Below, piece by piece: positions 1 through 64,000 of a stretch of 64,000 bases of DNA; the stretch's first letter is position 1, and every line of letters begins with the position of its first letter. The DNA comes from Candidatus Xenobia bacterium. GTDB lineage: Bacteria > Vulcanimicrobiota > Xenobia > Xenobiales > QWHO01. The stretch lies in NCBI GenBank assembly GCA_045863235.1, contig BTUM01000001.1:160001-224000 (forward strand), written 5' to 3'. Position numbers and translations under genes: made by a program. The notes under the pieces are model-generated. The model ran no database searches, was not told where the DNA came from, and saw nothing but the letters and a program-made list of their open reading frames with translations.

Positions 1-1265
1 TGGGCCACCGTGACGCCTGATTCCCCCACGCGCCAGACCGGCAACTGCTCGGCGTAGCTCCAGATCGGGACCAGGAGCGTCCCGGAGTTGGCGTCCTGGG
101 CGATCTCCCGCACTACGGAAAAATCGCGCAGGTATCCGCCATGTCTGACCCGGCCAAAGCCCCGCTCGAAGTCCTGGCCTCTCTGACCGCCCTCGAGCGC
201 CCAGGGGAGCGGGGAGGAGCCCATTCCCCAGGAGCCTGCGTCGAGCGCAGCGCCCTGCGCCCAGGCAACCGTCGGAGTGCCCAGCGGCAGCGCGCTGGTG
301 CCCAGGATTTCACCGGTCGCCTCGTTGACCTTGCAGACCCGCAGGTCATCCCAGACGCCGTCCCCGGCGTGCCAGGTGCCCACCACCTGCCAGCGGTAAC
401 CGTGCGCGAGAAAGCTGCTCCCGAGCGGGATGCCTGGCAACTCGCAGGCCCAGACGTGCGACCAGCCCTCGGCTGTCACCAGCGTCTTGCTGAGGTAAGC
501 CGGCTCCTCCCAGCTCTCGTACACCTCGAGCGGCAGCTGGCTGAGCGGGTTCTCGCCCCCGGTCACCCAGGCCGTGTAGACGTGAAAGGGCCCGGCCACG
601 TCGCCGTTGGGCTCGGTCTCGAGCACCAGACAGACCGGCCCGACCTGGTCGTCGAACGGGTCGGTCAGGAGCTGGGCGGCCACGGTGTAGCTCGGCCCGC
701 TGCCCGGATTGGATAGGTCGTGGTGACCAGCCACCAGGCACCAAACCCCATCCCGACGCTGCCAGAACCAGACCAGACTAGTAACGATGCGCGGGGTCGC
801 CACAGGCCCACCGCCAGCGCTCGGGTGGGTGTGGCTCTGGACCCCGAGGGGCTCGGGCGACCAGGTGCTGGTGACCGACCCCGCGAATCGGGCGCACCCC
901 TCGTCCCGCCCGTGTCGCGCCCAGTCGAGCAGGACCAGGATAGCCGGAGAGTAGGGCGCCAGCTCCGGGCCACCGATCATCCGAGCTGCTGCCAGGATGA
1001 ACGGCCGCTGAGGATCGCGCTGATCGTATCCGACCACCACGGTCTGGCCATCCCGAATGCGCCCCCGCCTCCTGCGCCGCCTGGCATCCACGCACACCAC
1101 CGGGACACCGGTCACCACCAGGTCGCCAGGCCCGTCCCCGCCGCCGAACCCCACGTCCACCCTGCCGTCCTCACCGACGCGCGCAGTGCCTACCCTGACA
1201 TTCGGGCGGGCCTGCATCGCGGACTGGATGGCACGCTGCAGTGCGTGAGGGGACGGCTGACTCAA
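1..1265 (-). CDS. Putative tail/baseplate-region protein, partial (runs off the window; absent from the ORF track)
   Basis: Manual translation from TTG at 1265 (TTGA overlap with upstream stop, GAGGAGGAG Shine-Dalgarno) stays open to base 1: MSQPSPHALQRAIQSAMQARPNVRVGTARV... Confidence 0.7.
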   Translation of the reverse strand, partial: MSQPSPHALQRAIQSAMQARPNVRVGTARVGEDGRVDVGFGGGDGPGDLVVTGVPVVCVDARRRRRRGRIRDGQTVVVGYDQRDPQRPFILAAARMIGGPELAPYSPAILVLLDWARHGRDEGCARFAGSVTSTWSPEPLGVQSHTHPSAGGGPVATPRIVTSLVWFWQRRDGVWCLVAGHHDLSNPGSGPSYTVAAQLLTDPFDDQVGPVCLVLETEPNGDVAGPFHVYTAWVTGGENPLSQLPLEVYESWEEPAYLSKTLVTAEGWSHVWACELPGIPLGSSFLAHGYRWQVVGTWHAGDGVWDDLRVCKVNEATGEILGTSALPLGTPTVAWAQGAALDAGSWGMGSSPLPWALEGGQRGQDFERGFGRVRHGGYLRDFSVVREIAQDANSGTLLVPIWSYAEQLPVWRVGESGVTVA

Positions 1266-1537
1266 TGCTCCTCCTCCTCGGGCCCTCCTACGTAGGGGGC
1301 CCGGCCCAGGACGCTGGCCAGGCTCCATCTCCCCTCCGGTGTGCAGAGCAAAGCTGGTGCCCCGCCGTGCCAGCCGGTAGGCATCGGGACGGCGCTCACC
1401 TGTGCTCCGTTGGTCAGCTGCACCGTGGCCCCGGTCTCGTCGGTGGAAACGGTGCTCGCGGACTTGAAGGAGGCGCTGGCCCGGAGTTGGCCCGCCACAA
1501 CCTGGTGGAGGGTGCGCAAGAAGCCGAGGTCACTCAT
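1262..1537 (-). CDS. Small tail-region hypothetical protein
   Basis: 91 aa, overlaps both neighbours in the tail operon. Confidence 0.65.
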   Translation of the reverse strand: MSDLGFLRTLHQVVAGQLRASASFKSASTVSTDETGATVQLTNGAQVSAVPMPTGWHGGAPALLCTPEGRWSLASVLGRAPYVGGPEEEEH

Positions 1538-3176
1538 CCGGGTCCGCCTTTCTGCTCAGCTGCAGACTCATCTCAGCCTTGCTCGCCCCCACCGTCTTGG
1601 TCACGCTCTCGACGTACCAATATTTTTGGGTGGTCCAGCCGGCGGCCGTGAGCAGGAGCGAGATGGTCTCGCCGCGCTCGGCCCAGGGCCAGAGGATGCA
1701 GTACAGGTTCAGGATGTTGGCCAGGCGCAGGCTGTTCTCGACGCATCGCCGGGCGAGCTCGAACGCCTGGCTGGCGTGGGCGATGTTCGGGGTCTGCTGC
1801 ACCGGCTCGCGCCTCGTCCCCCACTCAGCGACCGCAGCGGCGTCCCTGTGGCGCTTGGTGTAGTACTCGGAGAACTGGCTGGGCAACCCCAGCGGGTCAG
1901 CCCCGTACCAGACGATATGGGCGCGTGGCTTGCGGCCCGGTGGCCAGGGCGTGTCGGAGTCCTCCAGGTAGAGGAATCGGCACCCGTAGGTGGGCCGGGA
2001 GTCGCGGTAGGTCCCGCTTGTGCCCTTGATCGGATTCCCGTCCGCGTCCAGGTACTGGTAGATGGAGATGGTGCCGTGGAAGACCTCAATCTCCTCCACG
2101 TCCACGCTGGTGCGAGGCGGGTCGAACGGAACCGTGTGGTAGCCGAGAATCTCGAAGGCCTCCTCGTCAAACTCGGCGATGATGTTGCTGGCGCGGTCGA
2201 GCTTCTCGACCACCTTCTCCGTCTGAATGCCCGCCCCGGTGGCGCGGAACTTTGCCTGGCGCACCTGGTACCTGTCCGTGACACGCCAGCGACCTGGACC
2301 GTTTTCCCGGTATTTGGGCTCTCGGACCGTGAACACGTCGTCGTCGAAGAACCACTCGAGCTGGAACTCGTTGATGAGCTGCTGCAGCAGGCTCATCGGC
2401 TGACCGATAGCGGTGAACTGAGCCATGGGCGCATCGTCGAACTCGAACCGGTAGCGCACTCCCATAGCCGTCAGGATGGTGGCCATGATGCCCTGCACGG
2501 TGTGGATGCTGCCCTGGACGGATTTGAAGTCGCCGAAGTTCTTGTCCTTGACGAGCACCAGCCATTCGCTCAGGTCGGTGCCAGATATGACGGCGGTCAT
2601 TCGGCCCTTGTCCAGATCCCAGGCGTAGTCGTTGCGGATGAGCCAGTCTCGCCGCCAGACTCTGCCGGCGGTGCGAATCTCAACTCGGTAGCGCCGCTTC
2701 ACGCCCGAGTCATTCACGTCGCCGCCCCGGTGCTTGCCGCCCGCGAAGGGCCCGGACTCAGGCACCGGAATGAACTGCCGGAATGCATCGGGCCCCAGGG
2801 TGGCTGACCAGGAGATGGCGCCGTTGGTGGGCTCGGTGATGCTGAACTCTGTGCAAGGAATCTCGGTAGCGCCGCCCTCGACCAGCTCGAGCTTGATCCC
2901 GTACTTCAGGCTCTTCAGGTTCGTCCTGGTGATAGTCCGTCCACCGCTGATGCTGACGCTGACCAAAGCTGGCTCGCTCAGGAGCCGCTGGAGGGCGTGC
3001 TGCTCCTCGCCCCGGTAGCCGACCCGGAAGCCGAACTCACCGCTGACCTGGCGGTCGTAGCCGACCCGGAAGCCGAACTCACCCGCCGGCCCGCCGTAGC
3101 CCACAGCGAAACCGAACTCGCCGCCGAACTCAGGCGCGTAGCCGACCCGGAAGCCAAAGTCGCCGCAGACAGCCAC
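1530..3176 (-). CDS. Tail tip/baseplate hub-like protein with N-terminal GEFGFRVGY repeats
   Basis: 548 aa, third gene after tape measure; function inferred from position. Confidence 0.6.
   Translation of the reverse strand: MAVCGDFGFRVGYAPEFGGEFGFAVGYGGPAGEFGFRVGYDRQVSGEFGFRVGYRGEEQHALQRLLSEPALVSVSISGGRTITRTNLKSLKYGIKLELVEGGATEIPCTEFSITEPTNGAISWSATLGPDAFRQFIPVPESGPFAGGKHRGGDVNDSGVKRRYRVEIRTAGRVWRRDWLIRNDYAWDLDKGRMTAVISGTDLSEWLVLVKDKNFGDFKSVQGSIHTVQGIMATILTAMGVRYRFEFDDAPMAQFTAIGQPMSLLQQLINEFQLEWFFDDDVFTVREPKYRENGPGRWRVTDRYQVRQAKFRATGAGIQTEKVVEKLDRASNIIAEFDEEAFEILGYHTVPFDPPRTSVDVEEIEVFHGTISIYQYLDADGNPIKGTSGTYRDSRPTYGCRFLYLEDSDTPWPPGRKPRAHIVWYGADPLGLPSQFSEYYTKRHRDAAAVAEWGTRREPVQQTPNIAHASQAFELARRCVENSLRLANILNLYCILWPWAERGETISLLLTAAGWTTQKYWYVESVTKTVGASKAEMSLQLSRKADPDE
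3015..3164. repeat. Four 27-bp in-frame coding repeats (G[ED]FGF[RA]VGY)
   Basis: GTAGCCGACCCGGAAGCCGAACTCACC-like units start at 3015, 3057, 3096, 3138. Confidence 0.9.
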
Positions 3177-3177
3177 G

Positions 3178-3948
3178 TCAGGAGGAGGCCTTCCATTTCA
3201 CCACGGGCTTCATGTAGGCGATTCGCTCGGGCAGCTCAGCGTAGCCGGTGGTCTCGAACCAGAGCCCGATGGCCTCGTTCACGGCAAGATCCCCTCCGCC
3301 GGGAACGGTCAACGCCGTCGCCAGGCTGAAAGCCCCAGAGAACGTCACACCCGTTGGCGGGGTCAGCCTGTCGGTTGTGCCCAGATTGGAATCCACCGCC
3401 GGGTCGAGGCCGAGGCGGTGCTCAGAAGTCGCGCCAGTTTTGCCGATCGGGATGTAGCCGAGCTGGTCGCCCCGAATCAGTCGGATGTTCCGACTCGCGT
3501 TCTGCAACGCCGTCCCGGCCTCGTTGCAGCACTCCATCAGGACCGGCGATTCCTCGTCCATCTGATTCTCGCCAGACACGGCTGTCGTGCCGTTGCACTG
3601 CTTCAGCTCGGTCGTCCACTCACCGCCGAGCTTGTAGCTCACCCGCACCCAATCGGTGCAGGGCCCGTCCGCCTGGATCTGCCAGGTCCCCTGGGCGGCC
3701 GGCTTGTTGAGGCCGTTGGCGACCCAGAACCGAAGATTGCTCAGGGTGGCGTCCCCAGTGTTCACGGCACCCAGCTTGTAGTGCCAGGGCCCCAGGTCGG
3801 GGGGCTCGTCGGGGGTCGGGATGTCAGGGATGAATGCGCCCTCAGTGTCCTCGTCGAGCGGCGAGCCCAGGTCGGGGTCTCCACCTTGCGGGCTCACATC
3901 GTCGTCGGCCCAATCGTCTGTCAGATAGGGAGTAATCGTCCCGGCCAT
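3178..3948 (-). CDS. Minor tail/structural protein
   Basis: 256 aa, G/T/D-rich, coupled to neighbours in tail operon. Confidence 0.6.
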   Translation of the reverse strand: MAGTITPYLTDDWADDDVSPQGGDPDLGSPLDEDTEGAFIPDIPTPDEPPDLGPWHYKLGAVNTGDATLSNLRFWVANGLNKPAAQGTWQIQADGPCTDWVRVSYKLGGEWTTELKQCNGTTAVSGENQMDEESPVLMECCNEAGTALQNASRNIRLIRGDQLGYIPIGKTGATSEHRLGLDPAVDSNLGTTDRLTPPTGVTFSGAFSLATALTVPGGGDLAVNEAIGLWFETTGYAELPERIAYMKPVVKWKASS

Positions 3949-4379
3949 CAGCTTCCACTCCCTTCGATGCGGTCATGGACCTTGAGCCGGTTCACGACTG
4001 GCGAGAACCACCCGGACAAATAAGCCCCGGGCGTGCAGACCAGCGAGTCGCCCGGCAAGTAGCTCACCACCCAGGTGGTGCTGCCGTCATCAGGCGACCA
4101 GTGAAAAGGCTCGGCTTCGTCCCGCAGTGCCTTCAGAGCGTTGACCATGTCGAGCGAGGCCACCGGCAGCACCACGTCGACCCGCCCGTGACTGATACGC
4201 GTCCCGAAGGCAATCTCCACTTCCTCGCCCGGATAGTAGCGCGACCCGTCCCACACCGGTACCATCGGCTCTACCTGTGAGAGGAACGGCACCTGCACCT
4301 CGGGCTCGGGGAAGGGGGCGCTGACGCCCACCAGGTCGATTTGCCCGGACGCGTCCTGGCGGCGGAAGTAGTGGGCCAT
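3948..4379 (-). CDS. Putative distal tail protein; ends in GSGS
   Basis: 143 aa immediately downstream of tape measure (TGATG overlap). Confidence 0.6.
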   Translation of the reverse strand: MAHYFRRQDASGQIDLVGVSAPFPEPEVQVPFLSQVEPMVPVWDGSRYYPGEEVEIAFGTRISHGRVDVVLPVASLDMVNALKALRDEAEPFHWSPDDGSTTWVVSYLPGDSLVCTPGAYLSGWFSPVVNRLKVHDRIEGSGS

Positions 4380-7300
4380 CAGGCCAGTCCCGGTATCGCG
4401 GGCGCGTCGCCCATCAGTCGGGCCTGCATCCCGGTGGAGTCGAGAAATCCCTGGATGGTGGCCTTCTCCCCGTCGGGGCCCAGGAGCTCACCCTCCACGA
4501 CCACTCCACCCGACAGAACCACCTCGAGCTTCGGCTTGCCTGCCTGGGCGGCGGCCTCAGCGGCAGCGCGCTGGTTGATTGGGGAGAAACTGGCACCCTT
4601 CGCGGCTGCCCCGACAGCAGCATTGGCCGGGGCGCTGAGGTCGGGAACGGGCAGCTTCGGGGCGGTCAAGTTACCGGCTGAGGTCAGGGCCCCGTCCAGG
4701 GCGCCCGATACCTGGGCGTCGGTCAAATCGCCGGATTTCCCTGTTGCAGCCCTTTTGCTTGACGCGAACCCGGTGAAGGAGTCGGAGGGGGCCCCGAAGT
4801 TTGCAAAGGCCCCGGCCACGTCACCAGGGTCGTACACGCCCCCAGTGGTCTGCTCACGGCTTCCGAGCAACGAGCGCCTCGCCGCCTTCTCGGCGTCCAC
4901 GGTGCTCTGCACGTCGGCCTTTTCCTGGTCGAGCAGCTTCTTCTTTTCGGCCGCCACGAAGCGGGCGATGGTCTCCTCGTCCACGCCGGCCTCGCGGGCC
5001 TTCTGGACGGTCTCGAGGATGGCCCGGACTTTGATCTCTCGCTCCTTGCCCTCGGCTTGGAGGGTGGCGTCCTCGAGTTGCTTCGTCAGGTCCTTGCGCT
5101 TGTCGAGCAGCTCCTTGTTCGCTTCGTCCTCGAGCTTCTTGCGCTCGCCGTGATACCAGGCTTCCACCAGCGCCTTGTCCTGGGCCACCTTCAGATACTC
5201 CGCCTTCTGGCGGTCCAGCTCGGCGATCTTCGCGGCAGTCTCACCCTGAGTGAGTCGGACGACCTCGATGGCCAGGTCGGACTCGAGCTTCTTAGCGGCG
5301 TCAGCGGCCTTCTTGCGCTCGTCGGCCTGCTTCTTGCGCTCGCCCTCGGCCTCTTTGAGCAGCTGGCCCCTCAGCCGAGCGATGTCCAGCTCGAGCTTGC
5401 GCTCCTCGTCTTTCTCGAGCACCAGCTGGGTCTGGCCAAACTTGCGAGACTGGAGCACCTGCTCGAGCAACGCCAGCTCCTGCTGGGTGCTCAGTTCGTG
5501 CAGTGCCCTTTTGCGGGCGACAAAGAACTCGAGGTCCTTTAGCGCGTCCTGAGTGCGCTGCCGTTGCCGTGCGGCCAGGGCGTCGGAGTCGTCCGCTTGC
5601 GCAACCTTGCCCGGAGCCTGGAGCGGCGTTGCATCGCTCTTCGGGCCTGCAATTTCGGGCGTCGGGGTCTTGGCGTTCTCTGTCTTGACCAATGCGTCCA
5701 GGAAGGTGTTGCCGGTGACGAGCCGGCCAACCCCCTTCAGGCCCTCGAAGAATCGGTTCCCGCCCTGCTCACCTCGAGCCAGGTCCTGCTGATTTCCCTG
5801 GCGCAGCAACCCGGCCACCTTCTGAGTGTCCTGCTGCAGTGTCCCCAGCTGGTCCTTTACCAGGCCCGGAAGCTGGTCCATCGCCACAGCGAGAGAATCA
5901 AGCAGGTCGGCCAGGGCGCCCTTGATGACGGCTACCAGGCCCACGAACAGGTCCTGGACTCCGCCGAAGAGCTGCGTAAAGGTCCCTTCCAGCTCGGTGG
6001 CCATGTGGCCCAGCGCCTGGCCAATCTGCCCGATAGCGGTCAGAGCCTTGTCCACCAGGTCGAGCAACCAGGTGCTCAGCATGAGGAACCCCTGGCCCAT
6101 TCCAGCGATGCTCGGGTCGAAATGCTTGCGCTTTAGCAACTCCCAGCGCTCGCCGAACTGCTCATCCCACGCGGCCGCGGCCTGCTTAGTGGCCCCGGCG
6201 GAATCGCTGAAGGTGGCTAAGAGGCCCTCGAACTCCCCCTTGCCCTGCCGAATGCCGCGGACGAAGTCGTTGGCAACTTTCTTGCTAAGCAGGTCCATCG
6301 CCGCGTCCATCTGTGCGGCGGAGCCCTTGCCCTCCCCAAAGGTCCGGAATAGCGCCGCCAGCACGCTGCGGGCCCCATTGACCGGGCGCCCGAACTGGTC
6401 GAGCTCCACGCCTAGGCGCTTCAGCGCTGAGGCCTGCTTGTCGGTTGGTTCGCGCAGGGCACCCATCATATTGGTGAGGCCCTTCAGGGCGGCCTCGGAA
6501 TTGGATACGTCGAACTGGGTCAGCAGGGCCAGCGACTCGTCGAAAGACAGCCCTGCCGCAGCAAATACCCCCTGGCCGCGCTGCAGAGTGGTGCCGAGCT
6601 GATCCACGCTGGCACCACTGGCCCGAGCTGCCACGGTCAGGCGGTCCAGGATGGGTTGGACCTGCTCCGTGCTCAGGCCCCAGGCATCGAGCAGGTCACG
6701 GGTCGTGTTGATGTTCTCTCGGACGTCCGTCTGATGGACCTTGGCAAAGTCCAGGAAGGCCTGCGTGACCGGGACCAGGTCGTTACCGATGTCACGGAAC
6801 TCGCGTCGCATCGCCTGCAACGCGCCACCCAGGGCCTCGATGCTGTTGGTGTTATTTCGGTGCAGGGAGATGAGAGCGCCCTCGAACCGCTTTGCCTCGC
6901 CCGCGCTGGCTCCGGTCTGTGACCGGAATCGAGCCATCGCGTCGTGGAGCTGGGTCCCGAACACCACGGCATCCGCGCCCAACTTGATCAGAGCGGCGCT
7001 CAGCGCGCCCAGGACGGCTGGCCCGGCGAACCGCAGAGCCATCGCAGACACGCGCTCGAGCTGACCTCCAAAAGAGTTCATCTGGGATCGAGCGGCACCC
7101 AGCTGAGAGCTCAGCTGACCCGCGCGCGCCTGAGTATCCTCGAGCGACTTGCGCATCTTGTCGAGCTTGGCGGCGGCCTTCTCCGCGCCAGTACCACCGG
7201 CGGCCACGGCCTTCTCAAGCTTGGCAATCTGCGCCGCCTTTCGATCTGCAACCGCGCGCGTCTTCTCGAGCTGCTGCTCAAGGCGCTTGACCTTCGCGGC

Positions 7301-7393
7301 GGCGCTCTCGGTGGACTTCTCCATGTCTCGGAGTTGGCTGACCGCCTTGCCCGTGAGAACATCGAAGACGGCTTCAAGCCGGAATACTGCCAT
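4379..7393 (-). CDS. Tail tape measure protein
   Basis: 1004 aa, Ala/Gly/Leu-rich with coiled coils, follows tail chaperone genes. Confidence 0.92.
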   Translation of the reverse strand: MAVFRLEAVFDVLTGKAVSQLRDMEKSTESAAAKVKRLEQQLEKTRAVADRKAAQIAKLEKAVAAGGTGAEKAAAKLDKMRKSLEDTQARAGQLSSQLGAARSQMNSFGGQLERVSAMALRFAGPAVLGALSAALIKLGADAVVFGTQLHDAMARFRSQTGASAGEAKRFEGALISLHRNNTNSIEALGGALQAMRREFRDIGNDLVPVTQAFLDFAKVHQTDVRENINTTRDLLDAWGLSTEQVQPILDRLTVAARASGASVDQLGTTLQRGQGVFAAAGLSFDESLALLTQFDVSNSEAALKGLTNMMGALREPTDKQASALKRLGVELDQFGRPVNGARSVLAALFRTFGEGKGSAAQMDAAMDLLSKKVANDFVRGIRQGKGEFEGLLATFSDSAGATKQAAAAWDEQFGERWELLKRKHFDPSIAGMGQGFLMLSTWLLDLVDKALTAIGQIGQALGHMATELEGTFTQLFGGVQDLFVGLVAVIKGALADLLDSLAVAMDQLPGLVKDQLGTLQQDTQKVAGLLRQGNQQDLARGEQGGNRFFEGLKGVGRLVTGNTFLDALVKTENAKTPTPEIAGPKSDATPLQAPGKVAQADDSDALAARQRQRTQDALKDLEFFVARKRALHELSTQQELALLEQVLQSRKFGQTQLVLEKDEERKLELDIARLRGQLLKEAEGERKKQADERKKAADAAKKLESDLAIEVVRLTQGETAAKIAELDRQKAEYLKVAQDKALVEAWYHGERKKLEDEANKELLDKRKDLTKQLEDATLQAEGKEREIKVRAILETVQKAREAGVDEETIARFVAAEKKKLLDQEKADVQSTVDAEKAARRSLLGSREQTTGGVYDPGDVAGAFANFGAPSDSFTGFASSKRAATGKSGDLTDAQVSGALDGALTSAGNLTAPKLPVPDLSAPANAAVGAAAKGASFSPINQRAAAEAAAQAGKPKLEVVLSGGVVVEGELLGPDGEKATIQGFLDSTGMQARLMGDAPAIPGLA

Positions 7394-7783
7394 CGCCGTC
7401 TCCTTTCTCTCTCACGAACAGGCGCCGGTAGCTGGCCATAGCGGCGTGATACTCGGCATTGAGGTCGGCGTCGGGCTCGTCGAGCAAACCCCAGGTGCGC
7501 AGCCAATCACGCTCGCGCTGGATGGGCTTGCGCCAATGAGCGAAGTGTTCCATCCAGGCGCCGAACGCCAACAGACGCCTGGCCTGACGGGCCTCCACGA
7601 GCGCCTGCTGGCGTGCGACACGCAGGCGCTCAAGCAACTCGGCGTAGGGTGTCTCCCTCAGCCAGTCTTGTCGGGTGCCCCCGTAGCGAGACTGGAGAAG
7701 GTCGAGAGCCAGCCAGAGGCCATCTCGCCCAACCTCGCCAGGAGGCCCCGTCCGCTCGCCTCCCCCAGCAGGCCGAAAAAAAA
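7374..7783 (-). CDS. Tail assembly chaperone extension (gpT-like), probably made by -1 frameshift
   Basis: Open -1 frame downstream of T TTT TTC slippery site; lies between chaperone and tape measure. Confidence 0.75.
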
Positions 7784-8113
7784 GGCTTGCACATCCGGGT
7801 GCCTGGCCAGCGCACGCCCGCACTCCAACTGCACCGGAAGCGGGAAGAGCTCCGGGTCCTGGAACTCGGGGACGGGGACTTGAAGCACGTCAGCGAGCCA
7901 CTCCGCCAGTAGCTCACGGGTGGCAGGCAATCCCAGGAGGAGCGCGGCCGCGAAGGTCTCGACGGAAGAATCGACCCCCCGCAGCCGCGTGTTCAGCTCG
8001 CTCGAGCCCCGGCCGAGAGCCTCCTGGAGGATCTCAGCCAGGTCGTAGAGGTCGTCATAACCCAGGCGACGGAGCCGGTGGCTCCGCCCCTGGGCGTCAG
8101 TCACTGTCAGCAT
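7658..8113 (-). CDS. Tail assembly chaperone (gpG-like)
   Basis: 151 aa between major tail protein and tape measure; contains T8 run. Confidence 0.8.
   Translation of the reverse strand: MLTVTDAQGRSHRLRRLGYDDLYDLAEILQEALGRGSSELNTRLRGVDSSVETFAAALLLGLPATRELLAEWLADVLQVPVPEFQDPELFPLPVQLECGRALARHPDVQAFFFGLLGEASGRGLLARLGEMASGWLSTFSSLATGAPDKTG
7775..7783 (-). other. Programmed -1 frameshift slippery site
   Basis: Minus strand GCC TTT TTT TTC; downstream GGAGGC...GCCTCC stem. Confidence 0.75.
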
Positions 8114-8790
8114 CAGCTACCAGAGCCAGCGTTCTTGGGCAGGAAGAAGTGGATGGGCTGGTCGAGCGGAGCCGTCAGGGGCGAGCTACCTCGGAGCTCG
8201 AGCTGGAGCCCCACGGCGTTCCCGTCCTGCGTTTTGAACGAGGTCGAGTTGATGGCGATGGCGTTCTCGAGCACGACGATCACCGGCAGCACCACGTCGC
8301 CGTCATTGACCGAGGCGGCGATGGCGATGTTCGGGATGTAGTCGCCCTCTACCACGGCCAGGCGCGGGGTAATCTCGTCGTAGCTGCTCCACTCGTCCTT
8401 GTCGGACGAGCCCAATGCGATCTGGAGGGTATCGGGGTCGCGCACCTCGAGCACGGTCACCACGATGATCCCCTGAGCAGTGTCGCGCTTGTCGAGCCCC
8501 ATCACAGGGCCCCGCAAGCCGTCGATGGGCCCGATCTGACTGATGGGCGCCTCGAAGCGAGCCTCGGCTCCTTCTCTGGTCGCTCCAAACGCCCGCGGGG
8601 CCACCAGGTTGCCGGCGGCGCTGGTCCAGGTGTTGTCCGGATCGATGGCGTCGGCCCAGTCGTTGACGTCGAATCCGGCCAGGCTGCGCAGCTCGGCCAG
8701 GTTGATGTTGACGAACGCGGCGCCAGCGTGCAGCACCATGTTCTGAGGCGACACGGCCCGGAAGCCCGTGATGCCAGTGACGATACTCAT
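8113..8790 (-). CDS. Major tail (tube) protein; ends in GSGS
   Basis: 225 aa, GATREG motif, position between tail terminator and chaperones. Confidence 0.8.
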   Translation of the reverse strand: MSIVTGITGFRAVSPQNMVLHAGAAFVNINLAELRSLAGFDVNDWADAIDPDNTWTSAAGNLVAPRAFGATREGAEARFEAPISQIGPIDGLRGPVMGLDKRDTAQGIIVVTVLEVRDPDTLQIALGSSDKDEWSSYDEITPRLAVVEGDYIPNIAIAASVNDGDVVLPVIVVLENAIAINSTSFKTQDGNAVGLQLELRGSSPLTAPLDQPIHFFLPKNAGSGS

Positions 8791-8832
8791 TTCACTGATC
8801 TCCTCTCACTCCACTCCGGCCAGGCCGGTTTT

Positions 8833-9243
8833 CTATCGGTCCTGAACGGATTGCACCAGCGACCAGTCGTACGCCACGACCGAGAACTCCAGGGCAATCC
8901 GGTGAACATTTTGGGCGTCGGTGGCCACCTGGGCGGAGCGCGTGAACCAGTAGTTTGCAGGTGTCCCGGTGGCAAGCATCAGTCGCTGATAAGCCAGCAA
9001 TGCCTTCACACGCTCAGAAATCGCCTCGGCCCTGTCGGCGTTGGGCGAGTAATCCCAGATGTCCAGCTTATGAGAGCCTGAGAGCAACGGTGCTCCCCGC
9101 AATTCCAGCACATGGACGATGTAGGGCATCGGGGCGTTCCGTCGAGCCATCTTGCTGTACAGGTTGACCTGCTCCCCAAACAGCTCGATGAGTTGCTCGT
9201 CCTCTGTCAGCAGCGCATCGAAGGCATCGATGACGATCTTCAC
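8833..9243 (-). CDS. Tail terminator/completion protein
   Basis: 136 aa, PYIV...LDIW pattern and position. Confidence 0.7.
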   Translation of the reverse strand: MKIVIDAFDALLTEDEQLIELFGEQVNLYSKMARRNAPMPYIVHVLELRGAPLLSGSHKLDIWDYSPNADRAEAISERVKALLAYQRLMLATGTPANYWFTRSAQVATDAQNVHRIALEFSVVAYDWSLVQSVQDR

Positions 9244-9635
9244 CTGAGCCTGTCGACCTGACTCCAGGGGGCATGGAGAATCCCCTCCACCTGGGTCTCG
9301 ACTTCAGCTAGCGCCTGTTCGAGGAAGGGCCGCTCGTCAGACACGGCCAGAGCAGCCGGGTGGTCTGTGCCCACAGTAACCTCGCCTTGCCCCGCCTTCA
9401 CCCGGAAGCTTTCCTGCAGCTTACCGGTGCGCCGAGCTGGCCACTCACCGGGAGCTGAAGCGGTGTAGGTCTGGTCTGTCCCGGGGATCTTGTAGGTGTG
9501 CCCCGAGCGTGGACCATCCAGTCCCTCTTTGACCGTGGATAGGATAGCTGAGGCCACCTCAGCCTCTTTAGCCCTCGCGTCCGCCTCGAGCGCCTTCTCC
9601 AGAGCCAGGAAGTGGTTCGTGATTTTAACTGCCAC
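9240..9635 (-). CDS. HK97 gp10-like neck protein
   Basis: ASAPGEWPARRTGKLQES motif; GTG start at 9635 after GGAGG. Confidence 0.75.
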   Translation of the reverse strand: MAVKITNHFLALEKALEADARAKEAEVASAILSTVKEGLDGPRSGHTYKIPGTDQTYTASAPGEWPARRTGKLQESFRVKAGQGEVTVGTDHPAALAVSDERPFLEQALAEVETQVEGILHAPWSQVDRLR

Positions 9636-9999
9636 TGCCGCCTCCGAGTTCGGGAATTGGAATGCCGTCATCCGTGATGTCGCGAGTCTGGATGATTGTC
9701 CAAGCCGCACGGGCCCCCTTTGGGGAGTAGGTGGCGGTCGTGGGCCGCAGGATTCTCTCGCCCCAGGCGAACAGGGTGCGGTCGTATCTGAACTCTCGCC
9801 GGCCCCTGAAGCGCAGCGTGTGCGTAGGCTCGGCGTCCTGCTTACCATAGGCGGCACGAGCGCTCACGTCCACCTCCAGGACCGACGCCCACCAGGTGCC
9901 CACCAGGTCCCAGTGCTCCTCTTCCCCCGTTGCGACGCGCACGCTGGTGAGGGCATACTCAGATACCCGCTGGTCCAGGGCCGCACAGGAGACACTCAC
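9625..9999 (-). CDS. Head closure/head-tail adaptor; ends in GSGS
   Basis: GTG start at 9999 overlapping previous stop; WWASV...THTLRFR pattern. Confidence 0.7.
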   Translation of the reverse strand: MSVSCAALDQRVSEYALTSVRVATGEEEHWDLVGTWWASVLEVDVSARAAYGKQDAEPTHTLRFRGRREFRYDRTLFAWGERILRPTTATYSPKGARAAWTIIQTRDITDDGIPIPELGGGSGS

Positions 10000-10331
10000 A
10001 GTCGGGGCTTCCAGCCTCGAGTCAGACCTGAGTAATCGCGCTGGGACCAATTCACAAATCCGAGCTGGTTCACTTGCTCGATCTGGAGACCGTCCGGCCG
10101 GTGCTCGTAGTCTCTGGATACCTGTTGCAGTAGCCAACGCTCGACCCAATTGGGGATCGGAAGGTCTTCCCCGTCGGCGTTCTGGAACGCGTTGCCCATG
10201 TAGGCGTCGGCGTCTTCTTTCGCGGCGTCCAAGAGTAGCTGGAGGAGCGCGTCCTCGTCGCTGGATTCTACCTTTGCGTAGAGCTTGACCGTCTCGAGAG
10301 TTACCGTGCTCCGGTCTACAACGGCTCCCAT
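9996..10331 (-). CDS. Head-tail connector (HK97 gp6-like)
   Basis: VTLETVKLYAKVESSDEDALLQLLLDAA...YEHR pattern. Confidence 0.85.
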   Translation of the reverse strand: MGAVVDRSTVTLETVKLYAKVESSDEDALLQLLLDAAKEDADAYMGNAFQNADGEDLPIPNWVERWLLQQVSRDYEHRPDGLQIEQVNQLGFVNWSQRDYSGLTRGWKPRL

Positions 10332-11668
10332 CAGGCGCCACCGTGCATGCGAGTCAGATGCCCGCGCAGTGATGCGGCGCTCGGGAATTGCCTGTCACAC
10401 TGCCCACAGGAAAAGCCTTCCTTGACCTCGGCCGGAGCCACCACTTTCGCTTCGGTCGTTTCAAGAGGAGCGATCCTCGCCAGCCCGCGATTCTCAAACC
10501 ATCTCACGCGCTGAGGCAAGTCATAACCTGTGTAGATTCGTTTCCACCCACCGCGCGAGAGTACACAGTTTGGATAGAACTCGGCATTCTTTGGAATGCG
10601 ACCTTCCGGCGCAACAAACGTCTGGTTTGCGATCATTCGGACTGAGGCCGGATTCTGCGGTTTCTCGTGTTCAGGCACAGTCAAGACCTCCAGGATGGCG
10701 TTCACAGCCCGCACGGTAGCGTGTCTGTCGGTGTACTTGTAGACCCGGGCCACAGCCCGTTTCCTGGCTTCCTGCTGGGTTTCAAAGTCCTCGAGAGCCA
10801 GGGCGACTCCGTCTACCAAGTGGTCCGGGTTAGCAACCTGGACGCCCACCGTAGCGCATTCCCAGAAGCGCAAGCCGTGGTGAATGTTTCGTCGGTAGTG
10901 AGGGCTGTTCAGCACCACTACCGGTCTCCCGGCCGAGGCGAATTCGAACAATGTCGATGAATTGTCACAGATGTAGCAGTCGGCTCGTTCGAGCACCTCG
11001 TCAAAATCCGCCAGCACCTCGACTCCGGCGGCCTGATAATGCGGCCGCAACTGCTCAATGATTCGCGGGTGGCCATGGCCGATGAGTGTCCAACGGGGGT
11101 CTGTCGCCAGATCAGAGAGGGCGCCGCGAAAGTGCTCCCAGGCACTTCTGGTTTCCGGCACGATCCGGCAGTCCCAGTGAAAGGACATTGCAACCACGGG
11201 GCGCTGGGGGCGTTTCCAGGGAGGAGCCGGGTGCCAGCGGTCGAGCTTTGGGCAACCCACGACCGCCACCGGTATCCCCGGATGTGCCCGCCTGTTACGC
11301 TCGGCCGGGTGGTCCCCGGGCACGAGGAAGAGTCGGACCCCCAGACGCCCCTCGCCGCCGGCGTAGCTCGAGTGTGCACTCGAGTAGCTCTGGCCGGCAC
11401 CGTGCTCGGAGAAAATGGTTGGATGGTGGGCCTGCTGAGCCACCTTGAGGTCGCGAAAGCTGCTGACCAGGACTGAGCTTGCCGGCGTCAGCACTTTCCC
11501 GACGACGCTCGATCGCTCAAATGCTACGGACTCGATGCCCTTGCTTTTGGCGTACTCGACCAGGTGCCCTGGGACCAGGAAGACTCCCTTCCTTTCGACA
11601 GGGAAGGCATTCCAGATCGGCCTCAGGTGGTCAAGAAAATGCCGCTCGGAAGCCACGCAATCCAGCAT
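10331..11668 (-). CDS. GT-B fold transferase (CDP-glycerol glycerophosphotransferase-like) with C-terminal C2H2 zinc finger
   Basis: EHG, GCPKLD, HPR and DNSSTLFEFASAGRPVV motifs; terminal CGQC-x12-HLTRMH. Confidence 0.7.
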   Translation of the reverse strand: MLDCVASERHFLDHLRPIWNAFPVERKGVFLVPGHLVEYAKSKGIESVAFERSSVVGKVLTPASSVLVSSFRDLKVAQQAHHPTIFSEHGAGQSYSSAHSSYAGGEGRLGVRLFLVPGDHPAERNRRAHPGIPVAVVGCPKLDRWHPAPPWKRPQRPVVAMSFHWDCRIVPETRSAWEHFRGALSDLATDPRWTLIGHGHPRIIEQLRPHYQAAGVEVLADFDEVLERADCYICDNSSTLFEFASAGRPVVVLNSPHYRRNIHHGLRFWECATVGVQVANPDHLVDGVALALEDFETQQEARKRAVARVYKYTDRHATVRAVNAILEVLTVPEHEKPQNPASVRMIANQTFVAPEGRIPKNAEFYPNCVLSRGGWKRIYTGYDLPQRVRWFENRGLARIAPLETTEAKVVAPAEVKEGFSCGQCDRQFPSAASLRGHLTRMHGGA

Positions 11669-13194
11669 CAGTAGTTGTTTCCGGCTCGCTCCGCCCCGAT
11701 ATGAGTGACCAGTTCCTCGCCGTGCCCCCAGTAGGCCATCCGATTGGCTGGGTCGCGGTTCAGCACGTCGGTGTAGCCTCGCTCGCTGGATTTCACATCA
11801 GGCCAGGGCGTCTCACAAAGGGAGCGCCTGAAGAGACTCGGGTTGCACGTCCAGTAGAGACGATGTTCCAGCCAGCGCGCACCGTCCACCTCGCACTTGG
11901 TGTAGGCCTCAGGATGCTCGGCGATAATGCTGCCGGCAGCCAGCTCGCGAGGATAGTAGGGGTGTCGCAGGAGCGCGAGCTGGCTCAGATGTGGCTGGTC
12001 CTGCAGAATGTCGATCATCCGGTCGAGATCGATGGGCACGTCAAACGTGAAGTCGTCCTCGGTCTGGAACACGTAACCCGAATTGCAGCGCCGTCGCAGG
12101 TAGCTCCACATCGCTCGCATCGAACCCGTGTAGCCGAGCCGCTCGGCCGGGCCGACCACGTAGAACCCGAATCTCCCGAATTGCTCCATGAGCCACTGCT
12201 TGTAGGCTGCGTCTCCCGAATCGTCGTAGAACACGCGGCGCACGATGGGGCCCCGCACTTGCTCGACCAGGCTGGGGACGGCCCGTGCGATGTATTCGCG
12301 TCGCCTATCCGTGTGCACCACTACTGTCACGCCACGGTTGACTGCCTTCCAATCGTCGACCAGTTCCCGCAGGGTGGGCCACTTGCCCGTCCACTCGGAG
12401 CCGCCGAGCTGGGCTTCGGCAGCTGTGCTCTCGCGCTCGAGGTTGGCGATGTCTCTGGCCAGGTCTTCCTTGGGCGGCCAGGTGTCCTCGCGCTCCGTCT
12501 GACCCATGTCCCGGCGCAGGGCCACCATGTAGCGCCGGCCCAAGATCGAGTTGCGGAGGAAATCGACCTGGTAGCGCCCGTTCCGCTTTCCGCGCTCCGG
12601 TGTCAGCGGGTGCCACAGGTGGAAGACATCGCCATCGATCCGCTCGTGTCCGTGTAGGCCGCAGACCGCAGACTGGAACGCCATGTCCTCCCAGCCCCAT
12701 CCACGAAAACGCTCGTCGAAGCCGCCCAAGTCATCCCAGACCGGCCGCGGCACGACGAAGCAGCAGCTCCAACTGAGCGGGTTCGTTTTCTCCACCAGAT
12801 GGTCAAGGTCAGCGCCGTCCAGGCCCTGGGCGAGCAAGCCGGCCTGGTCGCGCACCAGGCGATCGGTCGAGGCTCGGTCCAACCCCCGCCAGCGTCGGAA
12901 GGCCCAGGTGACCCGCCCGGTCGTCCGAGCCCGCTTGAGCGCTGCCTCCAGCTGACCGACCGGAATGAAGATGTCGCTGTCGATGATGACTGCGAAGTGC
13001 CAGCGCCCGTCCCTGTCCGCCGCCCGAGCCGCCCGATTGATCGCAGCTGAGCGGTTGAAGGGCCCGCGGTCATGGTGTCCCTCGTAGACCCTGAGCTTCG
13101 GGTGAAGGAGCGCCCAGCGCTTCTTGAGGCGTTCCCAAATCAAGTCGCGCTCAGGGATGCCCGCGCGCCGCGGGCAGAGGATAACAATCCGCAT
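11668..13194 (-). CDS. Two-domain GT-A glycosyltransferase (GT2/GT7-like)
   Basis: ATG at 13194 (TAATG overlap); FNRSAAIN, DSD, GGFDERFRGWGWED; second domain YDDSGD, QTEDDF. Confidence 0.88.
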   Translation of the reverse strand: MRIVILCPRRAGIPERDLIWERLKKRWALLHPKLRVYEGHHDRGPFNRSAAINRAARAADRDGRWHFAVIIDSDIFIPVGQLEAALKRARTTGRVTWAFRRWRGLDRASTDRLVRDQAGLLAQGLDGADLDHLVEKTNPLSWSCCFVVPRPVWDDLGGFDERFRGWGWEDMAFQSAVCGLHGHERIDGDVFHLWHPLTPERGKRNGRYQVDFLRNSILGRRYMVALRRDMGQTEREDTWPPKEDLARDIANLERESTAAEAQLGGSEWTGKWPTLRELVDDWKAVNRGVTVVVHTDRRREYIARAVPSLVEQVRGPIVRRVFYDDSGDAAYKQWLMEQFGRFGFYVVGPAERLGYTGSMRAMWSYLRRRCNSGYVFQTEDDFTFDVPIDLDRMIDILQDQPHLSQLALLRHPYYPRELAAGSIIAEHPEAYTKCEVDGARWLEHRLYWTCNPSLFRRSLCETPWPDVKSSERGYTDVLNRDPANRMAYWGHGEELVTHIGAERAGNNY

Positions 13195-13940
13195 TAGACC
13201 TCCCGGAAGGCTCGCAGGATCTCGAGCAGGGCCTCCTGCTTGGCCCGCACTTGGGCCTGGTCGGCCAAGCGCCAGCCCGGACGGATAGTCTCCCCGAACG
13301 AACTGGCGTAGTCTCGAAACTTGAACCCGTCTCCGAGCACGCCGGGGTGAGGGTCCCACCAGTTCTCGATTCCCAGTGAATCTGCCAGGATGATCCCGTG
13401 CAGACTCGAGGACACGATTCGCCGACAGCGGGCCGCGGCGGTCACCACCTGGTCGACGCCAGCGAGGACGTCGATCTCAAGCACGGTCTCGCGTCGGCCG
13501 GGGTCGACCTCGATCGAGCGCACTTTGTAGTCCCCAGGGTTTCCGCGATGGTCGACGTAGTGACGGATGAATCCGACGTCGACATCCGGCCTGGGCCGCT
13601 CGTGGAGCAACAGGCCGGCCAGGAGCCCAGGGTCGGCCAGCACAGGTGGAGGATTCTCCGGGCTCAGGCGCACCCGCTCGAGCGTAAGCCTCCCACGCAG
13701 GGCGAGCACACGGGAGCAGGTCAGGTCCCGGCGGGATTCATCGAACATCAGCCCGCTGCCCAGCACGGTGCCGGCCCACCCGTCAGGGACCGCCTCCAGC
13801 ACCGACCCCACAGCCACCAGGTGCGCGTCTGGCACCTCGGCCCATTCTGGCTCGATCCCCGCAATGCGAGAAAGGAGCACCCTGGTAAGGGCGTCGCCAA
13901 AGTTGGCTCCTCCAGCGTACTGGTCCCAGAAAGCTCTCAT
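13194..13940 (-). CDS. Polysaccharide pyruvyltransferase (ExoV-like)
   Basis: NFGDAL, GSVL, ALRGRLT, LADPGLL, SSSLHGIILADSLGI, FKFRDY motifs. Confidence 0.88.
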   Translation of the reverse strand: MRAFWDQYAGGANFGDALTRVLLSRIAGIEPEWAEVPDAHLVAVGSVLEAVPDGWAGTVLGSGLMFDESRRDLTCSRVLALRGRLTLERVRLSPENPPPVLADPGLLAGLLLHERPRPDVDVGFIRHYVDHRGNPGDYKVRSIEVDPGRRETVLEIDVLAGVDQVVTAAARCRRIVSSSLHGIILADSLGIENWWDPHPGVLGDGFKFRDYASSFGETIRPGWRLADQAQVRAKQEALLEILRAFREV

Positions 13941-13960
13941 GGTCTCAACATTCCCATCTC

Positions 13961-13988
13961 AAAATGGGGCCCCCGGTTGGAGGCCCCA
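13961..13988 (-). terminator. Intrinsic terminator after capsid gene
   Basis: TGGGGCCTCC-AACC-GGGGGCCCCA followed by TTTT on minus strand. Confidence 0.65.
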
Positions 13989-14005
13989 CGTTCAAAGGGG
14001 ACCGA

Positions 14006-15256
14006 TTATGAGCCGGAGCCCGTGTAGCTGCCGGTGATGATGAGTTCGGGAATCTGGTGGGCGATGTATACCCCCTCGTCACCGAACAACAGCAACTTGC
14101 CAGACAGCGCAAAATCGCTGTGCTGGTTGAAGATCTGCACGCTCACCTCTTCCAGGTCATAGAAGGTTGAGGACTGGTAGAGGTCGCCAGTCACGAACTG
14201 GCCCTGGTCGATTGCGCTGGTGGGAAACACAGGAACTTGCCACATGACCTTCTGGCCATTGACCTGGACCTGAGCCCAGATGTAGCGATCCTGGCTGTCC
14301 TTCTGGAGCTCCATCTCCTCCCAGTCCTCGTGATTCACGATGTAGACGGTGGGGAGGGTGGGCAGTTCCACCAGATGAAGCATCGTCTGGGCGCGGCGCA
14401 GCGCGTCGATCTTGGTGTCGCCAGCCTGGTGGCGGTTGTAGGTCTGTCGCCCGCTGACCTGGGTGAAACCCTTCAGGCTCGCAGAAGACCCGGCGATCAG
14501 GAGCGTGTCCTCCTTGTGGTAGATGCCGTTGACCATGCGGTTCTCGGTGAAGTTCTCCACGGTGGGCATGTCGCGGGCCTGCTCCTTGGTGAGGACCAGG
14601 CCGTGGCTGACCTGAGTCGAGGCCACCGAAGACTTGTCGAAGCTGATCTCGGAGAGTGCGGCCTCGGCTCCCTCAGCACGCTCGGCTGCCGCGTTGGTGT
14701 AGCCCGTCTCTACCACGAACTCAAGCTGAGCTTTCGTCGTCCGCACGACATTCAGGACGTCGCGCAAGTGCATTTGCCGCAAACGAGGGGGGGCGTAGAT
14801 GCGCTGGTCGAGCATGGTCGAAAGGACGTCGCGGGCGTCGCCTGGGTCGAGCGCCTTCTTTTCGGGCCAGATCCGGCCAAGCTTGACCGGCTCCATCGAA
14901 ACAGCTGACTTGTTCTCCAGGAACTTGCGGTACGTCTCCGACTCGGTGAGTCGCTTTCCGATTGACTTCGTCTGGCCGTCTCCGTGGACCACGGTGCGGT
15001 TGAGCTTGGCCTCGATGTCATCCAGGCGGCTCTTCTGCTCGACAGCAGTTTCATGGGCCCTTTTGATCTCGCTCTGGATATCCTCGGCGGTCTTGTTGTA
15101 GCGTTCCTCGAGCGCGGCGATCGACTTGCTGGTCGAGCTGGTCGTGCCCCCCAGCTTCTTGATCTCCTCGTTCTGCTTTTTCAGCTCCTCCTTGAGGGCT
15201 GTCTGCACGGACTTGAACTCGCTGCCCAGCTGGGCCAGTGCGTCGTTCGTCTTCAC
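14006..15256 (-). CDS. Major capsid protein, HK97 fold; ends in GSGS
   Basis: 416 aa, N-terminal coiled-coil delta domain, AEG and KDSQDRYIW motifs. Confidence 0.93.
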   Translation of the reverse strand: MKTNDALAQLGSEFKSVQTALKEELKKQNEEIKKLGGTTSSTSKSIAALEERYNKTAEDIQSEIKRAHETAVEQKSRLDDIEAKLNRTVVHGDGQTKSIGKRLTESETYRKFLENKSAVSMEPVKLGRIWPEKKALDPGDARDVLSTMLDQRIYAPPRLRQMHLRDVLNVVRTTKAQLEFVVETGYTNAAAERAEGAEAALSEISFDKSSVASTQVSHGLVLTKEQARDMPTVENFTENRMVNGIYHKEDTLLIAGSSASLKGFTQVSGRQTYNRHQAGDTKIDALRRAQTMLHLVELPTLPTVYIVNHEDWEEMELQKDSQDRYIWAQVQVNGQKVMWQVPVFPTSAIDQGQFVTGDLYQSSTFYDLEEVSVQIFNQHSDFALSGKLLLFGDEGVYIAHQIPELIITGSYTGSGS

Positions 15257-15289
15257 TGCTGTTCTCCTTTCTTACCCAGCCCGGGCATC

Positions 15290-15319
15290 AAAAAGACCAC
15301 CGGTTTCCGGTGGTCAAAA
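15290..15319 (-). terminator. Terminator-like hairpin between protease and capsid genes
   Basis: GACCACCGG-AAA-CCGGTGGTC followed by TTTTT on minus strand. Confidence 0.6.
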
Positions 15320-15348
15320 CTCTTGCTTGTGGACTTTTCGTGGGATGC

Positions 15349-16320
15349 CTACTCGGCGTCGGACTCGCTGGCCATGTTGCGGATCTGCACGACACACTCC
15401 TCGAGAATCACGGCAACCTCTTCGAGGTCCTTCCGCTTCTCGTCGGCGTCGGAGGACCAGCGAGCCTGCCAGATGGCGTCGGATGCGCCGCGCAGTCGCG
15501 CAGAGATGTCCATCGCGCGGGGACTTCCCTTCCTTTCCCGGCCTCGAGCACCGCTCTTTTCGCCGTCCACTTCCTCGTCGTCGGACGACGAATCGCTCCC
15601 CTCATCCGCCTCGTCGACATCCTCATCGGTGTCAATCGGGCTCTCGTCGTCTTTGGAGGAGAGCGACTTGCGAAAGCTTTTCATATCGCGCAGCAAGTTC
15701 GTCAGCCCCTTCTCGTCATCGAGGTCCACGTCTTCATCCTCCTCTTCATCGTCCGAGCAGGCTACGGAGCGCAGCTCGGTGAGGGCCCCGATGGCCCGGT
15801 CAAGTTTGGTGATACTCGCGGCCGACAGCACGCGCCCCGCTTTTACGCCGGTTATGGCCGCCAGTTCGTTGGCTGGGAAGTCCACCGGGCCGAATTCGTA
15901 GACCTTAAGCTTGATGAGCTCGCGCCGGCCCGTGTCGGGGCTCCTCTGGCTCTCTTCCACGTCGTAAGAGAAGCTCATGGCGTCCAGTGTCCCCGAAGAG
16001 CACATCGCCAGGACGTCATTCCCCAGCGAAGTCTCGTCGATTCGAGCCTCGATATACAGCCCACGCTCGTCCTCGCGCATGACCGTGGGAATGCCGATGA
16101 TGAACGTGTGGTTGTAGAAGAGCTTAATCTTGCTTCGAAGCTGTCCATCTACCTGGTTGGGGCCTCGCTGAGCAATGGTCTCAGCGAAGGCACCTTTACG
16201 GATGGTGTCTCCCACCTGGTCGGGGTCCCAGGTCGCAGCGTAGCCGGTGATGGTGCGCTGTGCTACGTCTGCCTTCACGCCGACAAAGGGAAAGGATTTC
16301 CGTGTGGTCTGCAACTTCAC
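15349..16320 (-). CDS. HK97-family prohead protease with acidic C-terminal extension
   Basis: GYAATW, KGAF, LFYNH, EDERGLY, MSFSY, VDFPAN motifs. Confidence 0.93.
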   Translation of the reverse strand: MKLQTTRKSFPFVGVKADVAQRTITGYAATWDPDQVGDTIRKGAFAETIAQRGPNQVDGQLRSKIKLFYNHTFIIGIPTVMREDERGLYIEARIDETSLGNDVLAMCSSGTLDAMSFSYDVEESQRSPDTGRRELIKLKVYEFGPVDFPANELAAITGVKAGRVLSAASITKLDRAIGALTELRSVACSDDEEEDEDVDLDDEKGLTNLLRDMKSFRKSLSSKDDESPIDTDEDVDEADEGSDSSSDDEEVDGEKSGARGRERKGSPRAMDISARLRGASDAIWQARWSSDADEKRKDLEEVAVILEECVVQIRNMASESDAE

Positions 16321-17747
16321 TGGGTTCTCCTTTCCAGGCGCCCCAGGCGCTTTTCGAGTTGCTGGATCAGGATCATCAGGCGCTTGCTCCCATCCTGGAG
16401 ACTCGGGTCCACCAGAGCCGCGCCCTCATTGGCCAGCGGGATCATGTTGCTCGGGGCCCAGCTGACATCACCGCCCTCGATGGCCGGCAGACCTAGACCC
16501 AGGTAGCGATTCACGACGTTGATTGGATAGCCCATCATGTGCAGCTTGTAGCCAGCATCGATCTTGGAAATAAGCTGGGGTAGGAGGGCCGGAACGTTCG
16601 CGAAGTCAAAGCTCAACCGGTAATTCTCGCCCCAGCGGGGCCAGATCCAGGCTCGGTTGTAAGCATCAGACAGAATACCTGCCAGCGGGATGACCGAGTC
16701 TTCATAAAAGCTCTTATGATACTCGGCCAGGTTGGCGAGGGTGGCATTCTCGCTGATGCCTACGATCGGGGGCGGGACTCGGAAGACCGCGCAGATTTCC
16801 TCGCGGGTCAGTTTGCGACCCTCGACGTAGTCCATCTCCACCGGGGATCGGCTGGTCTCCGTCCAAGTGGTCCCTGAGCTCAGCAGTAACAGATTGTAGG
16901 CTGATTCCGGCCCGTGAATCTCGCTGGCCAGGAGTTCCTTCAGTTCAGCGTGTTGCTCTGGCTCGAGCGTCTGAGGAGTAGTAAGCACACCGCCAGCGAT
17001 GCCTCGGTTCTCGAGCATCGAGAAATTCCACTGAATGGCAGCCACGTCCGTATCAACGACAAGTGACGCAGCTCGCAACGGACTGAACCCCCAGTAAGGG
17101 TTCCCCGGGTCGTGGAACTGACAGTGGACCAGGTCTCGCGGCCGCACGAGGAAAGTGTTCCGGTCATTCGTGGCAGCGTATCCGGGGAAGACAGACATTC
17201 CCGTCCCCCACCGAGTGACCTTGTACAGGTCAATCAAGTCCAGGGTGCCCGGCACAGGGTAGCACTTGTCAGGCGTTATTGGCCAGAGCTCGAGAGTGTT
17301 GGCCCTCCCTGAATTCGTCGAATCAATGATGGTCGTCAGGAAGTTGCCCGTCAGGAACAAGTCCTGCAGGTTGCGTTGCACCAGGTCTGACCGGGAGAAG
17401 AACTTGTTGGGGCGCGAGAACCGACCTTCCGCCGGGTGGTCGGCCATGTCTTCCCACTGCTGGCCGTTCCATTGCTGGACTTTGTGCGGTACCACTCCGA
17501 GGGCCCAAACATAGGCCTGGATACAAGCGTAAACCCACGGATTGCTTTTTAGGCCCTCTGCTATAGCCTTCTCTGCGGTCCAATCGGTCTGGCCGCGATA
17601 GGGTCGCCCGTAAACGTAGATCGGCTGGACCTGGGCGAGACGGACAGACTTCTTATCGGCGGCCGAGACGACCGAGGCCGCGCCCTCGGAGGTGAGGGTT
17701 GAGCCCGCGATCCAGGCGCCCACGCGTTGGCGGAATCGGTTTAGCAA
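16317..17747 (-). CDS. Portal protein, HK97 family
   Basis: WVYACI, YWGFSPL, EICAVFRVPPPIVG motifs. Confidence 0.93.
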   Translation of the reverse strand: MLNRFRQRVGAWIAGSTLTSEGAASVVSAADKKSVRLAQVQPIYVYGRPYRGQTDWTAEKAIAEGLKSNPWVYACIQAYVWALGVVPHKVQQWNGQQWEDMADHPAEGRFSRPNKFFSRSDLVQRNLQDLFLTGNFLTTIIDSTNSGRANTLELWPITPDKCYPVPGTLDLIDLYKVTRWGTGMSVFPGYAATNDRNTFLVRPRDLVHCQFHDPGNPYWGFSPLRAASLVVDTDVAAIQWNFSMLENRGIAGGVLTTPQTLEPEQHAELKELLASEIHGPESAYNLLLLSSGTTWTETSRSPVEMDYVEGRKLTREEICAVFRVPPPIVGISENATLANLAEYHKSFYEDSVIPLAGILSDAYNRAWIWPRWGENYRLSFDFANVPALLPQLISKIDAGYKLHMMGYPINVVNRYLGLGLPAIEGGDVSWAPSNMIPLANEGAALVDPSLQDGSKRLMILIQQLEKRLGRLERRTQ

Positions 17748-19320
17748 CGGGCTGGTCCTCCTTGAGCGCGTTGGGCTCGGTGTCCGCCGGGGACGGTGGC
17801 TTGATGGTGGTCACGAGGAGAGACACGTCCACCTGCTCACGCTCCTCAAAGTAAGCCTGGGCCTGACTCGAGGCGTCCACCTGGTCATCAGCCGCTCCCT
17901 TCGGGAAACTCGAATGCTCCGAGATCCACTCACGCACCCAGGGGTAACCATCGGAAGAGGGCAAGAAGATGTTGCCAGCTCGGGCTCGAGGCGTCCAGGC
18001 GTAAGCCCGCAAAACCTTGGAGCTGCCTTGCGGGTTGATCGGAGTTAACCCGGACAGCTCTGACTTCAGAACTCGTAAGACCTCTGGGCCATTGGCTTTC
18101 TGTTCCACCAATATCGGCCGGGCTTTGGGCCAGCGTTTAGATAGCAGCCTCACGGCCTCGATAGTACCAGTGAGGTCGAGCCGCTCTCGAATCTGATCGA
18201 GTAGGAATCGCCTGGGTCCAAGCCGGCCCCAGACCTGTCCGACTACCCAGGACGTTCCCTTCTTTAGACCTCCGCCCGAGCAGTCCCACGATTGAATCAG
18301 GTCGTTGAACCTGACCTCGCCGCTGTAAACCCAGCCCTCAGCCTCCTGGTCATAAGCGACGGGAAGGTCAGATAGGGCCCAGCGGCTCCACCAGGCAGGG
18401 TCGAACATGCCGCCCTTTCCTGCAACTGGCCATCCTTGCAGCAGCGCCCAAAAGAACTGCTCTCCCTGCTCGACCCGGACCTCGCTCAGGATGTCTGCGG
18501 GATGGAGTTCCGGACAAAGCGCCTCGCCTGGCTGACGTCCGATTGGGTCCGGAAATACCTCCTCGTAGCCGTCTGGAACCTCGTCCTCCGCGAGCGCAAT
18601 GGCCGGTAGGGAGACTTTCTCCCAGATCGCCCCGCCCTGTCTCTCGAGCGCACGCAGGTGGCCCGCCAGATCGTCAAGATGCCAGCGAGTCATGATCAGG
18701 ATGATTGCGCCGTTCTTCTGGACTCGCGTCCGAAGCGTCGTGCCGTAGAAGTCTTTCTGCTTTTCCCGGACCGTCTCTGAGAGGGCCTCTTCCTGGTTCT
18801 TTACCGGGTCGTCGATAACCAGCAAGTCAGCCGACTTACCGGTAATTGACCCACCCATCCCGGCAGTCCGCATACCGCCACGGTGGCCCTCAATTGACCA
18901 GTCATGTGCCGCCCGGTTCCGTCGGCTCACTCGAATCCCGAAAAGCCAGCCCCACTCCTCGAGGATGTCACGGACCTTCCGCCCGTAGCTGGCCGCGTAT
19001 TCAGCCTCGTAGCTGACCAGGATGATTCGGGTGTCGGGAAACATTCCCAACACCCAGGCCAGAAAGTAGACGCTGGCAAAGACGCTCTTACCATGCTGGG
19101 GGGGCATCGTGATCATCAGTCGCCTGATAATCCACCCCGCGGCCACGCGCTGGCCAGCCGCAACTAGGCGTTTCTTCGCTCCGGGCATCCCAGCTGCAAC
19201 CCGCATCAGAAATGTCAGCAGGTGGAGAAGATGCCGATATGGCCTCCACTCGCCCCGGCTCACATGCCAGGCAAAGTGCGCCGGCGAAATGCGAGCCCAC
19301 TCGTTGGCTGGAAATCTCAC
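17653..19320 (-). CDS. terL: Terminase large subunit
   Basis: Walker A PPQHGKS, LVIDDP, IMTRWH, nuclease SWD and DDQVDA. Confidence 0.95.
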   Translation of the reverse strand: MRFPANEWARISPAHFAWHVSRGEWRPYRHLLHLLTFLMRVAAGMPGAKKRLVAAGQRVAAGWIIRRLMITMPPQHGKSVFASVYFLAWVLGMFPDTRIILVSYEAEYAASYGRKVRDILEEWGWLFGIRVSRRNRAAHDWSIEGHRGGMRTAGMGGSITGKSADLLVIDDPVKNQEEALSETVREKQKDFYGTTLRTRVQKNGAIILIMTRWHLDDLAGHLRALERQGGAIWEKVSLPAIALAEDEVPDGYEEVFPDPIGRQPGEALCPELHPADILSEVRVEQGEQFFWALLQGWPVAGKGGMFDPAWWSRWALSDLPVAYDQEAEGWVYSGEVRFNDLIQSWDCSGGGLKKGTSWVVGQVWGRLGPRRFLLDQIRERLDLTGTIEAVRLLSKRWPKARPILVEQKANGPEVLRVLKSELSGLTPINPQGSSKVLRAYAWTPRARAGNIFLPSSDGYPWVREWISEHSSFPKGAADDQVDASSQAQAYFEEREQVDVSLLVTTIKPPSPADTEPNALKEDQPVAKPIPPTRGRLDRGLNPHLRGRGLGRLGRR

Positions 19321-19781
19321 GAGTCTGGCCAGTCGTCGCTCTCCTGTTGGTCAGACTCGGTCGAGAGCCGCAACATCTCGGCCATCAGTTCCAGCACCGC
19401 CGCGTCCGAGAGAGCCCGCTCGGGGAGCCGGAGATCCCGGAACCCCTGGCCAGGTTCATCCGCCTGCACTGCGAACGCCTGAGCCATTGGCCAAAGCTCC
19501 TTCGCAAGCCGCATGATCGCAATGATCTCTTTTGGCTCCGCCTGCTCACTCGAGAGCACGCGCTGGCCAGCCGCGAGTGCCCCCTGCACGAATTGCCGGG
19601 CCTGGTCTATCTCCGTCCCCAGTTCCGCCCGAGCCTCCACCACCAAAACCACCGGGGATGAAGGCTGGAGAGGGACGGCCACCTTCTTGCCTCTAACTTT
19701 AGCCAGGCCAGCCTCGGCACGGCGCTTGCGCATCAACTCCCGCTGGTAGGCTCTCCGCTTCTCCGGGTCCTTGTGCGCCAT
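19317..19781 (-). CDS. Putative terminase small subunit
   Basis: Basic N-terminus, helical, directly upstream of and overlapping terL; ATG at 19781 with GGGAG. Confidence 0.55.
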   Translation of the reverse strand: MAHKDPEKRRAYQRELMRKRRAEAGLAKVRGKKVAVPLQPSSPVVLVVEARAELGTEIDQARQFVQGALAAGQRVLSSEQAEPKEIIAIMRLAKELWPMAQAFAVQADEPGQGFRDLRLPERALSDAAVLELMAEMLRLSTESDQQESDDWPDS

Positions 19782-20039
19782 AGGACTCCCGCTAAGGTCT
19801 AACCTCGGGCTCACTAGCCCGCAACGCGACCTCGATCTTCAAAGTTGACGCCGGCGACCTCGATTTTCGAAGTCGAGTTATCCCCTGTCACGGTTAGCCC
19901 GCCGGGTCGCCGGCGTGGGACGCCGCTGAAACGGCGGCGCATCGTGGTTTTTGGGGGTATGGCCCAATGCTTGCTCAGCCGGCTCAGCCGGCGAGGCCCC
20001 TCCAGGGCTCTGGACGGCCGTCCCAGAGCCGTTCCGAGA

Positions 20040-20079
20040 AACACGAAAGCCCCAGGTCCATTTGGACAGTCTGGGGCTT
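20040..20079 (-). terminator. Promoter-proximal terminator of late operon
   Basis: AAGCCCCAG...GTCCAAATGGAC-CTGGGGCTT then TCGTGTTT. Confidence 0.55.
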
Positions 20080-20085
20080 GCGTGT

Positions 20086-20114
20086 AGTATACATTTTGGC
20101 ACCCGACTTGAGAA
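20086..20114 (-). promoter_or_regulatory. Candidate sigma70-type late promoter
   Basis: TTCTCA-17 nt-TATACT facing the packaging genes. Confidence 0.5.
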
Positions 20115-20127
20115 TAGTTCAAACGAA

Positions 20128-22821
20128 CTATCTCGCCTTTGGCATACACTTGGAGCACAGATTTACCCCGCCAGATGGACTAGACAGGGGGGAGCCACAT
20201 GTCTTACAGGCCCCCCAGTCGGGGGAGCTGGCCCGTGATGACGCATTTGCTCCATCGGAATGTGTCACCCGCCCTAGGCGTTGCGGTTGTTGGGTTTCTT
20301 GCGCTTCTGAAGGCAATTTGGTGACGCTTTTTTTCGCCGCGGGAAGAGTATCTCTACATGTGAGATCATCATGATGATCCGATCGATCACGTCCTTGGTC
20401 TTCATATGCTAAAGAAGAGAAAAATACGTCACCATGCGTCACTTCGGCGCGGTTGTCAAATTCTTTTGCGTCACCGGATGCGTCACTATACGTCACCTGC
20501 GTCACCCGTCCAGGACTGTCCTTGAGGCCGATCCCCTTCCAGAATCGGATGAGCTTGGACCGGTCGCGCTCGACCCCGGGCTGCTTGCTCAGCCGCCTCG
20601 AGAACATGTTGCGGGTGTAGGCCTCGGTGCCAGCCCAGGCAGTGAAGCTATCGTAGAGCGACGTCGCACTGGCCTGGTAGGCAGGTCCCAGCAAGCAACA
20701 ATCCTGCATCCACTCGGACATCAGGTCTTGCTCGCCCTCGTAGGCCTTCGTGGCATCGAGGACAGACTGAGGAGGCTGGAGTCTCTTGTTCTGCCACTCC
20801 AGGCAGCCCCGGACCGCCCAGGCCACGATGCCGGCCCCCTCGAGCAGCAGTTTGTAGGGCAGGCCCGGGTCGCGTTTCTCCTCGGGGATGATCACGTTGA
20901 ACGGGATGTAGACCATCCGGCGCCACATACCGTGGCCACCTGACCGAATGTCGGGCTTGTCGTTGGCAGCGATCCAGAGCTTGCCCTCTACGCGAAGGTT
21001 GACCCGCTCCTTGTAGAGGCCTCGGGTGCTGATCCGGTCTCCGCCGGAGAACTCCTTGACCAGGGCTTCATCGAGCCGTCGACCCTCGTTGATCTCGGTC
21101 ACGGCGACCAGGCGGGCGCCCTGCAGGTCCAGGAGGTCCTCGCGGATGCTGTTCTTCTTGCCCTGCAGGAAAGTCTCGGTGTCGGCCTTGCGGGCGTACT
21201 CTCCCAGAAGGTCCAGCCAGACCTCGATGAGCGTGCTCTTACCGTTGGAGCCGTGGCCGTGCAGGAGGAAGATTTTCTGCTCCTGGGTCGAGCCCGTCAG
21301 CGAGTAGCCGAGGGCGCGCTGGATGAACGCGACCATCTCGTTGTCGTCGCCCATGATAGTTCTCAAGAACTCCAGCCAAAGCTCGCACGGGGCGTCTGGC
21401 CGGTAGTCCATGTCCAGACACCGGGTGATCAGGTCGTCCGGGTCGTGCTCCCGGAGCTGGCCGGTCCGGAGGTCCAGGGTGCCGTTCCGAAAGTTGAGTA
21501 GCCACGGGTCGCGGTCGAGCTGGACGGGCTGGATAGCCACGCCGGCGATGGTGGCGGCCTGGGCGAGCGTGCCGTTGCGCACGGAGGAGGCCTGGCTTTT
21601 GTAGGCCCACTTGCGCTGCTCTTTGTCCTCGGCCAAGTCCAAGCGATGCTCCGCGATCTTGTTGGCCAGGTCCCCCGCCTTGCACGTGTCGTACGTCCAG
21701 ACGCCCTCGTCGTAGACCAGCCACTCCTTTGTGCTCTGGAGGTACCGAAGGCGGGTGCCGTGGTGGTCGATCAGCATGCGAGCGTTGCCCAGCTCGGTCA
21801 GGGCGTAGTCACCCCGGTCGCGCCAGCCAGGCTCGACGACGTCACGGAGGGCATACCAGTCTTTGTTGTGACAGCCGTTGTGCTGGCATCCGGCGCAGAT
21901 CGGGCCACCCTCGCTGAGCTGCCCCAGATACGCGGCTGAATCGGTGTGCTCCGGGTTCCAGGGGCAGACGGGCATAACCCAACAGCGCCCGCTCGTCTTC
22001 CATAGCTGTGGTCCCTCAAGCCCGAGTTTTTGCCCGTGCTTTGCCACCCAGCGGTCCAGCCAAGCCGAGGAGTCCTTCCCGCCTTGTCCGGGGTCAGGTG
22101 GCGTTTCTGGGGCCGGCAGGGTGGCAGCCAGGGCCTCCAAGAGCTCGGTGGGCACTGGGACACGCTTGGGTGGCACTGACTTATAGTGGCAGCGTCTTTG
22201 CGGCCGGTCGGGCAGGTTGTCGCCCTTCCGGTTGAGGGTGCCGGGCAGCCTGGCGATCCTGGAGGCGTTCGCAACCCGCAGGTCGATCTTGATCTGGTCG
22301 TTGCTGTATCTGTGATCCAGGGCCTGCAGACACCGGTGGACGAGCTCACTGTCTTGCGTGGGCAGGTCGATGGCATACCAGAGGGCAGCGCCGTTGCCAG
22401 TGTCCACCATGGCGGGTTCGGGCCAGCTCAGGGCGCCCAGCTCGTGCCGGATGGTATCGGCGAGTTCTAGCGCGAGGAGGTGCTGCTCGTCTGTGCTGTT
22501 GATACCGGTCGGTCGGACCGGGTCGCAGTCGACGAGCATGGTGCAGCGCTTGACGATCTGGTCGTCCCTGGTCGCCTCTCCTCGCTTTGCTTGCTGCACG
22601 CGCCTGGCTGCCCGTCCGAGCAGCTCAGGGATGACCGGGTTCAGGCTGACGTAGACTCCCTGGATGGTCGGGTCGGCTGAGAGCTGAGAGGCGGTAACGG
22701 CCAGGCCTTCGGGCGAGTCAAAGTAGCCGCTCTTGTTGAACTTGCCTATGGCGCGCAGTTCTCTAACTTCGTCGGGCTGCCAGAGCCATTGATGGAAGCG
22801 GAGGTCGGGATTGGCGCTCAT
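20128..22821 (-). CDS. Primase-helicase, P4/D5 (SF3) family
   Basis: DCD and DTGNGAA in N-terminal domain, TELGNA, NFRNGTLDL, GHGSNGKST, RRMVYIPF. Confidence 0.92.
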   Translation of the reverse strand: MSANPDLRFHQWLWQPDEVRELRAIGKFNKSGYFDSPEGLAVTASQLSADPTIQGVYVSLNPVIPELLGRAARRVQQAKRGEATRDDQIVKRCTMLVDCDPVRPTGINSTDEQHLLALELADTIRHELGALSWPEPAMVDTGNGAALWYAIDLPTQDSELVHRCLQALDHRYSNDQIKIDLRVANASRIARLPGTLNRKGDNLPDRPQRRCHYKSVPPKRVPVPTELLEALAATLPAPETPPDPGQGGKDSSAWLDRWVAKHGQKLGLEGPQLWKTSGRCWVMPVCPWNPEHTDSAAYLGQLSEGGPICAGCQHNGCHNKDWYALRDVVEPGWRDRGDYALTELGNARMLIDHHGTRLRYLQSTKEWLVYDEGVWTYDTCKAGDLANKIAEHRLDLAEDKEQRKWAYKSQASSVRNGTLAQAATIAGVAIQPVQLDRDPWLLNFRNGTLDLRTGQLREHDPDDLITRCLDMDYRPDAPCELWLEFLRTIMGDDNEMVAFIQRALGYSLTGSTQEQKIFLLHGHGSNGKSTLIEVWLDLLGEYARKADTETFLQGKKNSIREDLLDLQGARLVAVTEINEGRRLDEALVKEFSGGDRISTRGLYKERVNLRVEGKLWIAANDKPDIRSGGHGMWRRMVYIPFNVIIPEEKRDPGLPYKLLLEGAGIVAWAVRGCLEWQNKRLQPPQSVLDATKAYEGEQDLMSEWMQDCCLLGPAYQASATSLYDSFTAWAGTEAYTRNMFSRRLSKQPGVERDRSKLIRFWKGIGLKDSPGRVTQVTYSDASGDAKEFDNRAEVTHGDVFFSSLAYEDQGRDRSDHHDDLTCRDTLPAAKKSVTKLPSEAQETQQPQRLGRVTHSDGANASSRASSPDWGACKTCGSPLSSPSGGVNLCSKCMPKAR
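20427..20505. repeat. CGTCAC repeat cluster, candidate prophage origin
   Basis: Six (G)CGTCAC copies next to A-rich AAAGAAGAGAAAAATA. Confidence 0.55.
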
Positions 22822-23423
22822 GAGGGCGTCTCGCCATGCTCGAAACGAGCTTTGCGAGCTTTGCTGTAGGCGTCGCGAACAGCACTCGACATGGGAACCT
22901 CACAGTATTCCTGGTCTCCAATAAGCTCATAGACTGCCAAATCGCGCGCGCCGCCGCACGGGTATCCATCGCTTTGGAGTACCATCCCACCCTGAACGAA
23001 ATAGATTTTGGAGTGGAGAACTCCCTTATGGTGCTGGACCAGAGGATGAATAGGTAACTGTTCTTGACCCCCTCGCTCCGGTTTCGTAGATGGGATTGGG
23101 CCGAGCACAAGTAAACCCCGCAACGAGCGATACCCATCTGCCACGTCCGGGAGATGCCCTCCATACTCGACCAGGTCGAAGAGCAACTGATAATCAAGTC
23201 GTTGCTCTTCTCCTTTTACTTCCACCCAAGTCTTGGTGGTCGGGATATAGAAGTCCGGCAAGTATTTGCGCGGTTTTTCGTCTTCGTAGGCATCGATGAC
23301 GAAGCCTTCGGGCTCATACTGGTAGCGAATGCCCAGCGTATCAAAGAAGACAGCCCACCGTGCTTCTAGGCGAGAGCGGAAGCGGTATCCATTGTATTCT
23401 GTTTCGACTGGTTGGATGCTCAT
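22818..23423 (-). CDS. PD-(D/E)xK nuclease-like phage protein
   Basis: FRSRLEARWA...YEPEGF...YLPDF...EVKG. Confidence 0.8.
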   Translation of the reverse strand: MSIQPVETEYNGYRFRSRLEARWAVFFDTLGIRYQYEPEGFVIDAYEDEKPRKYLPDFYIPTTKTWVEVKGEEQRLDYQLLFDLVEYGGHLPDVADGYRSLRGLLVLGPIPSTKPERGGQEQLPIHPLVQHHKGVLHSKIYFVQGGMVLQSDGYPCGGARDLAVYELIGDQEYCEVPMSSAVRDAYSKARKARFEHGETPS

Positions 23424-23875
23424 GGGGTAGTCTCCTCGGTCCGCGCTCGCAGAAGGGCTTCAGCGAGCCAGGGTGGCAGCGCGCGCTTGCCCTGGCCCAG
23501 GTTGCATTCCTTACACTGCGCGATCAAGTTGTCGGGATGGTCTCTTTGCTCGTCAGGGATGCCATTGCGCTCGCACCAGTCGACCGGCAAGATATGCCCG
23601 ACATCGAGGCCTTCCTCGTCGGTCGGACGCTTGCCGCATGTCTCGCATCGGCCATGAGCGCGCTCGATGACAGGCCATCTCTGCGAAGGCTTCAGCGCAT
23701 CTCGCTTGGAAACCTTACGTGGACCGCAGCCGGTCTCGTGCTTCGGCGCGTTGTACTGGTGCTTGTGGCAAACCACGCAATAAACGCAGTCCTGGCCTGA
23801 CTTCGTGACGATGTAACCCTGGTCTTGACTGCAGCAGGGAGACCGCATGGTGAAGGTGTCGGGAGTCGCGCTCAT
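23420..23875 (-). CDS. HNH endonuclease with N-terminal Zn ribbon
   Basis: CETCG...VGHILP...NLIAQCKECNLG. Confidence 0.88.
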   Translation of the reverse strand: MSATPDTFTMRSPCCSQDQGYIVTKSGQDCVYCVVCHKHQYNAPKHETGCGPRKVSKRDALKPSQRWPVIERAHGRCETCGKRPTDEEGLDVGHILPVDWCERNGIPDEQRDHPDNLIAQCKECNLGQGKRALPPWLAEALLRARTEETTP

Positions 23876-24483
23876 TCCGTGTCCTCCACCCCGATCGTAG
23901 CACCAAACGGCGCCGGGTCACCCCCGCAGGCGATGCACCGCTTCGTCAGGCACAGCTCCTGGCATCCCGCGCACCAGCCAGCCTGCCGCAGGCCGGCCCA
24001 GCCGTGCTCGAGCGCCCAGCGGATAACGACGCTCCGGGACACCCGACAGGCTTGGGCGATGGCCTCGGCGATGGCGGTCTCGTCGTCGTCCAGACGTACG
24101 GAGACGACGCTGGTCGGGCGGGCGATGCGCTCGCGCCCGCCGTAGGATGCCTCTTGCATGGGGTCACGCTCCGGCTTGGGCAGCGGTTTGGCGCGGCGTT
24201 TGGCGCTGGATGAGCCTCCACCAGGTTGGCCGCGGTGCTCGTCCTCTTTGCGGCACTGGTCGATCTCGGCCTGGCTGGTCTGAGGCACGAGGGCGCGGTC
24301 AGAGCACTGGTGGTTGCAGCGCGGGCAGCGCCACCAGCCCTCAGCCGTGTAGACCCCGAGCGCGCGGGCGTCTGTGAGCTGCTCGAGGATAGCCTCCCCG
24401 CAGTGGGGGCAGAGGTGCTCGGGCTTGATCTGTGGCTGGCTCTGGAGGCCGAGGTGGGGCCAGCGGTCGTGGAGGGCGCTCAA
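23872..24483 (-). CDS. Hypothetical protein with Zn ribbons and possible ribbon-helix-helix
   Basis: CxxC pairs; VVSVRLDDDE...SRSVVIRWAL. Confidence 0.6.
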   Translation of the reverse strand: MSALHDRWPHLGLQSQPQIKPEHLCPHCGEAILEQLTDARALGVYTAEGWWRCPRCNHQCSDRALVPQTSQAEIDQCRKEDEHRGQPGGGSSSAKRRAKPLPKPERDPMQEASYGGRERIARPTSVVSVRLDDDETAIAEAIAQACRVSRSVVIRWALEHGWAGLRQAGWCAGCQELCLTKRCIACGGDPAPFGATIGVEDTE

Positions 24484-25268
24484 TGGTTCTCACTTCCGGC
24501 GAGAGCGTCCCGGAGGTTGGCAGCGGCGCGGAGGGTGCGCGAGTCGTGGGTGCGGGCCAACTCGGCTGCCACGGCGTACACATCGGGTGGCTGGGGAGTC
24601 CGGAGTTTTAGCAGTGCCTCGCGCGCCGCTTCTTGCACTTCGGGCCCATAGGTCAGGAGGGTGCCGCCGACTGGTCCGCCACACTGGGGACAGGCATCGG
24701 ACTCCATCGTCTGCGGCATTGACTCAGAATTGACCGGAGTAGTCAATTCTTTTGACTCATGGGCTTTCTCACGCTCGGCTCGTGTCTGCTTGGCTTGGTG
24801 GCGCCCAGCACAGCCACGCGCCGCGTACTTGCGACCTGGTGGCACCAGCCCCCCGCACTCGCAAGGGCAGAGTGGGTCGACGGGTCGAGCAGCCTCAAGC
24901 TTGGCCAGCTCTTGGCACAGGTGGCAATTATCGCTGTCCTGCGCGGCGGGCCAGGTGCATCCCGGCGTGGCGCACTGGATCAAGGTAACGTCCATGGTGG
25001 CTGACATGAGTTCCTCCTTCGGATCTGAATTTGGCAGGGGCAGAATGGGCTTGGTCTCGACGATCCAGCGTCGGCGGCATTTGGGGTTTTGGCACCGGGC
25101 GTGCTGCTCGACCCTGGTGCCCAGCGCACTGGTGATGGTGCAGGGCGGGTCGAGCGGGGCGTCCTTCCCGCACTCGCACGGTACCTTGGATCGGTCGTCC
25201 CAGCGGGTCGGGTCCGACTTGAAGAAGCGGAATCCATGGAGCTCGTGCGAGACGGGAAGCGCGCTCAT
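24480..25268 (-). CDS. Cys-rich hypothetical protein
   Basis: ATGA-coupled start at 25268, multiple CxC/CxxC motifs. Confidence 0.55.
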   Translation of the reverse strand: MSALPVSHELHGFRFFKSDPTRWDDRSKVPCECGKDAPLDPPCTITSALGTRVEQHARCQNPKCRRRWIVETKPILPLPNSDPKEELMSATMDVTLIQCATPGCTWPAAQDSDNCHLCQELAKLEAARPVDPLCPCECGGLVPPGRKYAARGCAGRHQAKQTRAEREKAHESKELTTPVNSESMPQTMESDACPQCGGPVGGTLLTYGPEVQEAAREALLKLRTPQPPDVYAVAAELARTHDSRTLRAAANLRDALAGSENH

Positions 25269-25924
25269 TTTAGCGAGCGCAGGTGGTCGGCGACGACGTC
25301 GGCGAGGCGAAGGTCTTGTTTGGTGAGCACGGAGCGTTGTCCAGCATCCCACCCGACACGCATCGCGTCCGCCACCTCACGCGTGCGCTTGTCGCGTAGA
25401 TCCTGGAGCTCTCGCTCGGTAGCGAGCCGAGCAGCCTCGACGGCGTCTCGCCGCTTCTGAGCCTGTCCCAGGTCGTGCTCCTGACCTGCGATCACCGCGT
25501 CGGCTCGACGGATGACCTGCAGCATCTTGACCAAGTCCTCACGGGCGTAGCGCTCGCGCTCAGTCAGGGGTTGCCAGCGGTCGAGGTTGACCTGCACGCG
25601 CTTGAGTTCATGCTCGAGGTGCGTCCGGTTCCACTCGTCGGGCGTGCTGGGCTTCCAGTCCGTCGCGCGAGCCTCTGTCTCGAGATCCGACAGCTTGTCC
25701 GTAAGGAGCTCGAGCAGGGCGCTGACGTCCCGCTCGTTGTCAGGCGAGTAGAGGCGCCGAGCCAGCTTGTCACGGATGCGGAGCAGCTCGGAGTGCATCT
25801 CGAGCGGGCGGTGCAGGTAGTTGACGGCCGCTTCGGCCAGGGCGAACTCGGGTGAGTCCGGGGCGGCGTTCTCGGAGAGGGCGGTAGCCAGGCGGAGGAG
25901 TCGGGTGCGCGGGTGGCTGCTCAT
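25265..25924 (-). CDS. Hypothetical coiled-coil protein
   Basis: ATGA-coupled start at 25924 with GAGG. Confidence 0.6.
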   Translation of the reverse strand: MSSHPRTRLLRLATALSENAAPDSPEFALAEAAVNYLHRPLEMHSELLRIRDKLARRLYSPDNERDVSALLELLTDKLSDLETEARATDWKPSTPDEWNRTHLEHELKRVQVNLDRWQPLTERERYAREDLVKMLQVIRRADAVIAGQEHDLGQAQKRRDAVEAARLATERELQDLRDKRTREVADAMRVGWDAGQRSVLTKQDLRLADVVADHLRSLK

Positions 25925-26232
25925 GATGGCACCTCCCCGAGGAGTAGGCCGATCTCGTAGAGTCGGGTATTGATCCAGCGGCACCTCTGGACGCGTTGCA
26001 TGATGTCCGCGTCGAGATACCAGCCCTGGATCTGCGACAGCAGCTCGCACTGCTCTCGGAGGATGGTGCGGCGTTCGGCCCGCAGCATCTGGTCGCGCAC
26101 GATGCTGTTGAACTGGGCGTAAGCCCGCTCACCCTCGGCGGTGTGAACCGTGCGCGGCACCAGGCGTACGCGGGCGGGGATGCGTGGGCCGCGCATCCGG
26201 TTGGCGATAGAGTCGAGCCAGTCATCGAGCAT
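25921..26232 (-). CDS. Hypothetical protein
   Basis: 103 aa, coupled in operon. Confidence 0.6.
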   Translation of the reverse strand: MLDDWLDSIANRMRGPRIPARVRLVPRTVHTAEGERAYAQFNSIVRDQMLRAERRTILREQCELLSQIQGWYLDADIMQRVQRCRWINTRLYEIGLLLGEVPS

Positions 26233-26620
26233 GGTCTTGGTCCTCCTCCAGGTTGAACTCAGGAAAGGTGGGGGTCATGGCGAGTTCGTTGGCGTAGCGC
26301 TCGGCCGCCTCGCGACGCTCGCGGTAAATGCCCTCGTCGGAGCGGAACTCGCGGACGTCCGCGTCGTAGTCCTCGAGCACGCCCCAGGTATCTTCCTCCC
26401 CCAGAATGCCCATGGCGTCGTGATAGACATAGCCACGCTGCTCCAGCGAGCGCAGGGCCGCGCGCTCGTCGGGCTTGAGGTCTTCGACCGTGTTGCAGGC
26501 GCAGTTCTCACAGTGCGGCTTGCCGAGGAGGCCGTCGTCGCCACGGTCGTGCAAGTCGAAGAGCACCCGCTTCTCGGTGCCTGAGAGGGCATCCCAGTCG
26601 ATGCGGGCGATCTCATGCAT
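26222..26620 (-). CDS. Hypothetical protein
   Basis: 132 aa, coupled in operon. Confidence 0.6.
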   Translation of the reverse strand: MHEIARIDWDALSGTEKRVLFDLHDRGDDGLLGKPHCENCACNTVEDLKPDERAALRSLEQRGYVYHDAMGILGEEDTWGVLEDYDADVREFRSDEGIYRERREAAERYANELAMTPTFPEFNLEEDQDHAR

Positions 26621-27695
26621 GGGCGGCCTGCCTGAGCTGGACCGGCATTATGACGTAGCTCCACTCGCCGACCCGGATGTGGGCCGCCCGATCGTGCGAC
26701 TGAAAGCCCCAGTCGATGGTCGGGCTGTCCAGGACCACCAGGCCCTCGAGCAGGTACTTGCCGTTGAATGCGATGGTAAGCTCCACCTCGGATGCGGGCA
26801 GGGCCATTTCCTCGCTGCCTGACCCGACGGTTGCTGTCTCCGCCGTGATGCGGAGTGCACCGGGCGAGAATTCCAGCTTCACCAGGTGCGGCGACTGCGA
26901 ATCCTGGGCGAAGAGCAGCACGCGTCGCAGGGCTTCGATCAGTTCCGTCCGGTTGATCGTGGCCAACATCGGGGTCTTAAACTTGGAGACCTGGGCCCAG
27001 TTGGGGAAGTTGCCTTCCATGATGCGGCCGCCGATTCGCGTGGACCCGGACTCTGCCAGCCAGCTGCCGCGCGCGATGGACAGGGAGATGTCGCCCTGAA
27101 GCCCGAGCACGACATCGATCCGGGCCAGCACCGAGGGGCTCAAGCCGTACTTGCCGGGAATCGTCTGGAAGGCCAGACGGCGCCCGTCGCAGCCCACCAG
27201 CGTGAGCCCGTCCGGGCCGAAGCTGAAGAGCATCCCGGTCATCACCGCGCGAGTCTCTTCGGCCTGCGCGCGCGCAAAGTCGACCTTGCGGATAACTTGC
27301 TGGAGCTGACCGTCCGGGAAATCGTAGCGCTCGCCCTCGTCGAAGGTGCTGGCCGGGAACTCCTCGGCAGGCAACGTCGGGAAGGTTGTACGGGACTTGC
27401 CGGCGCTGACGTGGAGCTGATCGCCCACCAGGTGCAGGGTGACGTTGCTCTTAGCCAGGTTCACCCAGTCGGCCAGTGTCTTGTAGTCGACCGTGCAGGC
27501 CTTGTCCTGGTGGTCGAGGTGCATCTCGACGTCGGTCAGGGTGTGCTCGATCCGGAGATCCATGTCGGTGCAGGTCAGGGCGTTACCCTCGATCAGCACG
27601 TGCTTCAGGATCGGAAGAGGCGACCGGGTCTTAGTTGCAGGTGCAACAGCCTTCAAGCCGGCTTGAAGCACCTTCAACGGGATGGTCATATGCAT
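26613..27695 (-). CDS. dnaN: DNA polymerase III beta clamp homologue (phage copy)
   Basis: LPILKHVLI, TDMD, AEEFP, DGRRLA, GNFPNW, IAFNGKYLLE, YVIMPV. Confidence 0.9.
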   Translation of the reverse strand: MHMTIPLKVLQAGLKAVAPATKTRSPLPILKHVLIEGNALTCTDMDLRIEHTLTDVEMHLDHQDKACTVDYKTLADWVNLAKSNVTLHLVGDQLHVSAGKSRTTFPTLPAEEFPASTFDEGERYDFPDGQLQQVIRKVDFARAQAEETRAVMTGMLFSFGPDGLTLVGCDGRRLAFQTIPGKYGLSPSVLARIDVVLGLQGDISLSIARGSWLAESGSTRIGGRIMEGNFPNWAQVSKFKTPMLATINRTELIEALRRVLLFAQDSQSPHLVKLEFSPGALRITAETATVGSGSEEMALPASEVELTIAFNGKYLLEGLVVLDSPTIDWGFQSHDRAAHIRVGEWSYVIMPVQLRQAAHA

Positions 27696-27721
27696 GGCAG
27701 GGGTTCCTTTCTTGGGGTTGC

Positions 27722-29071
27722 TTAGTCGAAGAGGGTCAGGCCGTCGAACTGGCGGTGCTCGGCCACGGTGGAGCCGAGGCGGGTGGCCTGCACCCACTCG
27801 TTGGCCATCTTGACGTAGTCGGGGTTGATGTCGCAGCTCAGGTGGCTGCGGCCCAGGCGTTCGGCTACGGCCGCGGTCGTGCCGGACCCACCGAACGGGT
27901 CGAGCACGAGGCAGGGCACTCGCTGAGCGCCCGCTACTTGCGAACGCCACTCTTCGAGCTTTGCCTCATAGATCTCGACTTCGGGGACGGCATAATCGCC
28001 GGCATCGTCTGGTTGCGGAGCGATGGGTCGTGAACCCCAGCAGCTACAGCTCGGTTCCCAGCCCAGCGTCTCGTACTTTTGCCCGGTGAAGGCTCTGGGA
28101 CAGCCGTGCATGCCGTGGACCAGGTCATTCTCGTGGTCGTGGAACGACTGGCCGAGACGCTTGGCGTATTCCTCGGTGGGCTTGCGGATGCGCTTGTACG
28201 GGGCGCCGCAGACTGCGCACGCGCCATGCTCGCTGGTGCTGGCCATGATGCACGTCTCGGGCAACTCCTCCGGAAAGGTCGCCGTGTGCACCTCGGGGCA
28301 GGCCCGGCAGGCCATCAGCCAGTAGGACCAGAGGTTGCGTCCGTCAGGATGTGGCAGGCGGAAAGTGCTCGTCTCTTCGCTCTTGGCCTTGCTCCGGATG
28401 CGGTGCTGGTAGACGATGCGCTCGCGCCGCTTCTCCTGGGTCGCGTGCGCCACCCGCACAGCCTCGATGTCATAGTACGGGTTCGCGCACTTGGCGAGCT
28501 GGTAGACGTGCTCGTGGCCGTAGGTCGGCCGGCCCCGGTCCGGCATTGGGCTCGGGTTCAGCTTGGCCCAGAAGTTTTCGCTGCGCACCCACCAGCCCCA
28601 GTCGCAGAGGGCGATAGCCAGGCGAGAAGGCAGGAGCATCTGGTCACCGGCCTTCCACCTGGTGCCGTCGGCCGTTCCCGTTGCTCGCGCCCAGCCGGGC
28701 CGGCCAGCGAAGGCCTGGGTCCAGTGGTTACGCTCGTACGCACGCCGGTCGTTCCCCGCCTGCTCGTCCTGCGTGATGGGCTGGGGTCGCTTGCCGCGCT
28801 GGGCCCAGGCATCGCCGTAGTTCAGCCAGAGCGTGCCATCAGGGCGCAGCACGCGCCAGACCTCGGCGAAGACCTCCATCAGGTTGGCGAGGTGTTCATC
28901 CCAGGTCCGCTCCAGTCCGATCTGACCCTCGGCCTGATAGTCGCGCAAGGACCAGTAGGGCGGGCTCGTGACGACGACGTGGACTGTGCTGTCCGGAATG
29001 GTCCGCAGGAAGGCGCGGGTCTCAGACAGGTGCACGCGGTTGAGCTCGGGCGGGAGGATGGGGGCGCTCAT
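27722..29071 (-). CDS. Amino DNA methyltransferase (N4C/N6A, beta order)
   Basis: TSPPYW before HTATFP and VLDPFGGSGTT. Confidence 0.93.
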   Translation of the reverse strand: MSAPILPPELNRVHLSETRAFLRTIPDSTVHVVVTSPPYWSLRDYQAEGQIGLERTWDEHLANLMEVFAEVWRVLRPDGTLWLNYGDAWAQRGKRPQPITQDEQAGNDRRAYERNHWTQAFAGRPGWARATGTADGTRWKAGDQMLLPSRLAIALCDWGWWVRSENFWAKLNPSPMPDRGRPTYGHEHVYQLAKCANPYYDIEAVRVAHATQEKRRERIVYQHRIRSKAKSEETSTFRLPHPDGRNLWSYWLMACRACPEVHTATFPEELPETCIMASTSEHGACAVCGAPYKRIRKPTEEYAKRLGQSFHDHENDLVHGMHGCPRAFTGQKYETLGWEPSCSCWGSRPIAPQPDDAGDYAVPEVEIYEAKLEEWRSQVAGAQRVPCLVLDPFGGSGTTAAVAERLGRSHLSCDINPDYVKMANEWVQATRLGSTVAEHRQFDGLTLFD

Positions 29072-29283
29072 GACTGCGGCTCCTTTGGCTCGGGCCCGCA
29101 GGAGCAAGGCCCTTTCTCTTTGAGGAAGATGTTGGCTGCGCGTACCGGGCAGCAGTGGTCGACGAGCTCGCCCTGGATCTGCCAGCGCCCAGCTTTGGTC
29201 TTGCGCACCATGAAATCGGTGCGACCCTGGAGGACGTAGGCGATCGGAATAAGGGCGGGCCAGCGGTGGGCGGTGGTGCTCAT
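29068..29283 (-). CDS. Hypothetical protein
   Basis: Coupled small ORF MSTTAHRWP... Confidence 0.5.
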   Translation of the reverse strand: MSTTAHRWPALIPIAYVLQGRTDFMVRKTKAGRWQIQGELVDHCCPVRAANIFLKEKGPCSCGPEPKEPQS

Positions 29284-29528
29284 GGCGGGTCCACCCGGAA
29301 GGCGACGTCGACTCGCCACGGAGCCAAGATGGGGCCAGCCCGCCATGTGCCTACCCGGTGAGGCTTGGCCAATCCGCTCGGCAGACAAGCGGTCGTGTGC
29401 TCGGGGAGCGCGAGTTGGGGTGACGGATTACGACTACACCAAGCGCGGTAGCGGTCTTGCTCAATGTAGAACTCAGCTATGCACGAGCAGGGCTCGGGAC
29501 ATTCCGGGCACCAGTAGGTGACTCGCAT
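29280..29528 (-). CDS. Hypothetical protein
   Basis: 82 aa, overlaps both neighbours. Confidence 0.5.
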   Translation of the reverse strand: MRVTYWCPECPEPCSCIAEFYIEQDRYRAWCSRNPSPQLALPEHTTACLPSGLAKPHRVGTWRAGPILAPWRVDVAFRVDPP

Positions 29529-31294
29529 TAAAACAGCACCCCCTGACCGAAGAACGTTTCGGCCTCGGCACAGATCACGGTCGGGTCCGGCATGACGTAG
29601 GCGTCACCGAGGTGGACGTTGGCTCGCACGACGGCCTCGGCGACCTGCGGGCATACACTGTTGCCGATGCAGCGCACCTGGGCCGTCTTGGTCAGCGGTT
29701 TGCCGTTGAACTCGGGAGCGAGGACGTAGTCAGGTCCGAAGCCCTGGGCGTTGGCCAGCTCGCGCGGCGTGAGCATCCGCATGCCGATGTCCGCCAGGAC
29801 GTAGCCCGGTAGAGCTGCCACGGTTACGAGACCAAAGCGGTCCTTGCTGGTGATGGTGTCGAGCGGCTCGTCAACCGGTGCTGCCACACCCTGACCGAAG
29901 TACTTCTGCAGGAAGGCGGACACGAGAGCGTGGTGCCCTCCGGTCGTAATGGTTGGAATGGGGGAGTCTGCAGGCCCGCCAGAGTGGCCCGTCGTGTTGG
30001 TCATCAGGTGGGCCGTCACGAGCTGCTGCTGACTGCCTTTCCCCGTGAGGGTGGACAGCGGGGTGTCGGCCGGATGTCCGGTTACGCCGCCGTTGTGCTG
30101 CGCCAGGAAGGCCGCCACAAGCTGGGCCCCGTTCTGTGTGGGCACGACCGTGGAGAGCGGCTCGTCAGCAGGTTGACAGCGTGGGTCCTGGCCTTCGCGC
30201 TCGCCATACCTCGGCACGAAGTAGGGCGCCACGAGGGCCTGATTCCGGGCCGTGACCACCGTGGTCAGTGGCTCCTCCACCGAGTTGCAGCGGGGCTCCT
30301 GGCCGGGTGCTTCCCCATAGTGCGGCACCAGGTAGGGGACCACGACGGCTTTGTCAGCCTTCGCGGTGTTCGTCGGGAACGGGCGATCGGTGGAAACCTC
30401 GGGGCTCTGGCCAGCACGCCCACCCACGCCCGCTATGAACGGGTTGACGAGGGCGAACTCTCCGCGCGAGGCGCAGGTGATGGTGCGCAGCGGCTCATCT
30501 ACCGAATGGCAGCGGTCATCCCCGTGGTGCGTGATGGGCACGATGAACGGCCTGGGGTTGTTGACCACATACTTCATCACGCCGCGTGCGATGCGCCTCA
30601 GAGTGGCAGGTTTCAGCGGGCGCTTGCGATTGAAGATCGACGGACACGGAATGCTCCAGTCGATGCACTCAGCGGCCGTTCGGTAGGGGAGCAGGCCTGG
30701 ACCGTGCGTCGGCTTGGGCCATACGATCGGGCCGGGCGTCCGCTTCAGGATGATGAACAGTCGGCGGCGCCAGGTTGGCGATCCGTAGTCGGCGGCGCAC
30801 AGCACACGCCACTCGACCCGATAGCCGAGGGCCTGGCACTTGGCCACCCAGGCTCGGAACAGCTCACCCTTTCGAGCAGGGTCAGGGCGGCCGTTGGGCA
30901 GCAGCTCGCACCAGTCCAGGAACTCGACCACGTTCTCGAGGATGGCCATCTCGGGCCAGACCTCCTCGAGCCAGAGGGGGATCACGTCGGCGAGGGCGCG
31001 GTTCTTCTTGTCGAGCGGCTTGCCGCCCTTGGCCCTGCTGTGGTGGGTGCAGTCAGGGCTGAACCAGATCAGTCCGACGGGTTGGCCGCCGGTGAGAGCC
31101 TTCGGGTTGGCCTGCAGCACGTCGCACTCGGCGTGCAGGGTCGTTGGGTGGTTGGCTCGGTGCATGGCCAGCGCGGCCGCGCAGTGGTTGAGCGCCACGG
31201 CGGGAGCGACCCCGAGGGCGGAGTATATCCCGGTGCTGGCGCCGCCACCTCCGGCAAAGATGTCCAGGATGATCTTCGGGATCGGCGCGCTCAC
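29528..31294 (-). CDS. C5-cytosine DNA methyltransferase
   Basis: FAGGGG, SPDCTHHS, ENV, RRRLF, GNSV motifs. Confidence 0.93.
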   Translation of the reverse strand: MSAPIPKIILDIFAGGGGASTGIYSALGVAPAVALNHCAAALAMHRANHPTTLHAECDVLQANPKALTGGQPVGLIWFSPDCTHHSRAKGGKPLDKKNRALADVIPLWLEEVWPEMAILENVVEFLDWCELLPNGRPDPARKGELFRAWVAKCQALGYRVEWRVLCAADYGSPTWRRRLFIILKRTPGPIVWPKPTHGPGLLPYRTAAECIDWSIPCPSIFNRKRPLKPATLRRIARGVMKYVVNNPRPFIVPITHHGDDRCHSVDEPLRTITCASRGEFALVNPFIAGVGGRAGQSPEVSTDRPFPTNTAKADKAVVVPYLVPHYGEAPGQEPRCNSVEEPLTTVVTARNQALVAPYFVPRYGEREGQDPRCQPADEPLSTVVPTQNGAQLVAAFLAQHNGGVTGHPADTPLSTLTGKGSQQQLVTAHLMTNTTGHSGGPADSPIPTITTGGHHALVSAFLQKYFGQGVAAPVDEPLDTITSKDRFGLVTVAALPGYVLADIGMRMLTPRELANAQGFGPDYVLAPEFNGKPLTKTAQVRCIGNSVCPQVAEAVVRANVHLGDAYVMPDPTVICAEAETFFGQGVLF

Positions 31295-31797
31295 TCTGCC
31301 TCCTCACAAAGGTAGTCGAGCGCTGGACCAAGGTCCCAGGTCTCGATGCCCTGCACGTCCCGCCGCTCGAGCTCGACGAAGCACGGCGGCGCCGGGTCCA
31401 GCGAGAGCTTTCCGCCGTAAGCTTTCGAGACTCGGCGGAAGGGTCTCTGCTGCTGCTTGCGACGCCCCAACTCGCGCTCGAGCTGCTGCCACTGCGCCCA
31501 GGTGCAGGCCCAGGCTCGGCGCCAGTTCGGTCCGACCCGACTGACCAGCACGATGCTAAGACCATCGCCTGCAGCGTGGTTCGTGAGGTGCTCGTACTCC
31601 GCGTCGGTGATGACGTCGAAGCGCAGCTCGTCCTTCTCGGTCTCCTTGCACTCGACCAGCAGGCTCAGCCCGCCAGGCAGCAGCGCGCGCCAGTCGCACG
31701 CAGGCTTCTGGTCGTTGGAATTGCAGACGTGCGAGGCGACCTGGCGCAGGGCTCGGCCGACCTGGCGCTCCCATTCTTTGCCGGGTTTGGCGCTCAT
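31291..31797 (-). CDS. RecU-like Holliday junction resolvase/PD-(D/E)xK nuclease
   Basis: GKEWE...CDW...VECKET. Confidence 0.7.
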   Translation of the reverse strand: MSAKPGKEWERQVGRALRQVASHVCNSNDQKPACDWRALLPGGLSLLVECKETEKDELRFDVITDAEYEHLTNHAAGDGLSIVLVSRVGPNWRRAWACTWAQWQQLERELGRRKQQQRPFRRVSKAYGGKLSLDPAPPCFVELERRDVQGIETWDLGPALDYLCEEAE

Positions 31798-33956
31798 GCT
31801 GGCTTCCTCCGGTTCTTGAGATACTGCGGAATGACGCCGAGCGACTCCGGCGACAGGTTGTCACGCCCCAGCACGGGAGCGCCAGGCAGACAGGCGAACG
31901 CGGCCTTGCCGTACTGCTTGTGCCAGATCCGCGAGTCCATAAAGCAGAACACGCCGCGGTCCAGGTCGCATCGGTTGATGCGGCCGCACGCCTGCTTCAC
32001 CAGGATAAGGGCCGTGGGCAGCGTGTAGGCGTTGAACCCGGCCCGGCCGATGCGGTCGGGCGCAACGTCTGGACCCAGCTCGTCGATGCCGTAGCTCTCT
32101 TTGATGGCGTTGGCCACCACGTCGCTGGGTGGGGTGAACGGGAACTTGTCGACCATCACCAGCACCAGGGACGGACCGGGCACGTCGATGCCCTCCCAGA
32201 AGGACTCGAGGCCCAGGAGCACGCGACCGGCTGGAACTACGTCCAGCTCTTTGCCAGCCAGCCAATCCCGGAGCGCACCCTTCGGAGCGTCGCCCTGCTT
32301 CTTCATAGGCCAGGGCTGGCGCAGCCGACCGGACCCGTCTGGCACCGCGCGCGACAGGCGGCGGAACATCTCGTTCAGCATCGCGTTCGAGGTGAACAGC
32401 AGCAGTGCGTTGCCCCCGGTGAGCGTCAGCATCTGACGATAGACCGGCTCGTAGGCGTCTGCGATCCTGCGGTTCTGCTCAGAGCGCGTCTCGAGACGAC
32501 CGTTGAACCGCTTGCGGTCGAGCAGGTCGGCCGGGAGCTTGGGCACGTAGAACTGGAGGTTGCGCCGATAGTCAAAGGGCGACGCGACTTGCATCTCGTG
32601 CGCAGCTTCGATCCCGAGCTCGGTCTTGAAGAAACTGAAGTCGTGCGGCCCGGCGGCCAGGGTCGCGCTCGCGAACACGCAGGTGCGCTTGAGCAGCGTC
32701 TCGCGGAGGAACGGAGCCACGCGCACCATGGTCAGGCGCATCGCCGGCGCCATCAGTCCACCGTGCTTGTCCCGCTCCTGCTTGGCCCAGAGCACCTTGC
32801 CGGGGTTGGGACGGATCAAGCTGCTGAGGTCGAGGCGGAACTGCTTCAGGCTCTTCGCCAGGGACTCGGCGCGCGGCTTGTCGGTCTTGCCGGCCAGGAC
32901 GTCCTCGAGGCGCTCGAGCTCACGGACAAGAGCGTCGAGCGAACCGCCGGCGAAGTCTTCGCCCTGGAGGCGACAGGACGGCTCGTCGTCCGAGTCCTCG
33001 CGCGGAAGGCGCTCGACCACCAGGCGCTCGGCCTGGTCGAAGAAGATCTCGCCTGCCTGCTGGAGGCGGTCAGTCGAAAGGTTGAGCTTATCGGCCTTGC
33101 GGCGGAGGTAGGTCAACCGAGAGCGTGAGAGTTTGGCCTCGGTGGCGTCGCGTACCCACTTCGGAAGCTTGTGCGCCTCGTCGATGAGCACGGCGTCATG
33201 CTCGGGCAGCAGTTGGCCGTCGAGCAGCAGGTCGAGCGCCAGGATCATGTGATTGACGATGATCACGTCGGCATCCTCGGCTTTGCGCCGGGCGGCATAG
33301 TAGAAGCAGGAGTCGCCGCTCGGACACTTCATCTTGCCGGGGCAGTCCTCGGCCGTGGCGGTGATGGCTTGGCGCAGCGCTCGGTACCGGTCCTGGGTCA
33401 GGTCGAAGGGCAGCTCGGCCAGGTCGCCGGTCTCGGTGGTCTCGAGCCACTCGTTGATCTGGTCCAGCTCGGAGCACTGCGGCGCCTCCTCACCCTCGAA
33501 GCAGAAGAAGTTGCTGCGTCCCTTGCTCACGGCCCAGGTCTGTGCTCGCCCGTGACGTTGCTCAAAATAGGGACCGAGGACTTTGTCCAGGAACTCGAGG
33601 TCCCGCTGATACTGCTGCTGCAGGACGAGCGTGCCGGTGGCCACGACGATGCGCTTCTCGTGCTTGACCGCGCGCAGGAAGGCAGCGATCAGCAGGGCAA
33701 AAGACTTGCCCGTTCCGGTGCCGGCCTCGATGACGCCGTGTCTGCTCTGTTCCATGCAGCGGTACACGACCTGGGCCATGTCGCGCTGCTGGGGGCGGTC
33801 CTGGTAGCCAGGGATGGCCTCGGCCAGGACGGTTCGAAAGATGTAGTCGAGCTCGTCCTCCTGCTTGGCGAAGGCGTTGACCATGAGCGAGATCGGGACT
33901 TTGGGACGGTCGTCGACCCAGCTTGGCTTGCCGCCGCGGTGGTAGGGGGCGGTCAT
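31794..33956 (-). CDS. DinG/YoaA-family ATP-dependent helicase
   Basis: RPQQ, EAGTGTGKS, Fe-S Cys cluster, DEAH, SATL, FWEGIDVPG, QACGRINR. Confidence 0.93.
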   Translation of the reverse strand: MTAPYHRGGKPSWVDDRPKVPISLMVNAFAKQEDELDYIFRTVLAEAIPGYQDRPQQRDMAQVVYRCMEQSRHGVIEAGTGTGKSFALLIAAFLRAVKHEKRIVVATGTLVLQQQYQRDLEFLDKVLGPYFEQRHGRAQTWAVSKGRSNFFCFEGEEAPQCSELDQINEWLETTETGDLAELPFDLTQDRYRALRQAITATAEDCPGKMKCPSGDSCFYYAARRKAEDADVIIVNHMILALDLLLDGQLLPEHDAVLIDEAHKLPKWVRDATEAKLSRSRLTYLRRKADKLNLSTDRLQQAGEIFFDQAERLVVERLPREDSDDEPSCRLQGEDFAGGSLDALVRELERLEDVLAGKTDKPRAESLAKSLKQFRLDLSSLIRPNPGKVLWAKQERDKHGGLMAPAMRLTMVRVAPFLRETLLKRTCVFASATLAAGPHDFSFFKTELGIEAAHEMQVASPFDYRRNLQFYVPKLPADLLDRKRFNGRLETRSEQNRRIADAYEPVYRQMLTLTGGNALLLFTSNAMLNEMFRRLSRAVPDGSGRLRQPWPMKKQGDAPKGALRDWLAGKELDVVPAGRVLLGLESFWEGIDVPGPSLVLVMVDKFPFTPPSDVVANAIKESYGIDELGPDVAPDRIGRAGFNAYTLPTALILVKQACGRINRCDLDRGVFCFMDSRIWHKQYGKAAFACLPGAPVLGRDNLSPESLGVIPQYLKNRRKPA

Positions 33957-34291
33957 TGGGCGTGCTCCAGTGCAGCGAGGGCGGCACGGCATATCGCGAG
34001 CGGAAGAGTGTCGGCCCATATCGCTTCGGGCCGCAGGTTGCGCTCGAGATGCTGAAATGAGGCCGAATAGCGTCCATTTTCTTTCGTGAGAATCCACTCC
34101 CAGCCGCCACGCTGTTCCATGGCCTCAACGATGAGCCATGTCTGGCCTGGGTCAGTGCTCAGCAGAGGCAGGGGAGAAGTACCGAATCCGTGCGTACGCT
34201 GCTGGACGTAGCGAGGGTTCCACTCCAGCGCCCGCTCCGCAGCAAGCGCATCCAGTTCCGGCCCGGCCGGCATCTCGAGCCAGTTGCTCAT
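33953..34291 (-). CDS. Phage ABA-sandwich-like protein
   Basis: AGPELDAL...STD...ADTLPLAICRAAL pattern. Confidence 0.6.
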   Translation of the reverse strand: MSNWLEMPAGPELDALAAERALEWNPRYVQQRTHGFGTSPLPLLSTDPGQTWLIVEAMEQRGGWEWILTKENGRYSASFQHLERNLRPEAIWADTLPLAICRAALAALEHAQ

Positions 34292-34656
34292 ACGGCGAGC
34301 CCTGCGCTCTTCTTGGCTGCATGTCGGATCGCGAACTCCTCCGGTGAGATCGCCTGGACCCGGGCGAACTCGCGCTCAAGCTCAGCCTGGGCGTCCACAC
34401 CGGCCGCCTCGGCCAGGGCCTCCAGGCACAGCAGCGCGGAGCCGATCTCCTGGGCGAGGTCGCCCTGCGGTCGCGAGTAGACCCGGTTGAGCATGGCGAG
34501 CGCCTGGACGTAGCCCAGCTCGCTGGCGTGTGCGGTCTCGAGCGCCTCCTCGAGGAAGCGCAGGGCGCGCTCCTCTTTGGACTGGATGTTGGCTTTGCCG
34601 AAGACCGGGCCGAAGGTGCGGACGGCCCACTCCAAGATGCGTTTCTGTCTTGTCAT
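34288..34656 (-). CDS. MazG-like nucleotide pyrophosphohydrolase
   Basis: WAVRTFG, RFLEEALE, QEIG motifs. Confidence 0.6.
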   Translation of the reverse strand: MTRQKRILEWAVRTFGPVFGKANIQSKEERALRFLEEALETAHASELGYVQALAMLNRVYSRPQGDLAQEIGSALLCLEALAEAAGVDAQAELEREFARVQAISPEEFAIRHAAKKSAGLAV

Positions 34657-34696
34657 CGGGCACCTACCGCATCGAACTCGGCCGCGAGCTCCTGCA

Positions 34697-35647
34697 TCAG
34701 AACGGCACCTCGCCGCCGAACCCCATGCCGGAGACGTCTCCGCCATCCGCGTTGATGACCCGGCCCCCGCTGGAATCTGCAGCAGCATCGTAGCGCTGGA
34801 CGTCCGGTGCATCCTCGTCGTGCTCGATCGTCTCTTCGCTGGTGCGCACGAGCATCGGCATGAGCTCGGCGCGCAGCTTGCGGTAGACTTCGAACTCTTC
34901 TTGAGAGGCGGCCTGGCCAGCCTTTACGGTCAGCCGGAAGTACTCGTTGCCTTTGTCGGTGACCACCTCCCGGCCGAGCTGCCACACGTAGCCGTAGAGC
35001 GAGACCTTTCCGTTGCGTGTGATGTGGGCCACGAAGTCCTCGAGCGCCTTCACGGACTTGAACGCGATCAGTTGGAACACGACCGGCTCTCCGCGCTTGG
35101 CGTCCAGCCAGAGCATGGCTGTGCCGCGTTTGCAGGGTGAGCCGTCCAGCTCGGTGGAGTAGCGGGCCATCGGACAGCCCAGACAGGTCTTGCCGAGCGC
35201 TCCGTGGATGCCCAACTTCTTGGCCTCCGCTCGCTGCTCGTCGGAGAGCGCCGGGTTGAGCTGGGCAGGTTGGCGTGTGTCGGGGGCTCGACACACCGTC
35301 TTGTGCTCACCGAGGAGCAGCGTGTTGAAGCCGATGCGCTTGTAGCCCTCGACCTTAGCCGGGTCTGTAGCTCGGAACAGCGCGGCCGTCTGGAGTCGAG
35401 CGAGCGCTACCCCGGTCATCTCCTTGGGGCCGGCGTCCTTCTCCTCGACGGCGTTCAGGTAGTAGGTGCCGTACTTGCCGTTGAACTTTACCAGCGGGAT
35501 TGCCGGCGCGATGCCCTGCAAGTCGCCTTGCTCGTCTTCCGCGGCGAGCAGATAGGCTGGGACATCGCTGGGCAAGAATCCGGAGCCGGTCATCGCGCGC
35601 GCGAGGGCGCTGTCGTTGGCGGGGACCAGGGCGAGAGCTTCAGACAT
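34697..35647 (-). CDS. Putative ssDNA-binding/recombination protein
   Basis: 316 aa with acidic tail ending EVPF, like SSB C-termini. Confidence 0.5.
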   Translation of the reverse strand: MSEALALVPANDSALARAMTGSGFLPSDVPAYLLAAEDEQGDLQGIAPAIPLVKFNGKYGTYYLNAVEEKDAGPKEMTGVALARLQTAALFRATDPAKVEGYKRIGFNTLLLGEHKTVCRAPDTRQPAQLNPALSDEQRAEAKKLGIHGALGKTCLGCPMARYSTELDGSPCKRGTAMLWLDAKRGEPVVFQLIAFKSVKALEDFVAHITRNGKVSLYGYVWQLGREVVTDKGNEYFRLTVKAGQAASQEEFEVYRKLRAELMPMLVRTSEETIEHDEDAPDVQRYDAAADSSGGRVINADGGDVSGMGFGGEVPF

Positions 35648-35767
35648 GATTGGGTTCCTCCGTGTCGTTGGTGATGTCCTGGAGATCCAGGAGAAGACAG
35701 AACAGCTCGGTGTCGCGCAGCGCCTTAAGGCGGAGGCCGAATGCCTCGACCTGTTCAGGCGCCCAGT

Positions 35768-36259
35768 TCACTCGATGTGGCCGCCGAAGTAGAGCTGAAC
35801 CTGGGCTTGCAAGGCCGCGAGTCGGCGCCGGCGCACGCCCATCTCGTTCTCGGCTTTGCGCACATCGATGTTGGCCTGTTCCAGTGCAGCCTTAGCCTGG
35901 CGGTGCAAAACGTCGGCTTCCTTGTAGGGCTGGGAGTCAGAGCGCAGCTTTTTTAGGGCCAGCTTGCGTTTGCTGTCGTTGCTGGCTTTTTGATAGAGGT
36001 CGTCCTCGTAGAGCTCGGCGTCGACCATCTCGAGCTGGCTCTTGGCGTCCTCGAGCTGCTGCTTTGCCTGCCAGACCTTGGTCTCGGCCTGGGCGATGCG
36101 CTCGGGGTCCTGGTCGTGCGCCTCGCAGGTCGTTGCGATGAGCTTGTGCAGCTCGTTTCGTCGGGTCAGGATTTCGGGCGGCACGATGGATCGACGGATG
36201 AGATCAAGCGCGGCTTTGGTCTGCTCGAGTACTGCCAGAGAGTCGATAGGTGCTGTCAT
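35768..36259 (-). CDS. Coiled-coil hypothetical protein
   Basis: ATGA-coupled start at 36259. Confidence 0.6.
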   Translation of the reverse strand: MTAPIDSLAVLEQTKAALDLIRRSIVPPEILTRRNELHKLIATTCEAHDQDPERIAQAETKVWQAKQQLEDAKSQLEMVDAELYEDDLYQKASNDSKRKLALKKLRSDSQPYKEADVLHRQAKAALEQANIDVRKAENEMGVRRRRLAALQAQVQLYFGGHIE

Positions 36260-36546
36260 TCTGCGGGTGTCTCCTTGCTGGTCTCCATCCAGGCCACGTC
36301 GGCCTCGACGATGGGGCTTGCCCACTTGGCCTTGCCCGGCGCGTAGATCGGATCCCAGCTGTCGCAGCCGAGCCCGTCGGCGATCGGGAAGGTGCCGTCT
36401 TTGGTGCGGCGACCGCCTGCCCGGCAGGTCCCGTCAGGCCAGAGCTTGGTGCAGGAGTGGCAGCCGCGGAGCTCGTGGCGCCTGGCGTGCTCATGGCGTG
36501 CGTGCTCGAGCGCCTCCAGCGTAGCGGGTGTGATGGGGGCGCTCAC
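36256..36546 (-). CDS. Hypothetical protein
   Basis: GTGA-coupled start at 36546. Confidence 0.5.
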   Translation of the reverse strand: MSAPITPATLEALEHARHEHARRHELRGCHSCTKLWPDGTCRAGGRRTKDGTFPIADGLGCDSWDPIYAPGKAKWASPIVEADVAWMETSKETPAE

Positions 36547-37406
36547 CGTTCCCACCTCGCTGGCCACTCCCGGATGCGCAGGTCCTCGGCCCACTCGCTG
36601 GGGTCCTCGCCCTTCGGGTTGGTTGCGCGGTTCCGCCTGGCCCAAACCGAACCGAGCTGCTTGACGAAAACGGCCACACCCTGGCGCCGGCACTGCTCGA
36701 TGAGCGAGCGCACCCAGTCCAACTCCAGAGGTCGTGCGCCTCGCCCACTCTCGCCGCCAATGATGGCCCAGTGGATGCCGGTCAGGTCTGCTTCGACTGG
36801 GCCCAGCAGTGGCTCAAAGCTGATGAACTTGATGTATGCGGGCACGCGCACCAGGCTGTCGATGCGACTGGCTCGACGCTGGTCCTCGACACTGACGCCC
36901 AGCCAGATGTTGCGGATCGGCCAGTTGCCAACTTCCTGATTGAGCGACAGGCACTCGCCCAGAGCCTCTTGCGAGTCCAGCCACTGGAAGAATGCCAGCG
37001 CACGCTCGGGACGTTTGGTCAAGACCTGATACTGGTGCACTGCGACATCCCGATAGCAGGCATCCAGATCCTCGTGTTCACAGCCCTTCTTGCGGCACAC
37101 CAACTTCGCGCCCGTGGCCATCGTCTCGAACACGTCGCGGATGAACTCGAACGGGATCTCCTTGTGCCACAGGTCGCTCATCGAGTTGACGAACACGAGC
37201 TGTGGCTTGCTCCACCTCAGCGGGTCGTCGAGGCGCTCCGGATGCAACGTGACGTCGAAGCCGTTTGGGAAGGCCTTCTGTCCGCGAAACCGCTCGGCCA
37301 GAGTCCTGGCGTAGCAGTTGTCGCAGCCGGGGCTGACCTCGGTGCATCCGGTGACCGGGTTCCAGGTCTTCTCGCTCCAGGCGATGGTCGTGTTGGCACT
37401 CAACAC
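36543..37406 (-). CDS. Gp37/Gp68 (DUF5131) radical-SAM-like protein
   Basis: TWNPVTGCTEVSPGCDNCYA, FVNSMSDL, LTKRP, SFEPLL, GGESG. Confidence 0.92.
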   Translation of the reverse strand: MLSANTTIAWSEKTWNPVTGCTEVSPGCDNCYARTLAERFRGQKAFPNGFDVTLHPERLDDPLRWSKPQLVFVNSMSDLWHKEIPFEFIRDVFETMATGAKLVCRKKGCEHEDLDACYRDVAVHQYQVLTKRPERALAFFQWLDSQEALGECLSLNQEVGNWPIRNIWLGVSVEDQRRASRIDSLVRVPAYIKFISFEPLLGPVEADLTGIHWAIIGGESGRGARPLELDWVRSLIEQCRRQGVAVFVKQLGSVWARRNRATNPKGEDPSEWAEDLRIREWPARWER

Positions 37407-37729
37407 GTCACCTCTGGACGAAGCTCAGCCCGGAAGCTACAGCCCGTGCACCGCTGAACCGCATAGCGCAAGCCGTTGACCAGCAGCTCAGGCTCGGCAT
37501 AGACAATCCCGCCGCACGGGCAGAGGTCAGGCTGCAGGCTCTGGTCGGCCAGACGCTGCATTGCACGCTCGCCGTCGGTGGGAGCTCGCTTGTAGACCCC
37601 ATTCTGCGTCGAATGGACGAAGGCAGAGATTCTCTTCGGCCGCCACCAGGGCTGCGTGAGGTATCCTGACTTGCCGTTGTCCTGCTCCTGGCTGAGGCGA
37701 GTGCGCTTGGAGATGTAAGGATGTCTCAC
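37400..37729 (-). CDS. Hypothetical Zn-ribbon protein
   Basis: 109 aa, CPCGG/CTGC. Confidence 0.55.
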   Translation of the reverse strand: MRHPYISKRTRLSQEQDNGKSGYLTQPWWRPKRISAFVHSTQNGVYKRAPTDGERAMQRLADQSLQPDLCPCGGIVYAEPELLVNGLRYAVQRCTGCSFRAELRPEVTC

Positions 37730-37890
37730 TGTGGCCTCCCGTATTGATGCTGGGCGCGCTCAAGCACGCGGTTGCGATAGGCAGTGACGGCCTCGTCCAG
37801 GGTGCGCTGTGCGAGCACGACCTGGACTCTGGCAGACTCCTCCGAAGCACGGAGCTGCTCGAGACGAACGTCGGGTGGCGGCGCCGTCAT
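37726..37890 (-). CDS. Small hypothetical protein (54 aa)
   Basis: Overlaps both neighbours by 4 nt. Confidence 0.5.
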   Translation of the reverse strand: MTAPPPDVRLEQLRASEESARVQVVLAQRTLDEAVTAYRNRVLERAQHQYGRPQ

Positions 37891-38240
37891 GACGCGGCGA
37901 ACTCTCGGAGCACTCCAGCCAGCTCCATCTGGTCGATGCCAGCCTCAAGTGCGGAGCGGATGGAGCGCGCGAGCTTGCGCTCGAGACGGTTGAGCGTGTC
38001 GGGCTCATCCGGGGTAAACCCGGCCAGGAGCAGCAGTTCTTGAGGGCAGCCCAGCGCGTTGCCGATGCGTCGAATAGTCAAGCTGAAGGTGGTCTTGACG
38101 TTGTCGGAGATGCGCTCTTGTTCGATAGCCGAGACCATGTTGTTGCCCCGGCATACCGTCAGGCCGGCGCGCCGGCACAGCTCCTTCTGACTCCACCCGC
38201 GCTCGCGTCGCTTGTCGCGGAGAAAGGTCGATAGCCTCAT
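37887..38240 (-). CDS. XRE-family HTH regulator
   Basis: LRDKRRERGWSQKELCRRAGL...VSAIE. Confidence 0.85.
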   Translation of the reverse strand: MRLSTFLRDKRRERGWSQKELCRRAGLTVCRGNNMVSAIEQERISDNVKTTFSLTIRRIGNALGCPQELLLLAGFTPDEPDTLNRLERKLARSIRSALEAGIDQMELAGVLREFAAS

Positions 38241-38548
38241 CGTGGCGGTCCCCAGATCTCGAGCGCGAGAGCCAGGATGTTCCTGGCGTGCCTGACGGCG
38301 ACGTCCAATACGCGGCAGCCCTCCGCGGTGATGATGGCCCGCTCGATGGCGGCCTCGTCCACCAGGGCCTGCGCATGCGGGACTACCTGCCGCAGCGAGT
38401 CCAGGTCGTGCACGTACGCGCCCATCTCGCGGATCGTCAGGCTCGGAGCGGCGCGGCATATCCGGATGTTCCAGGCCAAGTCGTCCAGGAAGGTCGCGAA
38501 GAAGGCCGGGTGCTTGCTGCGCCAGCGCGCGAGTTCCTCGGCCGTCAT
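38237..38548 (-). CDS. Hypothetical protein
   Basis: ATGA-coupled. Confidence 0.55.
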   Translation of the reverse strand: MTAEELARWRSKHPAFFATFLDDLAWNIRICRAAPSLTIREMGAYVHDLDSLRQVVPHAQALVDEAAIERAIITAEGCRVLDVAVRHARNILALALEIWGPPR

Positions 38549-38703
38549 CGCGCACGCTCCTCGGCCAGCGTCAGGTATGACCTGGCGCCGTGCTTGAGCC
38601 GACGGAGCGCGGCCTGCCCTGGCGTTTCTGCCAGCTTGCGACGGAGGCGACGGCGCTTCGCCGGAGGTGCCGGCGGTGGGGTGGCCGGGCGCGGCGCGCT
38701 CAT
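38545..38703 (-). CDS. Small basic hypothetical protein
   Basis: ATG at 38703 after GAGGT. Confidence 0.5.
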   Translation of the reverse strand: MSAPRPATPPPAPPAKRRRLRRKLAETPGQAALRRLKHGARSYLTLAEERAR

Positions 38704-38711
38704 TCTGCCAC

Positions 38712-39089
38712 CTCGATGGTGTTGGGGAGATCGGGCTCCGCGGGGGGAGCAACCAGATTCACCTGCGGGAACAACGGAGCGCGCCAAAAGTCAGCGGCGC
38801 GCGTCCAATCAGGAAACGCGTTCATCGACGTTCACCAAACCTTCCGTGGATTGTTGCGCACGGATCCTCATCGGATCCGTGCGCTGCCCTATCGGAATTG
38901 GAACGCCCACCCCTCAGCGGGCGCACAAAGGGACCAGAGCCCAGTCTGTGTGGGCTCTCCGGTAAGGCGCCGGGACTTGAGACCCGGCCCAGCTCGGCGC
39001 TGTTGCATCGACCTGGGGGCCTTCCAGGCGCTCCCCGATCCTGGCTCAGGTCGGTGGGGAGACGGAGCGCCTGCTCTCGGTGATTGTGG
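38712..39089 (-). ncRNA. Candidate structured non-coding RNA/leader
   Basis: ~380-nt gap without a convincing sense ORF, holding at least five stems; strand assumed from operon direction. Confidence 0.4.
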
Positions 39090-39359
39090 TTACGCGGCCG
39101 GCTTGGCCTGCGCTACCAGGGCCTGCAGTGTCGGGCGCTCAGGACGCGGGTTGCTCCAATACCAGGCCTTCATCCCATGAAAGATGGCGTGCTTGACCGG
39201 GTCGTTGGCAGCCGCGCGTTCGAGGCCGTCGACCTCGGCTTTGCCGCGCCGCCACATCGCGCCATCGTCGCTGTAGTCGTAAGCCCAGTCGGCGCTGATG
39301 CAGCGTTGGTAGTAAGTCTCGAGTTCCGGGTTCGTGTCATGACTCATCGTTGCTGTCAT
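39090..39359 (-). CDS. Hypothetical protein
   Basis: 89 aa with AGGAG Shine-Dalgarno. Confidence 0.65.
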   Translation of the reverse strand: MTATMSHDTNPELETYYQRCISADWAYDYSDDGAMWRRGKAEVDGLERAAANDPVKHAIFHGMKAWYWSNPRPERPTLQALVAQAKPAA

Positions 39360-39487
39360 TATGCTTGACTCCTGACTTGAGGGATTTTATTCGAACAAAA
39401 ACCGAACAGCGTTCAACCTGGTGCCCGAAAATTTGGCCCGGTTTTATGCCGGGCCGCAGGGCCCCATGGTTTAGTGAACTCTTTAGA

Positions 39488-39787
39488 TCAGCCGGTCTTG
39501 CGTCGCCCGCGGCTCAGCTCGAGGGTGCGCTGGTAGACCTCCTGCGGGGTTGGTGGGACAATCAGTGGCGAGCTCGGGCACCGTCGTCGGGGTCGCGGAG
39601 CGGGTGGCTGACCGAGCTCGTGGTCCAGCTTCCACTGCTCCACCACGGAGCGTCGGATGCGCAGGCGTCCCCGAGTCCCGCGCCTGACGGCGGTCAGCTC
39701 GCCGCGTCGGATCATTGTCCTGACGGTGCTCCGCCCGTAACCGAGCTCGGCGCACACCTGGGTTATGGAGAGCAACTGGTCAGTCAC
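39488..39787 (-). CDS. Excisionase-like HTH protein
   Basis: LLSITQVCAELGYGRSTVRTMIRRGELTA. Confidence 0.8.
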   Translation of the reverse strand: MTDQLLSITQVCAELGYGRSTVRTMIRRGELTAVRRGTRGRLRIRRSVVEQWKLDHELGQPPAPRPRRRCPSSPLIVPPTPQEVYQRTLELSRGRRKTG

Positions 39788-39984
39788 GACAGCCACCCCA
39801 TCTTGCGCAGCGCGAGCTCGAGCATCTCCGGGGGCACGCCGCTGGCCAGTTGCTGGTCGACGGCGTCGACCTGGTCGACTGTCAGGCTCGAGCACCAGGT
39901 CGGGCGGGAGCGGTTGGTGACGCAGAGGGGCTCAGGCTTCTGGTCGCAGAGCGGGCGGCCGGTCAGGATGTCCAGAAACAGCAT
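39784..39984 (-). CDS. Hypothetical protein
   Basis: 66 aa, AAGGA Shine-Dalgarno, coupled to xis. Confidence 0.55.
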   Translation of the reverse strand: MLFLDILTGRPLCDQKPEPLCVTNRSRPTWCSSLTVDQVDAVDQQLASGVPPEMLELALRKMGWLS

Positions 39985-40024
39985 CAGGCTTGAATTCCTT
40001 TCTGCAGGGTGGGCTGTACGCTCA

Positions 40025-40246
40025 TCACGAAGCCTGCGCCGTAGTATCTGCGTGCCAGAGGGTGGCTACAGGGATGCCGGTTACCTCGCTGATGAGCCTC
40101 ACGGTGCTCTCGCGCGGGACGCCGACACCTCGCATCGCCCGGTTGACGGTGGCTGCCCCGAGTCCCGCTGCTTGAGCGAGCCACTCCTGGGTCTTGTCGT
40201 GCTCGGCAAGCCAGACGCGGATTGCTCGTGCGTTTATTTTAATCAC
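40025..40246 (-). CDS. Cro-like XRE regulator 1
   Basis: GTG start after AGGAGG; TQEWLAQAAGLGAATVNRAM. Confidence 0.8.
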   Translation of the reverse strand: MIKINARAIRVWLAEHDKTQEWLAQAAGLGAATVNRAMRGVGVPRESTVRLISEVTGIPVATLWHADTTAQAS

Positions 40247-40320
40247 GGAGCTATCGCCTCCTGTCAGAGAATCTATCATATGATGATAAGTCGGTCAGGG
40301 GGATCGCTCACGCTGTCCGG

Positions 40321-40770
40321 GTGCTCCGCGCGGAGCGGGGCATGTCGCAAAAGGACCTGGCTGATGCTGCGGGTGTCGGCATAGCCACGGTCACGCGGCT
40401 CGAGGCCGGGAATCAGGTTACTCGTTCCACGCTGGAGAACGTCGCCCGGGCGCTTGGCACGACCGTGCAGGACCTGGACAGCTTCAGTTTCGTCCAGAAG
40501 GCCAGGGCCATTCTGCCGGGTGAAGTCCTCGTCGATTCGGTTGACGAGCGTCTCCGACGCATCGAGCGCAAGATCGACCTCATCATCGACCAGGTCCAGG
40601 ACGACTGGCGGGCGGTCCTGCCCTTTGCCTGGCGGTACTGCCGAGCGATGGGCGAGGACCCGGTGGAAAAGCCCCGCTACCGGCTTCAGGCCGAGGAACT
40701 GGCGCAGCGCATCTGGTACCTGCTCGAGGACGACGAGGCCATTGCTCGCCTGCTGGGTTCCGATCACTGA
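40321..40770 (+). CDS. CI-like XRE repressor 1 (start uncertain; frame is open from a CTG at 40261)
   Basis: MSQKDLADAAGVGIATVTRLEAG; divergent from Cro-like gene. Confidence 0.8.
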   Translation: MLRAERGMSQKDLADAAGVGIATVTRLEAGNQVTRSTLENVARALGTTVQDLDSFSFVQKARAILPGEVLVDSVDERLRRIERKIDLIIDQVQDDWRAVLPFAWRYCRAMGEDPVEKPRYRLQAEELAQRIWYLLEDDEAIARLLGSDH

Positions 40771-40967
40771 CATTTCCCTTTCCGACTTCAGCCCCCGAGT
40801 GGGCTCTCGCGGCGTGGGGGGGGTCCACCGAGAATGCGGGTGAAGGCTGAGTAATCTTTCCATGCTCTGTCCGGTGACGGCGGGCATAGACCGGGCCACG
40901 GTCGCAGGAGCAACCTCCAGGCCACATAGCACCCCCAGGCTTACCGCGATGACCCAGAATGGCGTTC

Positions 40968-41303
40968 TCACGCTGCACCTTCCCGGAAGGCCCTCAGTCG
41001 CTCTCTGACCTCAAGCACCTTTCGACGCATGAACACTGTTCTGCGCGTTCTGCGCCTCTGTTCCAGCCGGGAGAGCGCCCATTCCAGGTCGTTGGCGACC
41101 TCGCGGGCGAGTTCCAGTTGCGCCCGCAGCCGTTCGACTGTGATATCCGGAATTTTCAGTTCAACCTCGGCGAGCAGTCCGATATACACGTAATTGCCGT
41201 GTGAAGGGTGGCCTATATTGCAGGCAAAAGCTATCGCCACAGAGCCTCCTCTTGGTTGAATTTCTTTGGACGGGACGGGTACGGGGGTCGGGTCGAAGGT
41301 CAA
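40968..41303 (-). CDS. Hypothetical protein
   Basis: 111 aa downstream of Cro-like 2. Confidence 0.4.
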   Translation of the reverse strand: MTFDPTPVPVPSKEIQPRGGSVAIAFACNIGHPSHGNYVYIGLLAEVELKIPDITVERLRAQLELAREVANDLEWALSRLEQRRRTRRTVFMRRKVLEVRERLRAFREGAA

Positions 41304-41351
41304 CCGGAATCAATGGAGAGTCTTATGGCTGCAGTCGAAAACTCGAACACC

Positions 41352-41570
41352 TCAGGCCACCGCTCCTTCTTGAGTTGCATCGGACATCAGAGCTTCCTCT
41401 GCTATTCCGGTTATATGGCTCAGCATGCGAATGGTTGCCAGGCGAGGACGAGCACTGCCTTGCATGGCACGGCTCAAAGTTGCCAGGCCTATGCCGGCTT
41501 TTCTCGCCAGCCAGGCCTGGCTTTGATTCTGTTCAGCCAACCACACGCGAATCAGTCTTGCATTCAGCAA
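41352..41570 (-). CDS. Cro-like XRE regulator 2
   Basis: SQAWLARKAGIGLATLSRAM; clear paralogue of regulator 1. Confidence 0.8.
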   Translation of the reverse strand: MLNARLIRVWLAEQNQSQAWLARKAGIGLATLSRAMQGSARPRLATIRMLSHITGIAEEALMSDATQEGAVA

Positions 41571-41585
41571 CGTCGTCCGACTCCG

Positions 41586-41613
41586 CTCGATTCAAGTGAG
41601 TCGAGTATACTCG
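41586..41613. promoter_or_regulatory. Candidate operators of second switch
   Basis: CTCGATTCA-AG-TGAGTCGAG inverted repeat and CGAGTATACTCG palindrome containing TATACT. Confidence 0.45.
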
Positions 41614-41614
41614 G

Positions 41615-42154
41615 TTGAGTATTCCTGTGTCAAGCGATCTGATCGAGGCCTTCGGAAAGCGTCTAGAAGCGCTAAGGAAGGCGCGTGGACTTGAGCGAGC
41701 TCAGTTGGCAGAAGCTGCCGGCATGCTGCCTTCAGTCATCTCTAACTGGGAGAATGGCTTACGGACTAATGTGCAGCTTCCATCTTTGCTCAGGCTTGCT
41801 GACGCTCTGAATGTTACTCTGGATGAACTTGTTGGACGTAGCGCTCTGCAGCGAGATTCTCCAGGTTCTATCGGTGAAGCACTTCTTCAGGTGGATAAGG
41901 CAAGAATTGCTTTAGATGAAGCGCATCGGCAACTGAAGCTTGTTTGTGAGCGAGCCGTAAAACAGACACATTTACCAGAATTCTACCGTGGAGCAAGAGA
42001 ATATGCGCCTCTCCCAGTCGGGCAGGCGGCGAGTCAGGACGCGCCAGAGGTCACCGAGGCTGAGCGGAAGACGGCTCTGCGCCGGGCCGCGCGAGATAAG
42101 AAGCGGGATGCGGAGGCCGTCGAGAAGAACCCGGACCCGTTTAAGGGGCTTTGA
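41615..42154 (+). CDS. CI-like XRE repressor 2
   Basis: FGKRLEALRKARGL...ISNWENG...LADALNVTLDELVG. Confidence 0.88.
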   Translation: MSIPVSSDLIEAFGKRLEALRKARGLERAQLAEAAGMLPSVISNWENGLRTNVQLPSLLRLADALNVTLDELVGRSALQRDSPGSIGEALLQVDKARIALDEAHRQLKLVCERAVKQTHLPEFYRGAREYAPLPVGQAASQDAPEVTEAERKTALRRAARDKKRDAEAVEKNPDPFKGL

Positions 42155-42390
42155 GCAAGCGGTTCAAGTCGATGCGCGGGCGGAGTTTCCTGGCCGTGCT
42201 GGAGAGAGCGCCGCTCTGCTATGAGGTGGAGCGACAGAAGGGGTCACATATGCTGATGAAATCGGCGGCTGGCTATCCCGACCTCCTCTTTGCTTTCCAC
42301 GGCAACGCAAACATTCCGGGCGGCCTGGTAAAGAGGATCCTCGTCGGCCATATCGGACTTTCAGAGGAGGAGGCACTCGGTCTGCTATGA
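42151..42390 (+). CDS. hicA: HicA-family toxin
   Basis: RQKGSH...H...GLVKRIL. Confidence 0.85.
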   Translation: MSKRFKSMRGRSFLAVLERAPLCYEVERQKGSHMLMKSAAGYPDLLFAFHGNANIPGGLVKRILVGHIGLSEEEALGLL

Positions 42391-42635
42391 CTCTTGCGGA
42401 GATTCAACTGGTTTACCACGAGGAGCCGGACGGCTGGTGGGCGGAATCGCCGGATGTGCCGGGCCTGTTCATTGCCGGCAAGGATGTCTACGAGGTCAAT
42501 GGTCTGCTGCTCGAGACCCTGTCTTCGGCCTATGCTGAGGGCTACACGGTCGGCAAGGTCAAGTTCGAGAGCCATCGGCGGCGAGGCCGGCGTCCGTCCT
42601 TCGGGGCCCGAAGGAGAGCTGGAGGAGGAGTCTAG
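42387..42635 (+). CDS. hicB: HicB-family antitoxin (short)
   Basis: GWWAESPDVPGLFIAG motif, coupled to hicA. Confidence 0.8.
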   Translation: MTLAEIQLVYHEEPDGWWAESPDVPGLFIAGKDVYEVNGLLLETLSSAYAEGYTVGKVKFESHRRRGRRPSFGARRRAGGGV

Positions 42636-42640
42636 TCGAA

Positions 42641-43255
42641 ATGGTGGGGGCAAATGTTGAGAGTCCGTTGAACGGGGTCTGGCATACTCGGTCGATGGAC
42701 TTCAGTCGATGGGCTGACATTCGGGACGAGCTGCTCGAGCGGGTTGCCCGGCAGCACTGCGTCAACCCTTTCCCGCCAGCGAGGGTGCTCGGCCTGGTGG
42801 TCGAGTTGCTCGGCTACCAGCTGGTCACCGACCCCGAGCTCGGGGAGGGGTTGCGGGCGGTGGTGGACGTGGTGGCTCGGACTATCCGGCAGAACCCGCG
42901 CTGGTCGCCTGACCCGAGGCGGTGCACCCCGGCCCGGCTCCGCCAGGCGGTAGCCCACGAGATTGGCCACGTCGTGCTGCACACCCACGAGCTGCTGGCC
43001 GGCGTGCGGTCGGAGCGCCAGGAGATCGAGGCCGAGGCCTTTGCCCGCGTGTTCCTGGTGCCTCGCCAATTGGTGCTCAGGTCGCGGCGCCTTCGGGCTA
43101 TCGAGCAGAGCACCGGCCGCCAGCGCAGCAACCAGGTCGCCGGACTGGCGGACGAGCTCTGGGTCACGCCCGAGCTGGTGTGGGTCAGGCTGCGGGAGGC
43201 CGGCCTGGTCGAGCCGGCGTCGCGGGTGAACATCCGGAAGGGGGTGGTGGGGTAA
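42641..43255 (+). CDS. ImmA/IrrE-family metallopeptidase
   Basis: AVAHEIGH...EIEAEAFARVFLVP. Confidence 0.88.
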   Translation: MVGANVESPLNGVWHTRSMDFSRWADIRDELLERVARQHCVNPFPPARVLGLVVELLGYQLVTDPELGEGLRAVVDVVARTIRQNPRWSPDPRRCTPARLRQAVAHEIGHVVLHTHELLAGVRSERQEIEAEAFARVFLVPRQLVLRSRRLRAIEQSTGRQRSNQVAGLADELWVTPELVWVRLREAGLVEPASRVNIRKGVVG

Positions 43256-43779
43256 TGTTTTGTCCAGCGTGCGGCAAAGAGAACCAGAACGGTGCCAAGT
43301 TCTGCCAGTCCTGCGGAAAGAATGTCGTTGAGGCTGCTGGCGGCGTATTTCCGCCCGCAGTCGTATCGGTCTCTAAGACTGTGGTCGCATTCGAGAAACC
43401 GCATTGGACAAAGCAGAGCATTGGTTGTTCCGGATGTTTGAAATTCTTTATGATAGGGGGCCTGATTCTCTTTATCGTTGGCTTGTTCCAAGCTGGTCCC
43501 CCTCCTGACAGACCGTATACTGGTGAGGACGGACATACAGCGTCGGCTGCTTTTGTTGGAGTAGACAGTACGAGCTTTGGTGAATTGCGCAAAGCGAAAC
43601 TCGCGAATGACGACCATGGTGTGCGGGAGTTAATCTTGCGCGATAAGGTCTTTGCAATTGAGAAGGGCACGAAGATAAAAGTCCTGGAAGTGGGATTTGA
43701 GACCAGCACAATCCGTATTCTCGATGGACCATATGCTGGACGGAAGGGTATAGTCCAGAATAAGGCGGTTGGCCGATGA
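43255..43779 (+). CDS. Zinc-ribbon membrane protein
   Basis: MFCPACGKEN...AKFCQSCG plus one TM helix; lower GC. Confidence 0.8.
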   Translation: MFCPACGKENQNGAKFCQSCGKNVVEAAGGVFPPAVVSVSKTVVAFEKPHWTKQSIGCSGCLKFFMIGGLILFIVGLFQAGPPPDRPYTGEDGHTASAAFVGVDSTSFGELRKAKLANDDHGVRELILRDKVFAIEKGTKIKVLEVGFETSTIRILDGPYAGRKGIVQNKAVGR

Positions 43780-43894
43780 CCAACTGAGCCACGACCAGGT
43801 GGCGAGCTTGGAGACCACCCTGCCAGGCCAGCCTGCTCTATAACGCACTGTGATGACTGCGGCGCGGCACTGACATATGGGTGCCGGAGCCGGA

Positions 43895-44050
43895 ATGACT
43901 CGCCGCCCCGGCTTGGCCATCTTCACCCTCGGCGTTCTGCTGGCGCTGATCGCCCCCGAGCTGGGCCACGACGACGTGGCGAGCTGGGGGTACCGGGTGG
44001 CGGAGCTGGGGTTGGTGGTGCTGTTGGTGGTGGAGGTCCGGAGAATTTGA
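43895..44050 (+). CDS. Small two-TM membrane protein (51 aa)
   Basis: Manual translation MTRRPGLAIFTLGVLLALIAP...LGLVVLLVVEVRRI. Confidence 0.5.
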   Translation: MTRRPGLAIFTLGVLLALIAPELGHDDVASWGYRVAELGLVVLLVVEVRRI

Positions 44051-44113
44051 TCCGGGGCAGAACACGGTGACACTACTTGTCACATTGATTGATAGAGTAA
44101 GGGGGATGGTTGT

Positions 44114-45112
44114 TTGCCGGAAAACGACAACATGGTTCCGAGGAAGGTTCGGTTCTACCAGATGGACGCCGGGGAGCGAAATGGACAACCGGTTCCGTTT
44201 CCCATCGGCGATCTACTGGGGCATATCAGCCAACTTACAGAGGAGCAGCGTTTACGCCGCTACGCCGTAGCAGGGCAAGCGACTGACACGTTCTGCTGGG
44301 TTGACCGGGCACAAACCGAGCCTCCTTACAGGGCTAGATTCGCCGTGATCAGGATGGCGGGGTTACCGGCCAAGTTTCAACTAGGAAACCTCGAAGACCT
44401 GGATATGGCCGCTGGCGAGGGTTTAGCGGAAATCTGCCACGTTCTGTTTTTTCAGGACGCGGGTAACACGGTCGCTAAACTATACAACCATCACGGTCCA
44501 CGAATCGGCCGCATTTTGACGTACCTTCAGGACCTCGCTCCAGACAGCTTCAGGGCCAATCATCCACTGTTGGACTTCGACCGCCTCGTGAGACGGGACG
44601 CCTGGGAGCGGTGTCAGCGAGTCGCCGCGATCAAGTTGCTTAGCTTGAGGGTCAGACCATCGACAGGCGCTCGTCGGGAAGATGCGAATAACAAATTTGC
44701 GCGGGCACTCCGTGTCCTCTTTGAAGGTACGGGCGCTCGAGACATCGAAATAACGCTAAACACTGGATCTCGCAGCCGGACTGAGCCAGATTCCCTGAGC
44801 ACGGAACTGGTTGAGGAGATCCGAGAGGTCATTTTGGGGGATGAGTTTGCTACGGAGTCGGCTGAACTGTCGGGCTTCGTAACGAACCTCCAGCTCCCGA
44901 ACCGAGCAAATGGACGCCCTCACCTCGACAGCTTCGGGGTTGACCTGGTGGACGACAGTATGCTTGACGGAGTCGAGGTTCGTAAGCGCGCTGACGCCAC
45001 CAACCTGATTGAAGATTCATCAGCGTATGCCGCACTCCTGAGGTCCTATCATGACAACTACGAAACAATCCAGCAGTGCGTCCGGATCAGCCGCCACCCA
45101 AGACGCGCCTGA
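44114..45112 (+). CDS. Soluble accessory protein (DUF6731-like)
   Basis: 332 aa, EGLAEICHVLFF...YNHHGPR pattern; lower GC. Confidence 0.55.
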   Translation: MPENDNMVPRKVRFYQMDAGERNGQPVPFPIGDLLGHISQLTEEQRLRRYAVAGQATDTFCWVDRAQTEPPYRARFAVIRMAGLPAKFQLGNLEDLDMAAGEGLAEICHVLFFQDAGNTVAKLYNHHGPRIGRILTYLQDLAPDSFRANHPLLDFDRLVRRDAWERCQRVAAIKLLSLRVRPSTGARREDANNKFARALRVLFEGTGARDIEITLNTGSRSRTEPDSLSTELVEEIREVILGDEFATESAELSGFVTNLQLPNRANGRPHLDSFGVDLVDDSMLDGVEVRKRADATNLIEDSSAYAALLRSYHDNYETIQQCVRISRHPRRA

Positions 45113-45113
45113 T

Positions 45114-45743
45114 ATGCTAAAGGTAAGTTGGCTCGTTGAGACTATCGTTGACGCGCACTGGATAAAGCTGTTGATCTTGTCCGCGTTAATTGCGACACCG
45201 TGGTGCTACGTCGAGCGTGCACACCTCTGGGACGACCAGACTCTGAGCTCGACGGGCCCAACGGTGTATGGATCGGTGGCAAGTACCGCGGCCTCAGTTC
45301 TAGGCTTTCTCATCACCGCCCTCACGATCGTGCTGGGCTACTTGAGATCTCGAGAACTCCGTTTCTTGCGGAAAGAAAAAGTCTTCAAGTCGCTCACTGG
45401 CTCGTTCGTCGTCTCAATTTGGAGTGTGTGCTTCTTGATGGCAGCGGGCTTAGCTGGCTGCTTCCTGTATCGCGAGCCCATTCTGGCTTGCATATTGCTA
45501 TTCCTCATGATCTACACGGCATTGACCATCCTCCAGTCCACTCTGACGCTCGGGCTGCTGTCGGCTTACGTGTTGCACCAGATTGACCAGGACCTGGAAA
45601 AAGCCGAGAAAAAGAAAGCAGATCATGAGAAGCAACGAGCCTTAAAGGCCCTTCACGAGGAAGAGAAGAAGCGGCAAGAAGCGGTCAAAGCTCTCGCCGC
45701 GCCGCAGGAAGGCATTGCCCCTCCCCCCGAATCTACCACGTGA
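45114..45743 (+). CDS. Four-TM membrane protein with charged tail
   Basis: ATG 1 nt after previous stop; four hydrophobic segments. Confidence 0.75.
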   Translation: MLKVSWLVETIVDAHWIKLLILSALIATPWCYVERAHLWDDQTLSSTGPTVYGSVASTAASVLGFLITALTIVLGYLRSRELRFLRKEKVFKSLTGSFVVSIWSVCFLMAAGLAGCFLYREPILACILLFLMIYTALTILQSTLTLGLLSAYVLHQIDQDLEKAEKKKADHEKQRALKALHEEEKKRQEAVKALAAPQEGIAPPPESTT

Positions 45744-45837
45744 AAAAGAATCAGCCCGGCCCCGAGGGGACCAGGCCGAAGCTCCAACAGCCGTGTTTTC
45801 TCCCCTCCCCGGCCGCGCACCTGTCGTGAGGTGACCC

Positions 45838-46980
45838 ATGGCCAAAGCCAACAACCGCGACCGAGGCCTCATCCAGTATCCTGACGGAACCTGGGGCGTG
45901 CTGTGCGTCCTGGGTGGCAGCCGACATAAGCGCAAGGTTGGCACGAAGGACCAGGCCCGCGCCTACTACACGTGGTGCCAGCAGCAGAATCGTGAGCGGG
46001 CTCGGGGCGACTGGGTGGAGCCAGAGCCCGAGCTCGAGCTCCCGACGGTGGAGGCAGCGGTCGAGGAGTTCCTGGAGATTCGCCGGGCCCGGGGCAGCGA
46101 GTCGTCGCTGGCTGGTTACCGGGGCAACGGCCGGCTCTTCAATGAGCTTTACGGGGGACTGAGACTGGACCAGCTGACCCCCCGCCTGGTGGAGGCCTTC
46201 GTTCGGGGGCGGCTCGAGGCGGGGGTGTCGCCGGCGACGGTCAACCGCCAGCTCGCCTTCCTGAAGGGCGTGTACCGGGAGGCTGCCAGGAACCTGCCCG
46301 CCGACTGGCAGAACCCGATGGCCCGGGTGAAGATGCTGCGGGAGGACACGCACCGGGAGTCCTTCCTGACGCCGGAGCAGCAGGAGCGGCTCCGGGATCA
46401 CCTGCCGAGGTGGTGCTGGCTCCTGGTGGTGGTGGCGGTGCTGACCGGGGTCCGCCAGGGGAACTTGCTGCGGCTCCGGCGCGGCGACGTCGATCGGGAG
46501 CGCAAGATGGCCAGGCTGCCCCGGACGAAGGACGGGAAGCACTTCTGGGTCCACTTGTCCGACCAGGCCCTGGCCGCGCTGCTCGAGCAGATGGGGGAGC
46601 GTGAGGATGAGGAGTCCTGCCGGGACGAGCTGGTCTGGGCGACGTCAGCCGGCACGCCCATCAACCCGGCCAATCTGCACAACCGCGTCTGGAAGCCGGC
46701 TCTGAAGGCGGCGGGCATCGAGGGGTTCCGTTGGCACGACCTCCGTCACACGACGGCCCAGCGGCTGATCGAGCTGGCGGGCTACGACCTTTACACCGTG
46801 CAGAAGCTGCTGGGGCACAAGCACCCCAAGACGACCCAGCGCTATGCTCAGTTGAGCGAAGCTCACCTGCGGAAGGCTGCAGAAGCGCTTTCAACAGTCG
46901 GGCCGGCACTCGTTCAAGTGCCCCCGGTGGGATTACCACGAAATGACCACCCGGCCGATCGAACATTCTCGGACAACTAG
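45838..46980 (+). CDS. int: Tyrosine integrase of the prophage
   Basis: TGVRQG, WHDLRHT, LLGH, TQRY; adjacent to att core. Confidence 0.95.
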   Translation: MAKANNRDRGLIQYPDGTWGVLCVLGGSRHKRKVGTKDQARAYYTWCQQQNRERARGDWVEPEPELELPTVEAAVEEFLEIRRARGSESSLAGYRGNGRLFNELYGGLRLDQLTPRLVEAFVRGRLEAGVSPATVNRQLAFLKGVYREAARNLPADWQNPMARVKMLREDTHRESFLTPEQQERLRDHLPRWCWLLVVVAVLTGVRQGNLLRLRRGDVDRERKMARLPRTKDGKHFWVHLSDQALAALLEQMGEREDEESCRDELVWATSAGTPINPANLHNRVWKPALKAAGIEGFRWHDLRHTTAQRLIELAGYDLYTVQKLLGHKHPKTTQRYAQLSEAHLRKAAEALSTVGPALVQVPPVGLPRNDHPADRTFSDN

Positions 46981-47014
46981 ATCCTGAGCCATTCTGTCGG
47001 GCTGTGACCATCCC

Positions 47015-47091
47015 ACTGAAAATCGCAGTGTCGCCAGTTCAATTCTGGCCCTCGGCACCAACGATAAGCCCGCTCCAGAGCGGGCTTTCGT
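47015..47091 (+). repeat. att core copy 1: 3' half of tRNA-Phe(GAA) plus terminator
   Basis: ACTGAAAATCGCAG...GTTCAATTC...GGCACCA then hairpin; identical to 55228-55304; 5' tRNA half absent. Confidence 0.93.
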
Positions 47092-47096
47092 GTTTG
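47067..47096 (+). terminator. tRNA terminator copy
   Basis: AAGCCCGCTC-CA-GAGCGGGCTT followed by TCGTGTTTG. Confidence 0.8.
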
Positions 47097-47151
47097 TCGG
47101 GCAGCTGATAGGACTGTCAAACACAGTCCTAAACAGGCAAATTCAGGGAAG

Positions 47152-47172
47152 TAACTGCCACTGAAACTGCCA
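47152..47172. promoter_or_regulatory. Candidate integrase arm-type site (left)
   Basis: TAACTGCCACTGAAACTGCCA, 18/21 identical to 55144-55164. Confidence 0.6.
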
Positions 47173-47251
47173 GCAGTTCAGCAGGGTTTTGCCTCTGGCC
47201 AGGGGCGGAAACCGTTCCGTCGAAGTTGCCCTGACAACGTGGGGGTGAACC

Positions 47252-47536
47252 GTGAAAGCCATCGCGCTCGTTCTCGCCTTTATGCTCTGCTGGCTGCCCG
47301 CGCTGGCGGGCAGGTGCACTGGCTCCGGTCCTTGCAACGCTTGCAGCACGTGTAGCAGTTGCGCTCACTGCAAAGCCGGGGGAACCTGTGGGGTCTGTGC
47401 GCCGTCCAAGCCTCGCGCTCAGCCGACCAGGCAGCCCGGGCAGACCGTACAGCGCTGCCAGGCGACCACTAAGAAGGGTACCCAGTGCAAGCGGTCGGCC
47501 AAGCCCGGCTCGAGCGCCTGTTGGCAGCACCAGTAA
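47252..47536 (+). CDS. Secreted Cys-rich small protein
   Basis: Signal peptide, CxxCxxCxxCxxC cluster, C-terminal CQATTKKGTQC...CWQH. Confidence 0.75.
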   Translation: MKAIALVLAFMLCWLPALAGRCTGSGPCNACSTCSSCAHCKAGGTCGVCAPSKPRAQPTRQPGQTVQRCQATTKKGTQCKRSAKPGSSACWQHQ

Positions 47537-47580
47537 ACAGTAGCCAGCCAAGCAGCCATTGACCTATGTCAGCTGGAAGG

Positions 47581-47859
47581 TTAGTGTTGAGGTTCAAAAC
47601 GTACCAGCCTTCCAATCAGGAACTTCACGGCCGAGAGTTCTCCCTTGATCTCGTTCCTAAGATCACCGACCATCCGAATAGAAACCGCTCTCGAGGCTTC
47701 TGCGGAAGAGAACCCGTGCTCGACTGTCTTCTGGAGCTCTGCCATCTGATTGGCCTGACGCTCCGTTGTAGAGCGTAGTGCTGAAACTTGTATGGATTGC
47801 CAAAGGCTTAAAGCCAGCATGGCTACAACCAGCACGAGCAAAAGCCAGTCACGTTTCAC
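47581..47859 (-). CDS. Membrane-anchored coiled-coil protein
   Basis: N-terminal TM, GGAGG Shine-Dalgarno. Confidence 0.65.
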   Translation of the reverse strand: MKRDWLLLVLVVAMLALSLWQSIQVSALRSTTERQANQMAELQKTVEHGFSSAEASRAVSIRMVGDLRNEIKGELSAVKFLIGRLVRFEPQH

Positions 47860-48131
47860 ATTCCCTCCAACCTGCCGCTTGAGATTACTGCCGAATTACT
47901 TCTGCGATGTCTATTTACCTTTTGGCTAAAGCTGGCCCGCGCGGCGAGCTGAGCGGTTTGCCCGGGGGCACCTTGCCTCGGGCTTTGGGCGGGAATCGGG
48001 AATCGAGCGACTTTCGACTTCTCGTCTTTCGTCTTTCGTCTCGCTGATGGCCCAGAAGCAAGCCCTGGCCGCTCTCTCTGGACTCTGTCCTCTGTCAACG
48101 AATGTGCGTCTCGTTGACAAAACGGAAACTG

Positions 48132-48548
48132 TTAGGGACCGTCCGGCAGGGCGTCAATCCACTTAATGAGGTCCTCAGCTCGCTTCAACTCATTTTTCCA
48201 TCGGCTTAGCCAGTTGAAACTCACCGCAAGCTCATAGTCGGCTTGGCCCCTCGTAAGGAAGAAATCAAAGCCCCCCATGCCGATTTCCCAGTACTGTTTC
48301 GCAAAGGCCTTTTTGACGACCTTAACATCCTTATATAACTGCCATAGCGGCGAATGGTTGACGTTCCTCTTATTGACGGTGGGATTCAGAATGCTTTTGC
48401 CTCGTCCATAGGCATAGTCGCGGGCTTTGTGGTAGATTGCATAGTACGCTCGACTGATGGCAGACCGGAGTCCACATTCCGTGCCGCCCTGTGCGAGGGT
48501 CTTTGCCTGATCTAGGAACTCGTCAAAACTAAACTTCGACTGTTTCAC
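48132..48548 (-). CDS. HEPN-domain protein
   Basis: RSAISRAYYAIYH...H...RGQADY. Confidence 0.82.
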   Translation of the reverse strand: MKQSKFSFDEFLDQAKTLAQGGTECGLRSAISRAYYAIYHKARDYAYGRGKSILNPTVNKRNVNHSPLWQLYKDVKVVKKAFAKQYWEIGMGGFDFFLTRGQADYELAVSFNWLSRWKNELKRAEDLIKWIDALPDGP

Positions 48549-49032
48549 AACGGACGTGGAGGAAGGCGCGAACCAACGCGTTCTGGTTCAGCCACCAGTC
48601 GGTTACAAACTGGCGATATAGCTCCCAGTTCGCGATGGCATCTCCTTCGGGCAATGCTGTTAGTACAACGATGGGCTCTGCCGAGTCATCGGACCACAGC
48701 AGTTCCTCTCTAAACACGAGATTTAGTGCGTTGAACTTGGTTACGAGGGTTTCCTTGGCTTCTTGTATTCCCTGGACCAAAGAAGGATGGCGCTCCAGGA
48801 GGTCGCTCACGCTTTCGACTTTCAGAGTCGTGGGCTGCGGCGCTGTGGGGCGACGAAGAAGAAGCAAATAGCCTACTGTGGGGTTGGCTGCAACGGAGGT
48901 AGAACTACCACCACCGTAACCAGTGCTATAGGTGCTTAGGGCGTTCACGTCTCTAATTATTGCAGGTCTAGCCGGGATTCCCCCAGTTGGAGCGGTACTG
49001 GAGCCAGATGTCTCACACGTCACTGGCATCAT
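48529..49032 (-). CDS. Putative antitoxin (low-complexity N-terminus, degenerate MNT-like C-terminus)
   Basis: Overlaps both neighbours; S/T/G/P-rich first ~70 aa; fold inferred. Confidence 0.5.
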   Translation of the reverse strand: MMPVTCETSGSSTAPTGGIPARPAIIRDVNALSTYSTGYGGGSSTSVAANPTVGYLLLLRRPTAPQPTTLKVESVSDLLERHPSLVQGIQEAKETLVTKFNALNLVFREELLWSDDSAEPIVVLTALPEGDAIANWELYRQFVTDWWLNQNALVRAFLHVRCETVEV

Positions 49033-49622
49033 AGCTTATCCTCTAACTCCTTCGCCATCTGCTCAAACTCGTCTAGGTTCTGAGCGTGCTTACACACTAC
49101 CACGGGATCGATTGTATCCCTATGAAAGTTTGTATCTAAAGTTCTTTGCCCGGCCGACCAGGTGACCTTCAAGTTCAGTTTGACACCATCGGAGAGCTGA
49201 TAGGTTCGCCCCTCACTTGCTTGGAGCAGTGGCTTTTCTAGAGCTTTCGAAAGCGTCTTGGCACGAACGTCCAGCTTTGCTTTCACGTTCTTACTAGACT
49301 GAAAGTTCACGCCAATCGCCGTCACCGGAGTATGCGGGAGTTCTGTTAGTACACTCTTCAGAAAGACCGGCGCCTCGCTCCGGTTGCCGAAGATAAGCAG
49401 TTTATCGTCTTGGAGCAGCCAACAGAGTCCGCTGCTTGTTCTGAATATGGGCTGGACTCCCCCAATAGGAAGAAAGGCGAGACAGGGTTCCGGAGAGATA
49501 ATAGAGCGCTTTCGGGCCCACTCGGGCTCTAGGATGTGGCGATTAAACCGTCCAACGACAGTTATGTTGAAGGAGGTCATGTCCAGGTCCACCTGGATTT
49601 CCTCCGGAGTTAGTTGCTCCAT
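49029..49622 (-). CDS. TIGR04255-like hypothetical protein
   Basis: VVGRFNRHILEPEW...LPHTPVTAIGVNF...LDTNFH pattern; family from recollection only. Confidence 0.5.
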   Translation of the reverse strand: MEQLTPEEIQVDLDMTSFNITVVGRFNRHILEPEWARKRSIISPEPCLAFLPIGGVQPIFRTSSGLCWLLQDDKLLIFGNRSEAPVFLKSVLTELPHTPVTAIGVNFQSSKNVKAKLDVRAKTLSKALEKPLLQASEGRTYQLSDGVKLNLKVTWSAGQRTLDTNFHRDTIDPVVVCKHAQNLDEFEQMAKELEDKL

Positions 49623-50019
49623 GACACCTGCCAGTTTGTTCCTTGGGGGTTGAACCCCTTTTAGGCCTCAGATGTCTGTCGTCCGTGTGCGGATCCGATT
49701 TTATGTCGAGCCAGGGGGAGATTCTTCCAGAGGTAGGCTGTTCCTCTAGTCGTTAATCTGCGCGCTATTGCTCATGGTGTGCAATTGCTTAGAGTGCGCA
49801 TAGCGGCTTGAGACCCAACCGACTGCGGCTCGGGCAACAATGGCTCTGGAACAGGCTTCTGGCCCTGCCGCCCCCCCGGGGGGGATTGTATTTCAGAGAG
49901 ACCGTCCGGTAAGGACGGTGGCTGGCGCCCCGCGCGCGCACCGGGGCGACCCCCCACCCCCCCGGGGAGGGGCCCCCATCCGATCCTGGCGCGCGCTCGG
50001 CTCGCTCGCCGGTCGAGGT

Positions 50020-50334
50020 TCATTCGGCCAGGGCCCGGTAGAGTTCTCTCCAGGCTCGCCGGCGAGACCGGCGGGGATGGCGCGGGGCCGGCAAAGGCGG
50101 GCGGGTTTGGGGAGAATCCGCTCGGCAGGGCTGGACTCTGAATCCGGCCAAGAACCGCCGGTTCCTCTCCCAATCCTCTGGCGTTTCGTAGTGCCAGGAC
50201 GAATAGCAGTTCTCGCCGATACACCAGCAAGTTCCGTGGCGCTCGCAGTAACACCAGTGTTCGCGACCGATGTTTCGGTAGGGGAAGAGTTCCTCGTCGT
50301 AGAGGTTTGGGTTTGGCGGGCAATCGGGGCACAT
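50020..50334 (-). CDS. Cys/Trp-rich hypothetical protein
   Basis: AAGGAGG Shine-Dalgarno before ATG. Confidence 0.6.
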   Translation of the reverse strand: MCPDCPPNPNLYDEELFPYRNIGREHWCYCERHGTCWCIGENCYSSWHYETPEDWERNRRFLAGFRVQPCRADSPQTRPPLPAPRHPRRSRRRAWRELYRALAE

Positions 50335-50421
50335 GGGGTTATCCTCCTTTTCTTGGGTCGGGGCGTGGCTAACAAGGTCGGGGCATGGCTGACAAGGCTC
50401 GAGCGCAAGGGCTCCTCCCCG

Positions 50422-51111
50422 TCAGCCACGGGCGGGCCTACCGTTCAGGGCAGCGCGGCGTTTCTCGCGCTCGGCCTCCAGGTAGGCAGGGGTAAAGAGC
50501 CCGGGGTTTTGGGCGGCCAGGTCGGCCAGCTCGGCCTCGAATTCCTCCTCCGTCTGGTAGCCCCCGACAGGGGGGCTGCCAGCACCGGAACGGATCGTCA
50601 GAGACGTTCCTTTCTTTAATCTTTCTTTAGGGGCGCTGGAAGCCGCATGGTTGCTTGCTCCCAGGGCCGTAGGGGTTACCGATTCGGTAACGGGGGGGTT
50701 ACCGATTTGGTAACGGGTACCGATTCGGTAACGGGGGGGGGTTACCGATTCGGTAACGGGGTCACCCGTCGGTTCTGGCTTCGGGTCGCCATTCCAGCGC
50801 TCTGGCCGGGGTTCAAAAAAGTACTCGGTGGCGGTACATTTTTGAGCATTTGGGGGGGTGACCCGGCTGATAATGCCCCTCTCTTCGAGCCCCCGGATGG
50901 CCAGACTGACATGGGTCTTGGCCAGGCCGGTAGCTTCAGCCAGTTCGGCCAGGCCGACCGAGACCCGGCAGCTCTTGCGGCGGTCTCGCCAGCCCAGGAT
51001 TCTGCGCTGCACCAGGGCGAGCCAGACTCGCAGTTCGCGGGCGGTGAGGTCGGCCCGGGCAATTGCGTCGGTGATATGGTTGGGCACCCGAGCGAAGCCC
51101 TGCCGCCTCAC
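50422..51111 (-). CDS. Lambda O-like replication initiator
   Basis: GFARVPN...LTARELRVWLAL, winged HTH, internal iterons, KERLKK. Confidence 0.85.
   Translation of the reverse strand: MRRQGFARVPNHITDAIARADLTARELRVWLALVQRRILGWRDRRKSCRVSVGLAELAEATGLAKTHVSLAIRGLEERGIISRVTPPNAQKCTATEYFFEPRPERWNGDPKPEPTGDPVTESVTPPRYRIGTRYQIGNPPVTESVTPTALGASNHAASSAPKERLKKGTSLTIRSGAGSPPVGGYQTEEEFEAELADLAAQNPGLFTPAYLEAEREKRRAALNGRPARG
50611..50757. repeat. Origin: four palindromic iterons plus AT-rich tract
   Basis: GTTACCGATTCGGTAAC-like units at 50675, 50698, 50716, 50741; TTTCTTTAATCTTTCTTTA at 50611. Confidence 0.85.
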
Positions 51112-52787
51112 GGGAGCAGCTCCTCGTATCGCCGGGGCTCGGGCTCGCGGGGTTCGATGGTGTGCAAACTGAGGGTCGCTGGCTGCCAGTGCAGCTCTAT
51201 GCTGCCCGTTGCGCCCTCGCGGTTCTTGGCCAGGGTGATCACGACGGTGCGCGGGGCCTCGCCCTCGGTCACGGTGCCGGGGCGCCGGTGCAACAACACC
51301 ACCTTGTTGGCCGCTTGCTCCAGCTCGCCAGAGTCTCGCAGGTCCGTCAGCCCGGGCGGGTCGTCGGGCCGGGCGGGCCGCTTGAGCTGCACCAGGGCCA
51401 GCAGCGGCAGTTCGAGCCGCTGAGCCAGGATTTTCAGTTCCCTCGCCACCAGCGACACTCGCTCGTAGCTCGAGCTTATGCTGCCTCGGGGGCGCACCAG
51501 GCCAAGATAGTCGAGCACCACCAGGGCGGCGTCAGGGTGCTGACGCCGGAAGGTATCGGCCAGGCCTTGCACTTCCTCCAGGGCGGCGCCCGTGTCGCAC
51601 AGATACAGCCGGGGGTACTCGCCCCGGACTCGCTCGATGCGGTCGGCGGTCACTTCGTCGTGGCCGATCTGCAAATGCTGTTGCACCAGGCGCCCGGCTA
51701 CCTCCAAGGCGCTCATCTCGAGCGTGATGAGCAGCACGGGGCCATGGGCCCGGCTGACATTGGCGGCCACCTGCAAGCCGAAGGCGCTCTTGCCTTCGCC
51801 GGGGCGTCCACCGAGCAGCACCAGTTGACCGGGCCCGAGCCCCTGGGTCAGGGCGTCAACGCGGCGCAGGCCGGTGCTGACGTAGCCTTCCCTTTGGCGC
51901 CCCTGGCGGTACCGTTCGGCCAGCTCGCCGAGCACGTCCGGCATGGGTGACCAGGGCGCTCGAGCAGCTTCAGGCTCGGGCTCGATGGCGGCCAGCTCGG
52001 GCTCGGGAGCCCCGGCGGCCAGGGCGAGGAGTCGCTCTCGTTGCCCCCCGGCATCGAGCCAGTCTGACAGGTCCGCGCCCTTGCCAGGGCTCGAGCCCGG
52101 CGGCCAATGCTCGGCCAGGTCGAGGAGGCGGACGGTGGCTCCGGCCTGCCTGAGCCGGGTGGCGATGGTCGAGGCATACTTGCGGCCCGGGTCGTCGTGG
52201 TCGGGGATGATGACGACCTGTCGGCCCCGGAGTAGCTCCAGGGCATCCTGGCCCAGCTTGCCGGCGGTACCCGAGCCTCCGGGGGAGGTCGTGGCCACCA
52301 GCCCGAGCCGGGCGGCCCGGTCGGCGTCTTTCTCGCCCTCGCACCACACGATCGGGGCGGTCGGGTCAGCAGCCAGCAGCTCGGGCAAGCGGTAGGGCAG
52401 GGTTGTGGCGGGAGCCCGGTGCTCCCATTCGAGCCCAGCCCAGCGAGCCTGGAAGAACTGCTTCCCGGGCCGCCGGGTCACCCGATGGTAGGGCTCACCG
52501 GCCGCGTCGCGGTAAACGTAGGTCGCCTCGGGCTCGGTGCGCTGGTGGCGCTCATGGCCAGGCCGGTCGGGTGGCGCCGGGAGCCCGGCCAGGTCGGCCA
52601 GGCCCCAGACGGTGGTGGGGGCGCACCCGGCCATGCACCGACAGCCACCAGTCTCGAAGTTGACCCTTAAGCTTGGGCGGCTGTCCCGGTGCATCGGGCA
52701 AATGGCGCTGAGCCAGGGGCCCTCGGCGTCGGGTCGAGCCCGATGAAGGTGGGTCAGGGCCCACGCGGCCAGGGGCCCCGCGCTCAA
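51108..52787 (-). CDS. Zn finger-Toprim primase fused to DnaB-like helicase
   Basis: CPMH...CMAGC, EGEKD, DHD, GRPGEGKS, VVLDY, DLRDSGELEQ. Confidence 0.92.
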   Translation of the reverse strand: MSAGPLAAWALTHLHRARPDAEGPWLSAICPMHRDSRPSLRVNFETGGCRCMAGCAPTTVWGLADLAGLPAPPDRPGHERHQRTEPEATYVYRDAAGEPYHRVTRRPGKQFFQARWAGLEWEHRAPATTLPYRLPELLAADPTAPIVWCEGEKDADRAARLGLVATTSPGGSGTAGKLGQDALELLRGRQVVIIPDHDDPGRKYASTIATRLRQAGATVRLLDLAEHWPPGSSPGKGADLSDWLDAGGQRERLLALAAGAPEPELAAIEPEPEAARAPWSPMPDVLGELAERYRQGRQREGYVSTGLRRVDALTQGLGPGQLVLLGGRPGEGKSAFGLQVAANVSRAHGPVLLITLEMSALEVAGRLVQQHLQIGHDEVTADRIERVRGEYPRLYLCDTGAALEEVQGLADTFRRQHPDAALVVLDYLGLVRPRGSISSSYERVSLVARELKILAQRLELPLLALVQLKRPARPDDPPGLTDLRDSGELEQAANKVVLLHRRPGTVTEGEAPRTVVITLAKNREGATGSIELHWQPATLSLHTIEPREPEPRRYEELLP

Positions 52788-53077
52788 AAGACTACGCGTC
52801 CAGATTGGAGCTTGTTGGTGGCCTCGGCGGCCAGCGCAGGCAGTATCGTCCGCTGCAGCTCCAGCGCGTGGAGCTGCACAGTGAGCGGGGTGGTGTCGCC
52901 CCGCGACACGGTGAGGCGCAGGTACTGGTTGCGGTCATCGAGCGGCGCCACGACACGGACGTGAGAGCCATCCCAGGTCCTGGTGTCAAGCAATACTCGG
53001 CCTTCGTCATCGAGGGGGGCCTGCATCCTCATTGCAGCAGAGGTTTTTGCGCGGCGTGCGCAAAAAATGTCAGTCAT
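52784..53077 (-). CDS. Hypothetical protein
   Basis: 97 aa, AAGGA Shine-Dalgarno, overlaps primase start. Confidence 0.6.
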   Translation of the reverse strand: MTDIFCARRAKTSAAMRMQAPLDDEGRVLLDTRTWDGSHVRVVAPLDDRNQYLRLTVSRGDTTPLTVQLHALELQRTILPALAAEATNKLQSGRVVF

Positions 53078-53127
53078 AGCTTGTTCCTTTCAGGCCCGCC
53101 CCAGCGGGCTTGTTTTTTTGTGGGGGT

Positions 53128-53325
53128 TCAGTCGCCAGAGGATCGGCGGGCTGGAACAACGCGCAGCCAGCGGTCTATGGCCTCGGTCGTAAAGCGCAGG
53201 TGGCCACGAGGGCCACGGCGGGCGTGGGCCAGCTCTCGGATGCGAGCAGCCTCGCGGATTGTCTCGGGATGGCAGTTCGCGTAGTGGGCGGCCTCAGCTG
53301 TGTTAAGCCAGCGGCGCTCAGACAT
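53128..53325 (-). CDS. Excisionase-like HTH protein
   Basis: WLNTAEAAHYANCHPETIRE. Confidence 0.8.
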   Translation of the reverse strand: MSERRWLNTAEAAHYANCHPETIREAARIRELAHARRGPRGHLRFTTEAIDRWLRVVPARRSSGD

Positions 53326-53539
53326 TGCGGACCTCCCGTGGCCATCCGCTATTGTCAAAGAGCTCGCCCTCGGGAATTGCGAGCGCTGCAGCAAGCCTTG
53401 CCCGCACTGAAGGGCCTGCCTTGTTCTTTCCGGTTTCGAGGCGGGATAGGTTGCTGTCCGTCAGGTTGGCCGCGCGAGCCAAAGCTGCCATCTGTATCCC
53501 TCGCTCTTGGCGGGCCCACCGAATCACGGTATCTACCAC
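53318..53539 (-). CDS. XRE-family regulator
   Basis: LARAANLTDSNLSRLETG. Confidence 0.82.
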   Translation of the reverse strand: MVDTVIRWARQERGIQMAALARAANLTDSNLSRLETGKNKAGPSVRARLAAALAIPEGELFDNSGWPREVRNV

Positions 53540-53649
53540 GTCGTTAACTCCCTTCGGCTGCTCTGTTGAGGGGGATTCAACCTCTCTTCGAGAATATAGA
53601 ACAGAAGAAGAAAGTGAATCCCAAGTTTCCTTGGGTTCTTGGAGGGTGA

Positions 53650-54096
53650 ATGGAACCGAGTAATCGACTAGAGGAAATCCTCAACGCCTTGCGCTGGCAA
53701 GCTATGAGGTATCCGAACCGTTACCCCAATCTTACATTGAGCCAGATCGCGGGCAGACTCGGCGTCTCTGACGAGCAACTTCGGCTCTATAGACAGGGAA
53801 AGCACAGCATCTGCCGCATTCAAGGGCCGCTGGCCATCCTCTGCGCTGAGTATGGGCTGGGGCAAAGCCTGGATATGCCAAACTCCACGCTCACTACCGT
53901 CGCATGCCGGGAGGACGACCAGGCCAAGCATGATTGGCTCCCGATAAGTCGCCGCTTTTGGGAGTTGGCTCCCCGTCGGAGCCGTAAGACCGAATTAGTT
54001 CGAACGCTGGAAGACTTATCTCACGCTAAAGCAACTTCGCCACCGCCGCGTGCTGGTGCTGGGGCTGAAGATGGGCGTACCGCATCACCATCGTGA
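53650..54096 (+). CDS. Putative repressor of the element
   Basis: TLSQIAGRLGVSDEQLRLYRQG HTH, GGAGG, divergent from XRE gene. Confidence 0.6.
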   Translation: MEPSNRLEEILNALRWQAMRYPNRYPNLTLSQIAGRLGVSDEQLRLYRQGKHSICRIQGPLAILCAEYGLGQSLDMPNSTLTTVACREDDQAKHDWLPISRRFWELAPRRSRKTELVRTLEDLSHAKATSPPPRAGAGAEDGRTASPS

Positions 54097-55099
54097 GGGT
54101 TCGGTGCCCGAGCAGTTCCTTCAACGTGAGTAGGTCCACCCCGGCCATCGCCAGCTTCGAGGCGAAGCAATGCCGCAGGTCGTGCCAGTGGAAGTCCTCG
54201 ATGCCTGCCTGGTCGAGCGCTGGCTTGAAGCGCCGCCGGCAGAAGTTGTTGGCTGCCAGGTGCGTCTCGGGCAGCGACTTGCCATCGGGGCCGAAGCGCC
54301 CATGATTCTTGGACGGGAAGACCCACTGTGACCCAGCGGCGTCTTCCTTCAGGTCGCGCAAAATCTCCACGGCCCGATCGTTCAGTGGCACGTTGCGCTT
54401 CAGCCCGTGCTTCGAACGCGGGATGGTTAGGAAGCGCGTGGTAAAGTTCACGCTGGCCCAGCGCAGCGTGAACTGCTCTTCCTGGCGCAGGCCGGTCAGG
54501 ATGGCCAATTCCACCAGCAGCCAGGCCTTCGGGTCCATCTTCTCGCGCAGGGAGGCCAACTCTTTATCGTCCAGGTAACGGCAGCGAGCGTTGTTCTCCA
54601 CCAGGAGCTTGACTTTCCCCCTGGTGAACGGGGAGCTCTCGAGCAGCCCATCGCGTAGAGCCAGTGAGAACAGGCGCCGCAGAAAGGCCAGGTGCCGGTT
54701 GCAGGTGGCGGGGGCGTAGCTCCTGGCTGCCTCGAGCTTCCAGCGCTCGAGGTCGCGAGGCTGGATCTGATCGAGCCGCGCCCCGGGGAGCGCAGCCTCC
54801 CAGCAGCGCACGTGCTCTTCATCCCGTTTCCAGGTGCGTTTCGCCTTCAGCTCAGCTTCAAATTCATGGTAGGCCTCGCGGATCGTGGGGGCGAGCTTCT
54901 CTCTCCGGTTGCGCTCCGGCAGAATCTTTCCTTCAAGCTTTTCGGCTTGGCGTTTGGCATAGAGGAGTCTGGCATTCGCCTTCGTTCCAGCCTTCTGCCG
55001 GTTCCGCTTGCCATCTTTGTCAAACCAGCAGACCCACCAGATAGCGCTGCCCTTTGGGTGCTCATAGAGCCCGCGATCCTTACCGCCTGGTCGTGCCAA
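54026..55099 (-). CDS. int: Tyrosine integrase of the satellite-like element
   Basis: TGLRQEE, WHDLRHCFAS, LLGH, MRYAH. Confidence 0.95.
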   Translation of the reverse strand: MARPGGKDRGLYEHPKGSAIWWVCWFDKDGKRNRQKAGTKANARLLYAKRQAEKLEGKILPERNRREKLAPTIREAYHEFEAELKAKRTWKRDEEHVRCWEAALPGARLDQIQPRDLERWKLEAARSYAPATCNRHLAFLRRLFSLALRDGLLESSPFTRGKVKLLVENNARCRYLDDKELASLREKMDPKAWLLVELAILTGLRQEEQFTLRWASVNFTTRFLTIPRSKHGLKRNVPLNDRAVEILRDLKEDAAGSQWVFPSKNHGRFGPDGKSLPETHLAANNFCRRRFKPALDQAGIEDFHWHDLRHCFASKLAMAGVDLLTLKELLGHRTLTMVMRYAHLQPQHQHAAVAKLL

Positions 55100-55143
55100 A
55101 TTGGCCTCCGGGAACTATCGTCTTCTCCTGGCGACTTCTGGGC

Positions 55144-55164
55144 TAACTGCCCCTGGAAGTGCCA
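55144..55164. promoter_or_regulatory. Candidate integrase arm-type site (right)
   Basis: TAACTGCCCCTGGAAGTGCCA matching 47152-47172. Confidence 0.6.
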
Positions 55165-55227
55165 CCGCCAAAAGAGTCTGAGGTTAAGTTCTATACAGAA
55201 TATGGTGTTCCTGTTCTTGGTTGAGCG

Positions 55228-55304
55228 ACTGAAAATCGCAGTGTCGCCAGTTCAATTCTGGCCCTCGGCACCAACGATAAGCCCGCTCCAGAGCGGGCTT
55301 TCGT
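55228..55304 (+). repeat. att core copy 2: 3' half of tRNA-Phe(GAA) plus terminator
   Basis: Identical to 47015-47091; no D-arm or 5' acceptor strand upstream. Confidence 0.93.
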
Positions 55305-55721
55305 ATTTGTAGTCCATGTTCCCGGAGCGCTTCATCCCGGACTGCCAGCCTCAGGGGGCGGCCCGCTACCGCGCCGCTCCCGATAGTGCCCCGTTTGGAA
55401 CTCCTCCGTGATAGTCTGGTCGGTCTTTAGCGCGGGGCTAAGACCGCAGAACGTTGTTACGCACGCAGTCGAACCCGCTTTCTTCGCTCAATAGAAGGAC
55501 CCGACGCAACTGCTGTCCTGTTGACGACAGGTGCGACTGCAGTTGCGCCAGGTCAGTCCCCATTCTACGCTGCCTCGTTCAACGGATTATCAACGGTCGA
55601 TCTCCCGCCGGCTGCCAACAGGCTGATGCGCTCACGATCGGGTCTTCCGACTCCCCGCAACAGCTATGCCCAGTCCGAGGCGGCCGACAGGTGAGCCCAG
55701 CCGGGACCCGAATCCCTCTCC

Positions 55722-56021
55722 ATGGACCAGCAACAACGCCGACGTCTCACCGACATCCTCTACCTGGGAGGCGCCACCATCGCAGCCGTTTCGGTGGGCC
55801 TGCTCATGCGTGGCTCGCCCGAGCCGCTGGCGGCCAGCACCCACAGCCCCAGCCCGACTCCGTCGGCCACCGCCTCGCACACCCCGGTGCCCTCGCCGGT
55901 GCAGATCGCGCCCGAGCCTGACAACTGCCCGGCCTGCGGCATGGCTGTGCGGGTCCATCGCGATCAAGACTTCATTGAGCGCACCCAGAAGATCCAACAA
56001 GAGAAACCTTCCAAGCCGTGA
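55722..56021 (+). CDS. Putative RiPP precursor with CPACGMA motif
   Basis: N-terminal hydrophobic helix, P/S/T linker, DNCPACGMA; GTGA overlap with DUF692 gene. Confidence 0.75.
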   Translation: MDQQQRRRLTDILYLGGATIAAVSVGLLMRGSPEPLAASTHSPSPTPSATASHTPVPSPVQIAPEPDNCPACGMAVRVHRDQDFIERTQKIQQEKPSKP

Positions 56022-56911
56022 AACCGGGCTGTCCCGGCGTGGGGTTGGCCCTGTCGGGCCATCCCAGCCACGTCGAGCTGCTCAGGCCGCTGGCCGAGCT
56101 GGTCGACTTCCTTGAGGTCTGTCCCGAGCAGCTTTGGAACAGTCAGACCGAGCTCAGCTCACGGGTCGAGCTCTATGAGCAGCTCAAGGACGAAACCGGC
56201 AAGCCGTTCGTGGCTCACGGGCTGGGCCTGTCACTGGGCACCCCCCTGTCCACTCCCGAGGAGGTATCGCGCACCGAGCGCTGGCTGAGCCAGATCGCCC
56301 GCCTGCACGAGCGGCTCGAGCTGGAGTGGTACACCGACCACCTGGGCAGCTCCCACACCGCCGGGGGACTGGTCACCGGCCTGCACCTGCCCTTGCCCCA
56401 CACGGACGAAGCCGTTCAGGCGGTGAAGGAGCGATTGGAGCGGCTCCGCCGCATCGTGCCCCTGGTGGGCTTCGAGAACACGGTCTTCTACTTCACCCTG
56501 GAGGACCCGATGCAGGAGGCGAGCTTCTACAACCGCCTCTGCCGAGAAACGGGCGCCCGCCTGCTGCTCGATCTGCACAACGTCTATGCCCACTGCCGGA
56601 ACTTCGGCCTGGACCCGCTGGCCTTCGTGGGCAAGATCGACCTTGCCAACGTGCTCGAGCTGCACCTGAGCGGGGGCAGCGAGAGCGACCCCTCCTGGTT
56701 GGACGGTCCCGTGCTGCGACTCGATTCGCATGACGGCCCGGTGCCCGAGCCGGTCTGGGAGCTGCTCGACGAGGTGTTGCCCCGCTGCCCCGCGGTGCGG
56801 GGCGTGACCCTGGAGCGCATCGAGGGGACCATCGAGCCCCAGGACGTGCCGCTGCTGCGCCAGGAGCTAGAGCGAATCCGCCTGGCGGTGGCGCAGAAAG
56901 CTCTCCCATAG
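56018..56911 (+). CDS. DUF692/MNIO multinuclear non-heme iron oxidase
   Basis: EVCPE, HGLGLSLG, TDHL, EN, LLLDLHN, ELHLSGG, DSH, LER. Confidence 0.93.
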   Translation: MKPGCPGVGLALSGHPSHVELLRPLAELVDFLEVCPEQLWNSQTELSSRVELYEQLKDETGKPFVAHGLGLSLGTPLSTPEEVSRTERWLSQIARLHERLELEWYTDHLGSSHTAGGLVTGLHLPLPHTDEAVQAVKERLERLRRIVPLVGFENTVFYFTLEDPMQEASFYNRLCRETGARLLLDLHNVYAHCRNFGLDPLAFVGKIDLANVLELHLSGGSESDPSWLDGPVLRLDSHDGPVPEPVWELLDEVLPRCPAVRGVTLERIEGTIEPQDVPLLRQELERIRLAVAQKALP

Positions 56912-57178
56912 AGCCGCTTCCTCGGCCGGAAAGTAGGCCTGCGGGGGCACTTCCCGGTGGTAAGCCAGGAAGTCGCGCGTGAAGCCGTCCGGGTCTCGGT
57001 CGTAGAGCTCGCGGTAGCGGGCTTCGGCCCGCATGACCCGGTCGAAGCGGAGCTTGAGGATGATGGTGGCGGCAAGTCGCAAGCCCTGGGGGTCCAGGCC
57101 AAGATCGCTCAACTCGCGCTCGGGCTCGGCCGAGACCAGCGCCCGGGCCAGCCGCTCCTGCAGATCGGCCAGCCTCAC
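56867..57178 (-). CDS. Small helical protein, possible MNIO partner
   Basis: LADLQERLARAL...FLAYHREVPP; convergent with and overlapping DUF692. Confidence 0.55.
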   Translation of the reverse strand: MRLADLQERLARALVSAEPERELSDLGLDPQGLRLAATIILKLRFDRVMRAEARYRELYDRDPDGFTRDFLAYHREVPPQAYFPAEEAALWESFLRHRQADSL

Positions 57179-57630
57179 GAGCGGCGTTTGACCGCCACGC
57201 CGCCCAGCACTACGCGTTGCTCGTCTTCCTGCACCGCCCTGGTCGAGCCGGTTTCGAGCCCCGTGGCCACCCGCACCGCGTCCAGCTCGTTCTCGAGCGT
57301 CTCGCGGCGGGCCTCGCGTCGCTGGCTCAGGGAATCCGAGAGGGCCCTGGTCACCATGACCACCGGGATGGCCACCACCGGAGCGAGCAAGGCCGTCACG
57401 CCGCCGATCAGGAGCCAGGGGGACGGGTGGATGAGGTTTGCCCCCATCAACAGTGCGCCCACCCCCAGAGCCTTCAAGTAATGCTTCTGCACGACCGGCA
57501 GGACCTGGCTCAGGCCCGATTCGGCCCGGCCGGGACGGCGGGAGAGCTCGACTTCGTCGCGTAGCTCTTCAGCGCGCTCGACCGAGCGCGCGGGGGGAGT
57601 GACAGCACAGGCCAGTGGACGGATCTGCAT
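57175..57630 (-). CDS. Membrane protein with C-terminal VVLGGVAVKRR motif
   Basis: ATG at 57630, two TM helices. Confidence 0.65.
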   Translation of the reverse strand: MQIRPLACAVTPPARSVERAEELRDEVELSRRPGRAESGLSQVLPVVQKHYLKALGVGALLMGANLIHPSPWLLIGGVTALLAPVVAIPVVMVTRALSDSLSQRREARRETLENELDAVRVATGLETGSTRAVQEDEQRVVLGGVAVKRRS

Positions 57631-57665
57631 GCTTGAGAGGATAAACCCGAGAGCTGAAACAGACC

Positions 57666-57920
57666 TCAAGAACGCGGCGGAAGCCCCTTTTTCTTGCGCA
57701 GGGCATTGATCTCGTCCAGCAATTCAGCCCGCTGCTCCTTGAGCCTCTTGACACGGGCGTGCCGCTCTTCGATGACCGGCAGGACGGCCTCGAGCTCCTT
57801 CAGCTGGCTCTCGAGTTGAACGACTTGCTGGCGCGTCTGCTCAATCTCTTGCTCTACCCGGGGGCTGGCGCAGCCCGGGCCAAGTACGAGCAGCAGCAAC
57901 AGGAGAGTCGCTTCTCTCAT
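57666..57920 (-). CDS. Small coiled-coil lipoprotein
   Basis: Signal peptide ending GC. Confidence 0.65.
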   Translation of the reverse strand: MREATLLLLLLVLGPGCASPRVEQEIEQTRQQVVQLESQLKELEAVLPVIEERHARVKRLKEQRAELLDEINALRKKKGLPPRS

Positions 57921-58159
57921 TTGCCCGCCTTCAGGTCCTCGAGCTCTTGCTGGAGGATGACGAGCTCGCGCTCGAGCGCCTGCAACTCCTCGGTCAGGCG
58001 GGGCAGGTCCTGGATCTCTCGCTTGGACGCCTCGATGGTTTTCTCCAGGAAAGCGACCTGTTGCGTGAGCTGAGCCAGCTCCTTCTGCTGCTCGCTCGTC
58101 CCGGAGCAGCCGAAAGTCGTGACCGACAACAGGAGCAGAAAGGCAAGAATCCCCCGCAT
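57917..58159 (-). CDS. Small coiled-coil lipoprotein
   Basis: Signal peptide ending FGC. Confidence 0.65.
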   Translation of the reverse strand: MRGILAFLLLLSVTTFGCSGTSEQQKELAQLTQQVAFLEKTIEASKREIQDLPRLTEELQALERELVILQQELEDLKAGK

Positions 58160-58198
58160 GAGCCCGGGAGTTCGCCAGATCCGCGCCTCAGCCCTGGT

Positions 58199-59533
58199 TC
58201 AACGCGCCCGGGCCGAACCCGCCCCGAGCCGCTCCAGCAGCCCCGCCAGGGCCTCAGGCTCGCGAGGCTCGAGGTTGTAGCGCACCCGTACCGAGGGCCG
58301 CTCGAGCTTGAGCACCGCACCCAGGTCGATGGGCGTACCTACCACGACCACCTCGGCCGGCGAGGCCAGAATGGTCTGGCGCAGCTCCTCGCGCTGGGCC
58401 GGGCTGTAGCCCATGGCCGGCAGCACCTGGCCGAGATTGGGCCAGGCCTGGTAGACGGGCTTGAGCGATCCCACCGCATAGGGACGCGGATCGAGTATCT
58501 CGCTGGCACCGCCCGCTCGAGCTGCCAGCCAGCCCGCCCCGAAGGCCATCTCTCCGTGGGTCAGGGTGGGCCCATCCTCCACCACCAGCACGCGTTTGCC
58601 GCGCACCGCTTCGGGCTCGTCCAGGCGCGGGGGCGAGGCGGCCTCCACCACGGTGGCGGCCGGGTTCACCCGCGCGATGGCCTCCCGCACGCTGGCCAGC
58701 TGCTCCGGGGTGGCCGTGTCCACCTTGTTGACGATGACCGCGTGGCAGCGGCGCAGGTTGACCTCGCCCGGGTAGTAGCCGGTTTCGTGACCGGCCCGAA
58801 GCGGGTCGACCAGGGTGATGTGCAGGTCGCTCACCAGGAAGGGCAGGTCGTTGTTGCCGCCGTCCCACAAGATCACGTCCGCCTCGCGCTCGGCTGCCTC
58901 CAGGATGCGGGCGTAGTCCACCCCGGCGAAGACCAGGTGGCCCTCCTCCAGGTGGGGAGCGTATTCTTCACGCTCTTCCAGGGTGCAACCGTGGCGATCC
59001 AGGTCGGTCGCTTGCTCGAAACGCTGCACGGCCTGAGCGGCCAGGTCGCCGTAGGGCATCGGGTGGCGCAGGATGGCAACTTTCCTGCCGCGAGAGCGCA
59101 GGGCCGAGGCCAGATAGCGGGTGGTCTGGCTCTTGCCCACCCCGGTGCGCACCGCGCACACTGCCAGCACCGGCTTTGCTGAGCGCAGCATGGTGCGCTC
59201 GGGCCCGAGCAGGGTGAAGTCGGCCCCTGCCGCCAGGGCCCGACTGGCCCGCCCCATCACGTAGGGGTAGCTCACGTCCGAGTAGGCGAACACGACCTCC
59301 TCGACCTTGAGCCTGGCGATAACCGACTCCAACTCTTCCTCGGGGAAGATGTCGATGCCCTGAGGATAGAGCTTGCCGGCCAGCTCGGCCGGGTAGCGCC
59401 GGCCGGCGATGTCGGGGATCTGGGTGGCCGTGAAGGCCACCACCTCGAACTCGCTCTTGTCGCGGTAGGCGACGTTGAAGTTGTGGAAGTCGCGCCCTGC
59501 GGCGCCCATGATGAGAATGCGTCGATAAGCCAT
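58199..59533 (-). CDS. P-loop protein, cyclic 2,3-diphosphoglycerate synthetase-like/predicted GTPase
   Basis: MGAAGRDFHNFN, RTGVGKSQ, RHPMPYGDL, WDGGNND, EDGPTLTHG. Confidence 0.85.
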   Translation of the reverse strand: MAYRRILIMGAAGRDFHNFNVAYRDKSEFEVVAFTATQIPDIAGRRYPAELAGKLYPQGIDIFPEEELESVIARLKVEEVVFAYSDVSYPYVMGRASRALAAGADFTLLGPERTMLRSAKPVLAVCAVRTGVGKSQTTRYLASALRSRGRKVAILRHPMPYGDLAAQAVQRFEQATDLDRHGCTLEEREEYAPHLEEGHLVFAGVDYARILEAAEREADVILWDGGNNDLPFLVSDLHITLVDPLRAGHETGYYPGEVNLRRCHAVIVNKVDTATPEQLASVREAIARVNPAATVVEAASPPRLDEPEAVRGKRVLVVEDGPTLTHGEMAFGAGWLAARAGGASEILDPRPYAVGSLKPVYQAWPNLGQVLPAMGYSPAQREELRQTILASPAEVVVVGTPIDLGAVLKLERPSVRVRYNLEPREPEALAGLLERLGAGSARAR

Positions 59534-59576
59534 GCCCCTATTGTAACCCCGAGAACCGGAAAGCGGATGATCGAGA

Positions 59577-59936
59577 TCAGCGCCAGGGATTGTGCTTGGG
59601 GATCAGGTAGCCGCCCCAGAGCTCGGCGCTCGTCAGAGGGCCCTCCATCTCGCCGGCTTTCATGTCCAGGCGCGCATCCTGCAGCATGCCGGTCGAGCTA
59701 TGACCGCGCTGGGGCACGGACGCCTCGGAAGCCTCCTCGACCAGAGGGGGAAGCTGGCCCGAGCCTCGCTGCATCTCGAAGTTGATGTGGGCGAGCAGGA
59801 TGCGTGCCTGGAGGTCGCGGGTCAACTCCTCGTCCCCCCGGGGCTTGAAGCCATCTTGCTCGGACTCAGACGGGGAGCCGCTCGAGCGCAGGGGGGCGGA
59901 GAAGCCGGGCTGGCCGGGGGACAGGGGCGCGATCAT
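59577..59936 (-). CDS. Hypothetical protein
   Basis: 119 aa, plausible start. Confidence 0.5.
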   Translation of the reverse strand: MIAPLSPGQPGFSAPLRSSGSPSESEQDGFKPRGDEELTRDLQARILLAHINFEMQRGSGQLPPLVEEASEASVPQRGHSSTGMLQDARLDMKAGEMEGPLTSAELWGGYLIPKHNPWR

Positions 59937-59982
59937 AGACCTACTTTAGCAGAGATTTTTCAGCCGTCCAGGGCATGCTGTC

Positions 59983-61260
59983 ATGGCCATGCAAATCGGA
60001 CCCCACCTGCGCCTGCCCCCTACCGCCGCGATTTCGAGCGAGGAAGCTCGAATCGCCCTGTTCGGCAACAAAGACCGGGTCGAGCCCGACCGCTGCTGGG
60101 ACCTGGATACGCCCGAGCTGGGCATCAAGTGTATCGGTCGAGACGGCCTGTTGCCTTACGGACAGGGCACCCTGACGCGGGTCAACTTGAGCACCGGAGA
60201 GCGCGACTGGGAGCGCCAGACGCAAGAAGAGCCGGGCCTCGCTGTCACTGCCGACGGCGGGGTCACCGTGGTCGCCTTCCGCGACGGCGAGGTGAGGGGG
60301 ATCGGTCCCGACGGTCAGGACTGCTGGAACTTCCAGGTTTCCCAACCGGTGTTCAACATGGTGCCGGGAGGCGGCGAGGTCACCACCCTGACGCTGGAAA
60401 AGCAGCCCGACCACCAGGTCTTCCACGTCGCCCTGGCGCCGGGGACGGGCGAGGTGCTGTGGCGCCAGCCGGGAGCCAACTACGAGCTGCCCATTCCGGT
60501 CGGCAACGGCCTCAAGTTACTCAAAGCCAGCAACGACCTGCTCTGCGTCGATCCGGGCACGGGCCAGGTGCGCGACCGCCAGCGCTTTCGTGGTTACGGC
60601 CGCGACCTGATCGGCCAGGGCGACCAGGTCTGGTTCCTGGACGCCCAGGAGGTGCGCCAGGTGCGGGTGCAGGACGGCAAGCTGCAGGAGGGCTGGAGCC
60701 AGCCGGTGGAGGCGGCCCTGTGCACCCTCAAGGCCCCGCAAGACTTTTCGGTGCTTTACGTGAGCGCCAAAGACAAGATCCTCGGGCTCGACCCGGCCAC
60801 CGGTCGCGAGCTCTGGCAGCAGCCCGTGGAAGGCGAGCATCACCAGTATTCGGTTATGGTGACCGAGCAGGGCGACCTGGTGGTCAGCGGGCGGAGCAAG
60901 GTCACCTGCATCAGCCCCCGGGGCGAGCGGCGTTGGGATGCCTCCCACGAGGGCCTGACCAGCCTGAAGGTCACCCCGCGCGGCCTGATGGCCCTGACCG
61001 ATCCTGCATCCCCCGGCCCTTACCGGCTGGCCCAGCTGCACCCGGACACCGGCCAGGCCATCCTGTGGGCCGAGGTGCCCCGCGGCCGCAGCACCCCCTG
61101 GCTCGACCAGGAGGGGCGCGTGCTGGTCACCCACTCCAACCGGGCCGAGCTGCTGCAGCTGCCCGACCCCGCCACGGTCAGGACCACCGGCCAGGTGATG
61201 CTGGAGACCTCCGATTCGGTGCGGGTGGGCGGCGTGGTGGTGCGCAAGCGAGGCGAGTAG
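59983..61260 (+). CDS. PQQ-like beta-propeller repeat protein with C-terminal VRVGGVVVRKR motif
   Basis: Repeated xDPxTGxxxW blades. Confidence 0.8.
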   Translation: MAMQIGPHLRLPPTAAISSEEARIALFGNKDRVEPDRCWDLDTPELGIKCIGRDGLLPYGQGTLTRVNLSTGERDWERQTQEEPGLAVTADGGVTVVAFRDGEVRGIGPDGQDCWNFQVSQPVFNMVPGGGEVTTLTLEKQPDHQVFHVALAPGTGEVLWRQPGANYELPIPVGNGLKLLKASNDLLCVDPGTGQVRDRQRFRGYGRDLIGQGDQVWFLDAQEVRQVRVQDGKLQEGWSQPVEAALCTLKAPQDFSVLYVSAKDKILGLDPATGRELWQQPVEGEHHQYSVMVTEQGDLVVSGRSKVTCISPRGERRWDASHEGLTSLKVTPRGLMALTDPASPGPYRLAQLHPDTGQAILWAEVPRGRSTPWLDQEGRVLVTHSNRAELLQLPDPATVRTTGQVMLETSDSVRVGGVVVRKRGE

Positions 61261-61261
61261 C

Positions 61262-61708
61262 GTGGGCCCGCGAACCTGGCCCATCGACGCGCGGCTGGCC
61301 ATTGTCTCCCGGCCACGCCAGCGAGAGGACGTGGCGGAGATGGGGGTACGTACTCTGGTTTGCTTACTCACTCGGGAGGAGCGCGAGGAGCTTGGCCTTC
61401 TCTCGGAGCGGTCCTGGTGCGAGTCGGCCGGGATCGGCTATCTCGAGCTTCCGATTGCGGATCGTGGACTCCCCTCACGGCAGGCATTGCTGGAGCTGGC
61501 CGGACAGATCCTGGCTCGGGAAGCCCCGGTGGGGATCCACTGTCGGGCCGGCATCGGCCGCTCCGCCGTGGTGGCCGCGGCGGTGCTCATCCTGGAGGGG
61601 GTTGCGCCACGCCGGGCCCTGGAGCTGATCGAGCAGGCTCGCGGCTGCTCGGTGCCCGACACCGACGAGCAGCGAGACCTGGTGTTGAGCCTGCGTCCTC
61701 CCGGCTGA
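61262..61708 (+). CDS. Protein tyrosine/dual-specificity phosphatase
   Basis: HCRAGIGRS, PDTDEQ. Confidence 0.88.
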   Translation: MGPRTWPIDARLAIVSRPRQREDVAEMGVRTLVCLLTREEREELGLLSERSWCESAGIGYLELPIADRGLPSRQALLELAGQILAREAPVGIHCRAGIGRSAVVAAAVLILEGVAPRRALELIEQARGCSVPDTDEQRDLVLSLRPPG

Positions 61709-62199
61709 TGGAGGATCGACTTTTCGTCGAGCTTGAGCTCCCCCACCACGGCTGGATGCGTCTGACTCTGCGCCAGGGGAGCAACGAGTTCAGCGAGCAT
61801 GCCTCCTGCGTCGGGCAGGATTTCCCCTGCCAGCTGGTCGAGGCACTGATCCGCTTGCTTGCGCTTGGCCCGCCGCAAGTGGCCTGGATGTTTCTGGAGC
61901 CTGTCTGGCTCGGTCTTCATTTCCACTCGGAAGGCCTGACTGTCTGCACACACAGCGACCAGTGGCACCAGCCGCCCACGATCCCTGAAGCGGGCGAGCT
62001 ACTGTTTCAGGTTACCGGGTCTCCAGCCCGCGTAGCGCGGCGCTTTTACCTGGCTCTCACGCGTCTTGGGGCGAAAGCCCGAGAGCAGCCGCACACCTGG
62101 ATGCAGCACTGGGATACACCCTTCCCTGAAAAGAGGCTCGTTCAGCTTCACAGTAGCCTTCGCGGCCCTTTCAACGCCCCTGATAAGGCAGAGTCTTGA
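61708..62199 (+). CDS. Hypothetical protein
   Basis: TGATG-coupled start at 61708. Confidence 0.6.
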   Translation: MEDRLFVELELPHHGWMRLTLRQGSNEFSEHASCVGQDFPCQLVEALIRLLALGPPQVAWMFLEPVWLGLHFHSEGLTVCTHSDQWHQPPTIPEAGELLFQVTGSPARVARRFYLALTRLGAKAREQPHTWMQHWDTPFPEKRLVQLHSSLRGPFNAPDKAES

Positions 62200-63475
62200 C
62201 CTTCTCCCCCTCGGGCAGGGTGGCTTCCGGCAGAGCCACCAGCACGTCCCCCTCGCTCACCCCCTCCAGCACCTCCAACTCGGTCTCGCCGCGCATGCCC
62301 AGCTTCACCTTCTGCCAGCGCAAGACATCCCCCACCACTTTGAGCACCGCGTAGCTGCCATCGGCGTGCTGCAGCACCGTGTAGCGGGGCACGGTCAGGG
62401 CCTTCTCCTGGCGGGCGATCAAGAAGCGTGCCCGCAGCCGATAGCCCGCCCCCAGGTGGCCGGCCGGCTCGGTGAAGCGCAAGATGACGTTCACGCGCTG
62501 CTGCTCCACTCCCAGCGAAGAGAGCTTGGTGAATCCGGCCGGCTCGATGTGGTCCACCTTGCCGCGCAGGCTCTTTCCGGGCGCACTTTCCAGCTCGACC
62601 AGGGTACCGCTCTTGAGGCGCAGGGAGTCCTCGGTCAACACCTCCGAGACCGCCTCCAGGTCTTTGAGGTTGCCCAGCAAGAGCAGCTGGGTGCCGCCGC
62701 TCAGCTGGGCCGGGCCCTGCTCGTTGCGCTCGAGCACCACGCCGTCGATGGGCGAGACCACCTGCTGCTGGCCGCTCTCGTGGCGGGCTTTCTCCAGCTC
62801 GGCCCGGGCGCCGGCCACCTCGGCCGCCAGGGCGGGGGCATCCTGAGTCCGTCGCGAGAGGGTCTCTTCCTCCACTCGGATGGCCTGAGCGGCCGTGTCC
62901 AGCTCGCGCCGGGCCTGGGCCAGGCGGGCCTGGACCTGACGTACCGACTGCTCGGCCGTGCTCGCCTCCAGCCGGGTTCGCTCGGCGTCCTGGCTCGAGA
63001 TCCAGCCCTGCTCGAAGAGCTGCTGGTTGCGCCGGGCCTCGCGCCGGGCCTGCTCGGCCCGCGAGCGCAGCGAGGCCAGCTCGGCCTCGATACTGGCCAG
63101 CCCCTGGCGCTGAGAGGCCAGCCGGGCGCGGGCCTGCTCCAGGCTGGCCTGCTCCACCCCCACGTCCTGTCCGGCGGCCAGTCGCGCCTCGGCCTGGCGC
63201 AGGCGAGCCATCGCCTGCTCCACGTCGGCCTGTCCGGGAATGCGGTCGAAGCTCACCAGCACCTGTCCCCGTCGCACGCGGTCGCCGGGCTCGAGATCGA
63301 TGCGCCCGATGCGACCGCCGAGCGGCATGCGCACCGGATAGGTGCGACCCAGCCGAGTGCGGGCCTCTTCTGCAAACGACTCCACCAGCTCGCCGCGCCG
63401 CGGCGAGAGCACCTCCACCTCGCGGGGCGGGGCGCAGGCCACCAGGAGCAAGAGCAACCACACAAAGCGTCTCAT
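62171..63475 (-). CDS. Efflux periplasmic adaptor (HlyD/MacA-like) lipoprotein
   Basis: LVAC lipobox, GDRVRRGQ, SPIDGVVL, SSLGVEQQRV. Confidence 0.9.
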   Translation of the reverse strand: MRRFVWLLLLLVACAPPREVEVLSPRRGELVESFAEEARTRLGRTYPVRMPLGGRIGRIDLEPGDRVRRGQVLVSFDRIPGQADVEQAMARLRQAEARLAAGQDVGVEQASLEQARARLASQRQGLASIEAELASLRSRAEQARREARRNQQLFEQGWISSQDAERTRLEASTAEQSVRQVQARLAQARRELDTAAQAIRVEEETLSRRTQDAPALAAEVAGARAELEKARHESGQQQVVSPIDGVVLERNEQGPAQLSGGTQLLLLGNLKDLEAVSEVLTEDSLRLKSGTLVELESAPGKSLRGKVDHIEPAGFTKLSSLGVEQQRVNVILRFTEPAGHLGAGYRLRARFLIARQEKALTVPRYTVLQHADGSYAVLKVVGDVLRWQKVKLGMRGETELEVLEGVSEGDVLVALPEATLPEGEKVKTLPYQGR

Positions 63476-64000
63476 TCGCGCGTCTTGAAGACCTCCAGCC
63501 AGCGGGTTCGGGCCAGCACACCGTAGACCACCAGCATGGCCAGGCTGATGAACACCATCATGAGCAGGCCCGAGCGGATCAACACGTGGGGCTCGATCAG
63601 CTCGGGCAGGCGAAAGAGCTCGGTGGAGTAGAGGTTCACCACCGAGCGGGTGAAGACCACCCCGCCCCAGATGCCAAAAAGCACTCCGAGCGTGTTGATC
63701 AGGTAGCTCTCGCCGGCGAAGATCCCCATGATCTCGGTCTTGGTGTAGCCCAGCACGCGGAAGGTTCCGATCTCGCGCTCGCGCTCGGCCAACGAGACCA
63801 GGGCGGTGTTGAGCACGCCGCCGAAAGCCAGACCCCCGGTGAACAGCACCAGAATGCCGAAGAAGACGCCCAGGTTGCGACCGATGGTGTCCTGCAGGAG
63901 GGTCAGGGCGCGCACCCGGCGTTCGGCGCCCAGCACGTAGGGGCGCCGGTTCAGCTCCTGCAACAGGGAAGCGCCCGGGTCGCGGTGATAGGTGGAGAGC
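63472..64000 (-). CDS. ABC transporter permease (FtsX/MacB-like), partial
   Basis: EREREIGTFRVLGY motif and TM helices; 5' end outside window. Confidence 0.88.
   Translation of the reverse strand, partial: LSTYHRDPGASLLQELNRRPYVLGAERRVRALTLLQDTIGRNLGVFFGILVLFTGGLAFGGVLNTALVSLAEREREIGTFRVLGYTKTEIMGIFAGESYLINTLGVLFGIWGGVVFTRSVVNLYSTELFRLPELIEPHVLIRSGLLMMVFISLAMLVVYGVLARTRWLEVFKTRE

Follow-up and report, generated by a model that had tools for sequence, protein, structure and literature searches.

C-terminal Gly/Ala-Ser ends and a three-enzyme cassette point to probable virion O-glycosylation in a prophage of a Candidatus Xenobia bacterium

The prophage described here, from a Candidatus Xenobia bacterium, carries behind its major capsid gene a cassette of three predicted enzymes that very probably O-glycosylates its own virion, in the manner of the mycobacteriophages Che8, Corndog and Myrna but without a gp110-family enzyme. 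Virion glycosylation had been put forward in the first-pass annotation of the window (the whole 64,000-nucleotide stretch of contig BTUM01000001.1 that was analysed), and both enzyme homology and the co-occurrence of serine ends support it as the likely function. The idea is nevertheless less new than that annotation implied, the mechanism being already published for mycobacteriophages. As far as the consulted parts of the reports cited here go, virion glycosylation in tailed phages is described for a few mycobacteriophages only, among them Che8 (gp108-110), Corndog (gp35-38) and Myrna (gp238) (PMC11256854, PMC12363180, PMC13445384, PMC13313380, PMC12582341, citing Freeman et al. 2023, PMID 37329881).

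The element is a temperate, siphovirus-like prophage of ~54 kb. Its right end lies within the window, where an integrase gene (PF00589) and an att copy corresponding to the 3' part of tRNA-Phe span 45838..47075 on the plus strand, and its other end is ~6.9 kb left of the window (tRNA-Phe, C1:153090-153165; att repeat, C1:207006-207075). The presence of LpxC and the best named RecA relatives place the host among the Gram-negative Eremiobacterota/Vulcanimicrobiota. It is thus LPS-bearing and not actinobacterial like the hosts of Che8, Corndog and Myrna, in agreement with the earlier view that it is no mycobacterium. A search of 400 further genomes from the phylum, with a threshold of E 1e-15, detected neither enzyme nor capsid. 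Four DNA sequencing runs yielded contigs covering 29-30 of 30 bins of positions 3500-16500, in short pieces and many at <95% identity; the differences listed leave out the tag codons, so nothing follows from them for these codons.

Four virion proteins of the late operon, which lies on the minus strand, end in GSGS. These are the HK97-type major capsid protein (14006..15256, 416 aa; PF05065, phrog_10), ending YTGSGS (GGC TCC GGC TCA TAA); the head closure protein (9625..9999, 124 aa; GTGA-overlap start, structure match to PF05521 with TM 0.76), ending LGGGSGS (GGC AGT GGC AGT TAA); the major tail (tube) protein (8113..8790, 225 aa; phrog_885, E 1e-23), ending NAGSGS (GGC TCT GGT AGC TGA); and a distal-tail (Dit)-like protein (3948..4379, 143 aa), ending IEGSGS (GGG AGT GGA AGC TGA). 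The latter is recognized by its position directly behind the tape measure gene, its tube- and Dit-fold look-alikes all falling below the threshold for family naming. A DNA repeat was ruled out as the source of the tags since the codons differ between genes, with Ser coded by both TCN and AGY, which supports the earlier proposal that selection acts on the peptide. GSGS is absent from the prohead protease, portal and large terminase (15349..19320; PF04586, PF04860 and PF03237), the tape measure protein (4379..7393; PF10145, several TMP PHROGs), the chaperone and neck proteins, the head-tail adaptor (9996..10331; PF05135, phrog_40), which ends KPRL, and the tail completion/terminator protein (8833..9243; PF11367). 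A tail-tip protein with no Pfam or PHROG family match (3178..3948, 256 aa) ends KASS, and its terminal Ser makes it a possible fifth acceptor under a wider rule. All four tagged ends are as first annotated. Genome-wide, only 9 of 25,280 six-frame ORFs of at least 100 aa end in GSGS, four of them being the prophage tags; with a crude, purpose-made gene caller, the count was 4/57 prophage genes versus 0/6,675 host genes (binomial p ~2e-10, taking 1/6,675 as the rate). The ten closest homologues of the capsid protein, query aside, all have a GS end (10/10), and a single-protein capsid search of viral contigs gave no relative, so that the closest GSGS-ended homologues come without genomic context.

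The enzyme genes lie between capsid and adaptor, their three frames open and full length. They encode a polysaccharide pyruvyltransferase-like protein (13194..13940, 248 aa; PF04230, E 2e-6, above cut-off), a two-domain GT-A protein (11668..13194, 508 aa) and a GT-B-fold protein (10331..11668, 445 aa). The junctions TAATG, TGATG and TGATG couple the enzymes translationally with one another and with the adaptor, as initially described; the claimed coupling did not extend to the capsid gene, which is separated from them by a 65-nt gap containing a GC-rich hairpin followed by four U (13964..13989; fold z -3.6). This hairpin is missing from the terminator-scan list and is possibly an attenuator. 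The N domain of the double GT-A protein resembles Che8 gp109, Corndog gp37 and ET08 gp229, with a GGFDERFxGWGxED motif, E values of 4e-18 to 5e-17 against gp109 and Corndog gp37, and, for gp109, an HMM E of 5e-18 and an hhalign value of 97%. It also shares a GGFD..GWG.ED motif with GT7-like enzymes (beta-1,4-galactosyltransferase, chondroitin synthase), with PF02709 below cut-off and a PDB E of 0.01. The C domain resembles ET08 gp228 (phrog_3047) and carries an EDD motif; its likeness to gp110 is confined to the surroundings of one motif (hhalign <1%). Pyruvyltransferase homologues are rare (4/69 capsid-bearing GT loci), and a PDB sequence search with the prophage protein gave no match.

The third protein had been annotated as a GT-B enzyme, and its fold stood up to scrutiny; as to activity, matches to PF04464 (CDP-glycerol glycerophosphotransferase) and to UDP-GlcNAc 2-epimerases offer different candidates. 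The PF04464 match (E 9e-9) is confined to residues 191-326, a PDB profile search gave no match, and Foldseek placed the protein in the GT-B superfamily, with UDP-GlcNAc 2-epimerases as best hits and then MurG and SdgB among the top matches, at fold level only and 13-18% identity. Such likenesses, of the GT-A N domain as of the GT-B-fold protein, are at the level of motif or fold and indicate neither donor nor linkage. The structural model has a pLDDT of 80.8, low at 342-417; a single-sequence fold with a pLDDT of 35 was set aside. A catalytic core (~1-330) is followed by a fused C-terminal piece of ~115 aa (~331-445) corresponding to a small post-capsid protein with a C2H2-like finger (zinc-finger matches below cut-off), and a free gene of the same layout occurs in another locus of our set, L246. 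The phrog_854 profile of the gp110 family, which recovers known positives, detected no member in this 97.6% complete genome.

In the mycobacteriophage systems, the glycan is reportedly attached to the C-terminal Ser itself. Like Che8, Corndog and Myrna, the prophage encodes GT-A enzymes, with an N domain homologous to gp109/gp37, and both its capsid and tube proteins end in a small residue followed by Ser. Unlike them, it has neither a gp110/gp38/gp238 family member nor a gp108 match, fuses two GT-A domains, adds a GT-B-fold protein and a pyruvyltransferase, tags four proteins including closure and Dit, and places its cassette between capsid and adaptor. The gp110-family enzyme is stated to be essential in Che8 and Corndog in the part of the report consulted (PMC12363180). 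The cluster C1 mycobacteriophage ET08 (gp227-gp231) provides another parallel for the enzymes, gp229 matching the N domain (E 7e-25) and gp228 the C domain (E 2e-28), and its gp87, positioned as Myrna gp98, ends GGS in the manner of the tagged proteins here. In ET08, however, gp228 and gp229 are encoded separately and at a great distance from the capsid gene, the gp110-family gp231 adjoins them, and the major capsid protein is untagged.

The pyruvyltransferase and the GT-B-fold protein bring another target to mind, as cell-surface polymers are the usual substrates of pyruvyltransferases and PF04464 proteins. The cassette might then modify the host envelope for superinfection exclusion, or the phage DNA, with the protein tails serving otherwise, for example as flexible ends. 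The prophage does encode a C5 cytosine methylase, and DNA hypermodification by phage glycosyltransferases can follow on the action of a methylase plus a dioxygenase, according to the portion of the source consulted (10.1101/2023.12.21.572611). A Tet/JBP search (PF12851, 5-methylpyrimidine dioxygenase) gave no match, with the positive control likewise silent in the same search. Serotype conversion of the GtrABC type relies on membrane enzymes and a flippase whose genes adjoin the att site and are active in the lysogen. The prophage enzymes, by contrast, have no strongly hydrophobic segment (maximum Kyte-Doolittle 19-mer 1.15-1.34) and are encoded within the late operon in translational coupling with the adaptor; no flippase or GtrAB-type gene was found among the scanned prophage genes. 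Since, moreover, the enzymes are homologous to virion-glycosylation enzymes and the tagging of outer virion proteins alone would be left unexplained, we consider such other targets improbable.

Modification of the virion, the reading we prefer, agrees with the distribution of serine ends across phages. The locus set comprised 166 loci found with the enzyme, reduced to 137 after dropping 29 duplicates; loci L171-L240 (70 of 76 loci from genome contigs, for the most part weak chromosomal matches) were excluded from all counts. In double-GT-A loci, a terminal Ser, mostly within GS or AS, was present in 64/68 capsid proteins and 51/54 tail-tube proteins, both of many families, against 5/79 distant capsid relatives gathered regardless of enzymes (GS end, 2/79). 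Exact GSGS ends were found in just 1/68 capsid and 3/54 tube proteins of enzyme-bearing loci, and virion proteins of the mycobacteriophages compared end otherwise (Che8 TGS/DGS, Corndog VGS/GDS, Myrna GGS, ET08 GGS), which overturns the earlier notion of GSGS as the general sequon. Because Ser ends track enzyme loci, the portable signal, as read from sequence, is a terminal [G/A]S, of which GSGS is the form of this lineage. That the tag is portable across unrelated virion proteins, as first suggested, is borne out by the locus-wide counts: GS ends occurred in 123/1,119 genes of enzyme loci versus 12/1,266 of control loci. Within enzyme loci, they were found in 22/36 closure-sized, 6/16 Dit-like and 8/30 terminator proteins, 3/63 portals, and none of TerL (0/52), protease (0/36), scaffold (0/35), tape measure (0/31) or enzyme (0/259) proteins.

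By the criterion set in the first-pass annotation, the idea would suffer if relatives without the enzymes had such tails just as often, and the data largely went the other way. None of the 50 whole records among the distant capsid relatives was matched by our alignment A1 or phrog_854, and L246, one of the two GS-ended relatives, has a GT4 fragment directly behind its capsid gene. In a within-family comparison of whole records, Ser ends were present in 13/14 enzyme-positive versus 3/36 enzyme-negative records, and in 10/10 versus 2/28 when these were at least 90% complete, with eight of the ten being near-identical phages. Two capsid trees provided 2 + 1 independent contrasts, none contrary but too few for significance, and Fisher tests on GS ends were given no weight, since related phages are not independent. 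Exceptions occur both ways: GS tails without a detected enzyme in L339 and L342 (both at least 95% complete) and L253 (60%), and enzyme-positive records without a Ser end in L399 (a weak match) and L491. In a third capsid family, with no complete record, Ser ends were found in 11/12 enzyme-positive and 6/12 negative records. Other glycosyltransferase cassettes (L407, L420, L452, L456, L288, L301) and methyltransferase cassettes (L254, L411) adjoin capsid genes without a Ser tail; in view of the former, "negative" means negative for the searched families only.

Capsid and tube proteins are, on these grounds, most probably the main glycan carriers, and head closure and Dit-like proteins are slightly favoured as additional ones. 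A narrower form of the same explanation, compatible with it, confines glycosylation to capsid and tube and takes the other two tails as by-products of translational coupling, with GGAG/GGAGG read as Gly-Ser/Gly-Gly, or as buried. Indeed, both tails also serve as ribosome-binding-like sequence of the following gene: the closure tail (GGA GGC GGC AGT G), which runs into the start region of its downstream neighbour, contains GGAGG 5 nt upstream of the GTG in that gene's frame, and the Dit tail contains GGGAG shortly upstream of TGATG. In Che8 and Corndog, moreover, neither the stopper nor the first minor tail protein carries a tag. A ribosome-binding site nevertheless accounts for two residues and not for an identical four, and the frequency of GS ends on closure-sized and Dit-like proteins of enzyme loci, set against their rarity in control loci, renders this restriction rather doubtful.

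We also weighed whether the system is vestigial or incomplete, its priming enzyme lost while tags and remaining genes persist without a product. The missing gp110-family gene and the fusion of GT-B to a neighbouring gene would fit such decay, and other loci illustrate that tags can outlast enzymes (L339, L342) and enzymes can degenerate (the GT4 fragment of L246). Yet the three frames are intact and four tags are retained here, and of the eight enzyme-bearing records with a completeness of at least 90%, seven have no gp110-family member, yet all seven keep Ser ends on capsid and tube. Absence of gp110 is therefore the norm for this branch, and loss of function appears very improbable.

A working system would operate during lytic growth, when the three soluble enzymes would be produced alongside the neck and tail proteins, probably below capsid level because the hairpin intervenes. 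One GT-A domain would recognize the short flexible C-terminus, small residue-Ser-COOH, and attach an initial sugar to its final Ser. The GT-B-fold protein was rejected as a general priming enzyme, being missing from 15 of 42 loci in which every capsid has a terminal Ser; given this and the absence of the gp110 family, the ET08 gp228-like C domain, with its EDD motif as in gp110, is a marginally preferred candidate for priming. The gp109-like N domain would then extend the chain, the GT-B-fold protein would add or supply a further unit (as a transferase, polyol-phosphate transferase or UDP-GlcNAc 2-epimerase), and the pyruvyltransferase would add a pyruvate cap to a sugar, making the coat anionic. 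A bolder version, which we advance tentatively, envisages that phage protein O-glycosylation has a widespread branch independent of gp110, where the fused double GT-A reads [G/A]S-COOH on any protein, the pyruvylated glycan covers head, neck, tube and tip, and the fused capsid-associated piece brings GT-B to the assembling head. A literature search of limited coverage returned no description of pyruvylated virions or of a C-terminal tag that is portable, and a term look-up found no mention of virion glycans in PMC13252515, PMC12908700, PMC13419713 or 10.64898/2026.07.24.740622.

Collectively, these data indicate a putative acceptor signal that can be read from sequence, recurring with the enzymes on capsid, tube, closure and Dit proteins of unrelated families, with exceptions both ways, and absent from internal and assembly proteins. 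It may thus offer a simple way to predict from metagenomes which virions are glycosylated, and the enzyme set suggests that priming is done by an enzyme other than gp110. The trait would extend to a Gram-negative phylum for which no animal host is apparent, and antibody evasion therefore cannot be its general purpose; for this host, shielding from environmental degradation or adsorption, or from host surface or defence factors, is more plausible. The two-residue tag may also be of use in glyco-engineering. If the double GT-A does read [G/A]S-COOH, it would define a minimal, cytoplasmic and portable glycosylation tag, and sugar-coated virions would be common in environmental phages of several phyla.

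Re-reading of the late operon, on the minus strand of the ~54-kb prophage, agreed with the first-pass annotation that four virion proteins end in GSGS, with the codons as quoted there. These are the capsid (14006–15256, minus strand; PF05065), the tube (8113–8790, minus; phrog_885), the closure protein (9625–9999, minus; structure match to PF05521, TM 0.76) and a 143-aa Dit-like protein (3948–4379, minus), so labeled because its gene follows that of the tape measure protein and because it has tube/Dit-fold look-alikes, all below the naming bar. GSGS ends occurred in 4 of 57 prophage genes versus none of 6,675 host genes, as delimited by a crude gene caller, and in 9 of the 25,280 six-frame ORFs of the whole genome. 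Overlap with ribosome-binding sequence may partly explain the tails of the closure and Dit proteins, but not those of capsid and tube.

Three glycan enzymes had also been proposed to be translationally coupled behind the capsid gene. TAATG/TGATG overlaps do join the three genes to one another and to the adaptor gene (9996–10331, minus), but not to the capsid gene, from which a 65-nt gap holding a strong hairpin separates them. The pyruvyltransferase-like protein (13194–13940) matches PF04230 above the family cut-off, and its homologues are rare (4/69 loci). The double GT-A protein (11668–13194) comprises two domains, phrog_1721 and phrog_3047; of 8,000 scored candidates, at least 440 are homologous to it. 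A tblastn search retrieved 222 phage records (203 carry the name Mycobacterium phage), and in no record does a single region cover 80% of the protein. Its N domain matches gp109, gp37 and gp229 of the mycobacteriophages Che8, Corndog and ET08, respectively, and its C domain ET08 gp228; no match to Che8 gp108 was found. For the third protein (10331–11668), a GT-B fold was predicted (47-row alignment, pLDDT 80.8). The best structure matches of this model are UDP-GlcNAc 2-epimerases, MurG and SdgB at only 14–18% identity; it may be a transferase, a polyol-phosphate transferase or a UDP-GlcNAc 2-epimerase. Its last ~115 residues (10334–10678, minus), with a C2H2-like finger, resemble the small separate gene that lies after the capsid gene in related phages (real score above 1,000 shuffles), such as that of phage locus L246, which also has a C2H2 finger. 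This resemblance suggests that the cassette was inserted ahead of such a gene and became fused to it.

The enzyme alignment fetched 236 loci, of which the first 166 were kept and 29 duplicates removed; protein clusters were labeled via PHROG matches of 46 representatives, and only closed genes were counted. In these enzyme-bearing loci, Ser ended 64 of 68 capsids from several clusters (45 GS, 10 AS, 1 GSGS) and 51 of 54 tube proteins from six clusters (29 GS, 15 AS, 3 GSGS). GS ends were further scored in 22/36 closure-sized proteins (a label from size and position, a few rows being enzyme fragments), 8/30 terminators, 6/16 Dit-like proteins, 4/48 adaptors, 3/63 portals and 1/24 chaperones, and in none of the TerL (0/52), protease (0/36), scaffold (0/35), tape measure (0/31) or enzyme (0/259) sequences. 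This distribution by class indicates that the tagged proteins are exposed parts of the virion with unrelated folds. The earlier notion of GSGS as a portable acceptor sequon stands as to portability, but GSGS itself is the form of one lineage. When 151 capsid homologues were ranked, GS and GSGS ended 17 and 10 of the top 30, a set that includes the query, and 9 and 1 of the other 121. The same pattern holds in the mycobacteriophages already studied: Che8 (TGS, DGS), Corndog (VGS, GDS) and Myrna gp98 (GGS). In such mycobacteriophages, the glycan is reportedly attached to the terminal Ser. Modification of the host surface or DNA instead fits poorly with this selective tagging among virion proteins, with the coupling inside the late operon and with the absence of membrane segments from the enzymes; a Tet/JBP search, run without positive control, was empty.

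Some enzyme loci belong to assemblies labeled Solirubrobacterales, Acidimicrobiales and Dehalococcoidia (binning taken as given). In L151 and L161, related phages with two gp109-like genes, capsid and tube end in Tyr-Ser (YTYS, GYS), which is, judging by sequence, a variant of the tag. In L035, L037, L042 and L048, GS is missing from the major head protein (phrog_777), and the next gene (260 aa, phrog_779) ends in GGS in all four, as Myrna gp98 and ET08 gp87 are tagged beside untagged major capsids.

The expected co-occurrence of tags with glycosyltransferase genes in relatives was examined in three controls. In the first, 80 viral loci with capsids 25–32% identical, none was matched by four enzyme profiles, and 79 capsid ends (much redundancy, 52 distinct tails) included 2 GS and 5 Ser; none of 50 whole records (15 at least 90% complete) was matched by A1, the enzyme-alignment query, or by phrog_854, that of the gp110 family. 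In the second, 50 of 155 records from two capsid families chosen on record size, Ser ends occurred in 13/14 enzyme-positive versus 3/36 negative records, and in 10/10 versus 2/28 of those at least 90% complete. Trees built without the C-terminal tail yielded 2 + 1 independent contrasts, none discordant; statistical significance was not reached. One clade that lacks the enzyme, nested within the positives, had variable ends in 11/13 rows. Against co-occurrence, the third control, a third capsid family with no complete record, gave Ser ends in 6/12 negatives as well as 11/12 positives, and L339 and L342 have GS ends, yet no enzyme matched by five queries. Cassettes of other glycosyltransferase families adjoin capsid genes without Ser tails. 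The tag is linked specifically to these enzyme families, strongly though not perfectly.

L246, whose adaptor matches that of the window, has a GS-ended (DSGS) capsid and, directly behind its gene, a truncated GT4 N-terminal domain (L246:5091–5459; Pfam). This slot is thus taken in L246 by an enzyme of another family or by what is left of a decayed cassette. Glycosyltransferase/epimerase/methyltransferase cassettes lie in the head-tail modules of L452 (13827–15580), L456, L407, L420, L288 (12263–15006), L301 (5835–6863; a methyltransferase-GT2 by Pfam, behind a Thr-ended capsid), L411 and L254, whose capsids end in Asn, Thr, Ala, Val or Asp; these may be independent systems that modify virions at other acceptors. 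In L326, capsid and tube end in runs of at least six Ser, and no enzyme was found in the 10-kb contig.

The source genome (8.36 Mb, 65.8% GC, 97.6% complete) yielded no 16S gene. It encodes LpxC, and among named proteins the best matches to its RecA carry the labels Candidatus Eremiobacterota or Vulcanimicrobiota (87% and ~80% identity), which together indicate an LPS-bearing bacterium, not an actinomycete. The prophage is integrated at tRNA-Phe (153090–153165 in contig coordinates), and the 3' part of this tRNA is repeated at 47006–47075 of the window, beside the integrase. Its left end, left of the window, carries a HicA/HicB-like pair by appearance (contig 153389–154202); the genes after it look like lysis genes and long tail genes, and none ends in GS. 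Some five GEFGFRVGY-like repeats stand in tandem at the N-terminus of a 548-aa tail protein (2997–3176, minus). At 26616–31294 (minus), the prophage has genes for a DNA polymerase III beta clamp and two methylases, one of N6/N4 and one of C5 cytosine type. Two genes of no assigned family immediately precede the integrase (44114–45743, plus), the second with hydrophobic stretches and a weak PF00335 match below cut-off; they may be cargo for defence or exclusion. A second element of ~8.2 kb (47076–55288), which looks like a phage satellite, shares the tRNA-Phe site in tandem with the prophage, with an integrase (54026–55099, minus), a DnaB-like helicase (51108–52787, minus), a replication protein O-like gene (50422–51111, minus), two low-GC genes with no family assigned (48529–49622) and a perfect 64-bp att copy (55225–55288).

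As to priming, Che8 gp110, Corndog gp38, Myrna gp238 and ET08 gp231 belong to a single family, and PMC12363180 calls gp110 and gp38 essential for capsid glycosylation. No member was found in this 97.6% complete genome, and the family occurs in 3/34 enzyme-bearing records. The candidate for priming here is the C domain of the double GT-A, chosen for its EDD motif and by exclusion; it is a weak candidate, because its similarity to gp110 is marginal and ET08 carries both kinds. In 42 loci of at least 14 kb every capsid ends in Ser, yet 15 of these loci lack the GT-B and 13 lack the C domain (the N domain is in all 42 by design, the search being built on it); alternative second domains, for example PF04488, occur in the same set.

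Virion glycosylation work by Freeman et al. 2023 is cited in PMC11256854, PMC12582341, PMC13313380, PMC12363180 and PMC13445384. The prophage cassette very probably works like the Che8-type virion O-glycosylation. It is not a plain member of that type, since no gp110-family gene was found and the host is not actinobacterial but LPS-bearing and Eremiobacterota/Vulcanimicrobiota-like. Of eight enzyme-bearing records at least 90% complete, seven lack the gp110 family and all seven keep Ser on capsid and tube, which indicates that a gp110-independent branch exists.
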